In this document: positions 1 to 34,201 of the stretch, piece after piece
Layout of the letters: the number at the start of each line of letters is the position of its first letter
How positions within the stretch are numbered: the first letter of the stretch is position 1
IMG/VR virus record: IMGVR_UViG_3300047383_000085
Location: 1 to 34,201 of that record
Direction: 5' to 3' (one strand)
Source of the DNA: a virus
DNA length: 34,201 nt
Translations under genes and position numbers: made by a program
Notes under the pieces: model-generated
Told to the model about the DNA's origin: nothing
What the model saw: the letters and a program-made list of their open reading frames with translations, nothing else
Databases searched by the model: none

Positions 1-127
1 ACCATAAGAGAGGAAATGTTGAAATGAGCCGATTAGGAGAAGTTGAAAGAGTAAAGAGAACCTTAAAACTGTTTGATATGATCTTGAATAAACACATAGA
101 TTCTATCAATCCAGAGGACAACTCTTT
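1..127. repeat. Terminal overlap copy 1, identical to 34075..34201
   Basis: The window starts ACCATAAGAGAGGAAATGTTGAAATGAGCC. The same string restarts at 34075 and runs to the last base. It cuts through the 3' end of CDS 33373..34101 and the 5' part of ORF 24..224. Confidence 0.95.
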
Positions 128-224
128 GCCTACTGACGGATTACATTGGCTTATTTCAATGCAGGCGGATTGTGAGGATTTAATCGAATACTTATCTGAT
201 TATGATTCTTACGATCCAGGTTAA
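24..224 (+). CDS. Hypothetical acidic 66-aa protein
   Basis: ATG overlaps the stop of the upstream ATPase gene (ATGA). It fills the gap to the next gene on the same strand. Confidence 0.6.
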   Translation: MSRLGEVERVKRTLKLFDMILNKHIDSINPEDNSLPTDGLHWLISMQADCEDLIEYLSDYDSYDPG

Positions 225-252
225 TTAATATATAGATATAAAGGGTATCAAT

Positions 253-714
253 ATGGATATAAGTAATTTTTTCGGCGATGTGGAAGTTGTCGAACAACAA
301 ACGGATATAAAAGCAGGAAGATATGATCTTGAGTATGTGAATACTAATGAAGAATTAAGATCGGGTCAGAATGGTTGGATGGGTATGCAACTTAACTTTA
401 GGATTGCGGGAACAGGATTACAAACAGGTTTTACTGTAACTGTTGCGCATGACAATCCTAAGTATGTTGGTTTTGGTATGAAAGAAATGGCAGGTCTTGC
501 AAAAGCAGCTGGCATTACTGGAACTTTAAAAGACACTAACGAGCTTAATGGTAAGACAGTTAGTTGTATGTTAAAGCTAAACGAAAACAATTACCCAGAG
601 ATCGACTCTAAGTTTGGTAGCAACTGGCAACCAGCAGAGGGTAAGAAGGTAGAGGCAAGTGCGCCGACACCTCCGAAAGTAGAAGACGATCTTGGCGACA
701 AGATCCCTTTTTAA
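253..714 (+). CDS. Single-stranded DNA-binding protein-like
   Basis: The C-terminal acidic tail ...EDDLGDKIPF resembles the bacterial SSB DDDIPF tip. An AAGGG RBS precedes the ATG. It sits between a Sak4-like ATPase and the primase-helicase, a typical recombination module. Confidence 0.6.
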   Translation: MDISNFFGDVEVVEQQTDIKAGRYDLEYVNTNEELRSGQNGWMGMQLNFRIAGTGLQTGFTVTVAHDNPKYVGFGMKEMAGLAKAAGITGTLKDTNELNGKTVSCMLKLNENNYPEIDSKFGSNWQPAEGKKVEASAPTPPKVEDDLGDKIPF

Positions 715-1078
715 TCCATTAATAAGTAAACCATCGCTGTGCGCTTTTTGTAAAGCGCCAGCGAAAGGGTTTGTATATGGTAAAGATGACACTTGGTTTG
801 GAGCTTGTAGCATGGATCACCTAGATAAAATAAAAAAAGGTGAACGACTCAAGAACATAGCGCAAATGAGCAACGAGGGCTTAGACTACGCTATTAAACA
901 AACCAAAGACACCTATCTTGAGATAGCAAAGAACACAGGTTCTTATGTGATGCACGAATGGGATAGAGAAAAAAGAGAACTGTTATTTGGTAAGGCTGTA
1001 AGAGAATATCTTAACTGGGCCAACCATCAAGCAGAAACAGGACAATTGGAGAGAACATTAAGAGATGGAACTGACTAA
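692..1078 (+). CDS. Hypothetical protein with a putative N-terminal zinc-binding motif (CAFC...CSMDH)
   Basis: The ORF is continuous from TTG at 692. The first in-frame ATG lies after the Cys motif, so the start is uncertain. The stop overlaps the primase start. Confidence 0.45.
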   Translation: MATRSLFNPLISKPSLCAFCKAPAKGFVYGKDDTWFGACSMDHLDKIKKGERLKNIAQMSNEGLDYAIKQTKDTYLEIAKNTGSYVMHEWDREKRELLFGKAVREYLNWANHQAETGQLERTLRDGTD

Positions 1079-2909
1079 ATGGTATGGAGAGAAAGGCTTA
1101 GTCATTGATGATAACTTTGCTTTTGCCAGTCAAGGCAACAGCACGGATGATTTAATACGCGAGATGAACAACCAAGGGTTGTTCGTCAATTCATTAGATT
1201 TAACAGGGCAGGTAACAAGAGTACCCGTACAATCTGCGCCTGGTGTTAGACCAGACAAAGGCAATGAGCGTAGCGGTTGGTATGTTATCAACGAGCTAGA
1301 CGGAAATTATTTTGCAACTTTTGGTAACTGGCGAACGGGTGAACAACACAAGTGGTCAAGCATTAACACCAATCAACTATCAAACATTGATAGAGTAGCG
1401 CTACAAAAAAGAATGGAGGAAGCTATTGAGCGGGCCGAAGTAGCGAAGAAAGTTAGGCATGATGAAGTAGCTAAAGAAGTAAAAGAAAGATATAAGAACT
1501 GTCAGCCCGTGATCTCGCATGAGTATCTAAATAGTAAAAATGTTAAAAGCTATGGATTGAAACAACTGAACGGAAGTTTAATTGTTCCTGTTATCTCAGC
1601 AGTAAGCGGAGAGGTGCGTAGTTTACAGTATATCGATAAGAAAGGACAGAAGCGTTTTGTGAGCGCGAGCGAAATTAAAGGTAATGTTTTTCTTATTGGG
1701 TGCGAGCCATCAACATTAGCCACACAAGAAAACTTAATCATTGTCGAAGGTTATTCAACCGCCGCGACAGTTTATGAGTCTACGAAGATACCGACAGTTT
1801 GCGTCTTTTCGGCGAACTTTACTATGGAGGCTGTTACTAATATTAGGAAGATATCTCAGGCAAGATTATATATAGCCCTAGATAACGATGAGAACGGCGT
1901 AGGAGAGAGGAAAGCTAACGAGGTAGCATCTGCTATTCCTAACTGTTTCGTGCGCGTGCCGAGCGCGAGAGGAGACTATAACGATTTAGCTAAAACTCAT
2001 GGATTAGATAGAGTTAGATTAGAAATATTGAATCAAGGTTTAGGTTTAACCAAACACCCAATTAGAAACCTAGTTAAAGAACCACCGCCTAAAACTTGGC
2101 TTGTAGAAAACCTATTGGAAAAATCAAAACCAGGCGTGCTTGCTGCGATTGGTGGGGTGGGTAAATCCATGATGGCATTAGACTTAGCCATTAAAGTATC
2201 GCAAGGCTCTGGAATGTGGTTTGATCATCCTATAGTTAGCGGTGGTAACGCAGTAGTATTGTCTGCCGAAGATGACTTGGTTGAAATCCACAGACGAATC
2301 AATGCTTTGGATAAAGGTAATAAAAGATTCGATGCACCTTATGATGTTTTTACTTATACAATTCCCGATCAACCAGAACCCTTGATTCTTATTAGAGATG
2401 ATTCAAAAGGTCTTAGAATGACTGAACAAGCTAAAGAGCTGTTAGCTGAATTAGAAACCATACCGAATTTAGAACTGGTTATTATTGATCCAATCCAAGC
2501 CATGAGTGGAGCGCCCATTAGTTCATCCAATGAAGCTGCTCAACTTTACTGTCAACTTTGCGCCTCTATCTCCTCGAGATTTGATTGTTGCGTGCTATCT
2601 ATTCATCATATGTCAAAGGCGGCTCTCCAAGCTGATGACGATCAGATGAATGTACGCCAAAAAATCAGAGGCGCAAGCTCATTAATCGATGGGACTAGGG
2701 TTGCAATAGCCTTGTGGTTAGCGAATGAGGAAGAAGCGGAGAGAATTTGTATTGATAATGGGGTGGATTATGAGCGCTTGCGCGTGGTGAAAGGCGCGGT
2801 GGTGAAAAGTAATTCATCCGAAGTCGATGTATCAATCAAGACATTGTTTAGGAAAGAGGCCGTGCTTGAGCCTTACAAAGAGAGCAGCTTTAATTTTGGA
2901 GATTTTTAA
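1065..2909 (+). CDS. Primase-helicase fusion (Toprim domain plus RepA/DnaB-like P-loop ATPase)
   Basis: Toprim-like IIVEGYSTAATV (Glu) and YIALDNDENG (DxD). Walker A GVLAAIGGVGKSMMALDLA, Walker B LVIIDPIQ and SIHHMSK, as in RepA-type (AAA_25-like) helicases. 614 aa. Confidence 0.85.
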   Translation: MELTKWYGEKGLVIDDNFAFASQGNSTDDLIREMNNQGLFVNSLDLTGQVTRVPVQSAPGVRPDKGNERSGWYVINELDGNYFATFGNWRTGEQHKWSSINTNQLSNIDRVALQKRMEEAIERAEVAKKVRHDEVAKEVKERYKNCQPVISHEYLNSKNVKSYGLKQLNGSLIVPVISAVSGEVRSLQYIDKKGQKRFVSASEIKGNVFLIGCEPSTLATQENLIIVEGYSTAATVYESTKIPTVCVFSANFTMEAVTNIRKISQARLYIALDNDENGVGERKANEVASAIPNCFVRVPSARGDYNDLAKTHGLDRVRLEILNQGLGLTKHPIRNLVKEPPPKTWLVENLLEKSKPGVLAAIGGVGKSMMALDLAIKVSQGSGMWFDHPIVSGGNAVVLSAEDDLVEIHRRINALDKGNKRFDAPYDVFTYTIPDQPEPLILIRDDSKGLRMTEQAKELLAELETIPNLELVIIDPIQAMSGAPISSSNEAAQLYCQLCASISSRFDCCVLSIHHMSKAALQADDDQMNVRQKIRGASSLIDGTRVAIALWLANEEEAERICIDNGVDYERLRVVKGAVVKSNSSEVDVSIKTLFRKEAVLEPYKESSFNFGDF

Positions 2910-2972
2910 TATGATTAATTACCCATGTGGATGGTTTGATGTAGAACAATTACCTGGAGGGTCAAGAGAAAA

Positions 2973-3146
2973 ATGAAATGTTGGCATTGTGAAACAGATT
3001 TAATATGGGGTGGCGATCACGATTTAGACGATGAAGAAGATTCAATCTTTTGTATGGTTACAAATCTATCTTGCCCTAAGTGTGGCTCTCATGTGGATGT
3101 ATATTTTCCCAAAGAAGATGAGATTAGAAGAAGTGGTGAAGTATGA
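2973..3146 (+). CDS. Small Cys4 zinc-ribbon protein (57 aa)
   Basis: Hand translation: MKCWHCETDL...LSCPKCGSHVDVYFPKEDE. ATGA overlaps at both ends. It is a paralogue of 3280..3450. Confidence 0.55.
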   Translation: MKCWHCETDLIWGGDHDLDDEEDSIFCMVTNLSCPKCGSHVDVYFPKEDEIRRSGEV

Positions 3147-3283
3147 GCGATGCAGTCAAAGGCGTGGTCTTTATTGAAGATGCGATTAATCTAAGTCAAG
3201 ATGAATTAAAAAAGAAGTTTAAAGAAGCGGTTGAGAACAATGAAATCAATCACTTTGAAATACAAACGAGAGGTGAAAAATGA
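3143..3283 (+). CDS. Hypothetical 46-aa protein
   Basis: Hand translation: MSDAVKGVVFIEDAINLSQDELKKKF... It is linked by ATGA overlaps to both zinc-ribbon ORFs. Confidence 0.4.
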   Translation: MSDAVKGVVFIEDAINLSQDELKKKFKEAVENNEINHFEIQTRGEK

Positions 3284-3450
3284 AATGTTTTAACTGTAAT
3301 GCCAATATGAAGTTGGAAAGAGAGAAAGATATCAGTCGATACAATAATTTATTTAATCTTAAATTAAGTTTTAGCTGTCCTGAGTGTGGAGCGGTAGCCA
3401 ATGCCTATCCACCCAAAGATGATAACCAAAAGGTGAGTCATGGCGGGTAA
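3280..3450 (+). CDS. Small Cys4 zinc-ribbon protein (56 aa), paralogue of 2973..3146
   Basis: Hand translation: MKCFNCNANMK...FSCPECGAVANAYPPKDDN. It has the same MKC-x2-C ... SCP-x-CG ... Y-x-PK-x-D layout as 2973..3146. Confidence 0.55.
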   Translation: MKCFNCNANMKLEREKDISRYNNLFNLKLSFSCPECGAVANAYPPKDDNQKVSHGG

Positions 3451-3574
3451 AGGTGATAAACCAAGAGATTTAGTTTACAGCCAAGAATACAGAGATAATT
3501 TTGATAAAATCTTTGGTAAGAAGAAACCAAATAAGGAGCAAAAAAATGAGACTGATTCTAAGCGAAAAAGATAA
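3440..3574 (+). CDS. Hypothetical basic 44-aa protein
   Basis: Hand translation: MAGKGDKPRDLVYSQEYRDNFDKIFGKKKPNKEQ... The start overlaps the upstream stop. It overlaps the next ORF by 29 nt, so it is uncertain. Confidence 0.35.
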   Translation: MAGKGDKPRDLVYSQEYRDNFDKIFGKKKPNKEQKNETDSKRKR

Positions 3575-3725
3575 ACATATTATTGTTACTGTACTCGGTG
3601 ATTACGCCACCGAGATAGATCGACAGGCCACCAAATCAAAAGAAGATTTAGATACTTATAGAAGAATTAGAGAGATTATTCTGCAAGTGGCTTGCGGTAA
3701 TGACAATGAGGAGAAAGAAGAATGA
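3546..3725 (+). CDS. Hypothetical 59-aa protein
   Basis: The internal ATG at 3546 is preceded by AAGGAG (3533-3538). The tracked ORF start at 3501 is a TTG without an RBS. Confidence 0.5.
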   Translation: MRLILSEKDKHIIVTVLGDYATEIDRQATKSKEDLDTYRRIREIILQVACGNDNEEKEE

Positions 3726-3805
3726 ACCATGAAATGATGATGAAATTAGCCATGATTGGCTTGTTATGTTGCCTGGTGGTATTGGTTAGCTTGTAGCATA
3801 ACGCT

Positions 3806-3868
3806 ACAACGACTATAGCAAAGGACAGCAACGATAGCACTAAATCACAGCAACGACTGCACTAAATC
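3806..3868. repeat. Iteron-like direct repeats with 22-bp register
   Basis: ACAGCAACGATAGCACTAAATC (3825-3846) and ACAGCAACGACTGCACTAAATC (3847-3868) match at 20 of 22 positions. A degenerate third copy with the core CAACGACT lies 22 bp upstream (3807-3814). Confidence 0.6.
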
Positions 3869-3882
3869 GCGACAAATATCCG

Positions 3883-3938
3883 TATACGTATTATACGTAT
3901 ATAGAGAGACAAAAACCCTTGGCGGGTTTTGTGTCTCT
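3883..3938. promoter_or_regulatory. Twin ATACGTAT palindromes plus a long imperfect hairpin; candidate origin or operator elements
   Basis: ATACGTAT occurs at 3884-3891 and 3893-3900. A hairpin at about 3905-3938 pairs GAGAC-AAAAACCC with GGGTTTT-GTGTCTC. It lies in a 173-bp non-coding gap just upstream of the winged-helix gene. Confidence 0.45.
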
Positions 3939-3969
3939 AAAAACAGAATTAGATTATTAGGAGAAGACA

Positions 3970-4416
3970 TTGAGAGACAGCATTAAAAAAGAATATTGGT
4001 GGGTGAGCGCGGGCGAGGTGGAGAACGAAAGCGAATCACCATTCATCGCCATGAAATACAATTCAATCTTTAGAGATTATTCGAAATTGCGCAAACAAGT
4101 TTGGAACTGGTATCGCACGCACGCGGGGAGAGAAGATTTATCGCCAGTAGCTAAACTTTTACTTTGGAGCGTGTGCGAGCGGTATCGTTGGCAAACCTGG
4201 AGCAGCCACGATGCCATTAGTTATTATTGCAAGATGATAGGGGTGCATCGCACTAGCGCGAGTCGTGGTATGAGTGAGTTATTAGAGAAAGAAGTTCTTT
4301 GGTGTGTGCTAGAGGGTGAGCGCAAGCGGTTAAGGAAATCGCAAGCGGGGGGTAAGAAGCATTTTTTATTGGTTGGTTTAGGTGCGCACTTGCGCGAGGT
4401 GGGGCGCGATAGCTAA
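3970..4416 (+). CDS. Winged-helix / HTH DNA-binding protein, candidate replication initiator or regulator
   Basis: TTG start preceded by AGGAGA. The segment LSPVAKLLLWSVCERY...DAISYYCKMIGVHRTSASRGMSELLEKEVL looks like a wHTH. The gene is conspicuously GC-rich (35 of 60 G+C at 4381-4440). Confidence 0.65.
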   Translation: MRDSIKKEYWWVSAGEVENESESPFIAMKYNSIFRDYSKLRKQVWNWYRTHAGREDLSPVAKLLLWSVCERYRWQTWSSHDAISYYCKMIGVHRTSASRGMSELLEKEVLWCVLEGERKRLRKSQAGGKKHFLLVGLGAHLREVGRDS

Positions 4417-4453
4417 CTTGGGGAAGGAGAGTAAAGCTATCTTAGTGCGCCCC
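4401..4453. terminator. Large inverted repeat between convergent genes, a possible bidirectional terminator
   Basis: GGGGCGC GATAGCT (4401-4414) pairs with AGCTATC ...GCGCCCC (4435-4453). It spans the stop codon of 3970..4416. There is no clear U-tract. Confidence 0.4.
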
Positions 4454-4473
4454 GTTGATTGGTTATTAACTGG

Positions 4474-4659
4474 TTAAGCTATTATATCCCCGTTTTTAAA
4501 TATTTTTGCCATTTTTAGGCCTTGCGGTGAGATTAAAAGCCAGTTGCCCTCGGTGTCTTGGTGCGAGCGGGTGCGGGAGGGGTATTCAAGATCACCGCCT
4601 AGGCTGTAAGTTTCTTTCATATGGTTAATGTATTTATATTCCGCTATTTCGTATGACAT
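4474..4659 (-). CDS. Hypothetical 61-aa protein, last gene of the leftward operon
   Basis: The ORF abuts the upstream gene with a 1-nt spacer and is on the same strand as its neighbours. Confidence 0.55.
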   Translation of the reverse strand: MSYEIAEYKYINHMKETYSLGGDLEYPSRTRSHQDTEGNWLLISPQGLKMAKIFKNGDIIA

Positions 4660-4660
4660 A

Positions 4661-4870
4661 TTACTTTCCTATTTTATAATCAATGGTATTGCCACAATAT
4701 GAAGATAATTCTTCCATTGCTCCAAGCACACTGGCTGTCTGTGTTTGTTTAAACTCAATAGGCTTTTGAACTTCAAAACCATATTTATTGCAATCTTTCA
4801 TCATTGCTTTTTTATTGGTGTATACATAAACAAGATTATATTCATGGCATTGTGCTACATAAAATTTCAT
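4661..4870 (-). CDS. Hypothetical 69-aa protein
   Basis: ATG at 4870 (MKFYVAQ...) is preceded by GGGGGA. The tracked start at 4885 is a TTG. Confidence 0.55.
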   Translation of the reverse strand: MKFYVAQCHEYNLVYVYTNKKAMMKDCNKYGFEVQKPIEFKQTQTASVLGAMEELSSYCGNTIDYKIGK

Positions 4871-4971
4871 TACATATTCCCCCAATAATTAACGATTAGC
4901 CATAGTATTAAGACTATGACTAACCATATTAAAAAACCAATACCAAAAATAAAACCAAGTATTTCAATCAT
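4870..4971 (-). CDS. 33-aa hydrophobic single-pass membrane peptide
   Basis: Hand translation of the minus strand: MIEILGFIFGIGFLIWLVIVLILWLIVNYWGNM. The stop overlaps the next ATG and the start abuts the upstream stop (TAAATG). Confidence 0.4.
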   Translation of the reverse strand: MIEILGFIFGIGFLIWLVIVLILWLIVNYWGNM

Positions 4972-5124
4972 TTAAACCTCTTGGCTTTCCATGGGTGAGA
5001 TATGCCTACATCCACAATGCGGACAATCATCGTCCACTTGGCAATCCCAATAATCTTGCCAAGCGTATTCGCATTTTGGGCATTCATAATAGTTCAGCCA
5101 AGTCATTGCTATTTGTTCATTCAT
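4972..5124 (-). CDS. Small Cys-rich zinc-ribbon protein (50 aa)
   Basis: Hand translation: MNEQIAMTWLNYYECPKCEYAWQDYWDCQVDDDCPHCGCRHISPMESQEV. It fills the gap exactly between flanking genes. Confidence 0.55.
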   Translation of the reverse strand: MNEQIAMTWLNYYECPKCEYAWQDYWDCQVDDDCPHCGCRHISPMESQEV

Positions 5125-5309
5125 TAGTGCGATTCCTGGATTATTACATTCTTTTTGCGCTTATCCTCGTAAGATTTAACAATCTTCCCGCATGGATAGG
5201 TTAAGAGCCAATAATCTTTATTAAAGTTCTTGCTCATGCTTGGGATGTTTTCCCTTTCGGTTTTAAGCAAGCGCCTAGCTTCCTCTATCATTTCTTTATG
5301 CTGTGTCAT
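5124..5309 (-). CDS. Hypothetical 61-aa protein
   Basis: ORF with overlapping start/stop junctions on both sides. Confidence 0.55.
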   Translation of the reverse strand: MTQHKEMIEEARRLLKTERENIPSMSKNFNKDYWLLTYPCGKIVKSYEDKRKKNVIIQESH

Positions 5310-5509
5310 GATTCCCCCATTGGTAAATTTAAAAGTTTATCTATTCTGTGTTCATCCAGCGATATAAAGCGCAAGATCTCCTCTTGCTGTCTGTGTGTGT
5401 AGCTGTCGAAGTCTTTTATATACTTTGCTGGATTGTCGAATAGATCGCGCAAGTATTTTATTATTTCGCGCCTAGCGAATTGCTTTGGTGTTAAGTTATT
5501 TATTTTCAT
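5306..5509 (-). CDS. Hypothetical 67-aa protein
   Basis: ATG at 5509 (MKINNLTPKQF...) is preceded by AAGGAGAG. The longer tracked ORF start lacks an RBS. Confidence 0.55.
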   Translation of the reverse strand: MKINNLTPKQFARREIIKYLRDLFDNPAKYIKDFDSYTHRQQEEILRFISLDEHRIDKLLNLPMGES

Positions 5510-5681
5510 TATTGCTCTCCTTATAATTTTTATAATACAATTTAATTTCATTCGGTCTTGAATCTGAGCATTCATCCTCGGTCATTCCACATACAGAACA
5601 AGACAAGTTATCTGCCTTAAGATGTATGTAGTTATCTTCACATTCGCAATCCCAGTATTTAGGGTCTGTTTTAACTGTCAT
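5496..5681 (-). CDS. Small Cys-rich zinc-ribbon-like protein (61 aa)
   Basis: KYWDCECEDNYIHLKADNLSCSVCG. It shares the YWDC motif with 4972..5124. Confidence 0.55.
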   Translation of the reverse strand: MTVKTDPKYWDCECEDNYIHLKADNLSCSVCGMTEDECSDSRPNEIKLYYKNYKESNNENK

Positions 5682-5899
5682 GCTCTCTCCCCCTTGGTTT
5701 TATAAGTTTTTAAAATGGTTTTGACTTTGTTTACTAAGTCTTGGTAATTTTTCGCGCTGTATCCGTTAGCCTTGAATAATTCCAAGGCTTGCGGATTGAT
5801 TAGCGGGTTGTCATTGGTGTGCGCTAAGAACCAGTTAAGAAGCTCTAATTCTTGGCGGTTAATCTTTGGCTTGTTGAAGTTGTATCTAGCTAGGCTCAT
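5678..5899 (-). CDS. Hypothetical 73-aa protein
   Basis: 4-nt overlaps with both neighbours. Confidence 0.55.
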   Translation of the reverse strand: MSLARYNFNKPKINRQELELLNWFLAHTNDNPLINPQALELFKANGYSAKNYQDLVNKVKTILKTYKTKGERA

Positions 5900-6084
5900 T
5901 GGTCTACCCCCAAATAATCGTCAATCCACTCTAAACATTCCGCTTTAGTTCCCCAGTAATCAAGGCCATCTTTTAGGCATTGCACATAATAAAAAGGCGT
6001 AAAATTATTTTTATCTAATGTTGAACCAATCCATTTTTTAGGGCTGTCAACATACAAAAGCTCAAATATGTTTTTAATAATCAT
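5896..6084 (-). CDS. Hypothetical 62-aa protein
   Basis: ORF in the operon register with a 4-nt overlap downstream. Confidence 0.55.
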   Translation of the reverse strand: MIIKNIFELLYVDSPKKWIGSTLDKNNFTPFYYVQCLKDGLDYWGTKAECLEWIDDYLGVDQ

Positions 6085-6086
6085 AG

Positions 6087-6275
6087 TTAAACCTCTTCAG
6101 CAAAATATATTTGACTATCGCCAATCAGCACGCTGTCGTTAATTTCCCATTCAATAGAATCATCATCTTTTGCTAACTCCTCGGCTTGCTCTAATGAATC
6201 CGCGTATATGTACGCTTCTTTTTGCATGGTGTATGTTTGGGTTATCCTAAACTCTTTTAATGTATCAGCGCTCAT
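6087..6275 (-). CDS. Hypothetical acidic 62-aa protein
   Basis: ATG at 6275 (MSADTLKEF...) overlaps the upstream stop (TAATG). 16 Asp/Glu against 4 Lys/Arg by direct count. Confidence 0.55.
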   Translation of the reverse strand: MSADTLKEFRITQTYTMQKEAYIYADSLEQAEELAKDDDSIEWEINDSVLIGDSQIYFAEEV

Positions 6276-6412
6276 TAGATCACCCACGATATAAGAGTTA
6301 ATAAGGATGCAAAGAAAAATATAATGATTATATTCTCGGTAATTGTCCGCGCTTGGTTCGTCCAGTGTTGCGGTTTTCTTGGCTTGTGTAATTTGTGCGC
6401 GTAGTCTTTCAT
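6275..6412 (-). CDS. 45-aa protein with a C-terminal hydrophobic segment
   Basis: Hand translation: MKDYAHKLHKPRKPQHWTNQARTITENIIIIFFFASLLTLISWVI. TAATG junctions at both ends. Confidence 0.4.
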   Translation of the reverse strand: MKDYAHKLHKPRKPQHWTNQARTITENIIIIFFFASLLTLISWVI

Positions 6413-6588
6413 TATTTCCCCCTTAATAGTTGAATGAGTTTATCGTGCAAAATGTCGATTTCTTTTGGGTTTAATTGATCGTTTATAGTCTCTTCATAGT
6501 TATCTATAGGGATACTGGTTGAAGAATAACTATTAACGCTATTGATAATATGAGTCAATAAACCTAATTCTTTTTTATTTAATTCCAT
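6412..6588 (-). CDS. Hypothetical 58-aa protein
   Basis: Hand translation: MELNKKELGLLTHIINSVNSYSSTSIPIDNYEETINDQLNPKEIDILHDKLIQLLRGK. The start abuts the upstream stop (TAAATG). Confidence 0.45.
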   Translation of the reverse strand: MELNKKELGLLTHIINSVNSYSSTSIPIDNYEETINDQLNPKEIDILHDKLIQLLRGK

Positions 6589-6915
6589 TTAGGCCACCTC
6601 TTCAAGTTTATTAACATACTCAGAAACAATCTCTTCACCTATGATGTAGGTATACATATTTACAACTCTTTCAGCATCGCTGAAATCGGTTGATACTTCG
6701 CCAAATTCAGATTTCTCATATTCTCTAATATGTTCTATAACATCAAAAACTTTATCGCCTAGCCATTGCTTAGCTTGGTAAGTGCCTATGATGTAATAAT
6801 CAGTATTGAAAGCATGGTGATGAAGATCATCCTTGTTCTCTTCTATCCATTCCGCATCTTGATCATTAATGAAATCATCAAAATATTCTTTTATCTCTTC
6901 TCTTTTATAATCCAT
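6589..6915 (-). CDS. Strongly acidic 108-aa early protein
   Basis: 29 Asp/Glu against 10 Lys/Arg by direct count. It is the second gene of the leftward operon, with an AGGAGAG RBS upstream. Confidence 0.65.
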   Translation of the reverse strand: MDYKREEIKEYFDDFINDQDAEWIEENKDDLHHHAFNTDYYIIGTYQAKQWLGDKVFDVIEHIREYEKSEFGEVSTDFSDAERVVNMYTYIIGEEIVSEYVNKLEEVA

Positions 6916-6956
6916 TTTTACTCTCCTTTAATAAATGGGTTGCTTATACCACGAAA

Positions 6957-6974
6957 GCCCCGAAAAGACGGGGC
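6957..6974 (-). terminator. GC hairpin between genes 1 and 2 of the leftward operon, a possible attenuator or terminator
   Basis: On the minus strand: GCCCCG-TCTTTT-CGGGGC followed by TTTCG. It lies in the only sizeable gap in an otherwise gapless operon. Confidence 0.45.
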
Positions 6975-6993
6975 GTTAAATCGTGGGGGGTTG

Positions 6994-7197
6994 TTATGCT
7001 ATTGCTTGCTCTTCGTAATTGTCGATGTAATGGCGCAGAATTTTAGAAACTTCTTTGGGTGAATAATCTATAAATTTATTTCTATATTCAAAATCATCGT
7101 CAAAATAATTGTGCATAGATACTTCAATTAAACTGTGATGCACAGTTATAAACATAAAATAATTTTTATAATTTTCTTGGTATTCTTCAATTATCAT
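6994..7197 (-). CDS. Hypothetical acidic/aromatic 67-aa protein, first gene of the leftward operon
   Basis: ATG is preceded by AAGGAGAG. It lies directly downstream of the divergent promoter region. Confidence 0.6.
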   Translation of the reverse strand: MIIEEYQENYKNYFMFITVHHSLIEVSMHNYFDDDFEYRNKFIDYSPKEVSKILRHYIDNYEEQAIA

Positions 7198-7232
7198 TTT
7201 TACTCTCCTTAATTAGTTAATGAACACTATCT

Positions 7233-7260
7233 ATAATACGCACATTTTCACACATTGCAA
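7233..7260 (-). promoter_or_regulatory. Sigma70-like promoter candidate for the leftward operon
   Basis: On the minus strand: TTGCAA (7255-7260), a 16-nt spacer, then TATTAT (7233-7238). The overlapping plus strand reads TATAAT at 7232-7237. The surrounding 165-bp gap is AT-rich with TTAATTA repeats. Confidence 0.45.
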
Positions 7261-7362
7261 CATATTTATATAAATTAATTATGGGTTTTTGTGTAAATCC
7301 TTTAATATAAAGGCATAAGGGAACATTAATTAATTACAATTAATTACTAATAAAAATGAATT

Positions 7363-7815
7363 ATGGAACAAAAAACGCCTAAAAAGAGAGGAAGAAAGGC
7401 TTTAATTCTCACACAAGATCAAATTAATCAAATCGAGTATCTTTGTTCTTTAAACATGGGAATCATGGACGTCTGCCGAAGTTTGGGGATTAGTTGGAGT
7501 TCGTTCGATAAAAATCGAAAGAAAAAACAAGAAATAAATGACGCAATCGAGAGGGGAAAAGCTAAAGGATTGCAAAGAGCAACTTCTAAACTTATGGAAA
7601 AAATAGAGGATGGCGAATTTCAAGCGATCCAGTTCTATCTCAAATCAGCCGATCGCGAGCGCTGGGCAGAAAAAGCTGAAATTTCCCATACTTTAAATTT
7701 AAGCGAGATCATATCGAGCGCCAACGCGCGCATAATCGAACACAAAGGCGAAGCGCTAGCGCACGCGCCCGAAGAGATCGACATAAAACAATTAAACAAG
7801 GCCACGAAGTCATGA
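7363..7815 (+). CDS. terS: Terminase small subunit-like HTH protein
   Basis: N-terminal basic segment plus HTH (QINQIEYLCSLNMGIMDVCRSLGIS), then ...AIQFYLKSADRERWAEK, typical of small terminases. It lies upstream of TerL. Confidence 0.6.
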   Translation: MEQKTPKKRGRKALILTQDQINQIEYLCSLNMGIMDVCRSLGISWSSFDKNRKKKQEINDAIERGKAKGLQRATSKLMEKIEDGEFQAIQFYLKSADRERWAEKAEISHTLNLSEIISSANARIIEHKGEALAHAPEEIDIKQLNKATKS

Positions 7816-8079
7816 GAGCTTGCGCACGGGGTAATTATCTTCTCCCTTGTACCTACCCACGCGCACGAACGCGCGAAGCTCTAGCGCCACTCTCCGCGCT
7901 TCTGATAGCGCGTTCACTTAATTACAGTCTAGGCGCGCGCTAGGGTGATAGTAAACACTTACTATAATGAAAGTTAGTACTTACTATCGCTGTAGACCCC
8001 CCAGCTTCGTTCAGGGCGCGGGGCAGTGTACATGGAACTCTTGCGATAATTTTTTTTAATTTTTTTTTAAATTTTTTTT
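7816..8079. other. 264-bp structured GC-rich non-coding spacer ending in three phased T-tracts
   Basis: No credible ORF. 37 of 60 G+C at 7861-7920. It carries CTAGCGC/GCGCTAG motifs, mutually exclusive hairpins and T8-AA-T9-AAA-T8 directly before the TerL ATG. Confidence 0.8.
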
Positions 8080-9612
8080 ATGAAATATAAAGCCGAAGAC
8101 GAAAAGAGATTGATGACAGAGATATGGTCAGTCAATGTAAAAGACGATCCATTAAATTTTGTTAAGTTTGCTTTCCCATGGGGAATGAAAGACACCCCCC
8201 TCGAAGACTTTAAAGGCCCGCGTAAGTGGCAGGAAAAAATTTTGCGAGAAATGACAATCCATATTGCTAGAAATGGCACTAGGGATTTACCAGAGATGTT
8301 TAGAATGGCTGTAGCTTCAGGTCGTGGTATTGGTAAGTCTGCTTTGGTTGCATGGATTATTCTTTGGATGTTGTCCACAAGACTGGGGGCTACCATCATA
8401 GTAACCGCTAACACCGAACAACAGCTTAGAAGTAGAACTTGGGCTGAACTTGGTAAGTGGATGACTCTTGCAATCAACTCTCATTGGTTTCAAAAAACAG
8501 CAACCACAGTCAAACCAGCACCTTGGTTTCAAGAAGCGCTAGAGCGCGACCTCAAGATTGATACTGGTTATTACTACGCGCAGGCGCAACTATGGTCAGA
8601 AGAAAATCCAGATGCCTTTGCGGGTATTCACAGCTCCTACGGGGTCTGTTTAATCATGGATGAGGCTTCGGGTATACCTTCGCCCATCTACAGCGTATCC
8701 GAGGGTTTCTTCTCTGAACCAACATCCAATCGTTACTGGTTTACTTTCTCCAACCCGCGCCGAAACACAGGCCCATTCTACGATTCCTTTAATAGCAAAA
8801 AGCGCTTTTGGCAAAATGTACAAATCGACTCGCGCACAGTCGAAGGCACTGACCAAAAGCTCTTCCAATCGATGATCGAGCAGTATGGCGAAGATTCCAC
8901 AGTCGCGCGCGTGGAGGTCATGGGCGAGTTTCCTAGCGCGGACGATGATACTGTCATACCGCTTGACTTAGTGCGCGGTGCGGTAGAACGCGATGTCACG
9001 CTCACCGCGAATGAACCAATCGTTTGGGGTTTGGATGTTGCGCGATTCGGTGGCGATAACAGTGCGCTGTGCGTGCGCCAGGGAAACACTGTCTTAGAAA
9101 TAAAATCATTTGCCTCCATGGACTTGATGCAACTTTGTGGTGTGGTTAAAAACCGCTACGATGATTGTACTGTGATGGAAAGACCGCAAGAGATCTTGGT
9201 CGATGTGATTGGACTTGGTGCTGGGGTGGTTGATCGATTGCGTGAGCAAAATTTACCAGTGCGCGGGGTGAATGTGGCAGAAGCTCCAAGTACCAAAAAG
9301 AACTATTTGAACTTGCGAGCTGAGTTATGGTTTGCGATTAAGGATTGGCTGGCGCAGCGTGATTGCCGACTTCCTAATGATGATGAGCTTGTATCAGAAT
9401 TAGCTGCGCCTCTTTACAAATATACTTCGACTGGAAAAATAAAGATAGAGTCAAAAGATGAAATGCGCAAACGCGGAATAAAATCTCCAGACAAAGCAGA
9501 TGCACTTGCATTGACCATGGCAAGTTCGGCTGCAAGTTTTAGTGGAAGCGAGAGTTATTTCGGTTATAATTTCAAAAAACCTTTAAAATCTCGAATCATT
9601 CGAGTGGGATAA
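8080..9612 (+). CDS. terL: Terminase large subunit
   Basis: Walker A-like VASGRGIGKS and Walker B-like CLIMDEAS. C-terminal RNase H-like nuclease motifs GLDVARFGGDNSAL, LVDVIGLGAGVVDRL and SPDKADALAL. 510 aa. Confidence 0.95.
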   Translation: MKYKAEDEKRLMTEIWSVNVKDDPLNFVKFAFPWGMKDTPLEDFKGPRKWQEKILREMTIHIARNGTRDLPEMFRMAVASGRGIGKSALVAWIILWMLSTRLGATIIVTANTEQQLRSRTWAELGKWMTLAINSHWFQKTATTVKPAPWFQEALERDLKIDTGYYYAQAQLWSEENPDAFAGIHSSYGVCLIMDEASGIPSPIYSVSEGFFSEPTSNRYWFTFSNPRRNTGPFYDSFNSKKRFWQNVQIDSRTVEGTDQKLFQSMIEQYGEDSTVARVEVMGEFPSADDDTVIPLDLVRGAVERDVTLTANEPIVWGLDVARFGGDNSALCVRQGNTVLEIKSFASMDLMQLCGVVKNRYDDCTVMERPQEILVDVIGLGAGVVDRLREQNLPVRGVNVAEAPSTKKNYLNLRAELWFAIKDWLAQRDCRLPNDDELVSELAAPLYKYTSTGKIKIESKDEMRKRGIKSPDKADALALTMASSAASFSGSESYFGYNFKKPLKSRIIRVG

Positions 9613-9615
9613 AAA

Positions 9616-10092
9616 ATGCAGTTGGAAGAATTAATGCAAACTCTTAACTATGCCAAGAAAGGCAGGGGTAGAGATTTTTTAATTCAACAACGCATGAAAA
9701 ATCAAGATCCTATGAATTTACAGAACATGGATGTTTTGCAAAAACAAAAAGGATTGCCATTTGTTGATAGAGTTTTAGAACCAGGTAAATATCCTACTCC
9801 ATCATTACTTGATGATGGCAAGATGCAAACACATCTCATGTCAGCAGAACAAGATGATGAGGGTAACTGGTTTGTATTTCCAAATGTTATAATGCAAAAA
9901 GGTAAATATAAAAAATTTAAAACTGTTAATGCGGCAATGAAAAATGCTAAAAAAACAGGCAACCTTATTTCTTTTGGTAAAGGAGAAAATGCAAAACAAA
10001 AAGCATTAAATTTTTCCGCTAATTATAAGCCAGAAGAATTTAAAGAATTTTATAAGGGCGTACAAGAAAAAACAGGCGGACTGTTAAACTAG
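9616..10092 (+). CDS. Hypothetical 158-aa Lys-rich protein between TerL and portal
   Basis: ORF tightly packed between TerL and the portal gene. No motif recognised. Confidence 0.6.
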   Translation: MQLEELMQTLNYAKKGRGRDFLIQQRMKNQDPMNLQNMDVLQKQKGLPFVDRVLEPGKYPTPSLLDDGKMQTHLMSAEQDDEGNWFVFPNVIMQKGKYKKFKTVNAAMKNAKKTGNLISFGKGENAKQKALNFSANYKPEEFKEFYKGVQEKTGGLLN

Positions 10093-10101
10093 GTAAAATA
10101 A

Positions 10102-12249
10102 ATGGCAAAAGATTACGAAGACAAAATGGAAGATGTGGTTAGTTCTGAAACTGACATGGAGCATCTTGCTGGTGTTATTAAATCAGAGATGGATGATGCA
10201 AAAGATTTCATTCATCAAGTGGGTGCAGAGCGAGCAGAATCTACAGAATATTATTTAGGTGAGCAACCACAAGCACAATCTAGCATGCAGTCTGAATTTG
10301 TTTCGACTGATGTTAGAGATAGCATTTTGTTTATGCTTCCATCTATCATGCGTACATTCTTTGGCACTAAAAAGATTGTTGAATTTGTACCGCATGGTCC
10401 AGAAGATATCCCTGTTGCCGAGCAACAAACTAACTATGTTAATTACATCATTCAAGAAAAAAACCAAGGCTTTCAAGTTTTATACGATGCGTTTAAAGAT
10501 GCGTTGGTTAGAAAGAGTGGTTTTGTCAAAGTCTTTTGGGATGATTCTATTTTAGCATCTACCAGCGAATACACAGACTTAGATCCTGTTTCATATCAAG
10601 CCTTAGTGCTTGATCCTAATGTAGAGGTTGTTAAAGAATCTGTCACCATGGAAATGATGACCCAGGTTGATCCTCTGTCTGGCGAAGAAGTAACACAAGA
10701 GATTCCTGCTAAGTACGATGTAACCATTCGTAGAGTTAAAGCCAAAGATCAAGTGTGTATTGAATCCATACCACCCGAAGAAGTTTTAATTTCACGCAAC
10801 GCGCGCGATCTTGAATCTGCATCTTATGTCGCGCACCGCATGATTAAATCTGTTTCTGATTTGGTTGCTATGGGTTATGACCAAGACGAAATAGAACAAT
10901 ACGCAACCCAAAGCTCAAGCGCGGTTGACCCAGAAGCCTTTGATGAGATAGAAGCAAGAAATCCATTTGACAACATGGTGTACCCAGACAGAAATGATAC
11001 TGGGGCGAAAGAAGTTTTATATGTTGAACATTATCTTTTTTATGACTTTGATGGCGATGGCATTGATGAAAGAATTAGAGTTTGTACTGCGGGTGAAGGT
11101 GTGAATGTGTTGAATGTAGAACAATGGGATGATTTACCTATTGCTATGTTCTGCCCAGATCCTGAACCACATACTGCAATCGGTTCGTGTCCAGCGGATT
11201 ACTTAAAGCCTATCCAAGCTGCAAAATCCCAAATTATGCGAGATACCCTTGATTCGCTTGGACACTCTATCTTTCCTCGTATGGCTGTTGTTGAAGGTCA
11301 AGTCAATATTGACGATGTACTCAATACTGATATCGGACAGCCCATTCGAGTTCGCGCCCCTGGGATGGTTCAACCCTTTACAGTACCCTTCGCTGGTAAA
11401 GAGGCTTTCCCTGTTCTTGGATACCTCGATGAAGCAAAAGAGAATAGGACTGGTGTGTCTAAAGCCTCTGCTGGCTTAAATGCAGATGCTTTGCAATCAA
11501 GCACCAGTGCAGCTGTGTCCGCTACCATGTCAGGAGCGCAAGGCCGAATAGAAATTATTTGCAGACATTTTGCAGAGGGTGGACTCAAACAACTCTTTAA
11601 AATTACTAACAACTTAATTATCAAACATCAAAATGCACAAGATGTATTTAGACTAGAGGGTCAATTTATTCCTGTTGATCCTAGATACTGGGAATCAGAT
11701 AAAGACATGGTTGTTAATGTGGCTATCTCTAAATCTTCTGATGAAGAGAAGTTTGCAATACTTGCACAGCTTGCAGGCAAACAAGAACAAATCATGCAAA
11801 CTCTTGGGCCAAGCAATCCATTGGTATCCATGCAACAATATTCTAATACTTTGACTCGCATGATCGAGATGGCTGGATTTAAAGATCCACAAGCGTTTAT
11901 TAATACGCAAGTACCACCTATGCCTCCGCAACCGCCTGAGTCACAACAACCTGATGCAGCTACCATGCTCGCACAAGCAGAAGCTATGAAAGCGCAAAAC
12001 CAAGCGCAGAAAGCTATCATTGATGCTGAGACTGATCGCATGAAGATCATTATGGATGATGATAGAAACAGAGATGAGACAGAAGCGCAGATTAGACTTA
12101 AAGCAGCAGAATTAACTGCTAAGTATGGCGCACAAGTCAACATTGCAGAGATAAATGCTATCATGGAGCGTGACCGAGAAAACATTAGGCAAACTGCAAA
12201 AGATCAAGCTCAAGGACTATTTACTGGCAATGGCAATCAAACTATATAA
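10102..12249 (+). CDS. Portal protein
   Basis: 715 aa, immediately after TerL. It has a long C-terminal Ala/Gln/Glu-rich helical tail (AEAMKAQNQAQKAIIDAETDRMK...) like P22-type portal barrels. Confidence 0.85.
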   Translation: MAKDYEDKMEDVVSSETDMEHLAGVIKSEMDDAKDFIHQVGAERAESTEYYLGEQPQAQSSMQSEFVSTDVRDSILFMLPSIMRTFFGTKKIVEFVPHGPEDIPVAEQQTNYVNYIIQEKNQGFQVLYDAFKDALVRKSGFVKVFWDDSILASTSEYTDLDPVSYQALVLDPNVEVVKESVTMEMMTQVDPLSGEEVTQEIPAKYDVTIRRVKAKDQVCIESIPPEEVLISRNARDLESASYVAHRMIKSVSDLVAMGYDQDEIEQYATQSSSAVDPEAFDEIEARNPFDNMVYPDRNDTGAKEVLYVEHYLFYDFDGDGIDERIRVCTAGEGVNVLNVEQWDDLPIAMFCPDPEPHTAIGSCPADYLKPIQAAKSQIMRDTLDSLGHSIFPRMAVVEGQVNIDDVLNTDIGQPIRVRAPGMVQPFTVPFAGKEAFPVLGYLDEAKENRTGVSKASAGLNADALQSSTSAAVSATMSGAQGRIEIICRHFAEGGLKQLFKITNNLIIKHQNAQDVFRLEGQFIPVDPRYWESDKDMVVNVAISKSSDEEKFAILAQLAGKQEQIMQTLGPSNPLVSMQQYSNTLTRMIEMAGFKDPQAFINTQVPPMPPQPPESQQPDAATMLAQAEAMKAQNQAQKAIIDAETDRMKIIMDDDRNRDETEAQIRLKAAELTAKYGAQVNIAEINAIMERDRENIRQTAKDQAQGLFTGNGNQTI

Positions 12250-12403
12250 CCTAGAAGTGTTAGTTGACGATTTAGTTTATGTCGGTAGTGATATTAGAGC
12301 CAAAAGCCAAGAAGATGCAGTTAGAATACTTGGTATTATCTCAGGTGGTGAAGTAACCGAGGATTCAGAAGTATTAAGCTGTGAGGAGAAAACTTTACAC
12401 TAA
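12230..12403 (+). CDS. Hypothetical acidic 57-aa protein
   Basis: ATG at 12230 lies inside the portal 3' end. TAATG junction with the next gene. The start is uncertain. Confidence 0.4.
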   Translation: MAIKLYNLEVLVDDLVYVGSDIRAKSQEDAVRILGIISGGEVTEDSEVLSCEEKTLH

Positions 12404-12675
12404 TGGCAATTACATACAGAGGCGAAAGGTTTAGCGGTTATAACAAACCCAAAAGAACACCTAATCACAAAACAAAATCACACGCAGTTTTAGCCAAGGT
12501 TGGTGATATCATAAAACTTATACGCTTTGGTCAACAGGGTGTTAGTGGTGCTGGTAAAAATCCCCAGTCTGCAAAAGGTAAAGCCAGAAGAAAATCATTT
12601 AAGGCTAGACACGCTAAAAATATTTCTAAAGGAAAATTGTCAGCAGCTTATTGGGCTGATAAAGTAAAGTGGTAA
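12403..12675 (+). CDS. Small basic protein (90 aa)
   Basis: Lys/Arg-rich, with a C-terminal RRKSFKARHAKNISKGKLSAAYWADKVKW motif. First of four consecutive basic ORFs. Confidence 0.65.
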   Translation: MAITYRGERFSGYNKPKRTPNHKTKSHAVLAKVGDIIKLIRFGQQGVSGAGKNPQSAKGKARRKSFKARHAKNISKGKLSAAYWADKVKW

Positions 12676-12678
12676 ATT

Positions 12679-12867
12679 ATGAATAGAAAGTTTAAAAAAG
12701 TTCCGAAGACTAAGGGCGGTGTTCCAAAGAAATATGTTAGTGGAGCAAAAAACCCAAAGGCAAGAGAAGCAGAAATTAAAAAAACTTCTGCTTTATATAA
12801 GGCTGGTAAACTTACACCAGCTATGATGAATAGAATCGCAAAACAAAGGGCTAAAAGTGTCAAATAA
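12679..12867 (+). CDS. Small hyper-basic protein (62 aa)
   Basis: 20 Lys/Arg in 62 residues by direct count. Confidence 0.6.
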   Translation: MNRKFKKVPKTKGGVPKKYVSGAKNPKAREAEIKKTSALYKAGKLTPAMMNRIAKQRAKSVK

Positions 12868-13096
12868 ACAAGATGTTATAAACAAATATCACAAATCTAG
12901 TGGTATATCAAAAAGCACTTTAGGAAAAGTTTATCAACGAGGAATGGGTGCTTATTACTCTTCTGGTTCTCGTCCTGGACAAACACCGCAATCATGGGCT
13001 GCTGGTCGTGTAAGATCATTTGCTACAGGTAAAGGCGGTGCAAGAGAGGCAGATAAAGATTTATTAAGACCTAAAAAATCAAAAAAAAGGAGCTAA
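12857..13096 (+). CDS. Small basic protein (79 aa)
   Basis: VYQRGMGAYYSSGSRPGQTPQSWAAGRVRSFATGKGG core with a KKSKKRS tail. The start overlaps the upstream gene by 11 nt. Confidence 0.6.
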   Translation: MSNKQDVINKYHKSSGISKSTLGKVYQRGMGAYYSSGSRPGQTPQSWAAGRVRSFATGKGGAREADKDLLRPKKSKKRS

Positions 13097-13098
13097 TT

Positions 13099-13206
13099 AT
13101 GCCAATGGTAGGAAAAAGGAAATACTCATACACAAAAGCTGGTGTGAAAAAAGCAAAAGCTGCTGCTAAGAAGAGCGGTAAAAAAATGACTTATAAGAAA
13201 AAATAA
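13099..13206 (+). CDS. 35-aa H1-tail/protamine-like basic peptide
   Basis: Hand translation: MPMVGKRKYSYTKAGVKKAKAAAKKSGKKMTYKKK, 14 Lys/Arg in 35 residues. AGGAG RBS lies 7 nt upstream. Confidence 0.5.
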   Translation: MPMVGKRKYSYTKAGVKKAKAAAKKSGKKMTYKKK

Positions 13207-13227
13207 GTGAAGCCATCCTCGGCAAAA
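13196..13227. repeat. 32-bp perfect direct repeat, copy 1
   Basis: AGAAAAAATAAGTGAAGCCATCCTCGGCAAAA is identical to 13534-13565, checked base by base at an offset of 338 bp. Mismatches flank both ends. Confidence 0.95.
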
Positions 13228-13236
13228 ACCGAATGA
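13207..13236 (+). pseudogene. Duplicated, truncated 5' end of the nuclease gene at 13545
   Basis: GTG AAG CCA TCC TCG GCA AAA matches the first 7 codons of 13545..13922, then stops after 9 codons. The TGA overlaps the ATG of the ParB-like ORF. Confidence 0.55.
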
Positions 13237-13544
13237 CTCTTTATCAGATGATTAATAAACTTAAACAAGATATGAAAGAAAATCATCATAAAGATTGGCT
13301 TGGATGGGTAGCTAAAAATAAAGTTTTTAAATTAAAAACCATTCCTATAGACTCTGTAGCACCAGCAAATGGTTTGACACTTGACCAAAATAAGATAAAT
13401 AATATGACTAAAAGTGATTTGAGTAATGCTCCTGTTATTGTGGTTCATAAAGATGGCAACATTATTGATGGCAATCATAGACATTCAGCATTAAAGAAAC
13501 AAGGCGCTCAAACAATACAAGTTTACACAGGCGAGAAAAAATAA
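13233..13544 (+). CDS. Stand-alone ParB/Srx-fold (ParB N-terminal nuclease-like) domain protein
   Basis: PVIVVHKDGNIIDGNHRHSALKKQGAQTIQVY matches the ParBc core (P-x-V...DG-x-HR). 103 aa. It is bracketed by the 32-bp repeats. Confidence 0.7.
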   Translation: MTLYQMINKLKQDMKENHHKDWLGWVAKNKVFKLKTIPIDSVAPANGLTLDQNKINNMTKSDLSNAPVIVVHKDGNIIDGNHRHSALKKQGAQTIQVYTGEKK

Positions 13545-13565
13545 GTGAAGCCATCCTCGGCAAAA
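13534..13565. repeat. 32-bp perfect direct repeat, copy 2
   Basis: Identical to 13196-13227. It contains the ParB-like gene stop and the GTG start of the next gene. Confidence 0.95.
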
Positions 13566-13922
13566 GCCAAGGGTCGAAAACTACAGCAATGGGTTGTTGA
13601 TAAACTTGTTGCAATACTTGGTTTTGATCCTGAAGATTTAGAATCAAGACCTATGGGATCTTCTGGCGAAGATGTCATTATGGGCGTTCAATCACGCAAA
13701 CAATTCCCCTACTCAATCGAGTGCAAAAACCAACAAGCAGTTAATGTTTGGAAGGCTTATGAGCAATCTTGTACTAACTGTAAAGATTACGAGCCTTTAG
13801 TTATAATAAAACGAAACAATACTAAACCATTGGCATTAGTCGATGCAGAGTATTTTATTAAACTGCATAAGGATCAAGATGGAACAAGAACCGAAAATAG
13901 AGATACACCAACATCAGAATAA
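13545..13922 (+). CDS. PD-(D/E)XK nuclease, Holliday-junction-resolvase (Hjc)-like
   Basis: KGRKLQQWVVDKL...GSSGEDVIMG...YSIECKN gives a D...E-x-K arrangement with an N-terminal helix, as in archaeal-type resolvases. GTG start. Confidence 0.55.
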   Translation: MKPSSAKAKGRKLQQWVVDKLVAILGFDPEDLESRPMGSSGEDVIMGVQSRKQFPYSIECKNQQAVNVWKAYEQSCTNCKDYEPLVIIKRNNTKPLALVDAEYFIKLHKDQDGTRTENRDTPTSE

Positions 13923-14133
13923 AACTTGGTATAACTTAGCCGAGGGTTTTGATAAATGGCGAGTCTTTCCCAGATTGCTCATTACTTTATATGGTTATGC
14001 TTTCTATAAAACTACTGAATGGTTTATGACCTTACCTGATCCAACCAATTCTCAATCAGCATTTGTTTCTGTTATTGTGGGCGCAGGTGCTGCATGGTTT
14101 GGTTTGTATGTTGGCGGTTCACCTAAAAGATAA
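13879..14133 (+). CDS. Two-TM small membrane protein, holin/antiholin-like
   Basis: Hydrophobic segments RLLITLYGYAFY and AFVSVIVGAGAAWFGLYVGG. ATG at 13879 follows AAGGA. An alternative ATG at 13843 is possible. Confidence 0.5.
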   Translation: MEQEPKIEIHQHQNKTWYNLAEGFDKWRVFPRLLITLYGYAFYKTTEWFMTLPDPTNSQSAFVSVIVGAGAAWFGLYVGGSPKR

Positions 14134-14435
14134 TGACCGAAGCAAAAGTCAATGATAGGACTACCTTTAATATTTCTATTAGTTATCTAATACAAATTAT
14201 TCTTGCTATTGCTGCTTTTGTTTATGGTTATGCTTCTATCAGTGAACACATAGAAAAAAATGACACAGAAATAAAAAATTTACGAGCTAACCAAAATACA
14301 TATATTTTTCCTGATATTAGATTGTTAGAACAAAAGGTAATAGTCTTGGAAAAAGAAGTGTTGGTTTTACAAAAAGAAATAGAATTTCATAAAAAAGAAA
14401 TTCAAGGCATCAAAAAAGGTATTGAAAATGATTAA
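14133..14435 (+). CDS. N-terminal TM anchor plus coiled-coil protein
   Basis: ISYLIQIILAIAAFVYGYASI is followed by heptad-like LEQKVIVLEKEVLVLQKEIEFHKKEIQGIKK. Confidence 0.55.
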   Translation: MTEAKVNDRTTFNISISYLIQIILAIAAFVYGYASISEHIEKNDTEIKNLRANQNTYIFPDIRLLEQKVIVLEKEVLVLQKEIEFHKKEIQGIKKGIEND

Positions 14436-14784
14436 ACAAATAGCAAAAGACTTTTTTATTAAATGGCAACAGGCTTGTTATGTTTGCTTTCCTATGATGG
14501 TACAGGGCAACTTATTTGCTCTTACATTTGACCATTGGATTAAAGCAAACAAAACAGGAATTATTGCAGGTTTTGGAGCAGTTTTACTTGGCTATACTGT
14601 TCTTAAAAAATACAAAGATAAGAAATGGTTTCATGGAGTAACAATTGCAACAGCTTGTTTTGTTGGTGATCTAATGATTCACCCATCTCACTTTGCTGGT
14701 GTATTTGGCGAAGCTGCATTAACAGCTATAGCATCTGGACTCCTTGCCACTTACTTTGTTTACAAGCCAATTAAATTAAAATGA
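14428..14784 (+). CDS. Multi-pass membrane protein
   Basis: At least three hydrophobic stretches (GIIAGFGAVLLGYTVL, GVTIATACFVGDLMI, ALTAIASGLLATYFVY). The ATG at 14428 is preferred over the TTG at 14422. Confidence 0.55.
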   Translation: MIKQIAKDFFIKWQQACYVCFPMMVQGNLFALTFDHWIKANKTGIIAGFGAVLLGYTVLKKYKDKKWFHGVTIATACFVGDLMIHPSHFAGVFGEAALTAIASGLLATYFVYKPIKLK

Positions 14785-15161
14785 TAGACAAACTTATAGA
14801 ACCCGTCACTCACATACTTGACAAGTTTGTTGCAGATAAAGATTTAAAAGCTAAGTTAGATCACGAAATAAAAACACAGTTTCATAAAATTGATCTTGCA
14901 CAAATAGAAGTTAATAAAGTAGAGGCATCTCATAGATCTATTTTTGTAGCTGGTTGGAGGCCTTGTTGCGGTTGGATATGTGCCATTGCACTTGGTTATC
15001 ACTTTGTTTTACAACCAATTATCTTATTTGTTTTATCGTTATATGACTTGCAATATCAACTACCTGAGTTTGACATGGGTGCATTACTTTATGTCTTAGG
15101 CGGTATGTTAGGTCTTGGTGGATTAAGAAGTTATGAAAAGTCAAAAGGTTTGACCAAATGA
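14781..15161 (+). CDS. Holin, GTA-type 3TM family-like
   Basis: LAQIEVNKVEASHRSIFVAGWRPCCGWICAIALGYHFVLQPI matches the conserved N-x-x-EA...F-x-x-GWRP-x-x-GW core of the '3TM holin for gene-transfer release' family. It lies directly upstream of the endolysin (ATGA overlap). Confidence 0.7.
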   Translation: MIDKLIEPVTHILDKFVADKDLKAKLDHEIKTQFHKIDLAQIEVNKVEASHRSIFVAGWRPCCGWICAIALGYHFVLQPIILFVLSLYDLQYQLPEFDMGALLYVLGGMLGLGGLRSYEKSKGLTK

Positions 15162-15532
15162 GTGATTGGAAGAATTTTAAGCTAGATGAGTTTAAATGTA
15201 AGCATTGTGGTGAAAATGAGATTGAATATGAGTTAATAGATAAGTTACAATCACTAAGAGAGGACTTAGGTTTTCCATTTATTATTTCTTCTGGTTACAG
15301 ATGCGAACATCACCCAGTAGAAAAAAAGAAAAGTAAGCCAGGCACTCACAATTTAGGTATTGCAGTCGATATTCGTTGCAGTCACAAAGAAGCATTACAA
15401 ATAGTATCCGCAGCAGAGGGTTACGGATTTACAGGAATTGGAGTTAATCAAAAAGGCAATGGAAGATTTATACACCTCGATATCGCAAAAGCTACGCATG
15501 ATCGTCCAAGGCCTCATATCTGGAGCTATTGA
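15158..15532 (+). CDS. Endolysin, peptidase M15 (zinc D-Ala-D-Ala carboxypeptidase-like) family
   Basis: FKLDEFKCKHCG...LREDLGFPFIISSGYRCEHHP...THNLGIAVDI...GRFIHLDI gives the H...D...H zinc-ligand layout of M15A peptidases. Confidence 0.8.
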   Translation: MSDWKNFKLDEFKCKHCGENEIEYELIDKLQSLREDLGFPFIISSGYRCEHHPVEKKKSKPGTHNLGIAVDIRCSHKEALQIVSAAEGYGFTGIGVNQKGNGRFIHLDIAKATHDRPRPHIWSY

Positions 15533-15538
15533 TTTCTA

Positions 15539-15778
15539 ATGGAACTTTCATTCTATGTAGTTTGGAATATGCTTGTAACTTTGGTGATAGCACCATTGTT
15601 CTACTCCATACGAAAAAATGAAAACGAAGCAAAAAGGATTGACATATTAGTGAATAAAACAAGAGAAGAAATAGCTAGAGACTATTTGACTAGAAATGCT
15701 CACAATGTTGAATATTCAAGATTAATGGACAAAATAGACAAACTTGATGCTAAAATAGATAAACTAATTACTGAATAA
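15539..15778 (+). CDS. N-terminal TM plus coiled-coil protein, i-spanin-like architecture
   Basis: FYVVWNMLVTLVIAPLFYSI followed by a charged helical region. It sits after the endolysin. I found no embedded lipobox ORF in the alternative frames. Confidence 0.5.
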   Translation: MELSFYVVWNMLVTLVIAPLFYSIRKNENEAKRIDILVNKTREEIARDYLTRNAHNVEYSRLMDKIDKLDAKIDKLITE

Positions 15779-15780
15779 TT

Positions 15781-16644
15781 ATGGCAATAGGAATACCAGG
15801 GCAATTACCAGGACAATCAATGGCAGGGCCAGTCGCAACTGGTCAAGCATATGCACAACAAATAGCTGGTGGTATGCCAATGGAACAAGTCATTGCACCA
15901 GGCGTTAGTTATTCTCCTGAACAAGCGGGTGGTTATACACAAAAAGATTTAGATATGATAGCAGCAGGCCCAGCTCCTGTTATGCCTGTAGCGCCTACAA
16001 CTGGTGAGGTTGCAACAATAGAAGATCAGATGCCTTATGCACCACCTGGTGTATCAGAGCCAACTAGATTTATGCCTTTTCTGCAAAATTTAGATTTTAG
16101 TGGTTTGCCAAGGTATGAAGATATTAGAGATATAAGAGGTGTTGAAGATATTACACCAACATTATTTGATATTGATGTAGAAGAAATGCTTAAAGATATA
16201 GACACAAAAAAATTTGAAGACATAGATTTAACGGGTATTGATATACCAGCAATACCACAAGTACCAGTTATGCCTACAGTTCCAGTAATACAACAACCAA
16301 TAACGCCATCAATACCACAAGTTCCTGTAATGCCTGAAGTTCCTGTCATGCCTACAGCACCAGTTTTTAAAGAACCAATGCCATTTGTTTCAGAAATACA
16401 AAACATGCCCATGAACTTTACTGGATTACCTCAAATGCCAGTAATGCCAAATATTCCAGTCATGCCTCAATTACCAATTGTGCCACAACCGATAGTGCCA
16501 CAACCAATTCAGCCAATGAACTTTACTAGATTATCTAACTTACCAGTTTCTAATTTTGTCCAGCCTAGCGTTGAAGAGATTGTATCTCCAATTAGTAGAG
16601 GCAGAACATTACCACAAACACCAAGAGGATTATTTGGTTTATAA
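15781..16644 (+). CDS. Pro/Val/Met-rich repeat protein (287 aa)
   Basis: Repeated IPQVPVMP(T/E)VPV, LPQMPVMPNIPVMPQLPIVPQPIVPQPIQP. The middle is acidic. Confidence 0.7.
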   Translation: MAIGIPGQLPGQSMAGPVATGQAYAQQIAGGMPMEQVIAPGVSYSPEQAGGYTQKDLDMIAAGPAPVMPVAPTTGEVATIEDQMPYAPPGVSEPTRFMPFLQNLDFSGLPRYEDIRDIRGVEDITPTLFDIDVEEMLKDIDTKKFEDIDLTGIDIPAIPQVPVMPTVPVIQQPITPSIPQVPVMPEVPVMPTAPVFKEPMPFVSEIQNMPMNFTGLPQMPVMPNIPVMPQLPIVPQPIVPQPIQPMNFTRLSNLPVSNFVQPSVEEIVSPISRGRTLPQTPRGLFGL

Positions 16645-16911
16645 ATGTCAGTCACACACGAAGAAGTAGTTAAAGCAGCAGAAGCCGAAAGAATTTTAAA
16701 TTCTGATGTCTTTAAAGAAGCAATCGAAAATCTTAAAAATGAATACATAACTCATTGGTTAAATTCTCGTGGCATCGATGATGTTGCGGTTAGAGAAGAC
16801 TTCCACAGATCCTTGTTACTTCTTCCTGAAGTAGAAAGACACTTACGTATCATGGCTGAGAAAGGTAAACTCACAAAAGCCAACATAAACAAAATTCGTA
16901 ACATAGCCTAA
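16645..16911 (+). CDS. Hypothetical 88-aa helical protein upstream of the scaffold gene
   Basis: TAAATG junction with the upstream gene. No motif recognised. Confidence 0.6.
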   Translation: MSVTHEEVVKAAEAERILNSDVFKEAIENLKNEYITHWLNSRGIDDVAVREDFHRSLLLLPEVERHLRIMAEKGKLTKANINKIRNIA

Positions 16912-16972
16912 AACTTTCCCTTTTATACATTATTGGTTTAAAATATCCCTAAATACAAAATAGGAGTATTTT

Positions 16973-17980
16973 ATGAGCAATAACGGAAAACCGACTGCTT
17001 TACAAACCGAAGGTCAAAAGGCAACCTCAGCGTTTGAAAGTTTCTTAGCCCCTGAAGAGGATACGCAAGAAGAAGCAGTCATAGAGGAAGCTGAAAGCAT
17101 TGAACCTGAGATCGATGAATTAGAAGAACAAGACGAGGAATATACCGAAGAGCTTGTCGATGAAGAAGAACTCGAATTTGATGATGAAGAAGATGGTGAA
17201 GAAGAAACGGAAGTTGAAGAGGTAGAAGAGCAACCCGTCTATAGAGTCACAGTTGATGGCGAAGAGATAGAGGTCACGCAGGACGAACTCCTTAATGGTT
17301 ATTCACGCCAACAAGATTATACGAGGAAGACACAGGAACTTGCCAATCAAAGAAAAACGATTGAGCAACAAGCCCAAGAACTTGCTCAAAGAGATGCGAT
17401 TTACGCACAGTTGTTACCGAAGATGGAAGCCCAATTACAGGGCGAATTGGTAAACGAACCAGATTGGGATAGTTTATACAATGATGATCCGATAGCATTT
17501 GTACGCGAAAAACAAATCTGGGATGAAAAGAAAGAAAAGCTAAAAGCTGCTGAGGCTGAACAGCAAAGACTTCAACAAGAAGCCTACGCAAAACAGCAAG
17601 AGCAAATTGCACAACAAGTGCAAGAAGGTCAGCAAAAAATTCTTGAAATCATACCAGAATGGAAAAATGCAGAGGTTGCTCAAAAAGAGAAACTAGCAAT
17701 TCGCGACTATGGTATTAATGTCTTGGGGTATTTGCCTCAAGAAATGGATGCAATTTATGACTATCGTGCTTTACTTGGTTTAAGAAACGCATGGTTAAAC
17801 TCCAAAACAGTTGAAGCCACGAAGAAGAAACCAACACAAAAAGCACCTGCAAGAGTAGCCCGACCTGGAACAACTACCAGAAAAAAATCGGTAGCACCAG
17901 CGAAAAGAGCAAAACAGGTTTTAGCAAAAACTGGAAAAGTCCAGGATGCTGCTAAAGTTTTTGAACAATTTTTAAAATAA
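16973..17980 (+). CDS. Scaffolding protein (putative)
   Basis: Extremely acidic N-terminal third, Gln/Glu/Lys-rich coiled-coil middle and basic C-terminus. It lies immediately upstream of the major capsid gene with a strong TAGGAGTAT RBS. Confidence 0.65.
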   Translation: MSNNGKPTALQTEGQKATSAFESFLAPEEDTQEEAVIEEAESIEPEIDELEEQDEEYTEELVDEEELEFDDEEDGEEETEVEEVEEQPVYRVTVDGEEIEVTQDELLNGYSRQQDYTRKTQELANQRKTIEQQAQELAQRDAIYAQLLPKMEAQLQGELVNEPDWDSLYNDDPIAFVREKQIWDEKKEKLKAAEAEQQRLQQEAYAKQQEQIAQQVQEGQQKILEIIPEWKNAEVAQKEKLAIRDYGINVLGYLPQEMDAIYDYRALLGLRNAWLNSKTVEATKKKPTQKAPARVARPGTTTRKKSVAPAKRAKQVLAKTGKVQDAAKVFEQFLK

Positions 17981-17997
17981 TTTTATAGGTAAATATA

Positions 17998-18933
17998 ATG
18001 GCTAAAGTAACAAACGCATTTGATACATACAGCGCGACTTCAGACAGAGAAGATTTAAGTAATATCATTTACAACATCTCTCCAATGCAAACTCCGTTTA
18101 TGTCATCAATTGGAAAAAGAAATATTAATAATGTTGTCTTTGATTGGCAAACAGAAGTATTAGCAACTCCAGTTGCTACTGGTGAACTAGAAGGTTTTGA
18201 ACTTTCAAGATCTGCTTCAGTTGCAACAACCAGAGTTAGCAATGTTGCTATGATTTCAAAAAGAGATGCAACTGTATCAGGCTCACAAGAGTCTTCAGAC
18301 CCTGCTGGTAAGAGATCAGAAATGGCTCACCAACTAGCTATCATGTCTAAAGCTCTCAAGAGAGATATGGAAGAAGCTCTTTGTCAAAATGGCGACAAAA
18401 CAACTGGTAACGCTACAACTGCTCGTGTAACTGGTGGTTTCGAGTCTTGGATTACATCCAACGATTCAAGAGGAACTGGCGGTGCATCAACAGGTGGCGG
18501 TGCTGCTCCAACTGATGGAACTCAAAGAGATCTAACAGAAGATCTTTTAAAAGATGTTTTACAACTTTGTTTTGAAAATGGTGGCGAACCATCAATGGCT
18601 ATTTGTGGCCCACATAACAAACAAGTAATCTCTGGTTTCACAGGTAGAACTCAAGCAAGACAATTTGTTGACTCTAATACTGTTGAAGCATCAGTATCTA
18701 TCTATTCATCTGACTTTGGTGAACTCAAAATCGTTCCATCAAACAGATCAAGAGAAAGATCTTTACTGTTGGTTGATCCTGAATTTGCAAAAGTATCTTA
18801 CTTGCGTGATTTCAAAACAGTTGACATTGCTACAATAGGCGATGCAATGACCAAAATGATCGTGGTTGAGTATGGATTAGAAGTATCCAACGAAGCTGCT
18901 CATGGTATCGTTGCTGACCTTAATGTAAGTTAA
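17998..18933 (+). CDS. Major capsid protein (HK97 fold, SU10/DUF5309-like)
   Basis: The N-terminus FDTYSATSDREDLSNIIYNISPMQTPFMSSIG is the family signature. 311 aa, followed by a strong terminator. Confidence 0.85.
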   Translation: MAKVTNAFDTYSATSDREDLSNIIYNISPMQTPFMSSIGKRNINNVVFDWQTEVLATPVATGELEGFELSRSASVATTRVSNVAMISKRDATVSGSQESSDPAGKRSEMAHQLAIMSKALKRDMEEALCQNGDKTTGNATTARVTGGFESWITSNDSRGTGGASTGGGAAPTDGTQRDLTEDLLKDVLQLCFENGGEPSMAICGPHNKQVISGFTGRTQARQFVDSNTVEASVSIYSSDFGELKIVPSNRSRERSLLLVDPEFAKVSYLRDFKTVDIATIGDAMTKMIVVEYGLEVSNEAAHGIVADLNVS

Positions 18934-18952
18934 GTTCTCGGTTAAGAACCTT

Positions 18953-18981
18953 AAAGGGATGTTTCGGCATCCCTTTTTTTT
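18953..18981 (+). terminator. Rho-independent terminator after the capsid gene
   Basis: AAGGGATG-tttcgg-CATCCCTT followed by a T8 run. Confidence 0.8.
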
Positions 18982-18997
18982 GTGGTAAAATTCTTGC

Positions 18998-19291
18998 ATG
19001 GCTAAAAGAACTGTTATAGATCACAAGACTGGTTTTACTAACGAATTTATTACTGAGGGTGGTAAAGATATATTTCATACCACACAAGATATAAGTCCAG
19101 TTATTGAGCATTGTAAAAACATTGCAGAAAATGTTAAGCCAGGTAAAGATATTCGCCATGTGGCAGAAGTACCATTAGTTATATATCAAAAAGCTTGTCG
19201 AGAAGGATGGGCCAATGATATGGGTGCATGGAGAAAATGGTTAAACAAATCAGACAATAAAGTCTTTAGGACATGGCAAGGTAAACTATGA
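18998..19291 (+). CDS. Hypothetical 97-aa protein
   Basis: First ORF after the capsid terminator. ATGA overlap with the next gene. Confidence 0.6.
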   Translation: MAKRTVIDHKTGFTNEFITEGGKDIFHTTQDISPVIEHCKNIAENVKPGKDIRHVAEVPLVIYQKACREGWANDMGAWRKWLNKSDNKVFRTWQGKL

Positions 19292-19938
19292 CATACGCAG
19301 AATTAAAATCTAATATCGCAAGTTACTTAAATCGTTCAGATTTAACAGATGTAATTGATACATTTATTGATAGCACAGAATCAGAATTTAACCGCAGATT
19401 AAGAGTTAAAGGCATGATTAAAAGAGCAACTGCAACTCTTACAGGTCAATATCTTGCAGTACCAACTGATTGGTTAGAAGCCATAAACTTACAAATTGAT
19501 AGTGGTGATTTCTCACCATTGTTTCAACAATCCATAGAATCTATGGATGTGTATAGAAAAGCCAATGACAATGTAACAGGGCAACCAATTTATTTTGCAT
19601 TAGTAGATGATTCAATTGAATTTGCACCTACCCCAGACGGAAGTTATACAGTACAATTAACCTACTACGGAAAGATAGATGCGTTAAGCGATTCTAATAC
19701 GAGTAACTTTTTATCCACAGGATATCCAGATGCTTACCTTTATGGATCATTAAAACACGCTTCTATCTATTTAATGGAAGATGAACGAGTGCCATTATTT
19801 ACAGCACAGTTCGAGAAAGCTCTAGAAGAAATGAGACTAGAGCAAGAAAAAGCTGAGTTCTCTAAAGGTTCTCTTATGCAAAGAAGAAGAACTTACGGAA
19901 AACGCAGTAAAGATATTTATTATTTTGGTAATAACTAG
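19288..19938 (+). CDS. Head-tail adaptor / neck protein (putative)
   Basis: The N-terminus MTYAELKSNIASYLNRSDLTDVIDTFIDSTESEFNRRLRV resembles proteins annotated as phage adaptor proteins. It lies downstream of the capsid gene. Confidence 0.5.
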   Translation: MTYAELKSNIASYLNRSDLTDVIDTFIDSTESEFNRRLRVKGMIKRATATLTGQYLAVPTDWLEAINLQIDSGDFSPLFQQSIESMDVYRKANDNVTGQPIYFALVDDSIEFAPTPDGSYTVQLTYYGKIDALSDSNTSNFLSTGYPDAYLYGSLKHASIYLMEDERVPLFTAQFEKALEEMRLEQEKAEFSKGSLMQRRRTYGKRSKDIYYFGNN

Positions 19939-19949
19939 GAGTATAAAAA

Positions 19950-20342
19950 ATGGCTGGATTTAGTGATTATTTAGAAGACAAGGTACTTGACCATGTATTT
20001 GGCGGTACTGCTTATACAGCACCAACAACACATTATGTTGCTTTGTATACAGTAGCACCTACTGATACTGGCGGTGGTACTGAAGTAACAGGTGGAGCTT
20101 ATGCAAGACAAACCTCTACTTTTAATGTCTCAGGCACATCCCCTACAACAGCGACAAACGCAGCAGCAGTTGAATACCCAACAGCTACAGCCGATTACGG
20201 AACTGTAGTTGCAGTAGGTATTTTAGATGCATTAACTAGCGGCAACTTACTTGCCTATGCAAACTTAGATACATCTAAGGTTGTAACAAGCGGTGATGTA
20301 TTCAGATTTGATGCTGGTGATTTAGACATCACATTAGCTTAA
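19950..20342 (+). CDS. Conserved small virion protein (130 aa, Thr/Ala/Gly-rich)
   Basis: LDHVFGGTAYTAPTTHYVALYT..PTDTGGGTEV.GGAYARQ pattern, common next to tail-fibre genes. Strong TAGGAGTAT RBS. Confidence 0.55.
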   Translation: MAGFSDYLEDKVLDHVFGGTAYTAPTTHYVALYTVAPTDTGGGTEVTGGAYARQTSTFNVSGTSPTTATNAAAVEYPTATADYGTVVAVGILDALTSGNLLAYANLDTSKVVTSGDVFRFDAGDLDITLA

Positions 20343-20346
20343 TACC

Positions 20347-20904
20347 ATGGCCTCAGTAGGCTATGGCTCATATAACTACGGAATTGCCGCTTATGGCACT
20401 CCGCAGTATCAGGAAGCATCCGCAACAATAGCACAGACATCAGGTGCGTCTGCGATAGGCAGACAGCTTGATCGTGGTGTTGCAACCATTGCACAGACAT
20501 CTGGTATGTCTGCGGTTGGTACTCAAGTAGATCGTGGCTCTGCAACCCTAGCACAAACCAGTAGCATGACTAGTGTGGGCCATAGAGTCCATCTTGGTTC
20601 AAGCACCATAGCACAAACCTCTGGCATGAGTGCTGTAGGCAAACAAATCGATAGAGGTTCGGCAACCATTGCACAAACCTCATCTATGAATGGTGCAGGT
20701 CGATACACCATAGCAGCACACGCAACTGGTGCAGAGACATCAGACTTTACAGCTATTGGTAGACAGATCGATAGGGGCAAGGTTGATGGCAGCTTGTTCC
20801 CTCAAGAAACAAGTGGATTTTCAGCAAGTGGTGGTCTAAAATGGGAAGTGATACAGAATCCTGACACGACCTGGACTCAATTAACAAAAGAACAAGCGGC
20901 ATAA
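20347..20904 (+). CDS. Tandem-repeat structural protein (six 20-aa repeats)
   Basis: (S/V)AT(I/L)AQTS(G/S)MSAVG-x-Q-x-DRG repeated six times. It lies in the tail-fibre region. Confidence 0.7.
20419..20778 (+). repeat. Six in-frame 60-nt tandem repeats
   Basis: The 60-nt period is visible directly: GCAACCATTGCACA(G/A)AC(A/C)TC recurs at fixed offsets in successive 60-nt lines from 20401 to 20760. The copies have diverged at the nucleotide level. Confidence 0.85.
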
Positions 20905-20908
20905 CAAT

Positions 20909-21544
20909 ATGGCAGATACATTTACAACGAATTTAAACTTAACAAAACCCGAAGTCGGTGCATCTACTGATACCTGGGGAGGAAAATTAAACACCGACCT
21001 TGACACTTTAGATGGTCTTTTTGCAGATGCAGGAAACGGAACAAGTGTGGGCCTAAATGTTGGCTCTGGTAAAACTTTAACAGTTGGTGGTACTTTAACC
21101 TCAACTGGATCAGCTAGTTTTACAACCATTGATGTTAATGGTGGTGCAATTGATGGTACACCAATTGGTGGATCTTCAGCATCAACTGGAGTCTTTACAG
21201 TCGCAACTGCATCAACTTCAGCAAAAATTACACAAGTTGCAATTACCTCAAGCTCTAATGCAGTAGCTTGGGATGCACAAGCAGCAGCCAACGCTTATTA
21301 TGCAACTACAGAAAATACAACTTTTTCAGCACCAAGTAATGCTGTGGAGGGTGCAATTATTTCTGTAGAAATAGCACAAGGTGGCACAGCTTACACAGTG
21401 GCTTGGAACACAGTCTTTGAATTTGCAGCTTCAACTGCACCCACCATTACAGCTACAGCTAACAAAACAGATATACTGTCCTTCAGATATAATGGTAGCG
21501 TGTGGCAGGAAATTGGTAGAGTTCAAAACCTAGCACAAACCTAA
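20909..21544 (+). CDS. Tail fibre / fibre-anchor protein
   Basis: The N-terminal [29 protein letters not shown] motif is typical of phage tail-fibre N-termini. The remainder is Thr/Ala/Gly-rich. Confidence 0.6.
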
Positions 21545-21611
21545 TGTTGGAAATAATATTATTCTTTTGGATTTTTCTAGGATTGATATTACCTAATCCT
21601 GAGGACAGTTA

Positions 21612-23069
21612 ATGGAAACGCTACAGCGTACAGCAAATAGAGGAAGCATATCGACTGGGTATGATATTGATAACTCTTTGAAGTTTGAGTCTGATAATAG
21701 TGAAAGGATGTCATTTACACCTTCTTCGGCTGTAGCATCAGAAAGAAGAAAACACACGATTAGTTTTTGGATAAAAAGAACTGAATTAGGAAGCACACAA
21801 TACATTTATGAATGGGGCGGTTCTGAAGGAGATTATCTTAGAAACTTTTTAAGATTTCAATCAGACGATACCTTAAGATATGCTACTTCTTATAATGTAA
21901 TTATAAATACAACTAGAGTTTTTAGAGACACTTCAGCTTGGTATCATATTGTAATACAAACAGATACAGTACAAAGTTCAGATAGTGATACAAAGTTTTG
22001 GATGTATGTGAATGGAGAACTTGAAGGGTCTTCTACAGCATTTAATGTAAATGACACAATGGCTTTTGCAAATAACTCTCAGCACGATATAGGTTTTACA
22101 AGTGTTGATAATGGTGCATATGGTAATTACTATTTAGCAGAGTTTAACGCTGTAGGTGGTTTAAAATTAGCACCTACAGAGTTTGGTGAATACGATGAAG
22201 ATAGTGGTATTTGGAAACCTAAAGCCTACACAGGCTCTTATGGTACTAACGGATTTTATTTAGACTTTAGCGATGCAGCTAACTTAGGTGATGATGCTAG
22301 TGGTAATGGCAATGACTTTACCCTAAACAACATCACATCAGCAGACCAAGCACTAGACAGCCCAACCAATAACTTTGCAATAATTAGTAATGCAATGAGA
22401 GATAATAACGAGCTTTCGTATTCTACAGTAAGCGATGGTGGGTCACGTTTTAGGACTACGGTTACTGAAAAATGGGTAACATCAGTGAGTAGCATAGGTG
22501 TTACTAAAGGTAAGTGGTACGCAGAATTTAATGTTATAGGTGCTAGACCTAATAACTGGTGGGGAATAGCTTCAATGGAGCAGTTAAACAATAACAGTGG
22601 TTATAGTTCTGCGGGTTCTCATTTAGGTGAAAATGGTAAAAATTGGAGCATAGGCTATTATCAAGCTAATGGTAGACTTGATGAGCAACAAAACTCAGGT
22701 TACACAACAACATCAGGTTGGGGTGGAAGTGTATCTCAGAATGCAATAGTTGGAGTTGCTTTAGATATGGATAATCACAATTTATACATAGCTGTAAATA
22801 ATACATATCAAAACTCAGGGGACCCTACAAGTGGAGCTACTGGTACTGGTGCAATATCATTTGATGATACTGAAACAGTTGCTATAGCAAATACTGGATA
22901 TTCATTAGGCAGTGGTAACGATACTATCACAGGTCATAATTATGGCGGTTATAGAACAGGTGGACTACCTGACAATGCAACAGATGAAAATGGCTATGGA
23001 GCATTTCGTTACGCACCCCCATCAGGCTACTACGCCTTATGCACTAAGAATTTAGCGGAGTACGGATAA
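21612..23069 (+). CDS. Tail fibre-like protein with LamG/ConA-like and SPRY-like domains
   Basis: The N-terminal HTISFWIKRTELGSTQYIYEWGG...WYHIV resembles a LamG jelly-roll. The C-terminal GKWYAEFNVIG...WWGIAS...NWSIGYYQANG...VGVALDMDNHNLYIAVNN resembles SPRY/B30.2. Confidence 0.6.
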   Translation: METLQRTANRGSISTGYDIDNSLKFESDNSERMSFTPSSAVASERRKHTISFWIKRTELGSTQYIYEWGGSEGDYLRNFLRFQSDDTLRYATSYNVIINTTRVFRDTSAWYHIVIQTDTVQSSDSDTKFWMYVNGELEGSSTAFNVNDTMAFANNSQHDIGFTSVDNGAYGNYYLAEFNAVGGLKLAPTEFGEYDEDSGIWKPKAYTGSYGTNGFYLDFSDAANLGDDASGNGNDFTLNNITSADQALDSPTNNFAIISNAMRDNNELSYSTVSDGGSRFRTTVTEKWVTSVSSIGVTKGKWYAEFNVIGARPNNWWGIASMEQLNNNSGYSSAGSHLGENGKNWSIGYYQANGRLDEQQNSGYTTTSGWGGSVSQNAIVGVALDMDNHNLYIAVNNTYQNSGDPTSGATGTGAISFDDTETVAIANTGYSLGSGNDTITGHNYGGYRTGGLPDNATDENGYGAFRYAPPSGYYALCTKNLAEYG

Positions 23070-24148
23070 TGGCTTATACAAATATAGACGACCCATCAGC
23101 ACATTTTCAGACTGCTTTATATACTGGTAATAATACAACTGACCACAATATAACCAATGATGGCAATAGTGACTTACAACCTGATTTTGTTTGGATTAAA
23201 CAAAGAACCTCTAATAATCCTCATGTCTTACAAGATACAAGCAGGGGTTTTGCAGGAAATGGTGAAATAAATCTTTTGGTCAGTAACACCACAGGAGCAG
23301 AAGCTACTAACGGAGCTTTTGAATCTTTTAATACTAATGGTTTTGGCGTGGGTGGAACTAATGTGGCTTCAGGAGCATACAATTTAAGTGGCTCTAACTA
23401 TGTAGCATGGCAATGGAAAGCCAATGGTGGTACAACCTCAAGCAATACGGATGGCAATACAACCACTACAGTTCAAGCCAATCAGGATGCTGGGTTTAGC
23501 ATAGTTACTTACACAGGCACAGGCTCTAGCAGTCAGACAATGGGGCATGGACTGGGAGTTACTCCTAACATAGTTTTGACAAAAGCTAGAAGTGGTACAT
23601 CTAATTGGTCATACAATTCAAATGTTGGTCCTATGACTTATGGTACAAACAGACTTCTTTTTCAAAGCTTTAACGCTTTAACAGCAGATACCAACGAAGT
23701 TACAGCAGCTAGTTCTACAACTTTTACTGGCGGTGGAAGTGCTGGTGTAAATTCTAATGGTGCTACTTATATAGCTTACTGTTTTGCTGAGAAGCAGGGC
23801 TACTCAAAGTATGGTTCTTATGTCGGCAATGGGTCTACATCAGATGGAGTTTTCGTGTATCTAGGATTTAAACCTGCGTTTATTATTACAAAGAAAACAT
23901 CAAGCACTTCGTCTTGGAGAATGTATGATAATAAAAGAGATGGTTATAATTTAACCATGAGATATTTACTTGTAGATCAGCCTGATGCAGAAGGTACAAA
24001 TAGTTATGGTGTAGATTTTTTAAGCAATGGGTTCAAAATGAGAAATAATTTTAGTGAATCAAACTATAATGGTGAAACATACATCTATATAGCATTTGCG
24101 GAAAACCCTTTTACGACCTCAACAGGTATACCAACAACAGCAAGATAA
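23069..24148 (+). CDS. Tail fibre protein (internally duplicated)
   Basis: Two similar halves: ...LQPDFVWIKQRTS...YVAWQWKANGG and ...FKPAFIITKKTSS...YIAYCFAEKQGYSKYGSYVGNG. The pattern recalls fibres of marine podoviruses. ATGA/TAATG junction with the upstream gene. Confidence 0.6.
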   Translation: MAYTNIDDPSAHFQTALYTGNNTTDHNITNDGNSDLQPDFVWIKQRTSNNPHVLQDTSRGFAGNGEINLLVSNTTGAEATNGAFESFNTNGFGVGGTNVASGAYNLSGSNYVAWQWKANGGTTSSNTDGNTTTTVQANQDAGFSIVTYTGTGSSSQTMGHGLGVTPNIVLTKARSGTSNWSYNSNVGPMTYGTNRLLFQSFNALTADTNEVTAASSTTFTGGGSAGVNSNGATYIAYCFAEKQGYSKYGSYVGNGSTSDGVFVYLGFKPAFIITKKTSSTSSWRMYDNKRDGYNLTMRYLLVDQPDAEGTNSYGVDFLSNGFKMRNNFSESNYNGETYIYIAFAENPFTTSTGIPTTAR

Positions 24149-24166
24149 TATATAATAGGAATTAAT

Positions 24167-24742
24167 ATGTGGGCATTAGTAGAAAACAATCAAGTAACTC
24201 AGGTTTATACCAGACCTAAGGCAATAACCATTGGGGATGTATCTTATCCACAAAATATATTTATGCTTTGGTCTAGCGATGAACTTGAAGCAATAGGCAT
24301 TTATTCAGTGGTTGTAGATAACAGCAACTTTAAAAATCCATCTTATTACATCAACACCGATCAATCTTTTGATTGGGATGGTTCTGAGGTGGTTGCATCT
24401 TATGGTACAGCTACAGCTAAAAACTTAGACGATACAACTGATCCTGATACTGGTGATGTAACTCATGGTCTTAAATGGAATCACAATCAAGTGATTATCA
24501 ATCAAGCCTATGGTTTATTACAGCCTAACGATTGGTATGTGGTCAGAGAGAGTGAAGCTGGTACAGCTATTCCTGCTGATTGGACGACTTTTAGAGCTGA
24601 TGTCAGAAGCACAGCAGCAGATATGCAAAGCAAAATTGATGCTTGTACCACAGTTGATGAGTTAGAAGCCTTGTATCAATACAACGATGCAACTCCACCT
24701 GTTAGACCATTAGGAGAATGGCCAACACCTCCATCTAGTTAA
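24167..24742 (+). CDS. Hypothetical protein, tail-fibre assembly/chaperone-like C-terminus
   Basis: LLQPNDWYVVRESEAGTAIPADWTTFRADVRS resembles the C-terminal motif of fibre-assembly-type proteins. It lies directly after the fibre genes. Confidence 0.45.
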   Translation: MWALVENNQVTQVYTRPKAITIGDVSYPQNIFMLWSSDELEAIGIYSVVVDNSNFKNPSYYINTDQSFDWDGSEVVASYGTATAKNLDDTTDPDTGDVTHGLKWNHNQVIINQAYGLLQPNDWYVVRESEAGTAIPADWTTFRADVRSTAADMQSKIDACTTVDELEALYQYNDATPPVRPLGEWPTPPSS

Positions 24743-24776
24743 TGACTAATAAAGCGAGGTCTTATACAATAAGGCT

Positions 24777-26288
24777 ATGGCATTATTTCCAATAACACCC
24801 CCCGCAGGAATCGTAACCAATGGCACAGACTACGCCAATAAAGGGCGTTGGGTCGATGGTGATTTGGTGCGTTTTGAAAACGGATATCTAAAACCTATTG
24901 GCGGGTGGGAAAAACTTAAAGCAACAGCATTAGACGGAGCTATCATAGGTCTTTATGGTTATAAAGATAATGCTGGTAACAATGTTTTGGGAGTTGGTAC
25001 AAGAGAAAAAGTTTATGTCTTATATGACAATACTTGGACAGATATTACACCAGTAGGCTTTATTAATGATGCAAGTGATGATCCATTAGGCTTTGGTGCA
25101 TATCATTATGGTGAAGAAGACTATGGTGATGCCAGGAGTCAATCTGGTCTAGTTTTACAAGCTGGTTATTTTTCTTTTGACAACTGGGGTGAAGATTTAG
25201 TCTTTACTTTTTCTAAAGATGGCAAGATCTACAAATGGCAACCAGACTCTTCAGGTGGCTCACCTGATACTATTGCAACAGTTGTAACCAACGCACCCAC
25301 AGGTAACTTATCAACCTTAGTCACCAATGAAAGACATTTAGTGGCTATAGGCTCGTCAGATGACCCTAGGAAGGTTGCTTGGTCAAACAGGGAAGATCGT
25401 AACAACTGGACATCAAAGGCCACAAACACAGCAGGAGACTTACAAATACCTACAGGCGGAAGAGCCTTGTTTGGTGTTAAATATAGATCCGATGTTATCA
25501 TTTTTAGTGATACTGGTATTAACAGAATGTTTTATGCTGGATCACCTTTTGTTTATGGTATAGCCGATGCAGGTACTAACTGTAAATCAATTAGTTCTAG
25601 AACAGTTGTATCAACAGGTAATTTTCTTGCATGGATGGGTGAAAATGCTTTTTATATTTACGATGGTAATGTAAGAGAATTGCCTTGCGAAGTGCATGAT
25701 TATGTCTTTGACCAAATCAATGTAGCAGGAAGGGGTGCGTGTTGGGGTGGACACAACTCTAACTTTAATGAAATATGGTGGGGATTCCCAAGCGGTGACT
25801 CACAATACACTTCTAACAAATATGTAATATGGAACTACAACTCTAATGTATGGTCTATTGGCTCTATGGACAGAGGCTTTTGGATTGACCAAGGTGCATT
25901 TACTTACCCTATTGCTGGTGACTCTCAAGGTTTTGTTTATGAGCATGAATCAACCACATTAGATAATTCACCTAACCTAAACTCACAAGTACCATTTTGC
26001 GAAACAGGGCCTATACAAATAGGTAATGGTGATAACTATGTGCAATGCAATCAAATATTACCAGACGAAGAGGCTAACTCTTTACCTGGCGTTACCCTCA
26101 GTTTCAAAGGTCGATTTACTCCATTAGGCCCAGTTACGGACTTTGGATCATTTACTTTTGAAAATGATGGCTATACCGATGCAAGATTTACTGCACGACA
26201 AGTACAAATGACAGTCACAGGCAGTACCACACAAGACTTTCAGGTGGGTAATATACGCTTAGATGTTAGACCAAGAGGTAAAAGATAA
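24777..26288 (+). CDS. Large tail structural protein, possibly nozzle / tail tubular B-like
   Basis: 503 aa, Gly/Trp/Asn-rich and beta-type in composition, in the tail module. No specific motif recognised. Confidence 0.5.
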   Translation: MALFPITPPAGIVTNGTDYANKGRWVDGDLVRFENGYLKPIGGWEKLKATALDGAIIGLYGYKDNAGNNVLGVGTREKVYVLYDNTWTDITPVGFINDASDDPLGFGAYHYGEEDYGDARSQSGLVLQAGYFSFDNWGEDLVFTFSKDGKIYKWQPDSSGGSPDTIATVVTNAPTGNLSTLVTNERHLVAIGSSDDPRKVAWSNREDRNNWTSKATNTAGDLQIPTGGRALFGVKYRSDVIIFSDTGINRMFYAGSPFVYGIADAGTNCKSISSRTVVSTGNFLAWMGENAFYIYDGNVRELPCEVHDYVFDQINVAGRGACWGGHNSNFNEIWWGFPSGDSQYTSNKYVIWNYNSNVWSIGSMDRGFWIDQGAFTYPIAGDSQGFVYEHESTTLDNSPNLNSQVPFCETGPIQIGNGDNYVQCNQILPDEEANSLPGVTLSFKGRFTPLGPVTDFGSFTFENDGYTDARFTARQVQMTVTGSTTQDFQVGNIRLDVRPRGKR

Positions 26289-26653
26289 TGGATTTATCCT
26301 CACAAAGACAGTACATACAAAGGGCGGAGAATATTCATATGAACATTACTTTGGCTAACACCGATTACACTGTTTATACATCACCTTCTGGTGATGATTT
26401 TACTTTTTCTATTATTCAATCATTTTTAGTGTGTGAGCATCAAGGTCAACAAACCCAAATAGATGTAACTAATACGCATGATACAGATACTTTTAATTTA
26501 TTTAGTGGCAAGGTTATTAGTGCTAACAGCACTACAGAGCTATTAGAAAGACCTATTATTATTCATCAAGGTGAAATTATTAAAGTACAAGGCAATCATG
26601 CTGGTAATTTAGATATACACATGAGTATTATTGAGTATGGAAAAGGCGACTAA
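26288..26653 (+). CDS. Hypothetical 121-aa structural-module protein
   Basis: TAATG junction upstream, same-strand packing. Confidence 0.6.
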   Translation: MDLSSQRQYIQRAENIHMNITLANTDYTVYTSPSGDDFTFSIIQSFLVCEHQGQQTQIDVTNTHDTDTFNLFSGKVISANSTTELLERPIIIHQGEIIKVQGNHAGNLDIHMSIIEYGKGD

Positions 26654-27041
26654 TAAAGTCACACCCATTAAAAAAGACCCCGAAGAATGGGAAGTTCAAT
26701 GGGAACGCTGTAAGCCATATATAGCAAAAGCTATCAAACATCAAGATTCCTATACAATAGACGATATAGAGGATAAAATAAGACATGGAATATTCCATTT
26801 ATGGCCAGCTAAGAAGTCGGCTATGATAACTGAATTTGTAGTATTCCCCCAAAATACAGCAATGAACTTGCTGTTTTGTGGTGGTGATTACAAGGAGTTA
26901 GAGGATATGTTGCCATCCTTAGAGGCATTTGCAAAAGCTGCTGGTTGTAAAAGATTATATGGCGGTGGCAGAAAAGGATGGTTAAGAAAACTAAACCACT
27001 TAGGTTTTAAATCAGAAAATTTAATTAGTAAAGAATTATGA
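26637..27041 (+). CDS. Hypothetical protein with a weak GNAT-like C-terminal pattern
   Basis: ...FAKAAGCKRLYGGGRKGWLRKLNHLGF resembles the acyl-CoA-binding end of GNAT folds. The ATG at 26637 is preferred over the TTG at 26631. Confidence 0.5.
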   Translation: MEKATNKVTPIKKDPEEWEVQWERCKPYIAKAIKHQDSYTIDDIEDKIRHGIFHLWPAKKSAMITEFVVFPQNTAMNLLFCGGDYKELEDMLPSLEAFAKAAGCKRLYGGGRKGWLRKLNHLGFKSENLISKEL

Positions 27042-27940
27042 GCAAAGGCAAATCAACACAATCAGTCAGTTTACCAGCATACCAAGAAGCACAAGCAAAA
27101 GAGCTATTTCAAGCTGGTAAATCATTAGCTGGTACACCATTCGTTCCATACACAGGCCCTAGAGTTGCTGGATTTAACCCAGATCAACTTAGACAATTTC
27201 AAGCCACTCGTGGTTTATTTGAAACTGGGATGCAGTATGACCCTTTATCTGGCATACAAGAATTAGCACAAAAAGAAGCCCCACAAATAGGTCAAGTTGG
27301 CTCATTGTTAGGAGCTGACATAGGTGCATATCAATCGCCTTATCAACAACAAGTTATCGATCAGTCTATGGCTGACATACAAAGACAAGCAGATATAGCA
27401 AGAGGTCAAGCGCAATCACGCGCAATTGGCGCAGGCGCATTCGGTGGTTCACGCTCTGCTTTACTAGAAACTGAATCACAAAGACCTTACATAGAACAAC
27501 AAGCTAGAACTGCTGCTGGTTTAAGACAGGCTGGTTTCGAGCAAGCTCAAAGAGCTGCTGAATCAGATATTGCAAGACAACAGCAAATGGCAATGTTTAC
27601 CCCAGAGTTAGAGCTACGCGCAAGACAGCAACAAGCAGGATTGCTTGGGGGCGTGGGCGCGGAGCAGATGTCAAGACTTGGACAGCTTGGTCAGATTGGT
27701 TTACAACAACAACAATTACAACAACAAGCACTTGGAGTGCCTTATCAAGAGTTCCAAAGAGCTTTGGCTTATGGGCCTCAACAGTTTGGTTTATTGGCTG
27801 CGGGTCAAGGGGTTACAACTCCAACGACTACAACAAAGCAATCAACTGGTTTAGGCGATGTTTTGAGTGGAGCAGCAGGATTGCTTGGTTCTGCTTGGAC
27901 TGGCGGGTTTAATCCATTTGGTCTTTTAGCAGGTAAATAA
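27038..27940 (+). CDS. Gln/Ala-rich internal virion protein (putative)
   Basis: 300 aa, low complexity (QQQQLQQQALG) with a Gly-rich C-terminus. It precedes the large ejection-type proteins. Confidence 0.55.
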   Translation: MSKGKSTQSVSLPAYQEAQAKELFQAGKSLAGTPFVPYTGPRVAGFNPDQLRQFQATRGLFETGMQYDPLSGIQELAQKEAPQIGQVGSLLGADIGAYQSPYQQQVIDQSMADIQRQADIARGQAQSRAIGAGAFGGSRSALLETESQRPYIEQQARTAAGLRQAGFEQAQRAAESDIARQQQMAMFTPELELRARQQQAGLLGGVGAEQMSRLGQLGQIGLQQQQLQQQALGVPYQEFQRALAYGPQQFGLLAAGQGVTTPTTTTKQSTGLGDVLSGAAGLLGSAWTGGFNPFGLLAGK

Positions 27941-27941
27941 A

Positions 27942-28928
27942 ATGGCTGTAGATTTTAAAAATTACGATTTTACTAACCCAATGGGTTTGCTGGATTTACA
28001 ACCAAAACAACAGTTTCAAGTTGATCCATTGCAAGTACAAAAAGCTCAAAATAATTTTCAGATAAATCCAATGGAGTTTCAGGTTGATCCATTGCAAGTT
28101 CAACAAGCACAAATGAAACAGGCACAAGAACAACAAACTCTAATGGATCGTAGGCAAAGAGCTGGAAGCATGATGTTGGCATTAGCAGATGTTTTAAAAG
28201 GCAGAGATCCATCAGCGGGCGTAATACAAAGACAGAAAATGTTAGAAGACGCGCAAATAAAAAGACAAGAACAAGAAAAATTAAGAAAATTTGAAAATAT
28301 TTCCAAAAATATAAAAAGAAATCAATTTGATTCAAATAGAGAATATTATTCAGCGCTGGGAACGGAGTATTTGAATTCTGGGTTTTTAAACCAAGGAATA
28401 CAATTGCTAGAATTAGGCAAACCCGTTACTGATGAGGATTTTAGAAAAGATACTTTGTCACAAATGACCCAGGTTGAAAAACAATATAAGCCAGTAAAAG
28501 ATAATATACAAAACTTTCAAAAATTAGATATTGCATTAAATTCTGATTCTGGTACTGGCGCATATACAGCATTGGTTTTTTATCTTAAAAATTTAGATGG
28601 CTCTGTTGTAAAATCAGAAGAAGTAAATACTTTTAACGCAATGCAGGGATTATTGAAAAACATAGAAAATCAATATGAAAAAACCAAAGGAGAGGGAATG
28701 ACTGATGAGGTAAAAGCTCAGTTGCGTAACATTTCCGCTGCCGCAACAGCATTAACTGTTAAGGGGTACGAAGACTATCAATCTGGAGCTAGAAAAACCT
28801 ATCAATCGCTTGGCTTAGATCCAGATTTAATATTAAGACCATTCCAAATAGATGTATCTAATATAAATCTAAATACAGTAGATCCAAAATATTTTGAAGA
28901 AAAAATAGATGGCAAGGTGGTTAAATAA
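27942..28928 (+). CDS. Internal virion protein (putative) with an N-terminal 21-aa duplication
   Basis: FQVDPLQVQ(K/Q)AQ occurs twice, 63 nt apart. 328 aa. Confidence 0.55.
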   Translation: MAVDFKNYDFTNPMGLLDLQPKQQFQVDPLQVQKAQNNFQINPMEFQVDPLQVQQAQMKQAQEQQTLMDRRQRAGSMMLALADVLKGRDPSAGVIQRQKMLEDAQIKRQEQEKLRKFENISKNIKRNQFDSNREYYSALGTEYLNSGFLNQGIQLLELGKPVTDEDFRKDTLSQMTQVEKQYKPVKDNIQNFQKLDIALNSDSGTGAYTALVFYLKNLDGSVVKSEEVNTFNAMQGLLKNIENQYEKTKGEGMTDEVKAQLRNISAAATALTVKGYEDYQSGARKTYQSLGLDPDLILRPFQIDVSNINLNTVDPKYFEEKIDGKVVK

Positions 28929-31222
28929 TGGCAAAAACTTTTAGATCTGATAAGTATGGTGATTTAGAAATTCCAGATAATTTTGAAAATTTATCAGAAG
29001 AGGATCAGCAAACAATATTAAGAAATGCGGTTAAAGAGAAAAGATCTAGCCAAACATCTCCTATGTCAGCGCTAGATTATGTAAAAGAAACAATGGCAAC
29101 TGGTTTGCAAGGCTTGACTCTAGGAACATCTGAAGAAATAAAAGCTGGGTTAGCTGAATTAATACAAGCTCCAGTGACAGCTTTTACTGAACAAGAGTTT
29201 GGAGAAACTTATAAAAGAATTAGAGACAAAGAAAGACGAGAATTAGAAGAGTATGCTAGACAATATCCAAAGTCTGCAACGGCAGCAAGTATTGTTGGCG
29301 GTATTGCTCCAATAGTTGCCTCTACTCTTATAGGGGGGCCAGCAGGCGGAGGCGCGGCAACCGCATCAACTCTTGGAAGAGTAAAAAGCGCTATAGATAG
29401 CAGCAGACTTCTTGCTGGCGGAATGACTAAACCTGGGGCAACTTTAGGACAAAAATCTGCTGAAAGTGCAAAAACGGGAGGAGCGTTAGGTTTGGTTGGT
29501 GGTTTTGGATATTCTGAAGGATCTCCGCTAGAAACAGGTTTGCAAACAGCTGGAGGAGGCGTTATTGGTTCTGCTTTAGGAGCTGTATTGCCTCCTGCTT
29601 TGTCTGGAACTGGGTTTTTATTAAGCAAATTATTTTCTCCCGTTATTAGCACAGGAAAAAAACTTTTTAGCAAAAAAACGCTAGACTTTACAAAAGAAGA
29701 AGAAAAAGAAATTGAAAAAATTAGCAATTTATTTTTAAGAGATGAAGTAGATATTGATGAAATTATTTTAAAGATACAACAAAATGTTAGCGCAGATAAA
29801 TTAGAAGATATAACACCTGTTGAAATATTGGCTGATTATGGCGGGGATGCGGTTAAAAGAAAATTAAGAGGAATGAAAATTGAAATTCCTGGAAATAAAA
29901 TTGAAAAAACTTTAAAGGAAAGAGGTCCTGGAAGTGTTGCTCTCAAGGGAGAGGATTTGTTAGAAGATAATGTTTCTAATATTCAATCTACAAGAATTAT
30001 TAAATCTTTAAAAAACTCAGCAGACAAAGTTGTTAAGACAGAGGGTATAAATCTTGAAAGCGGAATAGATGAATTAGAGCAAACGATTCAAAAAAAAGTT
30101 AGCCCATTATATAAAAAAGCTTTTGAGTTAAATACTAAAATAAAAAATTTAGATGTTTATAAATTTTTAGAAGTTCCAATAATTAAATCTGCTTATGAAA
30201 AAGCTAGAATCGCTTATTTGGAAGAAACTCAAAAAAGAAACCCTGGAATAACTGTTGTAATGGATGACTTGGGAATACCAAGCCTTGAAGCACTTTTAAT
30301 TAAAAATCAAAATGGTCAAGTTATTGGCGTTAACAAAGAGCTTCCACTAGCTTTTTTAGATCAAATTAAAAGAGCTGCGGATAGCACTACATTTGCGTTA
30401 AAAAAATCAACTGGTGCAGATAAAATAGACAGCAGAACAGTAAGCAACAGGAAAGATATTTCAAATCAATTTAGAGATTTGTTAAAAAATTCTGTTGATG
30501 GTGATGATTATATTAATGCTTTATCACAATCAGCAGATAAGTTTGCATTAAATGAAGCTTATGATTTAGGGCTGAAAGCGAAAACATTAACTAAATCTAA
30601 ATTTGGGCAAACAATTGATGTTCAATATGAATCATTAAAAACACAAGCGGAAAAAGATGCCTACAAAATAGGTGCATTTCAAAACATATTAAATGAGATA
30701 GGCGAAACAGCGAACACTACTAATCTTGCAGAAAAATTAACAAATAAACAGGCTCTAGTAGATAAGTTAAAAGTTTTATTTTCTGGAAGCAGTGATGAGT
30801 TAAGAAATTTTATTAATAGATTGCAAAGAGAAGATGTAATATTTCAAACAGGACAAAAAGTTTTATCAGGCGGAGGCAGAGATTTAAACACTCAATCCGA
30901 AGGATTTAGAGGATTTTTAGCAGATGCTATGGTAGGTTTAACAGAACCAACTGGCTCTGCTGGTATTAGGGCGCAAGCAAAATTAGCACAACAAGGTAGC
31001 GATATTTTATTTGATACTGCCAGTAAACAACAAAAAGCCTTTCAAGATATTATTTTATCTCGCGATCCCAAAAAGCAACAAGATATTTTAACTCTGATGA
31101 AAGAAATGCAAGAATTACAAAGAAGAGAGGCCGCACAAAGCAACTTTTTAAGGTCAAGCACCCTAAGAACCACAACTCCGTATTCAATGGAATCATTAAA
31201 TCAATTGTTATTTGAAAAATAA
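28928..31222 (+). CDS. Large internal virion / DNA-ejection protein (putative)
   Basis: 764 aa, the largest gene. It has Gly/Ala-rich hydrophobic segments (GGIAPIVASTLIGGPAGGGAATAS, GGVIGSALGAVLPPALSGTGFLL) followed by a long helical region, as in podovirus ejection proteins. Confidence 0.55.
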   Translation: MAKTFRSDKYGDLEIPDNFENLSEEDQQTILRNAVKEKRSSQTSPMSALDYVKETMATGLQGLTLGTSEEIKAGLAELIQAPVTAFTEQEFGETYKRIRDKERRELEEYARQYPKSATAASIVGGIAPIVASTLIGGPAGGGAATASTLGRVKSAIDSSRLLAGGMTKPGATLGQKSAESAKTGGALGLVGGFGYSEGSPLETGLQTAGGGVIGSALGAVLPPALSGTGFLLSKLFSPVISTGKKLFSKKTLDFTKEEEKEIEKISNLFLRDEVDIDEIILKIQQNVSADKLEDITPVEILADYGGDAVKRKLRGMKIEIPGNKIEKTLKERGPGSVALKGEDLLEDNVSNIQSTRIIKSLKNSADKVVKTEGINLESGIDELEQTIQKKVSPLYKKAFELNTKIKNLDVYKFLEVPIIKSAYEKARIAYLEETQKRNPGITVVMDDLGIPSLEALLIKNQNGQVIGVNKELPLAFLDQIKRAADSTTFALKKSTGADKIDSRTVSNRKDISNQFRDLLKNSVDGDDYINALSQSADKFALNEAYDLGLKAKTLTKSKFGQTIDVQYESLKTQAEKDAYKIGAFQNILNEIGETANTTNLAEKLTNKQALVDKLKVLFSGSSDELRNFINRLQREDVIFQTGQKVLSGGGRDLNTQSEGFRGFLADAMVGLTEPTGSAGIRAQAKLAQQGSDILFDTASKQQKAFQDIILSRDPKKQQDILTLMKEMQELQRREAAQSNFLRSSTLRTTTPYSMESLNQLLFEK

Positions 31223-31225
31223 CCC

Positions 31226-31624
31226 ATGCCCCTTGCAACAGAGCGAGTTGGTCGTTTTGGTGAATATCTCACAGCAGCAATCCTCTCTCAAGTTTCTGAC
31301 ACAGTAACCATCGTTCCACACAACGCATCCGCAGACATCATCTTTGAACACAACCTAAAGCTATATAAGTGCCAGGTTAAAACTCAATCACAAATAGAAG
31401 AACACAGAGGTAATTGGCGGTTTGATATGCGCAAAGGTCAAAGAGTCAAGCACAGAAAATACAAAGATAATGAAATAGATGTGTTTGCTTTCGTTTCTAT
31501 AACTCACAGAAATGTGGTGTTTTCTAAACCTTTAGACCAAGCTCAACTAACCATCAATGATGAGCACATGAAGAACAATGATGCTATCAAAAACATCAAA
31601 GATATATTGGAAGACTTTAGTTAA
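31226..31624 (+). CDS. PD-(D/E)XK endonuclease, I-Ssp6803I / group I intron-associated type (free-standing)
   Basis: VGRFGEYLTAAIL...SADIIFEHNLKLYKCQVKT...IDVFAFV gives a GE...D...Q-V-K layout like the PDDEXK_5 homing-endonuclease family. It is the last gene of the rightward block. Confidence 0.5.
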   Translation: MPLATERVGRFGEYLTAAILSQVSDTVTIVPHNASADIIFEHNLKLYKCQVKTQSQIEEHRGNWRFDMRKGQRVKHRKYKDNEIDVFAFVSITHRNVVFSKPLDQAQLTINDEHMKNNDAIKNIKDILEDFS

Positions 31625-31836
31625 AGACTTTCAATATCAAATACAACTTCTTGATCCTTGTAATGCTTAACGGAGTTAATTCCTACTTGTAGGAAATACT
31701 CCGCTAATGCTTGAGGATCTTTATTTTCCAACCCAGCCACATCTATCAAAGAACGCGCAATGTGTCTGTTTACATAAACAGGCGTATTGTTGTTCCTCTC
31801 ATTTAGAACTGGATCTTCAAAATCAAACAAGTTCAT
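31621..31836 (-). CDS. Hypothetical 71-aa protein
   Basis: ORF downstream of the DUF3310-like gene. Its stop overlaps the stop of the convergent 31226..31624 gene (TTAA). Confidence 0.55.
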   Translation of the reverse strand: MNLFDFEDPVLNERNNNTPVYVNRHIARSLIDVAGLENKDPQALAEYFLQVGINSVKHYKDQEVVFDIESL

Positions 31837-31846
31837 TGCTTTACTC

Positions 31847-32149
31847 CTAGACCTTTACCTCCTTAGAGTATGGGCCTAATTTGTTACCCTCTCCGTCTAC
31901 ACCATGTACAAGCTGTAGTTCAAGGTCAATGTAATGCTTGGCTTTGAGTAAGTCTTCAACCTTATCAACCTTATCTCTGGTAATAAGTTTCAACACATTA
32001 CCCATCGACCATGACAATCCATTTGCGTAAATATACTCAATGGGTTGTATGCCATTGCCTTTATAATGATTGCCACCTACCTGGTTATTGATCGCAAGCA
32101 TATCAATTGCTTGATCCCATTCCTCTGGGGTTACATTATCTATACTCAT
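31847..32149 (-). CDS. DUF3310-like phage protein
   Basis: GGNHYKGNGIQPIEYIYANGLSWSMGNVLKLITR...AKHYIDLEL is the characteristic DUF3310 core. Confidence 0.7.
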   Translation of the reverse strand: MSIDNVTPEEWDQAIDMLAINNQVGGNHYKGNGIQPIEYIYANGLSWSMGNVLKLITRDKVDKVEDLLKAKHYIDLELQLVHGVDGEGNKLGPYSKEVKV

Positions 32150-32175
32150 ATTCTTCTCCTTTTTTATAAATATAT

Positions 32176-32204
32176 TTGCATATCATATAACTTTAGTGTA
32201 AATT
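32176..32204 (+). promoter_or_regulatory. Sigma70-like promoter candidate for the rightward replication module
   Basis: TTGCAT (32176-32181), a 17-nt spacer, then TAAATT (32199-32204). It lies in the divergent gap upstream of 32241. Confidence 0.4.
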
Positions 32205-32240
32205 TAACAACATTCAAATACAAAAAGGGAGTATTAGGAA

Positions 32241-32444
32241 ATGACAGACACCGATAGAGTCTTTATAGACACTAAGCAACTAGCTAAAAGGTGGGGCAAA
32301 AATCCACACGCGCTATCAAATTTAAGGCGCAAAGGCGGAGGCCCTAACTATTATAAGATTGGCGGTAAAATTCTTTATGATCTATCAGAGATCAAGCAAT
32401 TAGAAGAAAGCTCATACGTTTCCAATGGCTCACGCAATATTTAG
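32241..32444 (+). CDS. Excisionase/AlpA-type HTH DNA-binding protein
   Basis: FIDTKQLAKRWGKNPHALSNLRRKGGGPNYYKIGGKILYDLSEI is the MerR-superfamily Xis-like HTH pattern. AGGGAGTAT RBS. Confidence 0.65.
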   Translation: MTDTDRVFIDTKQLAKRWGKNPHALSNLRRKGGGPNYYKIGGKILYDLSEIKQLEESSYVSNGSRNI

Positions 32445-33159
32445 CCCCTCATCCTCAGATCGCTGGTTTAAATGCCCAGCGAGCGCGTACCTAAACTATT
32501 CAGCAGAATACAAGGTAGGCATCCCTGCGGCTACAGGAACACTCATCCATGAGATGTGCGAGATGCTATTAAAAGGCAGGCTCAAGGATATGACCTTGCG
32601 TGACTATTGGTTAGGTAAAGTTCAGGTGGTCGAAGACTTCGAGATAGAGGTTGATGAGGATATGATTGCGTGCGCGGAAACTTATGTAGAGTACATACAT
32701 AAAAGAAAGGAAGAACTCAACGCCAAGATGTTGATAGAAGAAAAAGTTTACATGGATGAGATATCAACAAAGTGTTTTGGTACTGCTGACACAATTTTAA
32801 TTGGTGAAGATCGCATCGCTGTTATAGATTTAAAGTCTGGTAAGTGGGGTGTCGATGTCGAAAGAAATAAGCAGTTGATGATTTATGGTCTGGGTGCGCT
32901 CGCGCGGTATGGGGATGAGAACACCACCATGGAGCTTAGTATTGTACAACCACGCGGTTGGCATAAAGATGGCCCTATAAGAACATACGAGATTTCAGCT
33001 ACCAATCTGGTTGATTGGGGCTACAACGATTTGAAACAAGCAACTGATGCTTGTGACGAAGAAAACCCACAATATGCTGCGGGAGATCATTGCAGATTTT
33101 GTAATGCTAAAGCAGATTGTGATACTTATAAAACTACTCTTGGAGAGAAATATGGTTAA
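32425..33159 (+). CDS. Cas4/RecB-like PD-(D/E)XK exonuclease (DUF2800-like)
   Basis: The N-terminus HAIFSPSSSDRWFKCPAS is a DUF2800 signature. Also GTADTILI...VIDLKSGK (D...D-x-K) and a C-terminal CRFCNAKADC, which with the N-terminal Cys gives a Cas4-type 4-Cys cluster. Confidence 0.8.
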   Translation: MAHAIFSPSSSDRWFKCPASAYLNYSAEYKVGIPAATGTLIHEMCEMLLKGRLKDMTLRDYWLGKVQVVEDFEIEVDEDMIACAETYVEYIHKRKEELNAKMLIEEKVYMDEISTKCFGTADTILIGEDRIAVIDLKSGKWGVDVERNKQLMIYGLGALARYGDENTTMELSIVQPRGWHKDGPIRTYEISATNLVDWGYNDLKQATDACDEENPQYAAGDHCRFCNAKADCDTYKTTLGEKYG

Positions 33160-33373
33160 ACCAAAGAAAGAACCTGTCTTGTCTTACAACATAGACGATA
33201 AGGAATATACCCTATATGAAGAGGATATAACTCCGACTATAGAACCCTTGTATCAAAAAGTGTCAGCTACACTTAGATTACAAGCTACTAACGATGCTTT
33301 TTTTAATAGCATTGTTGATGAAAAAATTAACGCACTACATCATCTAGTGCATAACACTAAGGGAGGTGTGTAA
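33152..33373 (+). CDS. Hypothetical 73-aa protein
   Basis: ATG at 33152 is preceded by GGAGAG. The longer tracked ORF would lie inside the exonuclease gene. TAATG junction downstream. Confidence 0.55.
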   Translation: MVKPKKEPVLSYNIDDKEYTLYEEDITPTIEPLYQKVSATLRLQATNDAFFNSIVDEKINALHHLVHNTKGGV

Positions 33374-34101
33374 TGTCATTAGCTGCAATTCAAAAGAAAG
33401 GTAAAGTAAAACCACCAAGGCTTATATGTTATGGCCCAGGCGGTATTGGTAAAACATCATTTGCCGCAAGCATGGATAAATGTGTAATCGTACAATCTGA
33501 AGATGGTATCGGAAAGATTGAGTGCGATCACTTTCCAGTAGCCAAAAGTTATGAAGAGTTTATGAGCAATCTAACTTCTTTATTGACAGAAGATCACGAA
33601 TTTCGTGTTGCCTGTATTGATTCGTTAGACTGGCTAGAAACTTTGTTATGGGATCATGTCTGCAAAGAAAATGGTTGGGCGCAAATAGATACACCTGCAT
33701 ATGGTAAAGGCTATGTTGCAGCTCTTGATAAGTGGAAAGAGTATGTTGAGGTTCTTAACAGACTCAGGGATGAAAAATCTATGACTGTGATACAGATTGC
33801 ACACAATCAGATTCGCAGATATGAAGACCCATCTAATGATCCACATGATCGACATGAAATTAAACTACATCGTAAAGCTGCTGACTTATTGGTAGAACAT
33901 AGCGATGCAGTCTTTTTTGCCAACTACAAAGTTGGAACTGTACAAGTCAAAGGCAAGATGGGTATGACTACCAAGACTGTTGCTGGAGACAGAACTATTT
34001 TTACTGAGCAAGCACCTGGTTATATGGCCAAGAATAGATATGGCTTGCCTAGTGAGATGCCTTTTGAGTGGGCAACCATAAGAGAGGAAATGTTGAAATG
34101 A
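33373..34101 (+). CDS. Sak4-like RecA-fold ATPase (AAA_24 family-like)
   Basis: Walker A RLICYGPGGIGKTS, Walker B-like RVACIDSLD and TVIQIAHNQ. 242 aa, in the typical position between the exonuclease and SSB. Confidence 0.75.
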   Translation: MSLAAIQKKGKVKPPRLICYGPGGIGKTSFAASMDKCVIVQSEDGIGKIECDHFPVAKSYEEFMSNLTSLLTEDHEFRVACIDSLDWLETLLWDHVCKENGWAQIDTPAYGKGYVAALDKWKEYVEVLNRLRDEKSMTVIQIAHNQIRRYEDPSNDPHDRHEIKLHRKAADLLVEHSDAVFFANYKVGTVQVKGKMGMTTKTVAGDRTIFTEQAPGYMAKNRYGLPSEMPFEWATIREEMLK

Positions 34102-34201
34102 GCCGATTAGGAGAAGTTGAAAGAGTAAAGAGAACCTTAAAACTGTTTGATATGATCTTGAATAAACACATAGATTCTATCAATCCAGAGGACAACTCTT
34201 T
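34075..34201. repeat. Terminal overlap copy 2, identical to 1..127
   Basis: Direct comparison of the two window ends. The unique genome length is therefore 34,074 bp. Confidence 0.95.

What the first reader, a model, noticed from the sequence alone, without database searches (positions are those of the whole stretch)
3797..4416. Iteron-like 22-bp repeats, twin palindromes and a hairpin upstream of a GC-rich winged-helix gene: candidate replication origin and initiator
The 173-bp gap at 3797-3969 holds two tandem 22-nt repeats (3825-3846 and 3847-3868, 20 of 22 identical). A degenerate third copy shares the core CAACGACT exactly 22 bp upstream, giving a two-helical-turn register like plasmid iterons.

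Next come two copies of the palindrome ATACGTAT, 9 bp apart (3884-3900), and a long imperfect hairpin at about 3905-3938.

Immediately downstream is a 148-aa winged-helix-type protein whose gene is much more GC-rich than its surroundings (35 of 60 G+C at 4381-4440). The primase-helicase lies just upstream. This looks like an iteron/Rep-type origin module in a phage that has no polymerase of its own.
Basis: partly seen in the sequence, partly recalled or inferred. Interest (0 to 1): 0.62.

Follow-up and report, generated by a model that had tools for sequence, protein, structure and literature searches.

The report
Probable phage replication origin and initiator
A non-coding block of phased 22-bp repeats, an invariant ATATCC word, an AT-rich palindrome and a hairpin lies before a small DNA-binding gene in a whole group of uncultured marine phages, and is most likely their replication origin with its matching initiator, a familiar kind of element built from a previously unannotated protein family.

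Summary
The 22-bp repeats occur nowhere else in the 34-kb genome.

The layout recurs in more than 15 sequence-distinct lineages of related viral contigs (protein 41-96% identical):
- 3-5 direct repeats in 21-22-bp register, with lineage-specific sequence
- (C)ATATATCC, in register as the last unit
- a 16-27-bp AT-rich segment, usually a perfect palindrome
- a 13-15-bp hairpin with compensatory changes
- the about 145-aa winged-helix gene

Repeat type tracks the protein's recognition helix. It does not track the primase-helicase (96% identical enzymes sit beside unrelated repeats) or the small terminase.

The primase-helicase is a Toprim primase fused to an RSF1010 RepA-type helicase and has no origin-binding tail. 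The phage has no polymerase, RNA polymerase or integrase. The block holds no sigma-70 promoter, canonical terminator or DnaA box.

Best reading (about 0.6): an iteron origin with its cognate initiator, IncQ-like in logic. The protein is not a detectable member of the Rep_3, lambda O or RepC families.

Earlier notes of this scan describe repeat-plus-hairpin arrays next to primase-helicase genes in other phages. Here the DNA-binding part is a separate gene.

The parts
1065..2909 (+). Primase-helicase gene (614 aa): a Toprim primase fused to an RSF1010 RepA-type helicase, with no C-terminal DNA-binding tail.
   Evidence: Pfam Toprim_3 6.5e-10 and AAA_25 1.7e-36. The C-terminal half aligns to RepA 1g8y residues 14-240 of 279 at E 9.6e-12 and ends where RepA ends.
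3803..3824 (+). Iteron 1 (degenerate): GCTACAACGACTATAGCAAAGG.
   Evidence: Lies in 22-bp register. 13 of 22 identical to iteron 3, and its core CAACGACT (3807-3814) is identical to that of iteron 3.
3825..3846 (+). Iteron 2: ACAGCAACGATAGCACTAAATC.
3847..3868 (+). Iteron 3: ACAGCAACGACTGCACTAAATC.
   Evidence: 20 of 22 identical to iteron 2, and unique in the genome.
3869..3890 (+). Last unit in register: iteron head GCGACAA followed by the near-invariant word ATATCC (3876-3881).
   Evidence: In register in 13 of 16 lineages. ATATCC is invariant in alignments A2 and A3.
3883..3901 (.). AT-rich palindrome (hairpin 1): TATACGTAT-T-ATACGTATA.
   Evidence: Relatives carry 16 distinct, perfectly complementary stems at this position, each beating shuffles. 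It is replaced by an A-rich tract in one lineage. It falls in the least stable 3% of 25-bp windows in the genome.
3905..3938 (.). Hairpin 2: 14 pairs with one bulge. The 5' arm is purine-rich (AGAGACAAAAACCC) and the 3' arm is GGGTTTTGTGTCTCT.
   Evidence: Fold z-score -3.1. The stem covaries across lineages. Both strands fold about equally well. Several lineages have no U-tract after the stem.
3959..3963 (+). Shine-Dalgarno sequence AGGAG, 6 nt before the TTG start codon.
   Evidence: Read directly. The start position agrees with the ATG starts of relatives.
3970..4416 (+). Gene for the 148-aa winged-helix protein, the candidate initiator.
   Evidence: 49 homologues, in a family of about 50 clusters at 50% identity, mostly fragments, with no full-length member above about 180 aa. 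HTH_36 matches 24 of 26 members. The AF2 model has a winged-helix core with pLDDT 83-90. Present downstream of the primase-helicase gene in every related locus with enough sequence.
4401..4453 (.). Long hairpin spanning the stop codon, at the point where the rightward and leftward operons converge. Probably the operon terminator.
   Evidence: (I15).

Best explanation
The block at 3803-3938 is the phage's replication origin, and the gene at 3970-4416 encodes its origin-binding initiator.

**Proposed steps (all inferred unless marked)**
1. Monomers of the winged-helix protein bind the heads of the three to four 22-bp repeats. These lie on one face of the helix, two turns apart. The last unit abuts the word ATATCC.
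2. The resulting nucleoprotein array destabilises the adjacent AT-rich segment (the palindrome 3883-3901).
3. The phage's RepA-type hexameric helicase has no DNA-recognition domain of its own (shown). It is recruited and loaded there.
4. In the exposed single strand, ATATCC together with the hairpin or hairpins gives the fused Toprim primase a defined entry point.
5. Host DNA polymerase III extends the primer, because the phage has no polymerase (shown).
6. By occupying the repeats just upstream of its own gene, the protein may also limit its own read-through expression.

**Shown here**
- The anatomy and its conservation.
- Covariation of both stems.
- Co-variation of repeat type with the protein's recognition helix, and independence from the primase-helicase and the small terminase.
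- The helicase type.
- The absence of promoter, terminator and DnaA-box signals.

**Inferred**
- DNA binding, DNA melting, helicase loading, priming, and origin activity itself.
For: 1. **Conserved anatomy.** The anatomy is present at the stated coordinates and is non-random. The same order of parts recurs in more than 15 sequence-distinct lineages, including one on a binned MAG contig. The 21-22-bp register is significant in 13 of 16 lineages.
2. **Repeats follow the recognition helix.** At least 12 repeat types exist.
   - Each repeat type comes with its own recognition-helix N-terminus.
   - Similar helices go with similar repeat cores: NRK[ST][VS]G with GGGACA in four lineages, RRSVGRA with GTGGCGTAGAGT in two.
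3. **Natural swaps.**
   - L160 and L162 have primase-helicases that are 96% identical (24 scattered differences in 597), but winged-helix proteins only 64% identical and unrelated repeats.
   - L157 and L162 have less similar enzymes (92%) but the same repeat type and the same helix.
   - L034 and L037 have enzymes 79% identical, an identical winged-helix protein and the same repeats.
4. **Not tied to the small terminase.** It is mosaic (37-43% against 87-100% identity) among phages that share one repeat type.
5. **A core gene.** The winged-helix gene follows the primase-helicase gene in every related locus that has about 2.2 kb or more of downstream sequence. In several lineages the block sits directly between the two genes.
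6. **The helicase cannot find an origin alone.** It is homologous to RSF1010 RepA (E 1e-11) and ends where RepA ends. In RSF1010 that helicase depends on the iteron-binding protein RepC, and priming uses hairpin signals with a 6-nt recognition word 5' of the hairpin (PMC8567376).
7. **Gene content.** The genome encodes no DNA polymerase, RNA polymerase or integrase.
8. **No rival signals in the block.**
   - The block holds no sigma-70 promoter in 23 of 27 lineages.
   - It holds no canonical terminator, no Rfam family and no DnaA box.
   - The gene is therefore read through both hairpins, and the operon terminator-like hairpin comes after the gene.
9. **A single docking locus.** The repeats occur at one place only in the genome, so this is not a regulon.
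10. **Same order as lambda ori.** The order repeats, then AT-rich segment, then palindrome matches annotated lambda ori.
11. **Sequence affinities of the protein.** HTH_36 matches 24 of 26 members, best E 2e-5. That domain is reported in plasmid Rep proteins (PMC3832669). The only annotated PHROG hits are 'replication initiation protein' families.
Against: - There is no direct evidence of initiation. Read mapping was unavailable, and GC skew simply follows gene orientation.
- Similarity to known initiators is weak.
  - HTH_36 scores 15.2 bits against a cut-off of 25.
  - phrog_270 also matches all 14 control genomes, so it is an unspecific model.
  - hhalign against lambda O finds nothing.
  - Foldseek's best hits are MarR/SlyA-type transcription regulators, though not significant at E 0.07-0.5.
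- The repeats and the gene are adjacent, so they would travel together in recombination whatever their function.
- Helix-to-repeat covariation is confounded by phylogeny.
- The AT-rich segment is short and only in the least stable 3% of the genome, not the extreme.
- One lineage lacks the palindrome, another lacks ATATCC, and one has a 72-aa ORF between the block and the gene.
- The operon starts with another small DNA-binding protein, an HTH_17 gene at 32241-32444, whose targets are unknown.
Confidence: 0.6

Rival explanations
1. The block is a transcriptional control region only. The winged-helix protein is a MarR-like regulator that binds the repeats as an operator or roadblock, to set its own level or the early-to-late switch. 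The two hairpins act in the mRNA as an attenuator, a processing site or a stabiliser. The origin lies elsewhere.
For: - The Foldseek top hits are MarR/SlyA regulators.
- HTH_36 is also described as common in transcription regulators (PMC3832669).
- The block lies inside a transcribed operon directly upstream of the gene.
- The 5' arm of hairpin 2 carries an AGGAG-like purine run.
Against: - No sigma-70 promoter is available to regulate in 23 of 27 lineages, although clear ones exist at the expected operon starts.
- Hairpin 2 lacks a U-tract in several lineages.
- Stem changes are almost always double, with hardly any G-U intermediates, and neither strand is consistently favoured. That fits DNA-level pairing better than an RNA structure.
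- Three to five same-face direct repeats at 22-bp spacing next to an AT-rich tract are the hallmark of origins rather than operators (established knowledge of iteron replicons).
- The repeats occur nowhere else in the genome.
- The phage would otherwise lack any origin-recognition function for a RepA-type helicase.
Confidence: 0.2
2. The block is the origin, but the repeats are read by another factor, such as the N-terminal part of the primase-helicase, the conserved 128-aa zinc-motif protein at 692-1078, the HTH_17 protein, or a host protein. The winged-helix protein is an accessory or copy-control factor.
For: - In the distantly related Idiomarinaceae phage 1N2-2, a repeat-rich gap with a 13-bp-arm palindrome follows the primase gene and no winged-helix gene comes after it.
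- Earlier notes of this scan describe repeat arrays read by primase-helicase tails in other phages (unchecked).
- ATATATCC stays invariant across cassettes, so something conserved must read that part.
Against: - Near-identical primase-helicases (96%) sit next to unrelated repeats.
- The enzyme has no C-terminal tail beyond the RepA core.
- Repeat type matches the winged-helix recognition helix in all lineages examined.
- The winged-helix gene is universal and almost always directly adjacent.
Confidence: 0.1
3. The block is a packaging (pac), partition or recombination (attP-like) site.
For: - Direct repeats combined with inverted repeats also occur in pac, cos, parS and attP sites.
- In some lineages the block lies only about 1.2-1.7 kb from the small-terminase gene.
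Against: - Repeat type does not change when the small terminase is swapped.
- There is no integrase and no ParA- or ParM-type gene.
- The palindrome spacer of 1-5 nt is too short for a tyrosine-recombinase core (established knowledge).
- The 127-bp terminal repeat of the record lies inside a gene. It looks like an assembler overlap rather than a physical end.
Confidence: 0.05

Closest known systems
IncQ plasmid RSF1010/R1162 oriV with RepC (initiator), RepA (helicase) and RepB' (primase)
   Same: - The phage helicase domain is a true homologue of RepA (1g8y, E 1e-11).
- Both use a separate small origin-binding protein.
- Both have three to four iterons at about 22-bp spacing (for RSF1010, from my own knowledge: 3.5 x 20 bp with 2-bp spacers).
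- Both have hairpin elements beside the iterons. In ssiA the primase reads six single-stranded bases 5' of a hairpin (PMC8567376), which resembles ATATCC followed by hairpin 1.
- Neither encodes its own polymerase.
   Different: - The primase here is a Toprim (DnaG-like) domain fused to the helicase, not RepB'.
- The winged-helix protein gives no RepC (PF06504) hit.
- The hairpins are adjacent on one side, not an inverted ssiA/ssiB pair on opposite strands.
- The replicon is a lytic-looking 34-kb podovirus, not a plasmid.
Phage lambda ori with the O protein
   Same: - Same order of parts: four phased iterons, then an A/T-rich stretch, then a palindrome.
- The initiator binds through an N-terminal winged helix (my own knowledge).
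- Replication depends on the host polymerase.
   Different: - Lambda ori lies inside the O gene.
- O recruits host DnaB through P.
- hhalign of the family against O finds nothing (probability 0.1%).
- TIGR01610 is hit by 1 of 26 members at E 0.032.
Iteron plasmids of the Rep_3 family (pPS10, R6K, F, pSC101)
   Same: - Contiguous 22-bp iterons lie directly upstream of the rep gene.
- A head-plus-inverted-head copy of the iteron lies next to the direct array (here for example TGCGACAA-T-TTGTCGCA in L023 and GATGC-AAAGC-GCATC in L018). In those plasmids such a copy serves autorepression (plasmid details from my own knowledge).
   Different: - Rep_3 proteins have two winged-helix domains and are about 250-350 aa. 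This protein has one and is about 145 aa.
- There is no PF01051 hit.
- No DnaA box is present.
- The AT-rich segment lies between the iterons and the gene rather than on the far side.
Satellite phage P4 alpha protein with ori/crr, and SaPI Rep/Pri-Rep with their ori
   Same: - Repeats lie immediately 3' of a primase-helicase gene, as they do in several lineages here.
- Repeat specificity varies by lineage.
   Different: - Those enzymes carry their own origin-binding domain.
- This one ends with the RepA core, and repeat type is independent of it.
- Here the DNA-binding function appears to be a separate gene placed after the repeats.

Membership tests
Iteron-type replication origin (functional class) | Three or more direct repeats of 17-23 bp in helical register. 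| tested here: met
   The window has 3 repeats plus 1 terminal unit at 22 bp. Relatives have 3-5 units at 21-22 bp, significant in 13 of 16 lineages.
Iteron-type replication origin (functional class) | An adjacent AT-rich, easily melted segment. | tested here: met
   3883-3901 is in the least stable 3% of 25-bp windows. The segment is 100% A+T over 22 bp in the L006 lineage and is an A-rich tract in the L129 lineage. It is short compared with classical unwinding elements.
Iteron-type replication origin (functional class) | Repeat sequence matched to a cognate initiator encoded next to it. | tested here: met
   Repeat type follows the recognition helix. It is independent of primase-helicase and small-terminase similarity. 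This is correlative evidence, and physical linkage is a caveat.
Iteron-type replication origin (functional class) | Initiator binding, DNA melting and replication initiation at the site. | not testable with these tools
GC skew is uninformative.
Rep_3 initiators (RepA/RepE/pi, PF01051) | A sequence match to the family profile. | tested here: not met
   No hit at E <= 0.1 for the window protein or for any of the 26 family members.
Lambda O-type initiators (TIGR01610 phage_O_Nterm) | A sequence or profile match to the O N-terminal domain. | tested here: not met
   1 of 26 members hits at E 0.032. hhalign against lambda O gives probability 0.1%.
IncQ replication system | A RepA-type hexameric helicase. 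| tested here: met
   AAA_25 at 1.7e-36. RSF1010 RepA 1g8y at E 9.6e-12, aligned over residues 14-240 of 279.
IncQ replication system | A RepC-family initiator (PF06504) and a RepB'-type primase. | tested here: not met
   No RepC hit. The primase is of the Toprim_3 type.
HTH_36 (PF13730) winged-helix domain | A score above Pfam's gathering threshold. | tested here: inconclusive
   The window protein scores 15.2 bits against a cut-off of 25. 24 of 26 members match at E <= 0.1, best 2.3e-5.
Self-loading primase-helicases with an origin-binding tail (P4 alpha, SaPI Rep) | A sequence-specific DNA-binding domain within the enzyme. | tested here: not met
   The C-terminus ends with the RepA core. 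Enzymes 96% identical are paired with unrelated repeats. The N-terminal 64 residues were not analysed.
Intrinsic (rho-independent) terminator, for hairpin 2 | A GC-rich stem followed by a U-tract. | tested here: not met
   The scan did not call it. There is no U-tract after the stem in the window or in the L036, L046, L052 and L130 lineages. The gene downstream has no promoter of its own.
Sigma-70 promoter/operator | -35 and -10 hexamers at 16-18 bp spacing inside the block. | tested here: not met
   None in the window. None in 23 of 27 lineages, and only weak 9-of-12 matches in the other four.
MarR-family transcription regulators | Significant fold or sequence similarity. | tested here: inconclusive
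   Foldseek top hits have E 0.07-0.5 and TM about 0.35. The PDB profile search gives SlyA at E 0.32. This shows a generic winged-helix likeness only.

The most novel reading that the evidence does not exclude
This lytic marine podovirus group would replicate by an IncQ-like, DnaA-independent route in which a split system does the work:
- An interchangeable small winged-helix 'specificity' protein reads cassette-specific iterons.
- The invariant word ATATCC, together with the structure-conserved hairpin or hairpins, forms a single-strand initiation (ssi-like) signal read by the conserved Toprim-RepA enzyme.

That would make it the first such structured priming signal for a DnaG-type phage primase fused to a RepA helicase. 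It would also supply a natural library of 12 or more initiator-iteron specificities exchanged as cassettes.
Probability: 0.2. Interest if true: 0.65.

Novelty: new variant of a known kind. Interest (0 to 1): 0.5.

Why it matters
If correct, this defines the origin and initiator of a widespread, uncultured group of marine phages, with about 290 related primase-helicase loci in IMG/VR.

- It assigns a function to an unannotated protein family.
- It shows a three-function replication set (initiator, RepA helicase, primase) like that of broad-host-range IncQ plasmids working in a lytic phage.
- The dozen or more natural pairs of recognition helix and 22-bp repeat, including swaps beside near-identical helicases, form a ready-made data set for learning how a single winged helix reads DNA.
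- The origin cassette could serve as a replicon part for marine bacteria.

It does not overturn any principle. Iteron origins are textbook.

Tried and rejected
**Leads that gave nothing**
- Close cultured relatives: none for the locus DNA or for the protein in 50,697 phage records. The nearest primase-helicase hits are below 31% identical.
- Rfam: no family in 3300-4800.
- DnaA box: none with up to 1 mismatch in the block. ATATCC(G/A)TA matches TTATCCACA at only 6-7 of 9 positions.
- ATATCC...TATAG as a recurring phage promoter: only one other match in the genome, which is chance level. The spacing also varies from 16 to about 30 nt between lineages.
- GC skew as an origin marker: its turning points coincide with the inverted gene block, so it is uninformative.
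- MAFFT alignment for stem counting: the register of hairpin 1 differs between lineages, so per-lineage stem finding and shuffles were used as well.
- PriHel-based search for lineages with a different cassette and no winged-helix gene: none found.

**Readings rejected**
- T7-like promoter (TATAGGAG resembles TATAGGGAGA): rejected because the genome has no phage RNA polymerase.
- attP or excisionase: rejected because there is no integrase (same calls).
- Physical genome end: the record's 127-bp terminal repeat lies inside a gene and equals a common assembler k-mer size.

**Weak or non-specific**
- PDB sequence search with the family profile: only E 0.18-0.32 noise.
- Foldseek against PDB and BFVD: generic winged-helix hits, none significant.
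- phrog_270 as a specific marker: the model matches all 14 control genomes, so its weak hits carry little weight.
Full report
**1. Context**

The window is a complete, circularly assembled IMG/VR virus record of 34,201 bp. Its 127-bp terminal repeat lies inside a gene and looks like an assembler overlap.

Gene content:
- A rightward replication and recombination operon starts at a sigma-70-like promoter near 32,180. It runs across the record ends in this order:
  - HTH_17 protein (32241-32444)
  - DUF2800/PD-(D/E)XK exonuclease
  - Sak4-like AAA_24 protein
  - SSB-like protein (253-714)
  - a 128-aa Cys/His protein (692-1078)
  - primase-helicase (1065-2909)
  - six to seven small ORFs
  - the non-coding block (3797-3969)
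  - the 148-aa gene (3970-4416)
- A long hairpin follows at 4401-4453.
- It meets a leftward operon of small proteins (7197 to 4474).
- Next come the small and large terminase genes and the structural genes.
- No DNA polymerase, RNA polymerase or integrase was found.
- No cultured relative carries the locus or the protein.

**2.

- The two 22-mers are 20 of 22 identical.
- A third, degenerate unit lies 22 bp upstream, and a fourth unit in register (3869-3890) starts with the repeat head and continues into ATATCC.
- The 22-mers are unique in the genome, with 0 matches in 100 shuffles.
- The two ATACGTAT words are the arms of one palindrome (3883-3901).
- The hairpin at 3905-3938 has 14 pairs and a bulge. 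The whole gap folds with z = -3.1 as DNA.
- The gene has GC3 of 0.53, against 0.18-0.53 for the other genes tabulated, where only one 73-aa leftward ORF equals it and a 24-aa ORF exceeds it.

**3. It is a conserved composite element**

The protein has 49 homologues in the large protein database. It belongs to a narrow family of about 50 clusters at 50% identity, mostly fragments, with no full-length member above about 180 aa.

I examined these sets:
- Fifty viral loci found through the protein.
- Eighty more found through the primase-helicase.
- One contig binned into a Crocinitomicaceae MAG.

In all of them the same order of parts precedes the gene:
- 3-5 direct repeats
- (C)ATATATCC
- an AT-rich 16-27-bp segment
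- a hairpin with a 13-15-bp stem

Repeats:
- The repeats differ completely between lineages, giving at least 12 types.
- They keep a 21-22-bp register, significant against shuffles in 13 of 16 lineages.
- The unit that carries ATATCC is the last unit in register.
- In several lineages one unit is a repeat head plus its inverted copy, for example TGCGACAA-T-TTGTCGCA.

AT-rich segment:
- It is a perfect palindrome in 16 sequence-distinct forms.
- Each form beats composition-matched shuffles.
- Close relatives differ only by compensatory pairs: ATAACAT/ATGTTAT, ATACCAT/ATGGTAT and ATAGCAT/ATGCTAT.

Hairpin 2 covaries in the same way:
- On an unfitted MAFFT alignment, 7 of 14 pairs show double changes.
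- The covariation score is 0.226 against 0.083 in shuffles (0 of 500 reach it) and at most 0.124 in slid controls.
- Double changes vastly outnumber G-U intermediates, and neither strand folds consistently better. I read this as selection on DNA-level dyad symmetry or hairpin formation rather than on an RNA structure (inference).

Exceptions:
- One lineage (the L129 type) has an A-rich tract instead of the palindrome.
- One (L127) has CATAATAC instead of ATATCC.
- One (L113-L118) has a 72-aa acidic ORF between the block and the gene.

**4. Which protein reads the repeats?**

Helix-to-repeat correspondence:
- Each repeat type comes with its own N-terminal half of the recognition helix. Examples are HRTSASRG, SRRTAGRG, HRKTCGRA, NRKTSGRA, NRKSVG(K/R)A, NRKTCGRA, NRRTVGRC and (N/E)RRSVGRA.
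- Similar helices go with similar repeat cores.
- This alone is confounded by common descent.

Natural mosaics help separate the candidates:
- L160 and L162 carry primase-helicases that differ at 24 scattered positions of 597 (96% identical). Their winged-helix proteins are only 64% identical and their repeats are unrelated.
- L157 and L162 have less similar enzymes (92%) but share repeat type and helix.
- L034 and L037 have 79% identical enzymes, an identical winged-helix protein and the same repeats.
- The small terminase is likewise swapped (37-43% against 87-100% identity) among phages with the same repeats.

The repeats therefore track the winged-helix gene and not the other two candidates. 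The caveat is that adjacent DNA is co-inherited anyway.

The primase-helicase cannot supply sequence recognition through a tail. Its C-terminal half aligns to RSF1010 RepA (1g8y, E 9.6e-12) and stops where RepA stops.

The winged-helix gene is present downstream of the primase-helicase gene in every related locus with enough sequence. In several lineages only the block separates the two genes.

ATATATCC stays constant across cassettes, so a conserved partner probably reads it. That partner could be the enzyme, conserved parts of the winged-helix protein, or the host (inference).

**5. What the block is not**

- Sigma-70 promoter: none is found in the window or in 23 of 27 lineages, while convincing ones stand at the operon starts.
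- Canonical terminator: several lineages have no U-tract, the downstream gene has no promoter of its own, and the operon's terminator-like hairpin comes after the gene.
- Known RNA family: none matches.
- DnaA-box cluster: none is present.
- Regulon operator: the block is a single locus in the genome.
- attP or a partition site: there is no integrase or ParA.
- Tied to the small terminase: it is not.

**6. What the protein is**

- AlphaFold2 gives a confident winged-helix core (pLDDT 83-90 for residues about 41-70 and 81-110). It has a disordered N-terminus and flanking helices.
- Foldseek hits are generic winged-helix proteins, MarR/SlyA in the PDB and 'helix-turn-helix domain protein' in BFVD. 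None is significant.
- HTH_36 is matched by 24 of 26 members, best 2.3e-5, but below the gathering score for the window protein.
- That domain occurs in plasmid Rep proteins and in replication-region proteins of Stx phages. It is also described as common in regulators.
- The only annotated PHROG hits are four 'replication initiation protein' families, best 1.3e-4. One of these models matches all 14 control genomes, so I give this little weight.
- Rep_3, RepC and lambda O membership were tested and not met.

**7. Mechanism proposed**

The architecture matches iteron origins:
- Same-face direct repeats are bound by a cognate winged-helix initiator.
- An adjacent AT-rich segment is opened.
- A helicase that needs to be recruited is loaded there.

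The order repeats, then AT-rich, then palindrome is that of annotated lambda ori.

The protein set matches the IncQ logic of separate initiator, RepA helicase and primase. In IncQ plasmids RepC opens oriV for RepA, and the primase recognises six bases 5' of a hairpin (PMC8567376). By analogy, ATATCC plus hairpin 1 may be a priming signal. This last point is speculative, since one lineage lacks hairpin 1.

Likelihoods:
- Origin plus cognate initiator: about 0.6.
- Operator-only role: about 0.2.
- Origin read by another factor: about 0.1.
- pac or another site: about 0.05.

**8. Relation to earlier notes of this scan**

Notes on other genomes (Dhillonvirus coliphages and others) describe repeat-plus-hairpin arrays just after primase-helicase genes. 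They attribute recognition to a DNA-binding tail of that enzyme (unchecked AI notes).

The present case is the same kind of element on different DNA. It differs in that the enzyme has no such tail and a separate, exchangeable gene follows the repeats.

Notes on this genome agree on the leftward operon, the converging hairpin and the zinc-ribbon ORFs.

**9. Verdict**

- It is a new variant of a known kind. It works like an iteron/Rep origin and shares its helicase with IncQ plasmids, but its initiator is not a detectable member of any known initiator family.
- Interest is moderate (0.5).

Noticed in passing
window 32241-32444 (+): A 67-aa ORF below the usual length cut-off is the first gene of the replication operon. 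It matches HTH_17 (AlpA/excisionase-type DNA-binding domain) at E 2.7e-5, just under the Pfam cut-off. A good sigma-70-like promoter (TTGCAT-17-TAAATT) lies about 55 nt upstream.
   Followed up: partly
window 3722-3796 (+): A 24-aa hydrophobic ORF (MNHEMMMKLAMIGLLCCLVVLVSL) overlaps the previous stop codon (ATGA). It is kept in the close relatives, and its last codons (…AGCTTGTAG CATAAC) already resemble the tail of the repeat unit, so the repeat array may begin inside it.
   Followed up: partly
window 4001-4416, and spacers in L020, L021, L041 and L050: The winged-helix gene carries GC-rich direct repeats (4001-4015/4314-4328, 4249-4262/4385-4398, 4013-4035/4394-4416) and has a GC3 of 0.53. 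In distant lineages the spacer between hairpin 2 and the start codon is filled with GC-rich GCAAGCG/GCGTGCG-type repeats. In the L113-L118 lineage similar sequence encodes the acidic tail of a 72-aa ORF. Unexplained.
   Followed up: partly
L054:5700-5925 (Idiomarinaceae phage 1N2-2, NC_025439 34203-34467): The 265-bp gap right after the primase gene of this cultured, distantly related phage holds about ten GGTACA(C) words in both orientations and a perfect 13-bp-arm palindrome (GGTACACACACCTATATAGGTGTGTACC). It is a likely origin, with no winged-helix gene after it.
   Followed up: no
L002, L005 against the window (TerS at window 7363-7815): The small terminase is mosaic. It is 37-43% identical in contigs whose replication genes are 93-97% identical to the window, while the large terminase start stays 100% identical.
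   Followed up: no
window 1-127 and 34075-34201: The 'direct terminal repeat' of the record is exactly 127 bp and lies inside a small gene. This is most likely an assembler k-mer overlap of a circular or permuted assembly, not a physical terminal repeat.
   Followed up: yes
L052 (NZID01000003.1, 9-kb contig of a Crocinitomicaceae MAG): The only hit in 185,579 species genomes is a short contig binned into a Bacteroidota MAG, and it carries the full block. It is probably a phage contig binned by co-abundance. It is a weak host hint at best, because these phage genes use strong AGGAG ribosome-binding sites.
   Followed up: partly
window 692-1078 (+): A 128-aa protein with a CxxC...C...H motif sits between the SSB-like and primase-helicase genes. 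It is conserved in all lineages (41-98% identical) and matches no family. It is a candidate helicase loader or accessory replication factor.
   Followed up: no

What the first reader, a model, noticed from the sequence alone, without database searches (positions are those of the whole stretch)
4474..7197. Leftward operon of 14 miniproteins chained by overlapping start/stop codons
Between the divergent promoter gap (7198-7362) and the convergent hairpin at 4401-4453, the minus strand is packed with 14 ORFs of 33-108 aa. Five of them fall below the 60-aa ORF-track cut-off, and I recovered those by hand translation: 4870..4971, 4972..5124, 6275..6412 and 6412..6588, plus re-started neighbours.

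Nearly every junction is ATGA, TAATG or TAAATG, which implies translational coupling. The set includes two Cys-rich zinc-ribbon proteins, two membrane peptides and three acidic proteins. None has a recognisable enzymatic motif.

This is the classic layout of host-takeover or anti-defence loci, and it is the most accessory-looking part of the genome.
Basis: partly seen in the sequence, partly recalled or inferred. Interest (0 to 1): 0.62.

Follow-up and report, generated by a model that had tools for sequence, protein, structure and literature searches.

The report
Swappable early accessory-gene operon in phage
Fourteen tiny, tightly chained genes in an abundant uncultured marine phage form a real gene-swapping hotspot; close relatives carry known anti-restriction genes (ArdA, an Ocr-like protein, a DNA methylase) in the same operon, so it is most likely the phage's early counter-defence and host-takeover module, an ordinary kind of locus holding mostly unknown proteins.

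Summary
On the minus strand, 4474-7197 holds 14 ORFs of 33-108 aa. Twelve of the 13 junctions overlap or leave a gap of 2 nt or less. All 14 ORFs show purifying selection (dN/dS about 0.01-0.5).

The window is a complete 34.2-kb viral genome from a very abundant, uncultured marine podovirus-like lineage. In 29 relatives the same interval, between a winged-helix replication gene and terS, always holds a leftward operon. Its content is highly mosaic: 334 genes fall into 128 families, 75 of them singletons. Exchange breakpoints lie at gene borders.

A conserved stem-loop with compensatory substitutions follows gene 1. It is followed by a TGGTATAA motif and a Shine-Dalgarno (SD) sequence, and together they mark a swappable "slot 2". 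Here slot 2 holds m02 (108 aa, net charge -19). In phages with 94-99% identical TerL, the same slot holds ArdA (Pfam E 1.7e-19; PDB 2W82 E 1e-7). Other relatives carry an Ocr-like protein, an MT-A70 methylase or an LPD29 protein in the operon.

None of the window's 14 proteins matches a known anti-defence family by sequence. The m02 and m14 models have no PDB fold match. Early timing is inferred, not shown.

This is a new member of a known kind: a phage accessory or hyperplastic region. This scan has noted similar cassette arrays in other phages.

The parts
7233..7260 (-). Sigma-70-like promoter candidate for the leftward operon (TTGCAA-16-TATTAT). The -10 element ends 35 nt before the m01 ATG.
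   Evidence: Comparable TTGxxx / TAxxxT pairs lie 23-52 nt before the first leftward gene in most of 23 distinct relatives. Each site is weak on its own (mean 9.4 of 12 matches against 8.5 in shuffles). This part is inferred.
6994..7197 (-). m01, 67 aa, net charge -7. It fills 'slot 1', the variable first gene of the operon.
   Evidence: dN/dS is 0.08-0.26. Only a weak PHROG hit (E 0.021), and no Pfam or PDB match. Other phages carry unrelated genes in slot 1, including an Ocr-like protein and an LPD29-domain protein.
6949..6986 (-). Conserved two-tier RNA stem-loop after gene 1 (outer stem CCACGA/TCGTGG, inner stem GCCCCG/CGGGGC).
   Evidence: Folding gives -20.5 kcal/mol, z -3.0. The element is unique in the genome. 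It is 94-100% conserved in 16 relatives whatever the flanking genes. Compensatory variants exist: GCCGAG/CTCGGC, GGCGCG/TGCGCC and CCACCA/TGGTGG. L007 has two copies.
6916..6948 (-). TATAAG hexamer preceded by TGG (resembles an extended -10 element), plus leader and SD GGAGAG. This is the conserved 5' joint of slot 2.
   Evidence: The same joint precedes m02, ArdA, DUF7222 and five other gene families in relatives. A promoter function is a guess.
6589..6915 (-). m02, 108 aa, net charge -19, predicted all-helical. Occupies slot 2 as a positional alternative to ArdA.
   Evidence: Hits phrog_10208 at 4e-19. Has 2188 homologue clusters, all unnamed. Homologues occur in Lactococcus 949-group, Enterococcus and Vibrio phages. 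AF2 model pLDDT 86. No PDB fold match, best E 5.8. No profile similarity to ArdA. dN/dS is 0.06-0.21.
6412..6588 (-). m03, 58 aa. No structure was predicted for it. A rare cassette.
   Evidence: present only in L008 among 80 loci. Its sequence cluster has 12 members. dN/dS is 0.33 from a single pair.
6275..6412 (-). m04, 45 aa: basic N-terminus plus a C-terminal transmembrane helix.
   Evidence: dN/dS is 0.02-0.19. It follows ArdA directly in L087 and L094.
6087..6275 (-). m05, 62 aa, net charge -12. Shares a strand + acidic helix motif (IYAxSxExAEE) weakly with T7 Gp2 and DpnD/PcfM.
   Evidence: Pfam RNA_pol_inhib E 0.094 and DpnD-PcfM E 0.034. phrog_1307 E 0.021. hhalign against T7 Gp2 gives probability 16%, P 0.0015. 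All are below thresholds. Only 7 homologue clusters. dN/dS is 0-0.39.
5896..6084 (-). m06, 62 aa, a variable cassette.
   Evidence: Present in L003 and L006 only among near relatives.
5678..5899 (-). m07, 73 aa, basic, conserved across the near clade.
   Evidence: 18 orthologues with dN/dS 0.05-0.14. Cluster of 292 members. No Pfam or PDB match.
5496..5681 (-). m08, 61 aa, Cys-rich (5 Cys) zinc-ribbon-like.
   Evidence: Hits phrog_18262 at 2.7e-7. dN/dS is 0.12 against L089. Cluster of 41 members.
5306..5509 (-). m09, 67 aa, conserved in the near clade. Its start is re-set to MKINNL.
   Evidence: dN/dS 0.01-0.13; 141 members. No family match.
5124..5309 (-). m10, 61 aa, basic, conserved in the near clade.
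   Evidence: (dN/dS 0.05-0.27). No family match.
4972..5124 (-). m11, 50 aa, 6 Cys, zinc-ribbon (CPKC...CPHC).
   Evidence: Weak Pfam zinc-ribbon hits. dN/dS is 0.04-0.05. Variable presence among relatives.
4870..4971 (-). m12, 33-aa single-pass membrane peptide, conserved in the near clade. An analogous 32-34-aa peptide family sits in the operon of other clades.
   Evidence: dN/dS 0.08-0.5; families 5 and 10.
4661..4870 (-). m13, 69 aa, a rare cassette. Also found in a phage with a different genome layout.
   Evidence: Absent from the 80 TerL loci. Cluster of 11 variants. dN/dS is 0.19-0.40 with the more diverged copies. In L093 it lies on the same strand as a replication module.
4474..4659 (-). 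m14, 61 aa. The only family found in nearly every relative's operon, and the fastest-evolving of the conserved members.
   Evidence: Present in 28 of 29 operons. dN/dS is 0.24-0.42 among near relatives. AF2 model pLDDT 90, one helix plus short strands. No PDB fold match, best E 0.74. Only 50 representatives among 1.8 billion proteins.
4401..4453 (.). Convergent hairpin ending the leftward operon. It overlaps the 3' end of the winged-helix gene (3970-4416, +).
   Evidence: (-23.9 kcal/mol, z -3.4).

Best explanation
The segment is the hyperplastic accessory-gene operon ('accessory region') of a lytic-looking marine podovirus.

Proposed mechanism:
- Host sigma-70 RNA polymerase most likely starts at a promoter in the 165-bp gap shared with terS and transcribes leftward early in infection.
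- The first gene is followed by a conserved stem-loop / TGGTATAA / SD unit. The remaining 13 genes are read as one translationally coupled message that ends at the convergent hairpin.
- The products are small, non-enzymatic binding proteins: acidic proteins, zinc ribbons and membrane peptides. They are proposed to act on host functions.
- The promoter-proximal slots are used for anti-restriction. Relatives carry ArdA or an Ocr-like protein there, and this phage carries the very acidic m02 in the ArdA slot.
- Genes are exchanged one at a time between related phages, by recombination at the conserved junction sequences (SD plus the start of the next gene).

Shown: the 14 ORFs are coding; the layout is translationally coupled; the synteny is conserved; the mosaicism is gene-sized; the stem-loop is conserved with compensatory changes; known anti-restriction genes sit in the same operon and slot in relatives.

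Inferred: the promoter, early timing, and any function of the 14 proteins of this window.
For: - Genome context: complete 34.2-kb genome. The operon is flanked by the winged-helix gene and by terS, terL and portal.
- Coding status: all 14 ORFs are under purifying selection.
- Synteny and mosaicism: 29 relatives keep the operon in place. They hold 6-21 genes each, falling into 128 families with 75 singletons.
- Coupled layout: 79% of 305 junctions overlap or leave a gap of 5 nt or less.
- Breakpoints lie at gene borders, and the flanks are collinear.
- The stem-loop is conserved with compensatory changes.
- Slot 2 holds 8 or more alternative genes after the same joint. One of them is ArdA in phages with TerL 99.4% and 94% identical.
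- Other relatives carry an Ocr-like first gene (phrog_2568 at 1.3e-6; BLASTP against T7 Ocr 8e-4), MT-A70 at 2.8e-34 and LPD29 at 6e-12.
- The junction upstream of m04 (ATTAAGGGGGAAATAATG) is shared by the m03 and the ArdA arrangements.
- Distant cultured relatives DSL-LC05 and RpY1 also have a leftward small-gene block beside the packaging genes.
- Literature: accessory regions of phages are enriched in counter-defence genes (bioRxiv 10.1101/2023.04.06.535777).
Against: - No protein of this window matches ArdA, Ocr, Gp2 or any other known anti-defence or takeover family at accepted thresholds. There are no PDB sequence matches.
- The m02 and m14 models have no PDB fold match, and m02 has no profile similarity to ArdA.
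- The promoter match is 9 of 12 and is not significant on its own in this AT-rich DNA.
- Relatives' operons also hold genes unrelated to defence: an NT5C nucleotidase, GP88 and an HNH-like gene. The region is therefore a general accessory bin, not a pure anti-defence island.
- The conserved distal genes (m07, m09, m10, m12, m14) could serve the phage's own regulation or replication.
Confidence: 0.7

Rival explanations
1. In this particular genome the operon is a general bin of ORFan genes with mixed roles and no counter-defence role. Possible roles are small transcription or replication regulators, superinfection-exclusion membrane peptides and nucleic-acid-binding zinc ribbons. On this reading, the ArdA, Ocr-like and methylase genes in relatives are just occasional passengers.
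For: No known anti-defence family is found among the 14 ORFs. Relatives' operons also hold NT5C, GP88 and HNH-like genes. The leftward block of the distant relative DSL-LC05 is annotated with a 'repressor protein C'. m07, m09, m10, m12 and m14 are conserved like core genes.
Against: The anti-restriction genes are not scattered. ArdA sits in exactly the m02 slot in two lineages, and the Ocr-like gene is promoter-proximal. Three of the slot-2 alternatives (m02, DUF7222, ArdA) are extremely acidic, with net charges of -17 to -30.
Confidence: 0.2
2. The operon is expressed late or constitutively. It would then encode accessory virion, lysis-timing or host-fitness ('moron') functions rather than early takeover functions. 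The two membrane peptides would act with the lysis system.
For: The operon lies next to the packaging genes. It contains two tiny membrane peptides. No timing data exist.
Against: An earlier, unchecked note places the lysis cassette elsewhere (14781-15532; e1-3415857; not tested here). The operon is on the opposite strand from all structural genes. ArdA and Ocr-type proteins only make sense if made at once on DNA entry (established knowledge of T7 gene 0.3 and ArdA). No integrase or repressor turned up among the ORFs scanned. That scan did not cover every ORF.
Confidence: 0.07
3. Some or all of the small ORFs are chance reading frames in AT-rich DNA, and the region is non-coding or regulatory.
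For: Several ORFs are below the usual gene-calling length, and most have no database family.
Against: dN/dS is 0.01-0.5 for all 14 ORFs. The ORFs recur in many metagenomes as intact frames. SD sequences and coupled junctions are present. Two models have high AF2 confidence.
Confidence: 0.01

Closest known systems
Phage accessory regions (ARs) holding counter-defence accessory genes (Silas et al., bioRxiv 10.1101/2023.04.06.535777)
   Same: This is a hotspot between conserved core genes (here the winged-helix gene and terS). Closely related phages carry different small, fast-turning-over genes there. Known anti-restriction genes (ArdA, Ocr-like, methylase) co-occur with unknown genes.
   Different: That work covered cultured enterobacterial phages. 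This is an uncultured marine lineage. Nothing here has been tested functionally, and the whole region is one translationally coupled antisense operon.
Hyperplastic regions and PeSL (promoter-early stem-loop) cassettes of T4-type phages (Arbiol et al. 2010, PMC2839356)
   Same: Non-essential ORFans are exchanged as modules. A conserved short regulatory unit containing a stem-loop marks an exchange joint, and it is duplicated in one relative (L007).
   Different: Only one such unit is present in this genome. Most joints are simply the SD/start-stop overlaps. The unit's order is stem-loop and then a -10-like motif, and neither its promoter nor its terminator activity is shown.
T7 class I early region (gene 0.3 Ocr, gene 2 Gp2) and the lambdoid pL operon (ral, kil, gam, abc) - from general knowledge
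   Same: A host-polymerase-driven early block of small, non-enzymatic proteins that disarm host systems, with the anti-restriction gene nearest the promoter.
   Different: There is no sequence or fold membership for any of the 14 proteins. The m05-Gp2 resemblance is below threshold. Timing is not measured.
ArdA anti-restriction DNA mimic (Pfam PF07275; PDB 2W82)
   Same: The slot-2 gene of close relatives is a true ArdA. m02 shares its position, its upstream joint and an extreme negative charge.
   Different: m02 is 108 aa against about 165-190 aa for ArdA. It has no sequence, profile or fold similarity to ArdA.

Membership tests
Phage accessory region (AR) / hyperplastic region | Variable gene content between conserved flanking core genes in otherwise closely related phages | tested here: met
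   Phages with TerL 99-100% identical differ in 7 of the 14 genes. 128 families were found in 29 operons.
Phage accessory region (AR) / hyperplastic region | Contains known counter-defence genes in at least some members | tested here: met
   ArdA, Ocr-like and MT-A70 occur in relatives' operons. None is present in this window.
PeSL-type mobile regulatory cassettes (T4-type phages) | Repeated unit of a strong sigma-70 early promoter plus a stem-loop terminator flanking ORFans, with recombination between copies | tested here: inconclusive
   There is one conserved stem-loop with a TGGTATAA motif per genome, and two in L007. Variable genes lie on both sides. No repeated array is present, and promoter and terminator activity are untested.
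ArdA (PF07275), for m02 | Match to the ArdA profile or fold | tested here: not met
   No Pfam hit. hhalign probability 0.06%. No PDB fold hit.
Ocr (T7 gp0.3), for m02 and m01 | Ocr-like sequence or fold | tested here: not met
   No PHROG, Pfam or PDB match. Acidic composition alone is not diagnostic.
T7 Gp2 RNA polymerase inhibitor (PF16857), for m05 | Profile match above the gathering score, plus the C-terminal Arg residues that contact the beta' jaw (from knowledge) | tested here: not met
   13.1 bits against a cut-off of 27. hhalign probability 16% over 36 columns. The C-terminal half of m05 has no Arg.
Early (host-RNAP-transcribed) phage operon | Transcription in the first minutes of infection from a host-type promoter | not testable with these tools
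   Only a positionally conserved sigma-70-like motif is available.

The most novel reading that the evidence does not exclude
m02 (PHROG 10208) has more than 2,000 sequence clusters in ocean metagenomes and homologues in Lactococcus, Enterococcus and Vibrio phages. It may be a previously unrecognised anti-restriction or anti-defence protein family, functionally interchangeable with ArdA and with the DUF7222 proteins. All three are loaded into one defined 'slot' bounded by a conserved stem-loop/SD joint and, for most alleles though not ArdA, an SD-encoding 'E-V-A-stop' joint. If so, that slot could be read as a natural catalogue of alternative early defence inhibitors.
Probability: 0.35. Interest if true: 0.65.

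Novelty: new member of a known kind. Interest (0 to 1): 0.5.

Why it matters
The lineage is extremely common in marine metagenomes: 341 viral contigs have TerL at least about 85% identical. It has no cultured member.

Its leftward operon gives a defined place to look for new counter-defence proteins. About eight unrelated genes alternate with ArdA behind the same joint, and the most frequent of them (m02) belongs to a large family of unknown function that is also present in dairy and enterococcal phages.

The gene-by-gene exchange at SD and start-stop joints is also a clean example of how phage accessory genes are shuffled. The locus type itself is well known, so the value lies in the candidates rather than in a new principle.

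Tried and rejected
- blastn of the operon against 50,697 cultured-phage records found no match. tblastn of m08 against the same records also found nothing.
- Pfam and PHROG scans of all 14 ORFs gave only families of unknown function or sub-threshold hits.
- PDB sequence searches for m01, m02, m05, m06, m07, m09, m10 and m13 found nothing credible.
- The m14 family was searched by profile against 1.8 billion representatives. It returned 50 small proteins plus chance hits to GW and fascin repeats. Its AF2 model has no PDB fold neighbour.
- The m02 AF2 model has no PDB neighbour. In BFVD it matches only two unnamed viral proteins (best 42% identical) and, weakly, a DUF7222 protein. hhalign finds no relation between m02 and DUF7222 or ArdA.
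- The idea that m05 is a Gp2-type RNA polymerase inhibitor is kept only as a weak lead.
- The idea that m10 is a paralogue of m14 (a shared 'WLL..G.K' motif seen by eye) is not supported by hhalign.
- A genome-wide consensus promoter scan is uninformative in this AT-rich genome.
- The lysis-module reading was set aside because an earlier, unchecked note places the lysis cassette elsewhere.
- The first all-against-all hhalign run timed out and was repeated on 22 families.

Full report
**What the window is**

The 34,201-bp window is a complete IMG/VR viral genome with terminal repeats. PHROG scans give the following plus-strand genes:
- terS (7363-7815), terL (8080-9612) and portal (10102-12249);
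- scaffold, major head protein, and tail and ejection proteins;
- a replication and recombination module that wraps across the contig ends: exonuclease 32425, Sak4-like 33373, SSB 253, primase-helicase 1065-2909 and a winged-helix protein 3970-4416.

Only two blocks lie on the minus strand. One is the 2.7-kb segment in question. The other is a short block at about 31626-32149.

No integrase or repressor turned up among the ORFs scanned. The 100-aa minus-strand ORF at 31847-32149 is a DUF3310 protein. The best cultured TerL relatives are only about 50% identical (Ralstonia phage RpY1, phage DSL-LC05). In contrast, 341 marine viral contigs encode TerL relatives, and the 80 kept are 85-100% identical. 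This is an abundant, uncultured lineage.

**The observation**

Fourteen minus-strand ORFs of 33-108 aa fill 4474-7197. The junctions are:
- ATGA, three times;
- TAATG, four times;
- TAAATG, twice;
- gaps of 1-2 nt, twice;
- one 14-nt overlap;
- one 78-nt spacer, between m01 and m02.

The compositional statements hold. There are two Cys-rich proteins (m08, m11) and two membrane peptides (m04, m12). Several proteins are acidic: m02 has net charge -19, m05 -12, m11 -8 and m01 -7. The convergent hairpin at 4401-4453 folds at -23.9 kcal/mol with z -3.4.

**Are they genes?**

Pairwise Nei-Gojobori dN/dS against orthologues in related contigs is 0.01-0.5 for 12 of the ORFs. m03 rests on a single, barely diverged pair. 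The two ORFs without informative orthologues in the first set were resolved with extra contigs:
- m08 gives 0.12;
- m13 gives 0.19-0.40 with the more diverged copies.

All but m04 are found as exact sequences in public metagenome proteins, in clusters of 3 to 292 members.

**Comparative anatomy**

In all 29 related loci that contain both anchors, the order is: winged-helix gene, then a minus-strand small-gene block, then terS and terL. The block is 1.2-4.9 kb long and holds 6-21 genes.

Together the blocks hold 334 genes. The median length is 66 aa and 84% are shorter than 100 aa. They fall into 128 families, of which 75 are singletons. Of 305 junctions, 79% overlap or leave a gap of 5 nt or less.

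Even phages whose TerL is 99-100% identical differ from the window in m01, m02, m03, m06, m08, m11 and m13. DNA alignments to near relatives break into blocks that coincide with single genes:
- 4868-4972 corresponds to m12;
- 5306-5509 to m09;
- 5688-5899 to m07;
- 6072-6284 to m05;
- 6272-6413 to m04;
- 6586-6992 to m02 plus the spacer.

The neighbouring replication and packaging genes align as long collinear blocks. More distant genomes retain 66-80% DNA identity in the core genes and none inside the operon.

Only m14's family is present in nearly every operon (28 of 29). It is also the fastest-evolving of the conserved members, with dN/dS about 0.3-0.4 among near relatives.

The distantly related cultured phages DSL-LC05 and RpY1 also have leftward small-gene blocks beside the packaging genes. 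The architecture is therefore old.

**Joints**

The 78-nt spacer after gene 1 contains a two-tier stem-loop at 6949-6986 (-20.5 kcal/mol, z -3.0). It is unique in the genome. It is followed by TGGTATAAG and the SD GGAGAG.

The unit is 94-100% conserved in 16 relatives irrespective of the genes on either side. Variants carry compensatory changes in both stems: GCCCCG/CGGGGC, GCCGAG/CTCGGC or GGCGCG/TGCGCC in the inner stem, and CCACGA/TCGTGG or CCACCA/TGGTGG in the outer stem. L007 has two copies.

Its function is not established. It could be an attenuator, a processing site or an internal extended -10 promoter.

The gene directly behind it ('slot 2') has at least eight unrelated alternatives. 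Most of them end in Glu-Val-Ala-stop. Across the pan-operon, fifteen unrelated families end this way, because the codons GAGGT(G/A)GCG TAA form the SD of the next gene.

The joint before m04 (ATTAAGGGGGAAATAATG) is identical whether m03 or ArdA precedes it. Exchange thus appears to use the short conserved SD and start-stop joints. This resembles the modular shuffling described for T4-type hyperplastic regions (PMC2839356), but without an array of repeated promoter cassettes.

**Function: direct tests on this window**

No ORF reaches a curated threshold for any named family.
- m02 belongs to phrog_10208, of unknown function (4e-19). It has 2,188 homologue clusters, all unnamed. It has homologues inside small-gene arrays of Lactococcus 949-group, Enterococcus and Vibrio phages.
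- The m02 AF2 model (pLDDT 86, five helices) has no PDB neighbour (best E 5.8). It has no profile similarity to ArdA.
- The m14 model (pLDDT 90) also has no PDB neighbour.
- m05 shows a weak resemblance to T7 Gp2 and DpnD/PcfM. All scores are below thresholds, and the Gp2 C-terminal arginines have no counterpart.
- PDB sequence searches of eight ORFs were empty.

**Function: evidence from the same operon in relatives**

- A contig whose TerL is 99.4% identical (L087/L088) carries a 191-aa ArdA protein. It scores Pfam PF07275 E 1.7e-19 at 71 bits, and PDB 2W82 E 1e-7.
- That ArdA lies exactly between the conserved stem-loop/SD joint and the m04 homologue. It therefore replaces m02+m03.
- A second lineage (L019/L094; TerL 94%) has an 85%-identical ArdA in the same place.
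- Other slot-2 alleles are a DUF7222 protein (net charge -17) and phrog_11100.
- In another clade the first gene of the operon is a 109-aa protein with net charge -18. It matches the PHROG 'ocr-like anti-restriction' family (1.3e-6) and aligns with T7 Ocr (30% identity over 60 residues, E 8e-4).
- Further relatives carry an MT-A70 DNA methyltransferase (2.8e-34) and an LPD29 domain protein in the operon.
- The operons also contain an NT5C nucleotidase, a GP88 protein and an HNH-like gene.

The locus is thus a general accessory bin with a clear anti-restriction theme at its promoter-proximal end. This fits the published description of phage accessory regions (bioRxiv 10.1101/2023.04.06.535777).

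**Timing**

A sigma-70-like pair (TTGCAA-16-TATTAT, 7260-7233) lies 35 nt before m01. Similar pairs lie at the same distance in most relatives, despite sequence divergence. Several are near-consensus (TTGACA-16-TAATAT, TTTACA-18-TATAAT). Each site is statistically weak in AT-rich DNA.

The other divergent gap (32150-32241) has TTGCAT-17-TAAATT before an ORF at 32242 whose translation, read by eye, resembles an AlpA/Xis-type HTH (not scanned). That ORF leads into the replication module.

ArdA and Ocr proteins must act as the DNA enters the cell (general knowledge). Early, host-polymerase-driven expression is therefore the most likely reading, at about 0.75.

**Verdict**

No individual protein of the window is assigned a function.

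The best candidate is m02, as a positional alternative to ArdA. The conserved distal set (m07, m09, m10, m12, m14) may equally serve lineage-specific regulation.

The kind of locus is known, and this scan has already described comparable cassette arrays in other phages. The novelty class is therefore 'new member of a known kind'. A moderate-probability lead points to a new, widespread anti-restriction family.

Noticed in passing
window 7363-7815 versus relatives L004, L006, L009, L014: terS is far more divergent than terL. Phages with 99-100% identical TerL have TerS only 68-72% identical, and other clades fall to about 28-34%. terS, together with the promoter gap, seems to take part in the mosaic exchange.
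   Followed up: no
window 31626-32440: There is a second short minus-strand block: a DUF3310 protein at 31847-32149 plus a further small ORF ending near 31837. It diverges from a sigma-70-like motif (TTGCAT-17-TAAATT). On the plus strand, an ORF starting at 32242 resembles an AlpA/Xis-type HTH by eye (not scanned) and precedes the exonuclease gene.
   Followed up: partly
pan-operon junctions, e.g. window 6586-6600: Fifteen unrelated protein families in the operons of relatives end with Glu-Val-Ala-stop. The codons GAGGT(G/A)GCGTAA double as the Shine-Dalgarno sequence of the next gene.
   Followed up: partly
L090:6222-8409: A relative with TerL about 90% identical carries two DNA methyltransferase genes (a C5 methylase and an N6/N4 methylase) in the replication-side module. 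This window has none there.
   Followed up: no
L093:333-542: A 93%-identical copy of m13 lies in a different genome layout. It is co-directional with a PDDEXK nuclease and a primase-helicase, so this cassette moves between phage architectures.
   Followed up: no
window 4474-4659 (m14): m14 is the only near-universal member of the operon, yet it evolves faster (75-82% identity) than neighbours that are 90-100% identical in the same genomes.
   Followed up: partly
window 9616-10092, 12531-13534 and 13870-15138: Further segments have no DNA match in the near relative G001 (L002's contig). The leftward operon is therefore the largest variable region of the genome, but not the only one.
   Followed up: no

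Follow-up and report, generated by a model that had tools for sequence, protein, structure and literature searches.

The window analyzed here, a 34,201-nucleotide stretch of DNA, holds the complete genome of a marine podovirus (34,074 bp), assembled as a circle with a 127-bp overlap. The locus of interest lies between its two terminase genes:

7363-7815, plus strand: terS, small terminase (PHROG 309, E 7e-15)
8080-9612, plus strand: terL (PHROG 2, E 6e-48), which opens an almost unbroken plus-strand block

The gap that separates them measures exactly 264 bp (7816-8079) and is the widest of the genome. The initial annotation credited this genome with almost no intergenic space, which is overstated, since further gaps of 244, 213, 210, 165, and 153 nt are present. 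Downstream of the spacer, the ORF map shows a co-oriented plus-strand block of 23.5 kb (8080-31624); the replication genes are found at 253-2909 and adjoin the 244-nt gap. Among the phage proteins are a primase-helicase, an SSB, an exonuclease, and a Sak4-like annealing protein. Searches of the ORFs detected neither an RNA polymerase or sigma factor nor an integrase or NusG, and no KOW ORF was found; small Zn-ribbon ORFs (2973-3146 and 3280-3450) and helix-turn-helix ORFs (3970-4416 and 32241-32444) are present and could be regulators. No DNA similarity to cultured phages was found, and TerL of the nearest cultured relative is only about 50% identical. Two MAG-binned contigs, from MAGs assigned to Saccharibacteria and Flavobacteriales, are too short for a host call.

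A conserved noncoding spacer inherited with TerL

The spacer is a real, strongly conserved, multipart noncoding element present in hundreds of related phage contigs. As proposed earlier, it has no credible ORF: ORFs of 43 and 35 aa are disrupted by 1-nt indels in relatives with 99% identical TerL, and on this ground a degraded gene was rejected as well. The G+C content is 0.52 to 0.56 across 7700-7999 versus 0.38 for the whole window, and a recount returned the reported 37 of 60 at 7861-7920 versus 15 of 60 at 14221-14280. The genome has four plus-strand T runs of at least 8 nt, three of them in the spacer. The predicted folds of both strands beat all 200 shuffles (z about -3.9). Searching the window and 12 representative loci against Rfam 15 gave no family match, the sole subthreshold match having an E value of 3.5; no tRNA was found in the spacer, and an attP or tRNA fragment there is unsupported.

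All sequence strings quoted in the initial annotation are in place: CTAGCGC (7881-7887), GCGCTAG (7937-7943), TAGCGC (7906-7911), GCGCTAGCGC (7753-7762), GATAGTAA (7947-7954), ACTTACTAT (7957-7965 and 7979-7987), TATAAT (7963-7968), and T8-AA-T9-AAA-T8 (8050-8079), followed by ATG. Its overall reading of a conserved, structured, noncoding functional element was borne out, but most of the specific motif details are not as stated. Among the TerL relatives, which comprise 341 IMG/VR sequences and more than 562 metagenome stretches, an equivalent spacer was present in nearly all loci read. Its position and core are conserved, whereas CTAGCGC, the duplicated copy that carries TATAAT, and the number of T-tracts vary.

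The spacer is built from two independent modules, an optional 5′ module (here 7816-7990) and a universal core (here 7997-8057, continuing into extra T-tracts). The modules recombine independently; L097, for example, joins a window-type 5′ half to an L003-type core, and minimal spacers of 87 to 110 nt (L028, L049, and L037) have no hairpin module. The spacer is inherited with TerL, not with the TerS DNA-binding domain. Among relatives, TerS identity to the window spans 28 to 92% while TerL identity is 85 to 100%, and the first 110 nt of the spacer are 89 to 99% identical even where terS identity falls to about 75%. The N-terminal helix-turn-helix of TerS is exchanged between lineages, and its C-terminal tail goes with the spacer and TerL. 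The 158-nt spacers of L023 and L027 are nearly identical; their TerS proteins are 38% identical over 139 aligned residues, with quite different helix-turn-helix regions.

This mosaic boundary at the 3′ end of terS, together with spacer identity that tracks terL, would also fit a functionless linker for terS cassette exchange, conserved through recent ancestry shared with terL. We consider such a linker barely probable: stems change in a compensatory manner around conserved loops, invariant blocks and a fixed geometry persist across 40 clusters below 85% identity, and this geometry is kept in a phage with 39% identical TerL. The more distant relatives DSL-LC05, MW202483, and UFJF_PfDIW6 have overlapping terS and terL and lack the element, and no copy of the core was present upstream of terS in relatives with this overlap; thus, terminases of this type do not generally require the element, which weighs against the promoter reading discussed below. 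A match to CATGCTCC in the Ralstonia phage DU_RP_II was not accepted as homology because it is not kept in RpY1 or C22.

The universal core

The core has the layout C6-9, N29-33, AACTnnTGnnnTAA, T6-9. In the window, it consists of the following features:

7997-8002, plus strand: poly-C tract (C6 here, C6 to C9 in relatives), the 5′ edge of the core
8006-8011, plus strand: TTCGTT, -35-like (TTGNNN in most relatives), with TT conserved, directly 3′ of the C-run
8014-8026, plus strand: G-rich block GGGCGCGGGGCAG, consensus g.gGggG at -16 to -13
8027-8034, plus strand: alternating pyrimidine-purine tract TGTACATG, whose last six letters, TACATG, are a possible -10-like hexamer 17 nt after TTCGTT
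8036-8049, plus strand: AACT box AACTCTTGCGATAA (consensus AACTnnTGnnnTAA), the highest-information block of the core
8050-8079, plus strand: T8-AA-T9-AAA-T8, abutting the TerL ATG; only the first tract is universal, the other two being optional

Core invariance was judged across the 40 clusters below 85% identity. The poly-C tract is invariant in 175 loci, and in 164 of them AACT lies 38 to 39 nt from where the tract starts, though the length of the C-run varies from 6 to 9. Phage C72C1, with TerL only 39% identical, retains a C7-N31-AAC geometry. The pyrimidine-purine tract is kept as a pattern, not as a sequence, with TACGTG, TATATA, TACGAG, or TATACA at the -10-like position of relatives. 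The AACT box and the core occur once per genome, and the core always heads the first gene of the block, be it TerL, an inserted gene, or a small ORF of ∼30 aa that itself carries a Shine-Dalgarno sequence. The blocks conserved best (C-run, AACT, TAA, and T-run) are unlike classic promoter hexamers, an observation that speaks against a promoter.

RNAalifold predicted 0 pairs in the core. Three structures or signals that the core might have contained were rejected: a C-run/G-run hairpin, for which 67.5% of cells pair, a share equal to that in shuffles; a pseudoknot between the loop of hairpin B (see below) and the G-block, with means of -4.74 kcal/mol for cognate and -4.99 kcal/mol for swapped partners (p 0.92); and an ops/RfaH antitermination site, GGCGGTAGnnTG, with a mean best match of 6.4/10 versus 5.6 in shuffles and 9/10 in L030 only.

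The three phased T-tracts, thought to bend the DNA, do not hold up as a conserved feature. Distinct leaders carry one (13 leaders), two (24), or three tracts (20), so strong bending is not conserved; in this genome, the tracts begin 10 and 12 bp apart. A single tract runs directly into ATG in L117, L090, and L085, and in the L083 and L093 types, the tracts are followed by GGAG and a small ORF. The absence of a Shine-Dalgarno sequence from TerL was confirmed, and most other genes carry AGGAG-like ones. As a conserved role, a U-rich translation enhancer is contradicted by T-tracts kept 5′ of the Shine-Dalgarno-bearing small ORF and of inserted genes; such an enhancer may act in this genome.

These features also bear on packaging. 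The core could be a TerL-side cleavage or entry site, cosN- or pacC-like, with poly-T as bent or easily melted DNA: it is unique in each genome, adjoins the terminase genes, is inherited with TerL and the TerS C-terminal tail, and places a short palindromic pyrimidine-purine tract (TGTACA, TACGTA, or TATATA) between G and C runs, and the T-tract starts, 10 and 12 bp apart here, would suit this role. However, TerS DNA-binding domains are swapped with the spacer unchanged, which argues that the spacer is not a TerS recognition site. There may be 1, 2, or 3 T-tracts, dyad symmetry does not extend beyond the 6- to 8-bp pyrimidine-purine palindrome, and some relatives of the same TerL family lack the element. 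Near-full-length contigs break arbitrarily, and this genome assembles as a circle with its 127-bp overlap. Contig ends from IMG/VR and metagenomes, a weak proxy for termini or transcript ends, showed no pile-up in the spacer, with 5 of 43 upstream ends at ≤180 nt versus ∼2.6 expected. Comparison of TerL and TerS with solved structures was uninformative on the packaging type. On balance, we judge a packaging site unlikely.

RNA hairpins and DNA palindromes of the 5′ module

The optional module combines two hairpins with palindromic DNA:

7829-7858, plus strand: hairpin A, stem GGGTA (7829-7833)/TACCC (7854-7858), 20-nt loop ATTATCTTCTCCCTTGTACC
7883-7900, plus strand: hairpin B, stem AGCGC (7883-7887)/GCGCT (7896-7900), loop CACUCUCC; overlaps the CTAGCGC motif
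7929-7943, no strand assigned: near-palindrome CTAGGCGCGCGCTAG, containing GCGCTAG; window-type subfamily only
7946-7967, no strand assigned: palindromic unit copy 1, TGATAGTAAACACTTACTATAA, with perfect arms ATAGTAA/TTACTAT; an optional copy that overlaps TATAAT (7963-7968)
7968-7989, no strand assigned: palindromic unit copy 2, TGAAAGTTAGTACTTACTATCG, degenerate, 22 nt after copy 1

Both hairpins are structured sense-strand RNA in which compensatory changes keep the pairs. A search anchored on motifs, with shuffles and the opposite strand as controls, revealed them; RNAalifold found nothing in MAFFT-aligned 5′ modules because their divergent stems were misaligned. Fold and covariation analysis of relatives, as the initial annotation advised, thus supports both hairpins, and the core has no conserved fold. 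The loop of hairpin A holds a conserved UCUCCCUU motif that is kept across subfamilies despite different closing stems (GCGTGTC/GACACGC, TGCGCGYTA/TAGCGCGCA, GCGCGCGC, TGGTTGGC/GCCAGCTA, and AGGGTAG/CTACCCT). Hairpin B has at least 15 different covarying stems, with AAATC/GATTT, TGCTC/GAGCA, TTGTA/TACAA, and others replacing that of the window, and a constant ..CUCC loop; hairpins of this type occur on the plus strand of 77 of 120 distinct spacers, versus 11.7 in shuffles and 4 on the minus strand. Non-Watson-Crick pairs in its stems are G.T (10) and A.C (2).

These results correct the attractive but wrong idea that TerS binds the GCGC repeats: AGCGC and GCGCT pair to form the stem of hairpin B, and relatives have other stem sequences with the loop kept. 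Neither hairpin is followed by a T run and the T runs have no preceding hairpin; a search of 6800-8400 found no intrinsic terminator, i.e., a GC-rich hairpin followed by a U-tract. The hairpins may insulate, stabilize, or terminate the terS message at its 3′ end.

The loops also suggest a more elaborate scheme. The loop sequences UCUUCUCC and ACUCUCC are exactly complementary, over 7 to 8 nt, to the Shine-Dalgarno regions of four early phage genes: GGAGAGT, found at 6926(-) and 7208(-), and GGAGAAGA, found at 3960(+) and 32159(-). The loops would then mimic the 16S anti-Shine-Dalgarno sequence, and the spacer RNA would act as an early-to-late switch fused to an atypical late promoter: once late or abundant, it would pair with early-gene sites and stop their translation, and TerL, with a U-rich leader and no Shine-Dalgarno sequence, would escape. 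When loop B was compared with neighboring early-gene Shine-Dalgarno sequences, three loop types fit and two did not, a covariation confounded by shared ancestry. We regard this scheme as a long shot.

Another RNA-based explanation dispenses with a promoter. If terS and terL were cotranscribed, the spacer would act within the mRNA, its CU-rich loops, C-run, and U-tract setting TerL translation (through S1 or stand-by binding) or RNase E processing at the AU-rich leader. The hairpins are indeed plus-strand structures with covariation and G.U pairs, the spacer has no consensus promoter or terminator, and TerL, unlike most genes, lacks a Shine-Dalgarno sequence and here has a U-rich tract adjoining its AUG. 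Since the plus-strand hairpins show readthrough from terS, an internal promoter is not strictly needed. Yet the universal core has no conserved fold, the hairpin module is missing from the minimal 87- to 110-nt spacers, T-tracts persist ahead of the small ORF that has a Shine-Dalgarno sequence and ahead of other genes, and pairing of loop B with the G-block was not supported. Moreover, the fixed 38- to 39-nt spacing of unpaired sequence, the pyrimidine-purine pattern, and the adjacent DnaA boxes or palindromes suggest recognition of duplex DNA. A leader that works only as RNA is an improbable explanation for the whole element.

The palindromic DNA differs from what had been described. The two ACTTACTAT copies, proposed as alternative hairpin arms, belong to a 22-nt tandem duplication of a palindromic unit that is present or absent, as a 24-nt indel, in relatives with ∼99% identical TerL, and TATAAT at 7963 lies inside the optional copy, other carriers having TATTAT. 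The arm sequence ATAGTAAG-CR-CTTACTAT is kept in the distant subfamilies L141 and L174 and has no further copy in the genome. In another subfamily, two DnaA-box-like 9-mers lie just 5′ of the C-run: two copies of TGTGGATAA in L139 and TGTGAATAA plus TGTGGATAA in L085. The DnaA box TTATNCACA is absent from the window spacer, and such boxes are confined to the L085/L139 subfamily.

Initiator or DnaA sites and a transcribed region beside an AT-rich unwinding element (the T-tracts) would recall the promoter-plus-DUE origins of T7 or T4. No DNA in the genome melts more easily than the poly-T block, the site is unique, and the phage encodes the replication and recombination proteins listed above. 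A replication origin is nonetheless very improbable: in addition to lacking DnaA boxes, the window spacer has no iterons; some members have just one T7-8 tract; the element is closely linked to TerL, and the replication genes lie far away, next to another gap; and GC skew tracks gene orientation only.

Proposed late-operon control and known systems

The spacer most likely controls expression of TerL and the structural operon rather than serving in TerS packaging recognition. As a more specific reading, at somewhat less than even odds, we tentatively favor a control region with an atypical late promoter and a U-rich leader heading the 23-kb TerL/structural operon. A late promoter with a leader controlling TerL, one of the roles first suggested, is still the best reading.

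That the core acts as a promoter is inferred, as are the site where transcription starts and the role of the hairpins. Read as double-stranded DNA, the core would comprise poly-C abutting a TTG-type -35 element, a 17- to 18-bp G-rich spacer, TAYRYR, and an AACT box placed around the start site, so that the transcript would begin in or just after this box. In the window, TTCGTT at 8006-8011 is the candidate -35 element. The U-rich leader would stand in for the missing TerL Shine-Dalgarno sequence in this genome. The 5′ module would be an optional, lineage-specific regulatory decoration, with CU-loop plus-strand hairpins on the 3′ end of the terS message and regulator DNA sites just 5′ of the promoter, i.e., a duplicated palindromic operator here and two DnaA boxes in another lineage.

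The order and spacing of TTGNNN, 17 to 18 nt, TAYRYR, and AACT fit sigma-family geometry. The promoter reading also draws on the single-copy position of the core at the head of the 23.5-kb block, its lack of a conserved fold, the palindromes or DnaA-box-like sites that abut the C-run, and the independent recombination of the two modules. Conversely, the TAYRYR candidate never has the near-invariant final T at -7. A sigma-70 consensus scan of 6800-8400, for a TTGACA-like -35 element and a TATAAT-like -10 element (A at position 2, T at position 6) set 16 to 18 bp apart, found sites only at 7233-7276 and none in the spacer, and among 30 representative cores neither the -35/-10 position nor a full sigma-70 match was consistent. 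This misfit implies that a promoter here would need a phage factor or an alternative sigma factor, which could confer late timing. If the element is a true late promoter, it has a new architecture and implies a novel phage factor, or a host alternative sigma factor, that times the expression of head and packaging genes. In marine metagenomes, where this lineage is abundant, the core is also a compact signature for spotting the lineage and the point at which its structural operon begins.

The -35 region resembles that of sigma-32 (RpoH) promoters, in which CTTGAA often follows C residues; an example is Escherichia coli dnaK P1, CCCCCTTGAA-N14-CCCCATTTA (PMC10216364). As in the sigma-32 -35 element CCCCCTTGAA (PMC10216364), a C-run is fused directly to TTGA(A); L090 reads CCCCCCCTTGAA at this site. 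The C-run and TT(G) are universal, but the exact CCCTTGAA is found only in the L090 type, the window reads CCCCCCAGCTTCGTT, and the -35 element is degenerate in many members, including the window with its TTCGTT. The distance from the C-run to the putative start, about 39 to 44 nt, is also sigma-32-like. Unlike in sigma-32 promoters, CCCCAT is absent as a -10 element; where the dnaKp1 scaffold has CCCCATNT, ∼13 to 14 bp past the -35 element, a G-run and then TAYRYR are found.

Lambda PR'-qut and phi29 A3 are single late-operon control regions of tailed phages. Like them, the element is one site per genome ahead of a co-oriented morphogenesis operon of more than 20 kb and, as proposed here, would combine a promoter off the host consensus with a need for a phage factor and adjoining regulator sites. 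Unlike them, it separates terS from terL instead of preceding both genes; no gene for a Q-like or sigma-like protein or a known activator was detected in the phage, and no terminator follows the site. The poly-C, AACT box, and poly-T blocks match no described late promoter that we know of.

SPP1 pac, P22 pac, and lambda cos are located within terS or upstream of it, and the DNA-binding domain of TerS recognizes them. The spacer resembles them in being unique, in adjoining the terminase genes, and in having an AT-tract of possibly bent DNA and G/C-rich blocks; it differs in that the TerS DNA-binding domain is swapped independently of it. With Rfam-type cis-regulatory RNA motifs of marine phages, it shares covarying stems, conserved loops, and occurrence in hundreds of marine viral contigs, but it matches no Rfam 15 family and its hairpin module is optional, hence not an essential part of the element.

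PeSL are intergenic stem-loop-plus-promoter cassettes of T4-type phages, with many copies per genome and ordinary early promoters. The element follows a similar plan, a stem-loop module and then a putative promoter module at a mosaic boundary, with the modules recombining independently; unlike PeSL, it is single copy and the sequences of its hairpin loops are conserved. It pairs an unusual single-copy design common to all members examined (poly-C, 38- to 39-nt spacing, AACT box, and poly-T) with swappable upstream modules that carry RNA hairpins with anti-Shine-Dalgarno-like loops, operator-like palindromes, or DnaA boxes.

The phage genome and its terS-terL spacer

Bases 1-127 recur exactly at 34075-34201, which leaves 34,074 bp; the window is a complete phage genome, circularly assembled, and the 127-bp terminal direct repeat is probably an assembler overlap (the maximum k-mer length of assemblers is commonly 127). 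The genome is of the small podovirus type, with 38% G+C, and encodes a primase-helicase, SSB, exonuclease, and Sak4-like annealing protein. Genes for an RNA polymerase, a sigma factor, NusG, or an integrase were not detected. The plus strand carries almost all genes from terL to 31624 with tiny gaps, a run of small genes on the minus strand (4474-7197) diverges from terS, and a consensus scan places divergent, ordinary-looking promoters upstream of terS at 7233-7276. The closest cultured relatives share ≤50% TerL identity (Ralstonia phages RpY1 and DU_RP_II, lake/spring metagenome phages, and Liberibacter phage SC1), and no DNA-level match to the genome was found in the phage collection.

Landmark genes
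7363-7815, plus strand, TerS (PHROG 309, E 7e-15)
8080-9612, plus strand, TerL (PHROG 2, E 6e-48)
10102-12249, SU10-type portal (Pfam PF23899, E 2e-189)

Elsewhere in the genome, a 35-nt direct repeat (97% identical; 13196-13230 and 13534-13568, 338 nt apart) spans the starts of the adjacent ORFs 13233-13544 and 13545-13922, which suggests local duplication. Structural ORFs hold in-frame tandem repeats at 16246-16481 (18/60-nt periodic CCAGTNATGCC, within ORF 15781-16644) and at 20425-20688 (60-nt unit, within ORF 20347-20904). Two small Zn-ribbon ORFs, 2973-3146 (57 aa) and 3280-3450 (56 aa), look paralogous, both start with MKC, and give sub-threshold Pfam matches to transcription-factor zinc ribbons; they are candidates for a small late-gene regulator.

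The coordinates, strings, and G+C counts that the initial annotation gave for the 264-bp spacer between terS and terL (7816-8079) were all exact on rechecking. Its view that the spacer holds no credible ORF is borne out, as its only ORFs, of 43 and 35 aa, are hit by 1-nt indels in relatives with 99% identical TerL. That the genome has almost no intergenic space is true only in part: the spacer is the biggest gap, but others of 244, 213, 210, 165, and 153 nt exist. TerL indeed lacks a Shine-Dalgarno sequence; an AGGAG-like one precedes most genes. Both spacer strands fold better than 200/200 shuffles (z about -3.9), and no Rfam family or tRNA was found in the spacer. It also contains 3/4 of the genome's plus-strand runs of eight or more T. 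The sole plus-strand T8 outside it belongs to an intrinsic-terminator shape at 18956-18981 (GGGATGTTTCGGCATCCC, then T8), just 3' of ORF 17998-18933; ordinary host-type terminators are therefore present in the late block.

A core inherited with terL

TerL relatives were found in 341 IMG/VR stretches and >562 metagenome stretches, all apparently marine. Among the first 80 loci, TerL is 85 to 100% identical to that of the window and TerS only 28 to 92%, and all retain a terS-terL spacer, mostly of 87 to 266 nt (about 660 to 700 nt in three loci with an inserted gene). Over its first 110 nt, the spacer is 89 to 99% identical to the window where terS nucleotide identity is only about 75%; it is thus tied to terL and better conserved than the neighboring gene. 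With 119 further stretches contributed by a pattern search, 183 loci with a TerL start were analyzed in total. The element is real and occurs widely across an uncultured marine phage lineage; neither Rfam nor a limited literature search yielded an entry for it or an earlier description.

The initial annotation had listed a packaging site recognized by TerS among possible roles of the spacer. Specific recognition is contradicted by loci L023 and L027, which swap the TerS DNA-binding domain while their 158-nt spacers remain nearly identical: the two TerS proteins are 38% identical, differing in the N-terminal helix-turn-helix region and sharing the C-terminal tail. Such exchange, seen also between the window and L003, places a recombination breakpoint inside terS, with the DNA-binding domain passing between lineages as a cassette and the TerL-binding TerS tail, spacer, and terL inherited together. 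Any pac site that TerS reads would be expected within the 5' half of terS or upstream of it. A packaging site on the TerL side would fit the linkage to TerL, the uniqueness, and a short palindrome, but we consider one unlikely: contig ends on the upstream side show no enrichment within the spacer (5/43 within 180 nt versus about 2.6 expected), no pile-up is seen in further contig sets, long contigs break at arbitrary points, and the genome closes as a circle.

What all lineages share is the 3' part of the spacer, the core, which is single copy in the genome.

Core of the window (plus strand)
7997-8002, C6
8006-8011, TTCGTT
8014-8026, G-block
8027-8034, TGTACATG
8036-8049, AACT box
8050-8079, T-tracts

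In 175/183 loci, C6-9, N29-33, AACTnnTGnnnTAA, and T6-9 precede the first gene of the block. AACT lies 38 nt after the C-run start in 114 loci and 39 nt after it in 50, although C-runs differ in length (6 to 9). The consensus, built from 40 clusters below 85% identity, is CCCCCCctT...tt.....g.gGggGtat..ta..t..AACTa.TgaacTAAttTTTTTT. The 6 to 10 nt ahead of AACT alternate between pyrimidine and purine (TGTACATG, TACGTGT, TATATATA), a pattern that is conserved when the sequence is not. RNAalifold returned 0 pairs for the core, and pairing between its C-run and G-run is no better than in shuffles. The first T-tract alone is universal: one, two, and three tracts occur in 13, 24, and 20 distinct leaders, so the phasing of three tracts noted earlier is not conserved.

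Core homology is still visible in phage C72C1 (TerL 39% identical), with ACCCCCCC-N31-AAC ahead of its TerL (TTCGCTCAGGCGCGGGGGC against TTCGTTCAGGGCGCGGGGC in the window). C72C1 (L204, OQ984150) carries a tandem pair of poly-C modules there, at 1370-1462, where GenBank annotates two tiny ORFs; the first (ACCCCCCCTTCGCTCAGGCGCGGGGGC..AAC) and second (CCCCCCCCCTTCAACCACATAGG) are homologous to the window and L109-type cores. Distant relatives with overlapping terS and terL lack the element, also upstream of terS. One of them, L202 (MW202483), has a dense, iteron- or operator-like GTTTACAT array at 400-510, about 600 to 700 nt upstream of a terS-like ORF (1092-1619), with a homing-endonuclease gene (624-1070) in between. 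An apparent homology of the element in Ralstonia phages does not stand.

Variable sequence on either side of the core

In the minimal spacers of L028, L049, and L037, 13 to 37 nt separate the terS stop from the C-run; all sequence upstream of the C-run is therefore dispensable. Where it occurs, this optional 5' module contains two RNA hairpins.

Hairpins of the 5' module in the window (plus strand)
7829-7858, hairpin A, stem GGGTA/TACCC
7883-7900, hairpin B, AGCGC-cacucucc-GCGCU

The hairpin B loop always ends in CUCC, adjoining the 3' arm (ACUCUCC, AUGCUCC, UUUCUCC, AUCCUUCC), on stems of at least 15 different complementary sequences. In trimmed 15-mers, a set selected for pairing, every cell pairs, and 17 further pair types occur. 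In an unbiased test of 120 distinct spacers (loop type CTCC or CTTCC), 77 have such a hairpin on the plus strand, compared with 11.7 in shuffles (maximum, 18) and 4 on the minus strand. The non-Watson-Crick pairs are G.T (10) and A.C (2), a bias that marks a plus-strand RNA. Hairpin A has a larger loop with a conserved motif (..AUCU(U)CUCCCUU..UGUA) and closing stems that differ between subfamilies. The CTAGCGC/GCGCTAG motifs of the initial annotation are not conserved sites but hairpin stems or subfamily-specific palindromes. That the spacer is a neutral linker is most improbable, contradicted by this covariation and by the deep retention of core geometry.

Exact complements of the hairpin B and A loops occur in early-gene Shine-Dalgarno regions at 6926(-), 7208(-), 3960(+), and 32159(-) (GGAGAGT twice, GGAGAAGA twice). 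Across subfamilies, loop covariation with the neighboring early gene's Shine-Dalgarno is mixed and confounded by shared ancestry, and putative pairing between the two has a low probability. A loop B/G-block pseudoknot was rejected by a swap test.

Just upstream of the C-run lies a palindromic unit, ATAGTAA-N4-TTACTAT in window-type spacers. In the distant L141 and L174 its arms are conserved rather than covarying (ATAGTAAG-CR-CTTACTAT), as would be expected for a protein operator; outside the spacer, the genome has no copy of it. The window carries the unit in tandem, at 7946-7967 and 7968-7989, a period of 22 nt. The first of these copies is missing in L001, L002, L004, L005, L007, L014, and L015 (TerL 98 to 100% identical), and L003-type relatives lack the entire unit. 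The mutually exclusive hairpins of the initial annotation are a product of this polymorphic duplication, and its TATAAT at 7963 sits in the optional copy and is TATTAT in other carriers.

In L085, L134, L139, L149, and L186, two DnaA-box matches in direct orientation, spaced about 13 nt apart and located 10 to 45 nt upstream of the C-run, stand in place of the hairpins and palindrome that other lineages have there (in L139 both are TGTGGATAA; some of the other members have TGTGAATAA or TGTGAGTAA as one copy). These boxes would fit a replication origin, a very unlikely role, as they occur in one lineage only, the window's spacer has none, and iterons are absent; GC skew is uninformative. In L097, the 5' half is of the window type and the core of the L003 type, an example of independent recombination of core and 5' module.

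Between core and TerL, L117, L090, and L085 have a lone T7-8 and then ATG at once, and L041-43 have an AAAGGAG Shine-Dalgarno after the T-tracts. In L083/L093 types, GGAG or GAGTAG comes next, then a hydrophobic ORF of ~30 aa overlapping the TerL start; this ORF (e.g., MKEVIKGIIEITTIAGLGNFLLFIILVNI), with its own Shine-Dalgarno and a stop overlapping the TerL ATG, is found in L083, L093, L084, L101, and others. In Ralstonia phages, a hydrophobic ORF of 21 aa ahead of TerL is comparable (about 866-931 in L081, DU_RP_II). A whole gene follows the T-tracts in L039, L068, and L086; insertions whose stop overlaps the TerL ATG occur in L039, L086, L164, L167, L125, L068, and L072, and the product, presumably resembling a DNA methyltransferase, ends in ...GWD(S/V)WGNEV. 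Because the sequence after the T-tracts varies, the core belongs to the operon head and not to the TerL start codon.

Readings of the core

The spacer is a solid observation with a clear comparative anatomy; its mechanism we infer. The element is most probably a regulatory region, a known category, of unusual modular architecture. Several properties point to a site that acts at the DNA level where the late operon begins: the core is single copy and always ahead of the block's first gene, its length is fixed within a base despite growth and shrinkage of the C-run, it combines a conserved pyrimidine-purine pattern with the lack of an RNA fold, and DNA-binding-type sites (DnaA boxes or palindromes) abut it. 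In the spacer, a consensus scan revealed neither a sigma-70 promoter nor an intrinsic terminator, and 30 representative cores gave no consistent sigma-70 match. On these grounds we tentatively take the core for an atypical promoter that would need a factor or an alternative sigma, an assignment we hold at somewhat less than even chances.

An intercistronic leader acting only as RNA would account for the hairpins and the missing TerL Shine-Dalgarno, but it is improbable, given that the core is unstructured yet fixed in length, the hairpin module is optional, and T-tracts are retained ahead of ORFs that have a Shine-Dalgarno. If the core is a promoter, its transcript would bear a U-rich leader substituting for the TerL Shine-Dalgarno in this genome, and hairpins A and B would fall at the 3' end of the terS mRNA.

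Counted on the sequences, TTGNNN directly 3' of the C-run is followed after 17 to 18 nt by TAYRYR and then by one or two bases to AACT. This spacing looks like sigma-family geometry, by which transcription would begin within the AACT box or immediately after it. A resemblance of the core to an ops site is weak, and we rejected it. Where the C-run joins TTGA(A), the core resembles the -35 element of sigma-32 promoters, which at dnaK P1 is CCCCCTTGAA (PMC10216364); it has no match to the sigma-32 -10 element (CCCCAT).

What the first reader, a model, noticed from the sequence alone, without database searches (positions are those of the whole stretch)
12403..13206. Four consecutive hyper-basic miniproteins directly after the portal gene
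Four back-to-back ORFs of 90, 62, 79 and 35 aa are extremely Lys/Arg-rich. By direct count, 20 of 62 residues are basic in 12679..12867 and 14 of 35 in 13099..13206. The last one reads like a histone H1 tail or protamine (AGVKKAKAAAKKSGKKMTYKKK).

They lie between the portal gene and two nuclease-fold genes (ParB-like, Hjc-like), where packaged or ejected proteins are usually encoded. A dedicated set of DNA-coating or charge-neutralising proteins is plausible but undescribed. They might condense the genome, protect entering DNA from host nucleases, or act on the host nucleoid.

Together with 13233..13922, this 1.7-kb block is my best candidate for a functional system not explained by standard head, tail or lysis roles.
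Basis: partly seen in the sequence, partly recalled or inferred. Interest (0 to 1): 0.7.

Follow-up and report, generated by a model that had tools for sequence, protein, structure and literature searches.

The report
Mosaic array of tiny, highly basic phage proteins
Four real, conserved genes for very small, strongly positively charged proteins follow the portal gene of an abundant marine phage; they belong to a widespread interchangeable set of such genes that probably travel inside the phage head with the DNA, though nobody has shown this.

Summary
Four tightly packed ORFs of 90, 62, 79 and 35 aa have 23-40% Lys+Arg and net charges of +14 to +20. All four are under purifying selection.

They are not a fixed four-gene system, and they are not tied to the ParB-like or PD-(D/E)XK genes. 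In 80 related contigs the stretch after the portal is a mosaic array of 2-7 hyperbasic miniproteins. Every complete array has exactly one of ORF1-type or an 85-aa alternative. It also has exactly one of a 48-aa family, the ORF2+ORF3 pair, or the split DUF5872 pair. ORF4-type and others are optional. The ParB-like gene is a singleton insertion flanked by a 35-nt duplication.

The same families sit together in unrelated phages. ORF1's fold is fused to ICP1's prohead protease and to large proteins in internal-virion, crAss cargo-position and T4 head/neck gene blocks. ORF3 (DUF5824) shares polypeptides with it.

Best reading (about 0.45): late proteins packaged in the head with the DNA, like T4 internal proteins. 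No virion or DNA-binding data exist, and no known fold was found.

The parts
10102..12249 (+). Portal gene (SU10-type), the upstream anchor of the locus
   Evidence: Pfam SU10_portal 2e-189; phrog_1216. Relatives at 73-99% identity were used to define the locus.
12155..12403 (+). ORF0: small acidic protein (82 aa as listed, net -4). It is conserved directly after the portal, and its stop overlaps ORF1's ATG (TAATG).
   Evidence: Found in 72 of the 80 related loci plus the window (cluster 0). No family match. The true start may be the internal Met near 12230.
12403..12675 (+). ORF1: 90 aa, net +20. 'Slot-1' protein of the array and a folded domain of a very large virus family (phrog_7595).
   Evidence: phrog_7595 1e-39. 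151 phage records. 1461 clusters at 50% identity. Invariant N14, P16, K25, V29, K32, F42, G43, F66, A68, R69, W84, W90. Mutually exclusive with cluster c8 (35 to 16, never both, never neither).
12679..12867 (+). ORF2: 62 aa, net +18. First half of the 'slot-2' pair, always found with ORF3.
   Evidence: phrog_38321 1e-10. 13 of 13 co-occurrence with ORF3. Synonymous to non-synonymous 1327 to 202. A homologue sits directly before the DUF5824 gene in Prochlorococcus phage P-HS2. A natural in-frame ORF2-ORF3 fusion exists (P0360).
12857..13096 (+). ORF3: 79 aa, net +14, GTG start. Pfam DUF5824 (C-terminal half of the model); a small helical bundle.
   Evidence: PF19141 3e-13, 50.4 bits against a cut-off of 25. 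AlphaFold pLDDT 83, pTM 0.71, helices 4-15, 19-36, 44-57, 62-65. Foldseek finds only other DUF5824 proteins.
13099..13206 (+). ORF4: 35 aa, net +14, Lys/Ala-rich. An optional 'slot-3' member.
   Evidence: phrog_33179 1e-3. Cluster of 9: 8 related loci plus the window, with a conserved MP[KM]VGK..[FY]SYT..GMKKAKAAAKK.GKKV[ST]YKKK pattern. Synonymous to non-synonymous 307 to 87.
13196..13230 (.). Left copy of a 35-nt direct repeat (end of ORF4 plus a truncated start of the PD-(D/E)XK gene)
   Evidence: 34 of 35 identical to 13534-13568. Relatives show the uninterrupted junction.
13233..13544 (+). ParB/Srx-like gene (DGNHRH motif). A singleton cassette insertion, not part of the basic-protein set.
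   Evidence: phrog_8071 2e-6; Pfam ddrB-ParB 19.7 bits, below the 27.6 cut-off. Absent from all 80 relatives.
13534..13568 (.). Right copy of the 35-nt direct repeat (end of the ParB-like gene plus the real start of the PD-(D/E)XK gene)
13545..13922 (+). Putative PD-(D/E)XK / RusA-like endonuclease. An optional neighbour that closes the array in some relatives.
   Evidence: phrog_244 5e-19; Pfam PDDEXK_15 E 0.008. tblastn finds it in only about 25 of the 80 related loci (10 members in the cluster).
14781..15778 (+). Lysis cassette (holin, M15-type endolysin, TM/coiled-coil protein) downstream of the array. Relevant to the lysis rival.
   Evidence: phrog_3427 holin 8e-28; phrog_894 endolysin 1e-34. 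In many relatives it directly follows the array.

Best explanation
The four ORFs are late genes co-transcribed with the portal. They encode small polycationic proteins from a widespread viral guild. In this phage lineage the guild forms a mosaic array with three positions:
- One 'slot-1' protein: ORF1-type or an 85-aa alternative.
- One 'slot-2' unit: a 48-aa family, the ORF2+ORF3 pair, or the two DUF5872 halves.
- Optional extras such as ORF4.

The most likely mechanism is that the proteins are made with the head proteins and enclosed in the capsid with the DNA. There their positive charge binds and partly neutralises the genome, and they leave with it at infection. This is the way T4 internal proteins and T7 gp6.7 behave.

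Shown here: the genes are real, conserved and late. The array follows slot rules. The families co-localise in unrelated phages. The ORF1 and ORF3 folds are appended to head-associated or cargo-position proteins.

Inferred, not shown: packaging into the head, DNA binding, ejection, and any protective or compacting effect.
For: 1. Late head context in the window: portal, ORF0, ORF1-4 with 0-3 nt gaps; scaffold and major head genes lie downstream.
2. The ORF1 fold forms residues 184-261 of ICP1 gp125. The N-terminal part of gp125 is an XkdF-type prohead serine protease (Peptidase_S78_2, 2e-9), encoded between portal and scaffold.
3. About a third of the 150 best 50%-identity representatives are 200-2276 aa proteins that carry the fold, mostly at the extreme C-terminus. 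Their contexts:
   - directly after an unannotated 1176-aa gene, at the end of the structural operon of a SIO1/T7-like podovirus, where internal virion proteins lie in cobaviruses;
   - two genes after a Peptidase_S78 gene;
   - in a crAss-like contig after the ring-protein genes, in the block where crAss001 encodes packaged cargo (PMC10172136);
   - in a T4-like contig between gp23/prohead protease and gp13, next to a 1003-aa DUF5824 protein.
4. ORF3-like and ORF1-like domains share one polypeptide in Melnitz gene 18.
5. In siphoviruses KBS-S-2A and P-HS2 the homologues lie between the MuF minor head protein and scaffold/coat. In P-HS2 the order is ORF2-like, ORF3-like, one other basic protein, ORF1-like.
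6. In T7-like cyanophage P-SCSP1u the alternative slot-1 and slot-2 proteins (c8, +27; c2, +18) lie between the major capsid and tail tubular A genes.
7. Partner domains (weak ART-PolyVal match, NUDIX, LysM, protease) match those that Iyer et al. interpret as head-packaged effectors (PMC5512222, PMC9503650).
8. The strict one-of-each slot pattern with undetectably related alternatives suggests a required physical role rather than a sequence-specific enzyme.
Against: - There is no direct evidence that any family member is in a virion or binds DNA. No proteomic report was found.
- In the S-CBS2 record, neighbouring genes are labelled structural but the ORF1 homologue is not. This is a weak negative, because tiny Lys-rich proteins can escape tryptic mass spectrometry.
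- In cobaviruses, HMO-2011-type phages and pelagiphage HTVC111P the genes sit next to lysis genes. In this lineage the array abuts the lysis cassette.
- The ICP1 copy of the fold is not basic.
- The family also occurs in Nitrosopumilaceae spindle-shaped viruses, which lack HK97-type heads.
- Fusions to an NMNAT-like cytidylyltransferase and to NUDIX could be cytoplasmic enzymes.
- Summed array charge varies threefold (+36 to +105), so there is no fixed charge budget.
- The exclusivity counts are not corrected for shared ancestry.
- The ORF1 model is low-confidence, and neither model matches a known DNA-binding fold.
Confidence: 0.45

Rival explanations
1. Late cytoplasmic nucleic-acid binders that are not packaged. 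The proteins would coat or condense replicated phage DNA for packaging, compact the host nucleoid, or bind RNA or ribosomes. The ORF1 and ORF3 folds would act as nucleic-acid-targeting modules on enzymes.
For: - Extreme positive charge.
- A weak but repeatable similarity of ORF1 to the KOW region of chloroplast uL24 (E 0.09-0.1).
- Fusions to an NMNAT-like cytidylyltransferase and to NUDIX.
- Presence in archaeal spindle-shaped viruses without HK97 heads.
- Weak, non-significant Foldseek neighbours of ORF3 are mostly nucleic-acid-binding helical proteins.
Against: - It does not explain fusion to a prohead protease, or the positions in internal-virion, crAss cargo-position and T4 head/neck blocks.
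- The uL24 similarity is not significant, and the ORF1 model is too poor to test an SH3/KOW fold.
- The genes are always in late structural operons and never with replication genes on the same strand.
Confidence: 0.25
2. Lysis accessories. These would be cationic proteins that help breach the outer membrane or bind the cell wall at the end of infection, like the phiKT gp28 'disruptin'.
For: - Small and cationic.
- The array directly precedes the holin-endolysin cassette in many relatives.
- ORF1 or DUF5824 homologues follow lysozyme or spanin genes in CRP-207, P12053L, ICBM2 and HTVC111P.
- 5 of 52 fusion proteins carry LysM.
- The disruptin precedent: 56 aa, +7 (bioRxiv 10.1101/515445).
Against: - The proteins are not amphipathic. 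The maximum helical hydrophobic moment is 0.42-0.55, against 0.89 for LL-37, and only 14-20% of residues are large hydrophobics.
- Net charge is two to three times that of gp28.
- In siphoviruses and in P-SCSP1u the genes sit inside head/tail modules with no lysis gene in the stretches examined.
- The PHROG 'endolysin' hits came from a 2564-position giant-protein profile, not from a hydrolase domain next to the fold.
- The window also encodes a TM/coiled-coil protein after the endolysin that could serve as a spanin.
Confidence: 0.1
3. One reading: the four miniproteins together with the ParB-like and Hjc-like genes form one dedicated 1.7-kb functional system.
For: The genes are adjacent and on the same strand in the window. 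The P1 DdrB ParB-type domain is a known head-packaged protein (PMC5512222).
Against: - The ParB-like gene is absent from all 80 relatives and is bracketed by a 35-nt duplication of the ORF4/PD-(D/E)XK junction.
- The PD-(D/E)XK gene is optional and follows different basic proteins in different genomes.
- The four-ORF combination seen here occurs in no other locus examined.
Confidence: 0.03
4. Chance ORFs in an A-rich strand (AAA/AAG-rich sequence read as Lys), not genes.
For: The region has an AT skew of +0.24 and is A-rich. ORF4 is only 35 aa.
Against: - Third-codon-position changes dominate, with strong synonymous excess for all of ORF2-4.
- All four hit profile families.
- 0 of 2000 shuffles reproduce the pattern.
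- Homologues occur in distant phages.
Confidence: 0.01

Closest known systems
T4 internal proteins IPI, IPII, IPIII (and the polymorphic IP locus of T-even phages)
   Same: Small basic late proteins thought to sit with the DNA in the head and enter the cell with it. They are encoded in a locus that differs between related phages by swapping unrelated genes (own knowledge of the T4 literature). The window's array shows the same swap pattern.
   Different: - No sequence or profile similarity to any annotated internal head protein family.
- No N-terminal capsid-targeting sequence was looked for or is evident.
- The genes here follow strict slot rules.
- Packaging is not shown.
T7 gp6.7 / small head proteins of T7-like phages
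   Same: A small protein with a basic tail, encoded just before the head genes, present in the head and ejected (own knowledge; Kemp et al. 2005 is cited within PMC4819975). The c8 and c2 family members lie inside the head-tail gene block of T7-like cyanophage P-SCSP1u.
   Different: No detectable homology. Far higher charge density. Several families per genome.
Head-packaged effector and polyvalent proteins (MuF-, portal- or protease-fused; Iyer et al. 2017, 2022)
   Same: The ORF1 fold is fused to an XkdF-type prohead protease. It also co-occurs with a weak ART-PolyVal match, NUDIX and LysM in large late proteins. That work uses the same logic to infer packaging (PMC5512222, PMC9503650).
   Different: In the window the fold stands alone with no effector domain. 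The ORF1, ORF2 and ORF4 families have no Pfam model and were not found in those papers in my text searches.
Adenovirus core proteins VII, V and Mu; protamines and histone H1 tails
   Same: Polycationic proteins that neutralise and condense a packaged dsDNA genome (own knowledge). ORF4 resembles them in composition.
   Different: The resemblance is in composition only. ORF4 has no Pfam hit at all, and ORF1-3 none to a linker-histone or protamine family. ORF1 and ORF3 have conserved non-basic residues and predicted folds.
phiKT gp28 disruptin
   Same: A small cationic phage protein of unknown ancestry that can sit near lysis genes.
   Different: gp28 is amphipathic, +7, and sits inside the lysis cassette. 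ORF1-4 are not amphipathic, carry +14 to +20, and lie 1.6 kb upstream of the holin.
Pfam DUF5824 and DUF5872 (uncharacterised virus families)
   Same: ORF3 is a DUF5824 member. The alternative slot-2 pair in relatives is DUF5872 split into two genes.
   Different: These entries carry no function. ORF3 covers only the C-terminal half of the DUF5824 model, and ORF2 does not match the N-terminal half.

Membership tests
Pfam DUF5824 (PF19141), for ORF3 | Profile score above the curated gathering cut-off | tested here: met
   50.4 bits against a cut-off of 25, E 3e-13. Matches profile positions 63-125 of 127 only. All 120 listed homologues carry PF19141.
PHROG 7595, for ORF1 | Full-length profile match | tested here: met
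   E 1.2e-39, residues 2-90 on profile positions 6-96 of 96.
PHROG 38321 (ORF2) and PHROG 33179 (ORF4) | Profile match | tested here: inconclusive
   ORF2: E 1e-10, but only residues 1-44. ORF4: E 1e-3. tblastn of ORF2 against isolate phages found nothing; a local HMM found the P-HS2 homologue at 1e-9.
T4-type internal head proteins | Sequence or profile membership in an annotated internal head protein family | tested here: not met
   No such family among the Pfam or PHROG hits for any of the four ORFs at E up to 1.
T4-type internal head proteins | N-terminal capsid-targeting sequence removed by the prohead protease | not tested
   No prohead protease turned up among the window ORFs I scanned (9616-18933). 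The rest of the window was not scanned, and no cleavage motif was searched for.
T4-type internal head proteins | Present in purified virions and injected with the DNA | not testable with these tools
   No proteomic data were found for any family member.
Head-packaged effector / polyvalent-protein modules (Iyer et al.) | Fusion to a head protein (MuF, portal, capsid-processing protease), or a gene in the late packaging cluster | tested here: met
   The ORF1 fold is fused to the ICP1 XkdF-type protease. The window gene lies one small ORF (ORF0) after the portal. This applies to the ORF1 family only; for ORF3 the support is co-occurrence with ORF1 in single polypeptides.
Disruptin (phiKT gp28-like) | Amphipathic cationic helices | tested here: not met
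   Maximum 18-residue helical moment 0.42-0.55, against 0.89 for LL-37; 14-20% large hydrophobic residues.
Disruptin (phiKT gp28-like) | Gene inside the lysis cassette | tested here: not met
   In the window about 1.6 kb (ParB-like, PD-(D/E)XK and three further ORFs) separates ORF4 from the holin. In some relatives the array does abut the holin.
Disruptin (phiKT gp28-like) | Complements a spanin defect | not testable with these tools
   Needs the lambda Rz/Rz1 complementation assay.
Ribosomal protein uL24 / KOW domain, for ORF1 | Significant sequence or structural match to the KOW/SH3-like barrel | tested here: inconclusive
   E 0.09 (single sequence) and 0.096 (profile) to chloroplast uL24. 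AlphaFold pLDDT is 60.6, with two beta-hairpins then two helices. No Foldseek hit better than E 0.7.
Linker histone / protamine, for ORF4 | Profile membership | tested here: not met
   No Pfam family at E up to 1. The resemblance is compositional.
ParB/Srx superfamily, for 13233-13544 | Profile score above cut-off; catalytic-type DGxHR motif | tested here: inconclusive
   ddrB-ParB 19.7 bits, below the 27.6 cut-off. PHROG ParB-like 1.7e-6. A DGNHRH motif is present in the sequence.

The most novel reading that the evidence does not exclude
Many abundant aquatic viruses need a two-part set of interchangeable, unrelated polycationic miniproteins. These include marine podo-, sipho- and myoviruses, some freshwater phages and some archaeal spindle-shaped viruses. 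DUF5872, one of the guild families, is also annotated in a giant algal virus. The miniproteins would act as a protein counter-ion or 'mini-chromatin' for the packaged genome and escort it into the cell. The ORF1-type fold would also serve as a general tag that loads cargo enzymes into capsids.
Probability: 0.25. Interest if true: 0.75.

Novelty: new variant of a known kind. Interest (0 to 1): 0.55.

Why it matters
These proteins are very common. The ORF1 family alone has 1461 clusters at 50% identity and saturates an 8000-candidate search at 90%. It occurs in phages of SAR116, Roseobacter, Prochlorococcus, Synechococcus and Vibrio cholerae, and ORF3's DUF5824 family occurs in SAR11 phages, yet none of the families has an assigned function.

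If the proteins are packaged with the DNA, three things would follow:
- They would be a protein-based answer to how small marine phages neutralise genome charge and protect entering DNA.
- Their slot-wise replacement would mark a locus under diversifying pressure, comparable to the T4 internal-protein locus.
- The ORF1 fold would become a practical marker for predicting which large phage proteins are capsid cargo.

Cultured carriers already exist, including one with a solved virion structure (P-SCSP1u), so the question can be tested directly.

Tried and rejected
- **ORF1 structure.** The AlphaFold model with 40 close homologues was poor (pLDDT 60.6). Foldseek against the PDB gave nothing below E 0.7. 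The homologue searches returned only sequences at 77% identity or more, because the family saturates the candidate list.
- **ORF3 structure.** The model was good, but nothing in the PDB matched (best E 1.6). BFVD returned only other DUF5824 proteins.
- **PDB sequence and profile searches.** Only the sub-significant uL24 KOW match for ORF1, and nothing for ORF3.
- **ORF2 as the missing N-terminal half of DUF5824.** No Pfam hit for ORF2. A natural in-frame ORF2-ORF3 fusion exists, so the question stays open.
- **Homology between alternatives.** By eye, c1 and c8 ('RRKSFxAR...W') and the slot-2 alternatives looked related. hhalign gave no support (c1 to c8 probability 1.8%; all pairs below 40%).
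- Rejected: the summed net charge ranges from +36 to +105.
- **'Endolysin' partners of the ORF1 fold.** The PHROG label came from a 2564-position giant-protein profile that matched only a region next to the fold.
- **tblastn of ORF2 against isolate phages.** No match.
- **Literature.** DUF5824 gave no papers, and DUF5872 gave one bare listing. No virion proteomics covering these genes was found in the cobavirus, phiRIO-1, P-SCSP1u or MPP-C papers.
Full report
**1.

- ORF1: 12403-12675, 90 aa.
- ORF2: 12679-12867, 62 aa.
- ORF3: 12857-13096, 79 aa, GTG start, overlapping ORF2 by 11 nt.
- ORF4: 13099-13206, 35 aa.

Direct counts give K+R fractions of 0.26, 0.32, 0.23 and 0.40. Net charges are +20, +18, +14 and +14, and all pI values are above 10.6.

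The long + strand genes of the window average 11% K+R, with a maximum of 18%. The four ORFs rank 1, 2, 4 and 12 of 276 ORFs by charge density. None of 2000 shuffles of the region reproduced the pattern.

The ORFs are separated by 0-3 nt or overlap, with no convincing promoter or terminator inside. They therefore continue the portal operon.

Two corrections apply:
- A conserved acidic ORF0 (12155-12403) lies between the portal and ORF1.
- The downstream genes are a sub-threshold ParB/Srx-like protein and a PD-(D/E)XK/RusA-like endonuclease.

**2. They are real genes in known but uncharacterised families**

- ORF1 matches phrog_7595 at 1e-39.
- ORF3 matches Pfam DUF5824 at 3e-13, above the cut-off, but only over the C-terminal half of the model.
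- ORF2 matches phrog_38321 at 1e-10.
- ORF4 matches phrog_33179 at 1e-3.

In 80 related viral contigs (portal 73-99% identical), single-base codon changes are overwhelmingly synonymous. The ratios are 1327 to 202 for ORF2, 1376 to 236 for ORF3 and 307 to 87 for ORF4.

ORF1 has invariant non-basic residues (N14, P16, V29, F42, G43, F66, A68, W84, W90) across very distant homologues. It is therefore a folded domain with basic loops, not a low-complexity polycation.

AlphaFold gives ORF3 a confident three-to-four-helix bundle (pLDDT 83, pTM 0.71). ORF1 gets only a low-confidence model of two beta-hairpins followed by two helices (pLDDT 61).

**3. The locus is a mosaic array, not a four-gene system**

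I clustered all ORFs downstream of the portal in the 80 relatives. There were 51 loci, counting the window itself, whose array is closed by a non-array gene. Each has 2-7 hyperbasic miniproteins. The arrays obey these rules:
- Each has exactly one of c1 (ORF1 type, 35 loci) or c8 (an 85-aa protein of about +25, 16 loci). None has both and none has neither.
- Each has exactly one of three slot-2 units:
  - c2, a 48-aa protein beginning MPKGLYANIHAKRKRIKAGS (27 loci);
  - the ORF2+ORF3 pair (13 loci, always together);
  - the N-terminal DUF5872 half, c13, usually with the C-terminal half, c16 (11 loci; c16 present in 9 of them).
- ORF4-type (c18; 8 related loci plus the window), c7, c9, c30, c33 and others are optional.

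Profile-profile comparison finds no relationship between the alternatives. ORF1 allele identity is uncoupled from portal identity: L088 has 73% portal identity but 93% ORF1 identity, and L018 has 92% and 59%. This indicates recombination. These counts are not corrected for shared ancestry.

Summed net charge ranges from +36 to +105, and the window's array is +66. There is therefore no fixed charge budget.

**4. The nuclease-like neighbours are not part of the set**

The ParB-like gene is found in none of the 80 relatives. It is bracketed by a 34/35-identical 35-nt direct repeat at 13196-13230 and 13534-13568. This repeat duplicates the junction between the ORF4 stop and the PD-(D/E)XK start. 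Relatives L018, L021 and L022 show the uninterrupted junction.

The PD-(D/E)XK gene is present in only some loci and follows different basic proteins in different genomes.

**5. The same families travel together in unrelated viruses**

- ORF1 homologues occur in 151 isolate phage records. These include HMO-2011-type and SIO1-type podoviruses, cyanosiphoviruses, ICP1 and Aeromonas myoviruses, and Nitrosopumilaceae spindle-shaped viruses.
- In Prochlorococcus siphovirus P-HS2 the order after the MuF minor head protein ends with ORF2-like, ORF3-like (DUF5824), a c33-like protein and ORF1-like. Scaffold-like and coat-like genes follow.
- In KBS-S-2A the ORF1 homologue lies between MuF and scaffold/coat.
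- In CRP-207 and C72C1 it is followed by the two DUF5872 halves.
- In the T7-like cyanophage P-SCSP1u, c30-like, c8 (+27) and c2 (+18) genes lie between the major capsid and tail tubular A genes.
- c2 homologues are in 81 phage records, mostly T7-like cyanophages and pelagiphages.

**6. Domain fusions point to the capsid interior**

ICP1 gp125 is an XkdF-type prohead serine protease (Peptidase_S78_2, residues 37-160). It carries an ORF1-like domain at residues 184-261 and is encoded between portal and scaffold.

An exhaustive profile search found 1461 clusters at 50% identity. About a third of the top 150 are 200-2276 aa proteins with the fold, mostly at the extreme C-terminus. Their contexts are:
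- **P0317 (845 aa).** It has a weak ART-PolyVal match, LysM and the fold. It directly follows an unannotated 1176-aa gene, which I take to be an internal-virion-protein candidate from its size and position. It lies at the end of the structural operon of a SIO1/T7-like contig.
- **P0272.** It lies two genes after a Peptidase_S78 gene and is followed by miniproteins of +21 and +25.
- **P0336 (1691 aa).** It lies in a crAss-like contig after the ring-protein genes. In crAss001 this is where packaged cargo proteins are encoded (PMC10172136).
- **P0242.** It lies in a T4-like contig between gp23/prohead protease and gp13, next to a 1003-aa DUF5824 protein.

Melnitz gene 18 combines an NMNAT-like cytidylyltransferase, an ORF3-like domain and an ORF1-like domain in one chain.

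Iyer et al. use exactly these kinds of fusion and context to infer head packaging of ART, Nudix and other effectors (PMC5512222, PMC9503650).

**7. What argues against the head-internal reading, or leaves it open**

- No paper I could search reports any of these proteins in a virion or bound to DNA.
- In several podovirus groups the genes lie next to lysis genes. In this lineage the array abuts the lysis cassette, so a disruptin-like role must be considered.
- Against that role, the proteins lack amphipathic helices: the moment is 0.42-0.55, against 0.89 for LL-37. In siphoviruses and in P-SCSP1u they sit inside head/tail modules.
- The ICP1 copy of the fold is not basic.
- The family occurs in spindle-shaped archaeal viruses with other tiny basic ORFs beside it. 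The fold's partner may therefore be nucleic acid or something generic rather than an HK97 capsid wall.
- A weak uL24/KOW similarity (E about 0.1) is not significant.

**8. Verdict**

The best explanation (about 0.45) is that ORF1-4 are late, head-internal, DNA-associated polycations. They would be analogous to T4 internal proteins and T7 gp6.7, and are drawn from a pan-viral guild whose members replace one another slot by slot.

Rivals are unpackaged cytoplasmic nucleic-acid binders (about 0.25) and lysis accessories (about 0.1). The fixed 'system with nucleases' reading is refuted as a conserved unit.

The families are already catalogued as DUFs and PHROGs. The array architecture, the slot rules and the head-cargo associations of the ORF1 and ORF3 folds appear to be undescribed.

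Noticed in passing
window 13196-13230 and 13534-13568 (bracketing 13233-13544): A 35-nt direct repeat (34/35 identical) duplicates the junction between the ORF4 stop and the PD-(D/E)XK start on both sides of the ParB-like gene. Relatives L018, L021 and L022 show the empty site. This is a clean example of a single-gene cassette insertion. The left copy leaves a truncated start, MKPSSAKTE*.
   Followed up: yes
window 12155-12403: A small acidic ORF0 (net -4) is found directly after the portal in 72 of the 80 related loci, always just before the basic array. A similar pairing occurs in L097, where a 67-aa Cys-rich protein of net -22 follows miniproteins of +21 and +25. It may be a charge-matched partner or chaperone. 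No family match.
   Followed up: partly
window 13843-15778: The lysis cassette (holin 14781-15161, M15-type endolysin 15158-15532, TM/coiled-coil 79-aa protein 15539-15778) and several membrane-protein ORFs lie between the portal and the scaffold/major head genes (16973-18933). This is an unusual place for lysis genes. Relatives carry at least two alternative cassettes here (clusters 6-5-10, or 4-14).
   Followed up: partly
window 12857-12867; protein P0360: ORF3 starts at a GTG inside the end of ORF2 (11-nt overlap, +1 frame). One metagenomic homologue (P0360, 104 aa) reads the ORF2 C-terminus and ORF3 in a single frame. The pair is therefore sometimes one polypeptide, as DUF5872 is whole in Pfam's model but split into two genes in these phages.
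   Followed up: partly
L009 2490-3440 (Nitrosopumilaceae spindle-shaped virus, BK067786.1): An ORF1-family gene (ORF21) of the Cys-containing subtype (RKKSFRARHKCDTNPP...YWACKTW) sits in an archaeal spindle-shaped virus among several other tiny Lys-rich ORFs. The family therefore crosses between tailed phages and an unrelated virus morphotype.
   Followed up: partly
L011-L090, ORF1 against portal identities: ORF1 alleles fall into about three types (about 90%, 66-77% and 55-59% identity to the window). They are distributed independently of portal similarity, which indicates frequent recombination at this locus.
   Followed up: partly
L095 3137-3232 (P-SCSP1u, between the major capsid gene and PSCSP1u_00016): An unannotated 32-aa ORF matches the c30 miniprotein family (E 5e-12). 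It lies directly upstream of the c8 and c2 homologues, in a phage whose virion structure has been solved.
   Followed up: no
L007 3746-4219 (MW202701.1): A 157-aa gene annotated 'ribosomal L37ae protein family' sits between the ORF1 homologue and a c2 homologue in a freshwater podovirus. I did not check whether the annotation is sound.
   Followed up: no
relatives, cluster c11 (for example L058 6916-7011): One recurrent 31-37 aa ORF inside the arrays shows more non-synonymous than synonymous changes (515 to 214), with no third-position excess. It may not be coding, or it may evolve under different constraints.
   Followed up: no
L091 355-2307 (Melnitz gene 18; same architecture annotated 'cytidyltransferase' in HTVC008M): A 650-aa myovirus protein combines an NMNAT-like cytidylyltransferase domain with ORF3-like and ORF1-like domains. 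Another representative carries NUDIX. The NAD/ADP-ribose flavour of several partners (ART-like, NUDIX, NMNAT-like) could be a separate lead.
   Followed up: partly

Follow-up and report, generated by a model that had tools for sequence, protein, structure and literature searches.

A single-gene ParB-fold cassette bracketed by direct repeats of a stop/start junction in an uncultured marine phage

The DNA analysed here, referred to as the window, is the whole 34,201-nucleotide stretch of IMG/VR virus record IMGVR_UViG_3300047383_000085, a circularly assembled genome of about 34 kb from an uncultured marine phage. The ends of the window are duplicated over 127 bp (1-127 and 34075-34201), which suggests that the contig is circular and that the assembly used k=127, a size sufficient to bridge a 32-bp repeat together with both of its flanks. 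Close cultured relatives were not found, the best portal match being 44% identical. The locus of interest lies between the portal gene (10102-12249) and the holin and endolysin genes (14781 and 15158), in a late operon that lacks Shine-Dalgarno (SD) sequences and has intergenic gaps of -4 to +4 nt.

All features of the locus are on the plus strand. The upstream flank is a gene for a Lys-rich, basic peptide of 35 amino acids (13099-13206; phrog_33179), which has its own AAGGAG Shine-Dalgarno sequence, ends in AAG AAA AAA TAA and is conserved at 66-100% amino acid identity in many relatives. A GTG codon directly after this TAA opens a mini-ORF, VKPSSAKTE-stop (13207-13236), the TGA of which overlaps, as ATGA, the start of an ORF for a 103-amino-acid solo protein with a predicted ParB/sulfiredoxin (Srx) fold and an IIDGNHRH box (13233-13544; phrog_8071). 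Hereafter, this ORF is denoted the cargo. It is followed by a gene for a 125-amino-acid nuclease (13545-13922), which matches phrog_244 at 5e-19 and the Pfam family PF24608 (PDDEXK_15) at 0.008, below threshold; a sequence search of this protein against PDB produced no match. The first 10 codons of the nuclease gene are strongly conserved, with a third-position diversity (pi3) of 0.038 compared to 0.11-0.29 in the rest of the gene. The tight spacing of the operon is preserved across the locus, with gaps of 0, -4 and 0.

The cargo gene is bracketed by a perfect direct repeat. The 32-mer AGAAAAAATAAGTGAAGCCATCCTCGGCAAAA occurs exactly twice on the plus strand, at 13196-13227 and 13534-13565, with 0 mismatches and an offset of 338 bp, as originally predicted. 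Each copy contains TAA followed by GTG AAG CCA TCC TCG GCA AAA. The left copy comprises the final 11 nt of the peptide gene, stop codon included, and nuclease codons 1-7, and is prolonged to 13230 with 1 mismatch; the right copy joins the 3' end of the cassette, including the last 11 nt of the cargo ORF (AG AAA AAA TAA), to the genuine start of the nuclease gene. When one mismatch is allowed (A/G at 13228/13566; repeat family D8), the repeat reaches 35 nt. The order at the left junction is peptide gene, 32-mer and ACCGAATGACT, and the DNA specific to the cassette amounts to 306 bp (13228-13533). None of 100 dinucleotide shuffles contained any 32-mer match. A third copy was not detected in the whole window, on either strand, at up to 3 mismatches, so that the 32-mer does not recur at many gene junctions and a recurrent regulatory motif is ruled out. 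Further searches for a regulatory element were similarly negative: there was no Rfam match above threshold (the best, at E=0.31, was to an unrelated snoRNA model), no significant RNA fold of the repeat (folding z-scores of -1.7 and -1.3) and no terminator-like site within 13196-13565, where the sole promoter-like site (13374-13403) falls within the ORF and such sites are no more numerous than in shuffled sequences. The repeat itself thus carries neither a promoter nor a terminator.

Comparison with related phages demonstrates that the cassette is an insertion polymorphism at the junction of the basic-peptide and nuclease genes. All 80 fetched IMG/VR relatives have a single, uninterrupted stop/start junction, with the nuclease start directly behind the Lys-rich tail, and neither the cargo gene nor the 306 bp of cassette-specific DNA was present in any of them; more broadly, among 296 IMG/VR sequences related to the nuclease gene, 0 were found with the cassette. 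In contig L023, where the basic peptide is 100% identical in amino acid sequence, exactly 338 bp are missing, the two flanks of the window overlap by the 35-bp repeat, and the contig is colinear with an in-silico deletion of the window (94.7% identity over 868 bp). The exact 338-bp insertion proposed in the original prediction is therefore borne out. Contig L009 carries a separate insertion at the same junction, an MT-A70 gene with its own A-rich, imperfect duplication of about 21 nt. Duplication of the nuclease start is not a general trait of inserts at this site, given that only ParB-bearing contigs have a second plus-strand copy. Outside these relatives, a tblastn search of the cargo against 50,697 GenBank phage records gave no match, and a distant-mode DNA search returned only short matches of 65-78% identity.

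The predicted fold of the cargo is that of the ParB/sulfiredoxin (ParB-CTPase) superfamily. The AF2 model (pLDDT 77.5, pTM 0.66) was compared to PDB using Foldseek, and all of the top 50 listed matches were to the ParB N-domain, Noc, KorB, Srx, SbnI/serine kinase or other ParB-like structures (probability 0.99-1.0, TMq 0.43-0.58); those to the ParB N-domain, Noc, Srx and SbnI had a probability of 1.0 and TMq of 0.5-0.58. At the sequence level, the cargo matched PHROG ParB-like families with E-values from 1.7e-6 (phrog_8071) to 3e-3 and PF18763 at 1e-3 (19.7 bits, below the 27.6-bit gathering cutoff), PF02195 gave no match to it, and the search of PDB yielded only a marginal match to SbnI (E=0.88). 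In an alignment of 7 sequences, I78, D79, G80, H82 and R83 are invariant, and the DGNHRH box is kept in nearly all short and long forms of the domain, so the assignment to a ParB/Srx fold with a GNHR box, first made from the sequence alone, is supported by both modelling and conservation. The protein is a bare fold of 103 amino acids, devoid of a helix-turn-helix DNA-binding domain and of a C-terminal dimerisation domain, and no ParA-like product was found among the ORFs scanned, all of these being features of a canonical ParB of a ParABS system.

The original prediction described the cargo as a stand-alone gene with no known role in such phages, and both parts of this description need refinement. 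The cargo is a single promiscuous domain of about 100 amino acids: it is matched over its whole length, and at variable positions, in 107 protein clusters (70-2062 amino acids), for example, at the N-terminus of proteins of about 373 amino acids. Solo ParB-fold phage proteins of about 100 amino acids and DdrB-like ParB domains, encoded among late genes, have already been described, with predicted roles (PMC12704722; PMC5512222). Similarly to these solo ParB-CTPase-fold proteins and the DdrB-like ParB domains of polyvalent proteins (Iyer et al. 2017, PMC5512222; PMC12704722), the cargo, according to its predicted model, combines a ParB/Srx fold and a conserved Arg-containing box, has no ParA partner among the ORFs scanned, is located in the late region beside virion genes, and occurs both solo and in multidomain proteins. 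It differs from DdrB-like ParB in its score for PF18763 (19.7 versus 27.6 bits) and may also differ in the extra Tyr-bearing helix of DdrB-ParB, which is not evident in the model, where a helix (residues 81-89) is followed directly by a strand (94-102), the last one, which carries the invariant Y98. The cargo may be an effector like the DdrB-like and solo ParB proteins, acting through NTP binding or nicking.

Homology to the ~373-amino-acid proteins stops at ...Y.GE. Most of the long forms have a Met at the third residue past GE, where a 1-nt indel separates L096 from the long form closest to it; these features would be compatible with fusion of two genes as well as with domain capture. The cargo shows a high dN/dS (0.4-0.85), close alleles differ by nonsynonymous changes only, and codon 49 has four alleles. 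The domain has a similar dN/dS in the long forms (0.26-0.9) and none of the alleles has a disrupted ORF; accordingly, the notion that the cargo is a decaying fragment is unsupported; the high dN/dS would also be compatible with relaxed constraint.

The search for the cassette at other junctions, suggested in the original prediction, was productive. Other marine contigs contain the short gene (77-96% amino acid identity) in at least 4 different flank contexts, bordered by a nuclease-start remnant (the first 7-9 codons) on the left and by ...GAGAAAAAATAA on the right; the left copies in these other contexts are degenerate or longer. Upstream of the nuclease gene, the cassette with the leader remnant recurs in at least 10 independent contigs, which come from JGI, ENA and GenBank WGS assemblies. 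In L091-L095 and L098-L103, the short gene sits behind a different peptide gene, of 49 amino acids (L091 also has an ART-PolyVal gene in the same island), and in L096 and L104, it is located between the homologues of p96 and holin, flanked by 10-nt AGAAAATGAT repeats. In L097 and L106, the backbone is unrelated, the leader is fused to the cargo in frame, and there is no nuclease gene downstream. PHROG and Pfam scans of the genes flanking the long forms and of the L106 backbone gave no informative annotation. The pairing of the basic-peptide gene with the cassette occurs in this window only.

The remnant of the nuclease start was originally considered a dead start. The structure was described correctly, with the TGA of VKPSSAKTE-stop overlapping the cargo ATG, but "dead" does not appear to be apt because the frame is open in every allele that carries the leader, either as a mini-ORF of 9 codons that stops at the cargo ATG or 1 nt short of it, or fused in frame as an N-terminal extension; equivalent open leaders are found in L091, L097, L098, L101, L102, L103 and L106. 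Judging by this pattern, the leader looks functional rather than debris, and may be a 9-codon ORF through which translational coupling is maintained.

The cassette is much younger than its surroundings. It is 97.4-98.7% identical to the cassettes of L091-L095 and L099-L103. Compared to five contigs (L101, L102, L103, L091 and L092), the cassette contains 4-6 differences in 303 nt, of which 0 are synonymous, whereas in the adjacent nuclease gene, 14-21 differences are synonymous and 0-2.5 nonsynonymous (Fisher p of about 1e-6 to 1e-5 for the contrast at synonymous sites). The body of the nuclease gene in the cassette-bearing contigs is only 91.5-93.6% identical to that of the window. The closest relatives along the locus change accordingly: L023 for the left flank (96-97%), L101 for the cassette (98.7%), L009 for the nuclease body (96.7%) and L013 for p96-p100 (96.8%), all but L101 being cassette-free. 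A young cassette between flanks that are closest to cassette-free genomes implies that the cassette alone spread recently, and the contrast of 0 synonymous differences in the cassette with about 20 in its neighbour is a clean signature of a gene-specific sweep in a diverged phage population.

The crossovers fell inside or next to the repeat. In the other cassette-bearing contigs, the identity of the upstream gene switches completely at the left repeat copy, and the left regime change in the window maps within that copy, where GGCAAAAACC corresponds to GGCAA of the empty site joined to AAACC of the cassette; other cassette alleles with a short leader read GGCACAAACC at this breakpoint. The single C/A footprint involved could alternatively be a point mutation. 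The right crossover can be placed only to 13534-~13606 because this stretch is conserved in all relatives. Both breakpoints show imperfect microhomology. Of the original reading that an insertion duplicated the junction, the insertion polymorphism stands, but the duplication was probably not made in this genome, given the remnant in other contexts and the youth of the cassette.

That this is a real single-gene cassette is well-supported; the fuller account, which comprises one-time formation followed by spread through homologous recombination at the duplicated start, we consider probable. The cassette, of about 338 bp, would consist of a leader derived from nuclease codons 1-7 or 1-9, the 103-amino-acid ORF, and a 3' end, GAGAAAAAATAA, that would mimic the Lys-rich tail and stop normally preceding the nuclease start. 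It would have formed once, most likely when illegitimate recombination, guided by microhomology and with staggered breakpoints, brought the coding stretch for one domain of a larger phage protein into a stop/start junction of this type. Subsequently, it would have spread among related marine phages via homologous recombination, with the strongly conserved 5' patch of the nuclease gene, now on both sides of the cassette, serving as the crossover substrate. Possible routes include unequal crossovers between co-infecting genomes, or a circular intermediate and Campbell-style integration; the hypothetical circle would contain the junction ...TACACAGGCG + 32-mer + ACCGAATGACTC..., a sequence absent from the genome in its linear form. 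Both the recombination route and the direction of the domain capture are what we infer from the sequences. In this genome, the left crossover would have occurred inside the leader, so that the left copy would be the native junction of the genome, hence the perfect 32-bp identity, which is best read as the result of a crossover inside the remnant.

The late operon being SD-less and translationally coupled, the duplicated start would also provide for expression. Translation could be relayed from the TAA|GTG of the peptide gene through the 9-codon leader and ATGA to the cargo and then, via TAA|GTG, to the nuclease, such that the insert would be expressed and the context of the nuclease start left undisturbed. 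The same repeats would permit scar-less loss, and precise excision through them is plausible. No recombinase was recognised among the ORFs scanned against PHROGs.

Several other explanations have to be weighed. The first is de novo insertion in this lineage, that is, entry of a foreign 306-bp fragment through illegitimate recombination or replicative template switching, the duplication being produced here when the return point fell 32-35 bp behind the departure point. The exact, undecayed copies, an empty site without exactly 338 bp, the A-rich and GGCAAA-type microhomologies at both breakpoints and the L009 insert with its own duplication would all fit. However, the same left boundary (...AAACCGA ATGACT) and 3' end, together with the remnant, recur in other contexts, even in the backbone without an adjoining nuclease gene, and the cassette is 98-99% identical to the other copies between flanks at about 92-94%. 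An independent event would not recreate identical breakpoints, and we regard this explanation as unlikely and disfavour it. A second possibility is that the repeat was selected as a coupling leader only, with no part in moving or deleting the cassette, which would have spread via longer flanks. This interpretation accommodates the leader frame kept in all alleles that have it, the tight, SD-less coupling of the operon, and the lack of significant RNA structure or an Rfam family. It appears improbable, though, since the exact switch of the upstream gene at the left copy and the affinity of both flanks to cassette-free genomes place the crossovers within or immediately beside the repeats rather than in long flanks.

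A third alternative is homing-like spread. Free-standing homing endonuclease genes, such as seg and mob of T4, undergo intronless homing with a short transfer tract. The cassette resembles these in being accessory, intergenic, rare in relatives and younger than its flanks and in encoding a nuclease-type fold, but the fold is ParB/Srx, not LAGLIDADG, GIY-YIG, HNH or His-Cys, the cargo falls into no established homing endonuclease family, and the target-like junction is kept intact. We know of no site-specific activity of solo ParB folds. Under this scenario, the cargo protein would nick or cut co-infecting genomes without the cassette at their conserved nuclease-start junction, and the cassette would be copied in, along with the duplicated junction, during repair from a cassette-bearing genome. 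The much younger cassette with its short transfer tract, its low frequency (0 of 296 nuclease-gene relatives in IMG/VR) and the possible nicking or DNase activity of ParB/Srx domains (PMC5512222) are in line with such a process. Nevertheless, the reported nuclease activity of ParB domains is largely sequence non-specific (PMC5512222), the bare fold lacks a DNA-recognition domain, the intact target in the right copy would leave the carrier without immunity, and the cassette also resides at a different junction (L096) and in the nuclease-free backbone (L097 and L106). Homing is therefore very unlikely; if it did occur, this would be a new, minimal class of free-standing homing element, and the nonsynonymous-only changes, for example, the four alleles of codon 49, would reflect tracking of a target or partner.

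An assembly chimera, in which empty and cassette-bearing populations were joined via a shared 19-32-nt k-mer and the left context and the repeat identity are artefacts, could account for an arrangement seen in this window only, in a region that is a mosaic at the population level, but is most improbable given that the terminal overlap of 127 bp suggests that the final k was 127, far above the repeat length, and that at least 10 independent contigs (JGI, ENA and GenBank WGS) contain the cassette with the leader remnant. Transposons, MITEs and integrons are rejected because no inverted repeats bracket the insert and no transposase or integrase was recognised among the ORFs scanned, and so is a transposon or IS with a short target site duplication (2-15 bp), the duplication being 32-35 bp and the insert encoding only the ParB-fold ORF.

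The preferred account, formation of the cassette once and its spread by recombination at the duplicated start, has precedents. Morons are accessory genes found between genes that are adjacent in related phages (the Hendrix/Juhala concept), and classic morons bring their own promoter and terminator. The cassette is likewise a single extra gene, foreign and dispensable, between two genes that abut in relatives; unlike a classic moron, it has no terminator and relies on the operon of its host through the duplicated start region. Campbell-type, or "ends-in", integration yields flanking duplications of the homology segment. Here, too, the direct repeats are as long as the homology and the reverse reaction would remove the insert precisely; the differences are that there is no integrase or attachment site, that the homology consists of only ~20-35 bp of coding DNA, and that the circle is hypothetical. 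A further parallel is offered by the PeSL (promoter-early stem-loop) ORFan cassettes of T4-type phages, small accessory ORFs in hyperplastic regions that are bracketed by copies of an expression signal (Arbiol et al. 2010, PMC2839356; PMC4122927); through recombination between these copies, the ORF can be inserted, deleted or exchanged, and mini-circles have been proposed as vectors (PMC2839356). In both cases, direct copies of a conserved expression signal flank an ORF and serve as crossover sites, those of the cassette, like the PeSL copies, would secure expression in a new context, and there is no dedicated integrase. The PeSL repeat, however, is a sigma-70 early promoter with a stem-loop terminator and belongs to a genome-wide family in a T4-like myovirus, whereas the signal described here, a stop/start junction with 7-9 codons, would act at the translational level and brackets, in two copies, one cassette in a 34-kb uncultured marine phage, where a circular form is hypothetical. 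By these comparisons, the cassette is a putative translational-junction analogue of morons and T4 PeSL cassettes, and seems to be a neat yet precedented case of phage gene shuffling.

These observations on uncultured marine phages indicate, at single-gene resolution, by what means an accessory gene can become portable: a copy of the adjoining gene's start would be both a homology arm and a ready translational coupling leader, so that no promoter, ribosome-binding site or integrase is needed. They also document that one domain of larger phage proteins, apparently of the polyvalent type, exists as a gene of its own. If junction-duplication cassettes turn out to be common, the PeSL idea would extend from transcriptional to translational signals, and such duplications would provide a sequence signature by which accessory, possibly anti-defence, genes that were mobilised recently could be found in viral metagenomes.

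The 32-nt sequence AGAAAAAATAAGTGAAGCCATCCTCGGCAAAA occurs exactly on the plus strand of the window at 13196-13227 and 13534-13565, and the repeat reaches 35 nt if one mismatch is allowed. A mismatch-tolerant search of both strands of the window bore out the two copies of the original prediction and found no third at up to 3 mismatches; 100 dinucleotide shuffles contained no matches. The reading frames described around both copies are likewise solid. A 35 amino acid Lys-rich, basic peptide gene (13099-13206; 3' end AAG AAA AAA TAA) is followed by a leader (13207-13236; GTG AAG CCA TCC TCG GCA AAA ACC GAA TGA), a remnant of the nuclease gene start, whose TGA overlaps the ATG of the 103 amino acid cargo ORF (13233-13544). 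The cargo ends in TAA and is followed without a gap by the 125 amino acid nuclease ORF (13545-13922), which begins GTG AAG CCA TCC TCG GCA AAA GCC. Readings of the repeat as a regulatory motif (there are two copies alone at up to 3 mismatches), as an RNA element (no Rfam match at threshold and no significant fold) and as the edges of a transposon (the insert is not bracketed by inverted repeats) were rejected. A near-consensus sigma-70-like site, TTGACA-18-AATAAT (11/12), lies within the cargo ORF at 13374-13403 (+); its -35 hexamer is made by the window-unique Thr49 codon ACA, which is GCA, GTA or ATA in other alleles. The total count of promoter-like sites is not above that of shuffles.

An exact 127-bp terminal duplication (1-127 and 34075-34201) suggests that the window is a complete genome of about 34,074 bp that was assembled as a circle. 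It encodes SSB, primase-helicase, small and large terminase subunits, holin, endolysin, scaffold and tail genes, as well as an SU10-type portal (PF23899, 2e-189) with only 44% identity to that of the best cultured relative; short DNA matches are to pelagiphages, roseophages and cyanophages, and the source is an uncultured marine phage. The repeat sits within the late operon, with the portal gene on one side and lysis genes on the other; nearly all genes of this operon lack a Shine-Dalgarno (SD) sequence, and intergenic distances range from -4 to +4 nt. The region 3' of the portal gene is an island of variable, effector-like genes. In the cassette-bearing contig L091, the same island encodes a 355 amino acid protein (125-1192) with an ART-PolyVal domain (PF18760, polyvalent-protein ADP-ribosyltransferase), between homologs of window genes 12155-12403 and 12403-12675. 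The window also contains imperfect in-gene repeats, namely 44-nt Pro/Val-rich units at 16246-16481 (ORF 15781-16644) and 84-nt units, with starts 60 and 120 nt apart, at 20425-20688 (ORF 20347-20904).

With the nuclease protein as query, IMG/VR yielded 296 confirmed relatives, from which the 80 best loci were retrieved. None of these 80 encodes the 103 amino acid ORF, and in all of them a single nuclease start abuts or overlaps the stop codon of the preceding gene, whose product has a Lys-rich tail. One of them, L023, encodes a basic peptide with 100% amino acid identity to that of the window and is colinear with the window minus 338 bp (94.7% over 868 bp); when the intact window is the query, its two flanks share exactly the 35-bp repeat on L023. 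Therefore, a variant lacking exactly 338 bp, which the original prediction had proposed to seek, exists, and the cassette is an insertion polymorphism. The peptide/nuclease junction is a hot spot for other inserts, too. In relative L009, a 205 amino acid MT-A70 methyltransferase gene (2329-3000; PF05063, 1.5e-25) lies between the basic-peptide and nuclease genes, at a site matching window junction 13206/13207, bounded by an imperfect A-rich duplication of about 21 nt, A[C/T]AAAAAAAAG[A/G]AAAAATAA; it represents a second cargo, independent of the first, and has a junction duplication of its own. Extra Lys-rich peptide genes, estimated by eye from the DNA at about 24-45 amino acids, are found at this junction in L034/L038, L062/L071/L080 and L064, each ending in AAGAAAAAGAAAAA and abutting or overlapping the nuclease start, with A-rich tails recurring on both sides.

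The cassette is portable across contexts. In searches of proteins and metagenomes, more than 15 contigs of independent assemblies (JGI, ENA and GenBank WGS) proved to carry the short form of the cargo, which is 103-117 amino acids long as called and 77-96% identical. In the window, the basic-peptide gene and the 32-bp repeat lie to its left, and the repeat and the nuclease gene to its right. In L091-95, L101 and L103, a different, 49 amino acid peptide gene is followed by a degenerate leader, TTGAA[A/G]CCAT[C/G]CTCGGCACAAACCGA, and GAGAAAAAATAA precedes the nuclease gene. In L098-100 and L102, the 49 amino acid peptide gene is followed by a longer leader of nine nuclease-derived codons (in L098, ...GCCAAG, then TGAAATGACAAACCGA), and L098-100 have 25 extra nt between GAGAA repeats ahead of the nuclease gene. 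In L096 and L104, the cassette sits at a different junction, that of homologs of the holin gene and of p96, a window gene downstream of the nuclease gene, with flanking 10-nt AGAAAATGAT repeats and no adjacent nuclease gene, which is another junction of the kind that the original prediction had proposed to look for. Finally, the backbone of L097 and L106 is unrelated; there the leader forms an in-frame fusion (VKPPSAKVRGNANQM...) and no nuclease gene follows. A second plus-strand copy of the nuclease start is confined to cassette-bearing contigs, and native empty junctions with a TTG start (L035, L037 and L053) match the left copies of L091-95, L101, L103 and L098-100, which suggests that the duplication belongs to the cassette and did not arise through an insertion in the lineage of the window. 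The central reading of the original prediction, a single-gene cassette at this junction that relatives lack, is right, but the duplication was apparently preformed elsewhere and came with a traveling unit.

The cassette is also much younger than its flanks. Between the window and L101, L102, L103, L091 and L092, it differs at 4-6 of 303 positions, with no synonymous changes at about 59 synonymous sites; the adjoining nuclease gene has 14-23 differences (14-21 synonymous, 0-2.5 nonsynonymous; Fisher p about 1e-6 to 1e-5 for synonymous sites in cassette versus nuclease gene). This age contrast and the nuclease-start remnant already present in other contexts make de novo insertion with target duplication in the window's lineage improbable. 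In the alignment, the upstream gene switches identity exactly at the left repeat copy, and near identity extends from the leader as far as about 13606. The left flank of the window is nearest to L023 (96-97%), the nuclease body to L009 (96.7%) and p96-p100 to L013 (96.8%), all without the cassette, and the cassette is nearest to L101 (98.7%), which carries it; in the nuclease body, cassette-bearing contigs are only 91.5-93.6% identical to the window. Because both flanks are nearest to cassette-free genomes and the cassette to L101, these affinities indicate transfer of the cassette alone into a cassette-free background, with crossovers within or right beside the repeat on both sides. If the repeat served translation alone, the breakpoints located at it would go unexplained; this reading is similarly unlikely. 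Homing-like spread driven by the cargo would fit the contrast in age between cassette and flanks, but with no sign of site specificity and a target-like junction that remains intact, we regard it as very doubtful. An assembly chimera is highly improbable: it could affect the window-specific left context only, the cassette architecture recurs in many assemblies, and the assembly k was probably 127, which would resolve a 32-bp repeat. Compared with L001-L103, the window at 12403-15532 displays sub-kilobase mosaicism, the nearest relative changing from L023 to L101, L009 and L013.

Within the left copy, the window reads GGCAAAAACC, joining empty-site GGCAA to cassette-type AAACC; the same position reads GGCACAAACC in other short-leader alleles (L091, L092, L101 and L103) and GGCAAAAGCC in empty sites. 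We read this join as a crossover footprint, which would account for the two perfect copies in the window, but a point mutation is an equal possibility. Across L001-L029, third-position diversity in nuclease codons 1-10 (13545-13574) is 0.038 versus 0.11-0.29 in the rest of the gene, and only codon 2 varies among them (AAG/AAA/CGA/CAA), suggesting nucleotide-level constraint on the start region. This conserved 5' patch suits homologous exchange.

The predicted ParB/Srx fold of the cargo was confirmed by weak profile matches (phrog_8071 'ParB-like', 1.7e-6; Pfam ddrB-ParB, 1e-3, under the gathering score), by an AlphaFold2 model (pLDDT 77.5) matching ParB N-domains, Noc, sulfiredoxin, SbnI and serine kinase (Foldseek probability 1.0, TMq 0.5-0.58), and by an IDG.HR box invariant across a 7-sequence alignment. 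The ORF is exactly one domain module. Its homologs (65-80% amino acid identity) form the N-terminal ~100 amino acids of 371-375 amino acid proteins on IMG/VR and metagenome contigs with unrelated backbones, and the domain is also internal in a 563 amino acid protein with a second ParB-like domain; homology to the larger proteins stops at ...Y.GE in every case. In a search of 1.84 billion representative proteins, 107 clusters (E <= 1e-3) matched the whole query as a unit; the match lay at the N-terminus, internally, at the C-terminus or in repeats, the proteins were 70-2062 amino acids long, and solo forms were the minority. In L112 (227-1918), the ~100 amino acid domain is internal and adjoins a second, canonical ParB-like domain; 14 stretches of protein P0011 (2062 amino acids) and 3 of P0007 (690 amino acids) match it. 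A one-domain cargo fits published descriptions; solo ParB-CTPase-fold phage proteins of ~100 amino acids have been noted before (PMC12704722). The cargo has no match among 50,697 GenBank phage records and adds one new member to the solo/DdrB-like group of ParB-fold proteins from phages.

The dN/dS of the cargo is high (0.4-0.85), and since the long-form domain evolves similarly (0.26-0.9), the cargo appears to be a fast-evolving family rather than a specifically decaying fragment. Of the 13 codons that vary among the closest alleles, 10 are nonsynonymous, and codon 49 (13377-13379) has four states (T/A/V/I) in six alleles otherwise 97-99% identical in DNA; diversifying selection may be involved. 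In L097/L106, cargo residues ~47-60 (GWEATPGKIEDM) resemble the long-form fragment P0005 and both ends are of the short-form type, which points to recombination within the domain family.

We propose that the cargo began as a stretch of a larger gene, about one domain in length, and that illegitimate recombination with staggered breakpoints led to its capture at a K-tail/stop/start junction. Imperfect microhomology is seen at the left breakpoint, where long-form GCCAGGAAAATGAATGAC resembles leader GCCAAGTGAAATGAC, and at the right one (long-form GGCGAGAGTAAAATGG versus GGCGAGAAAAAATAAG in the window and GGCGAGAGAAAATGA in L096). The opposite direction, fusion of a solo gene with another, is also possible because a Met stands three residues past GE in most long forms, and a single nucleotide there separates L096 from the closest long form; capture is favored by the grouping of the short forms with just one of the long forms (L105, 80%), the long forms as a set being more diverse. 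The captured cassette would then spread by homologous recombination via the duplicated patch, through unequal crossovers between co-infecting genomes or integration of a small circle made by recombination between both copies; mini-circles of this kind have been demonstrated experimentally for PeSL of T4-type phages (PMC2839356). The reverse reaction would remove the cassette without a scar.

The leader had been described as a dead start, but its frame is open in every allele that has a leader, as a nine-codon mini-ORF with ATGA at the cargo start, with a stop 1 nt before an upstream ATG, or as an in-frame fusion. Because, in addition, the spacing in this SD-less operon stays tight after insertion (0, -4 and 0 nt) and the right copy preserves the native 11-nt upstream context of the nuclease gene, we propose that the leader is a relay for termination-reinitiation translation of the cargo.

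The closest known systems are morons and, in mechanism, PeSL cassettes, where direct copies of an expression signal flank the accessory ORFs and serve as crossover sites too. Unlike in PeSL, the signal here consists of a stop/start junction with the first codons of the neighbor gene, would act at the level of translation and occurs as a single pair only. By analogy with DdrB-like and solo ParB folds, the cargo itself may be an NTP-binding or nicking effector that functions in early infection or virus-host conflict (PMC5512222).
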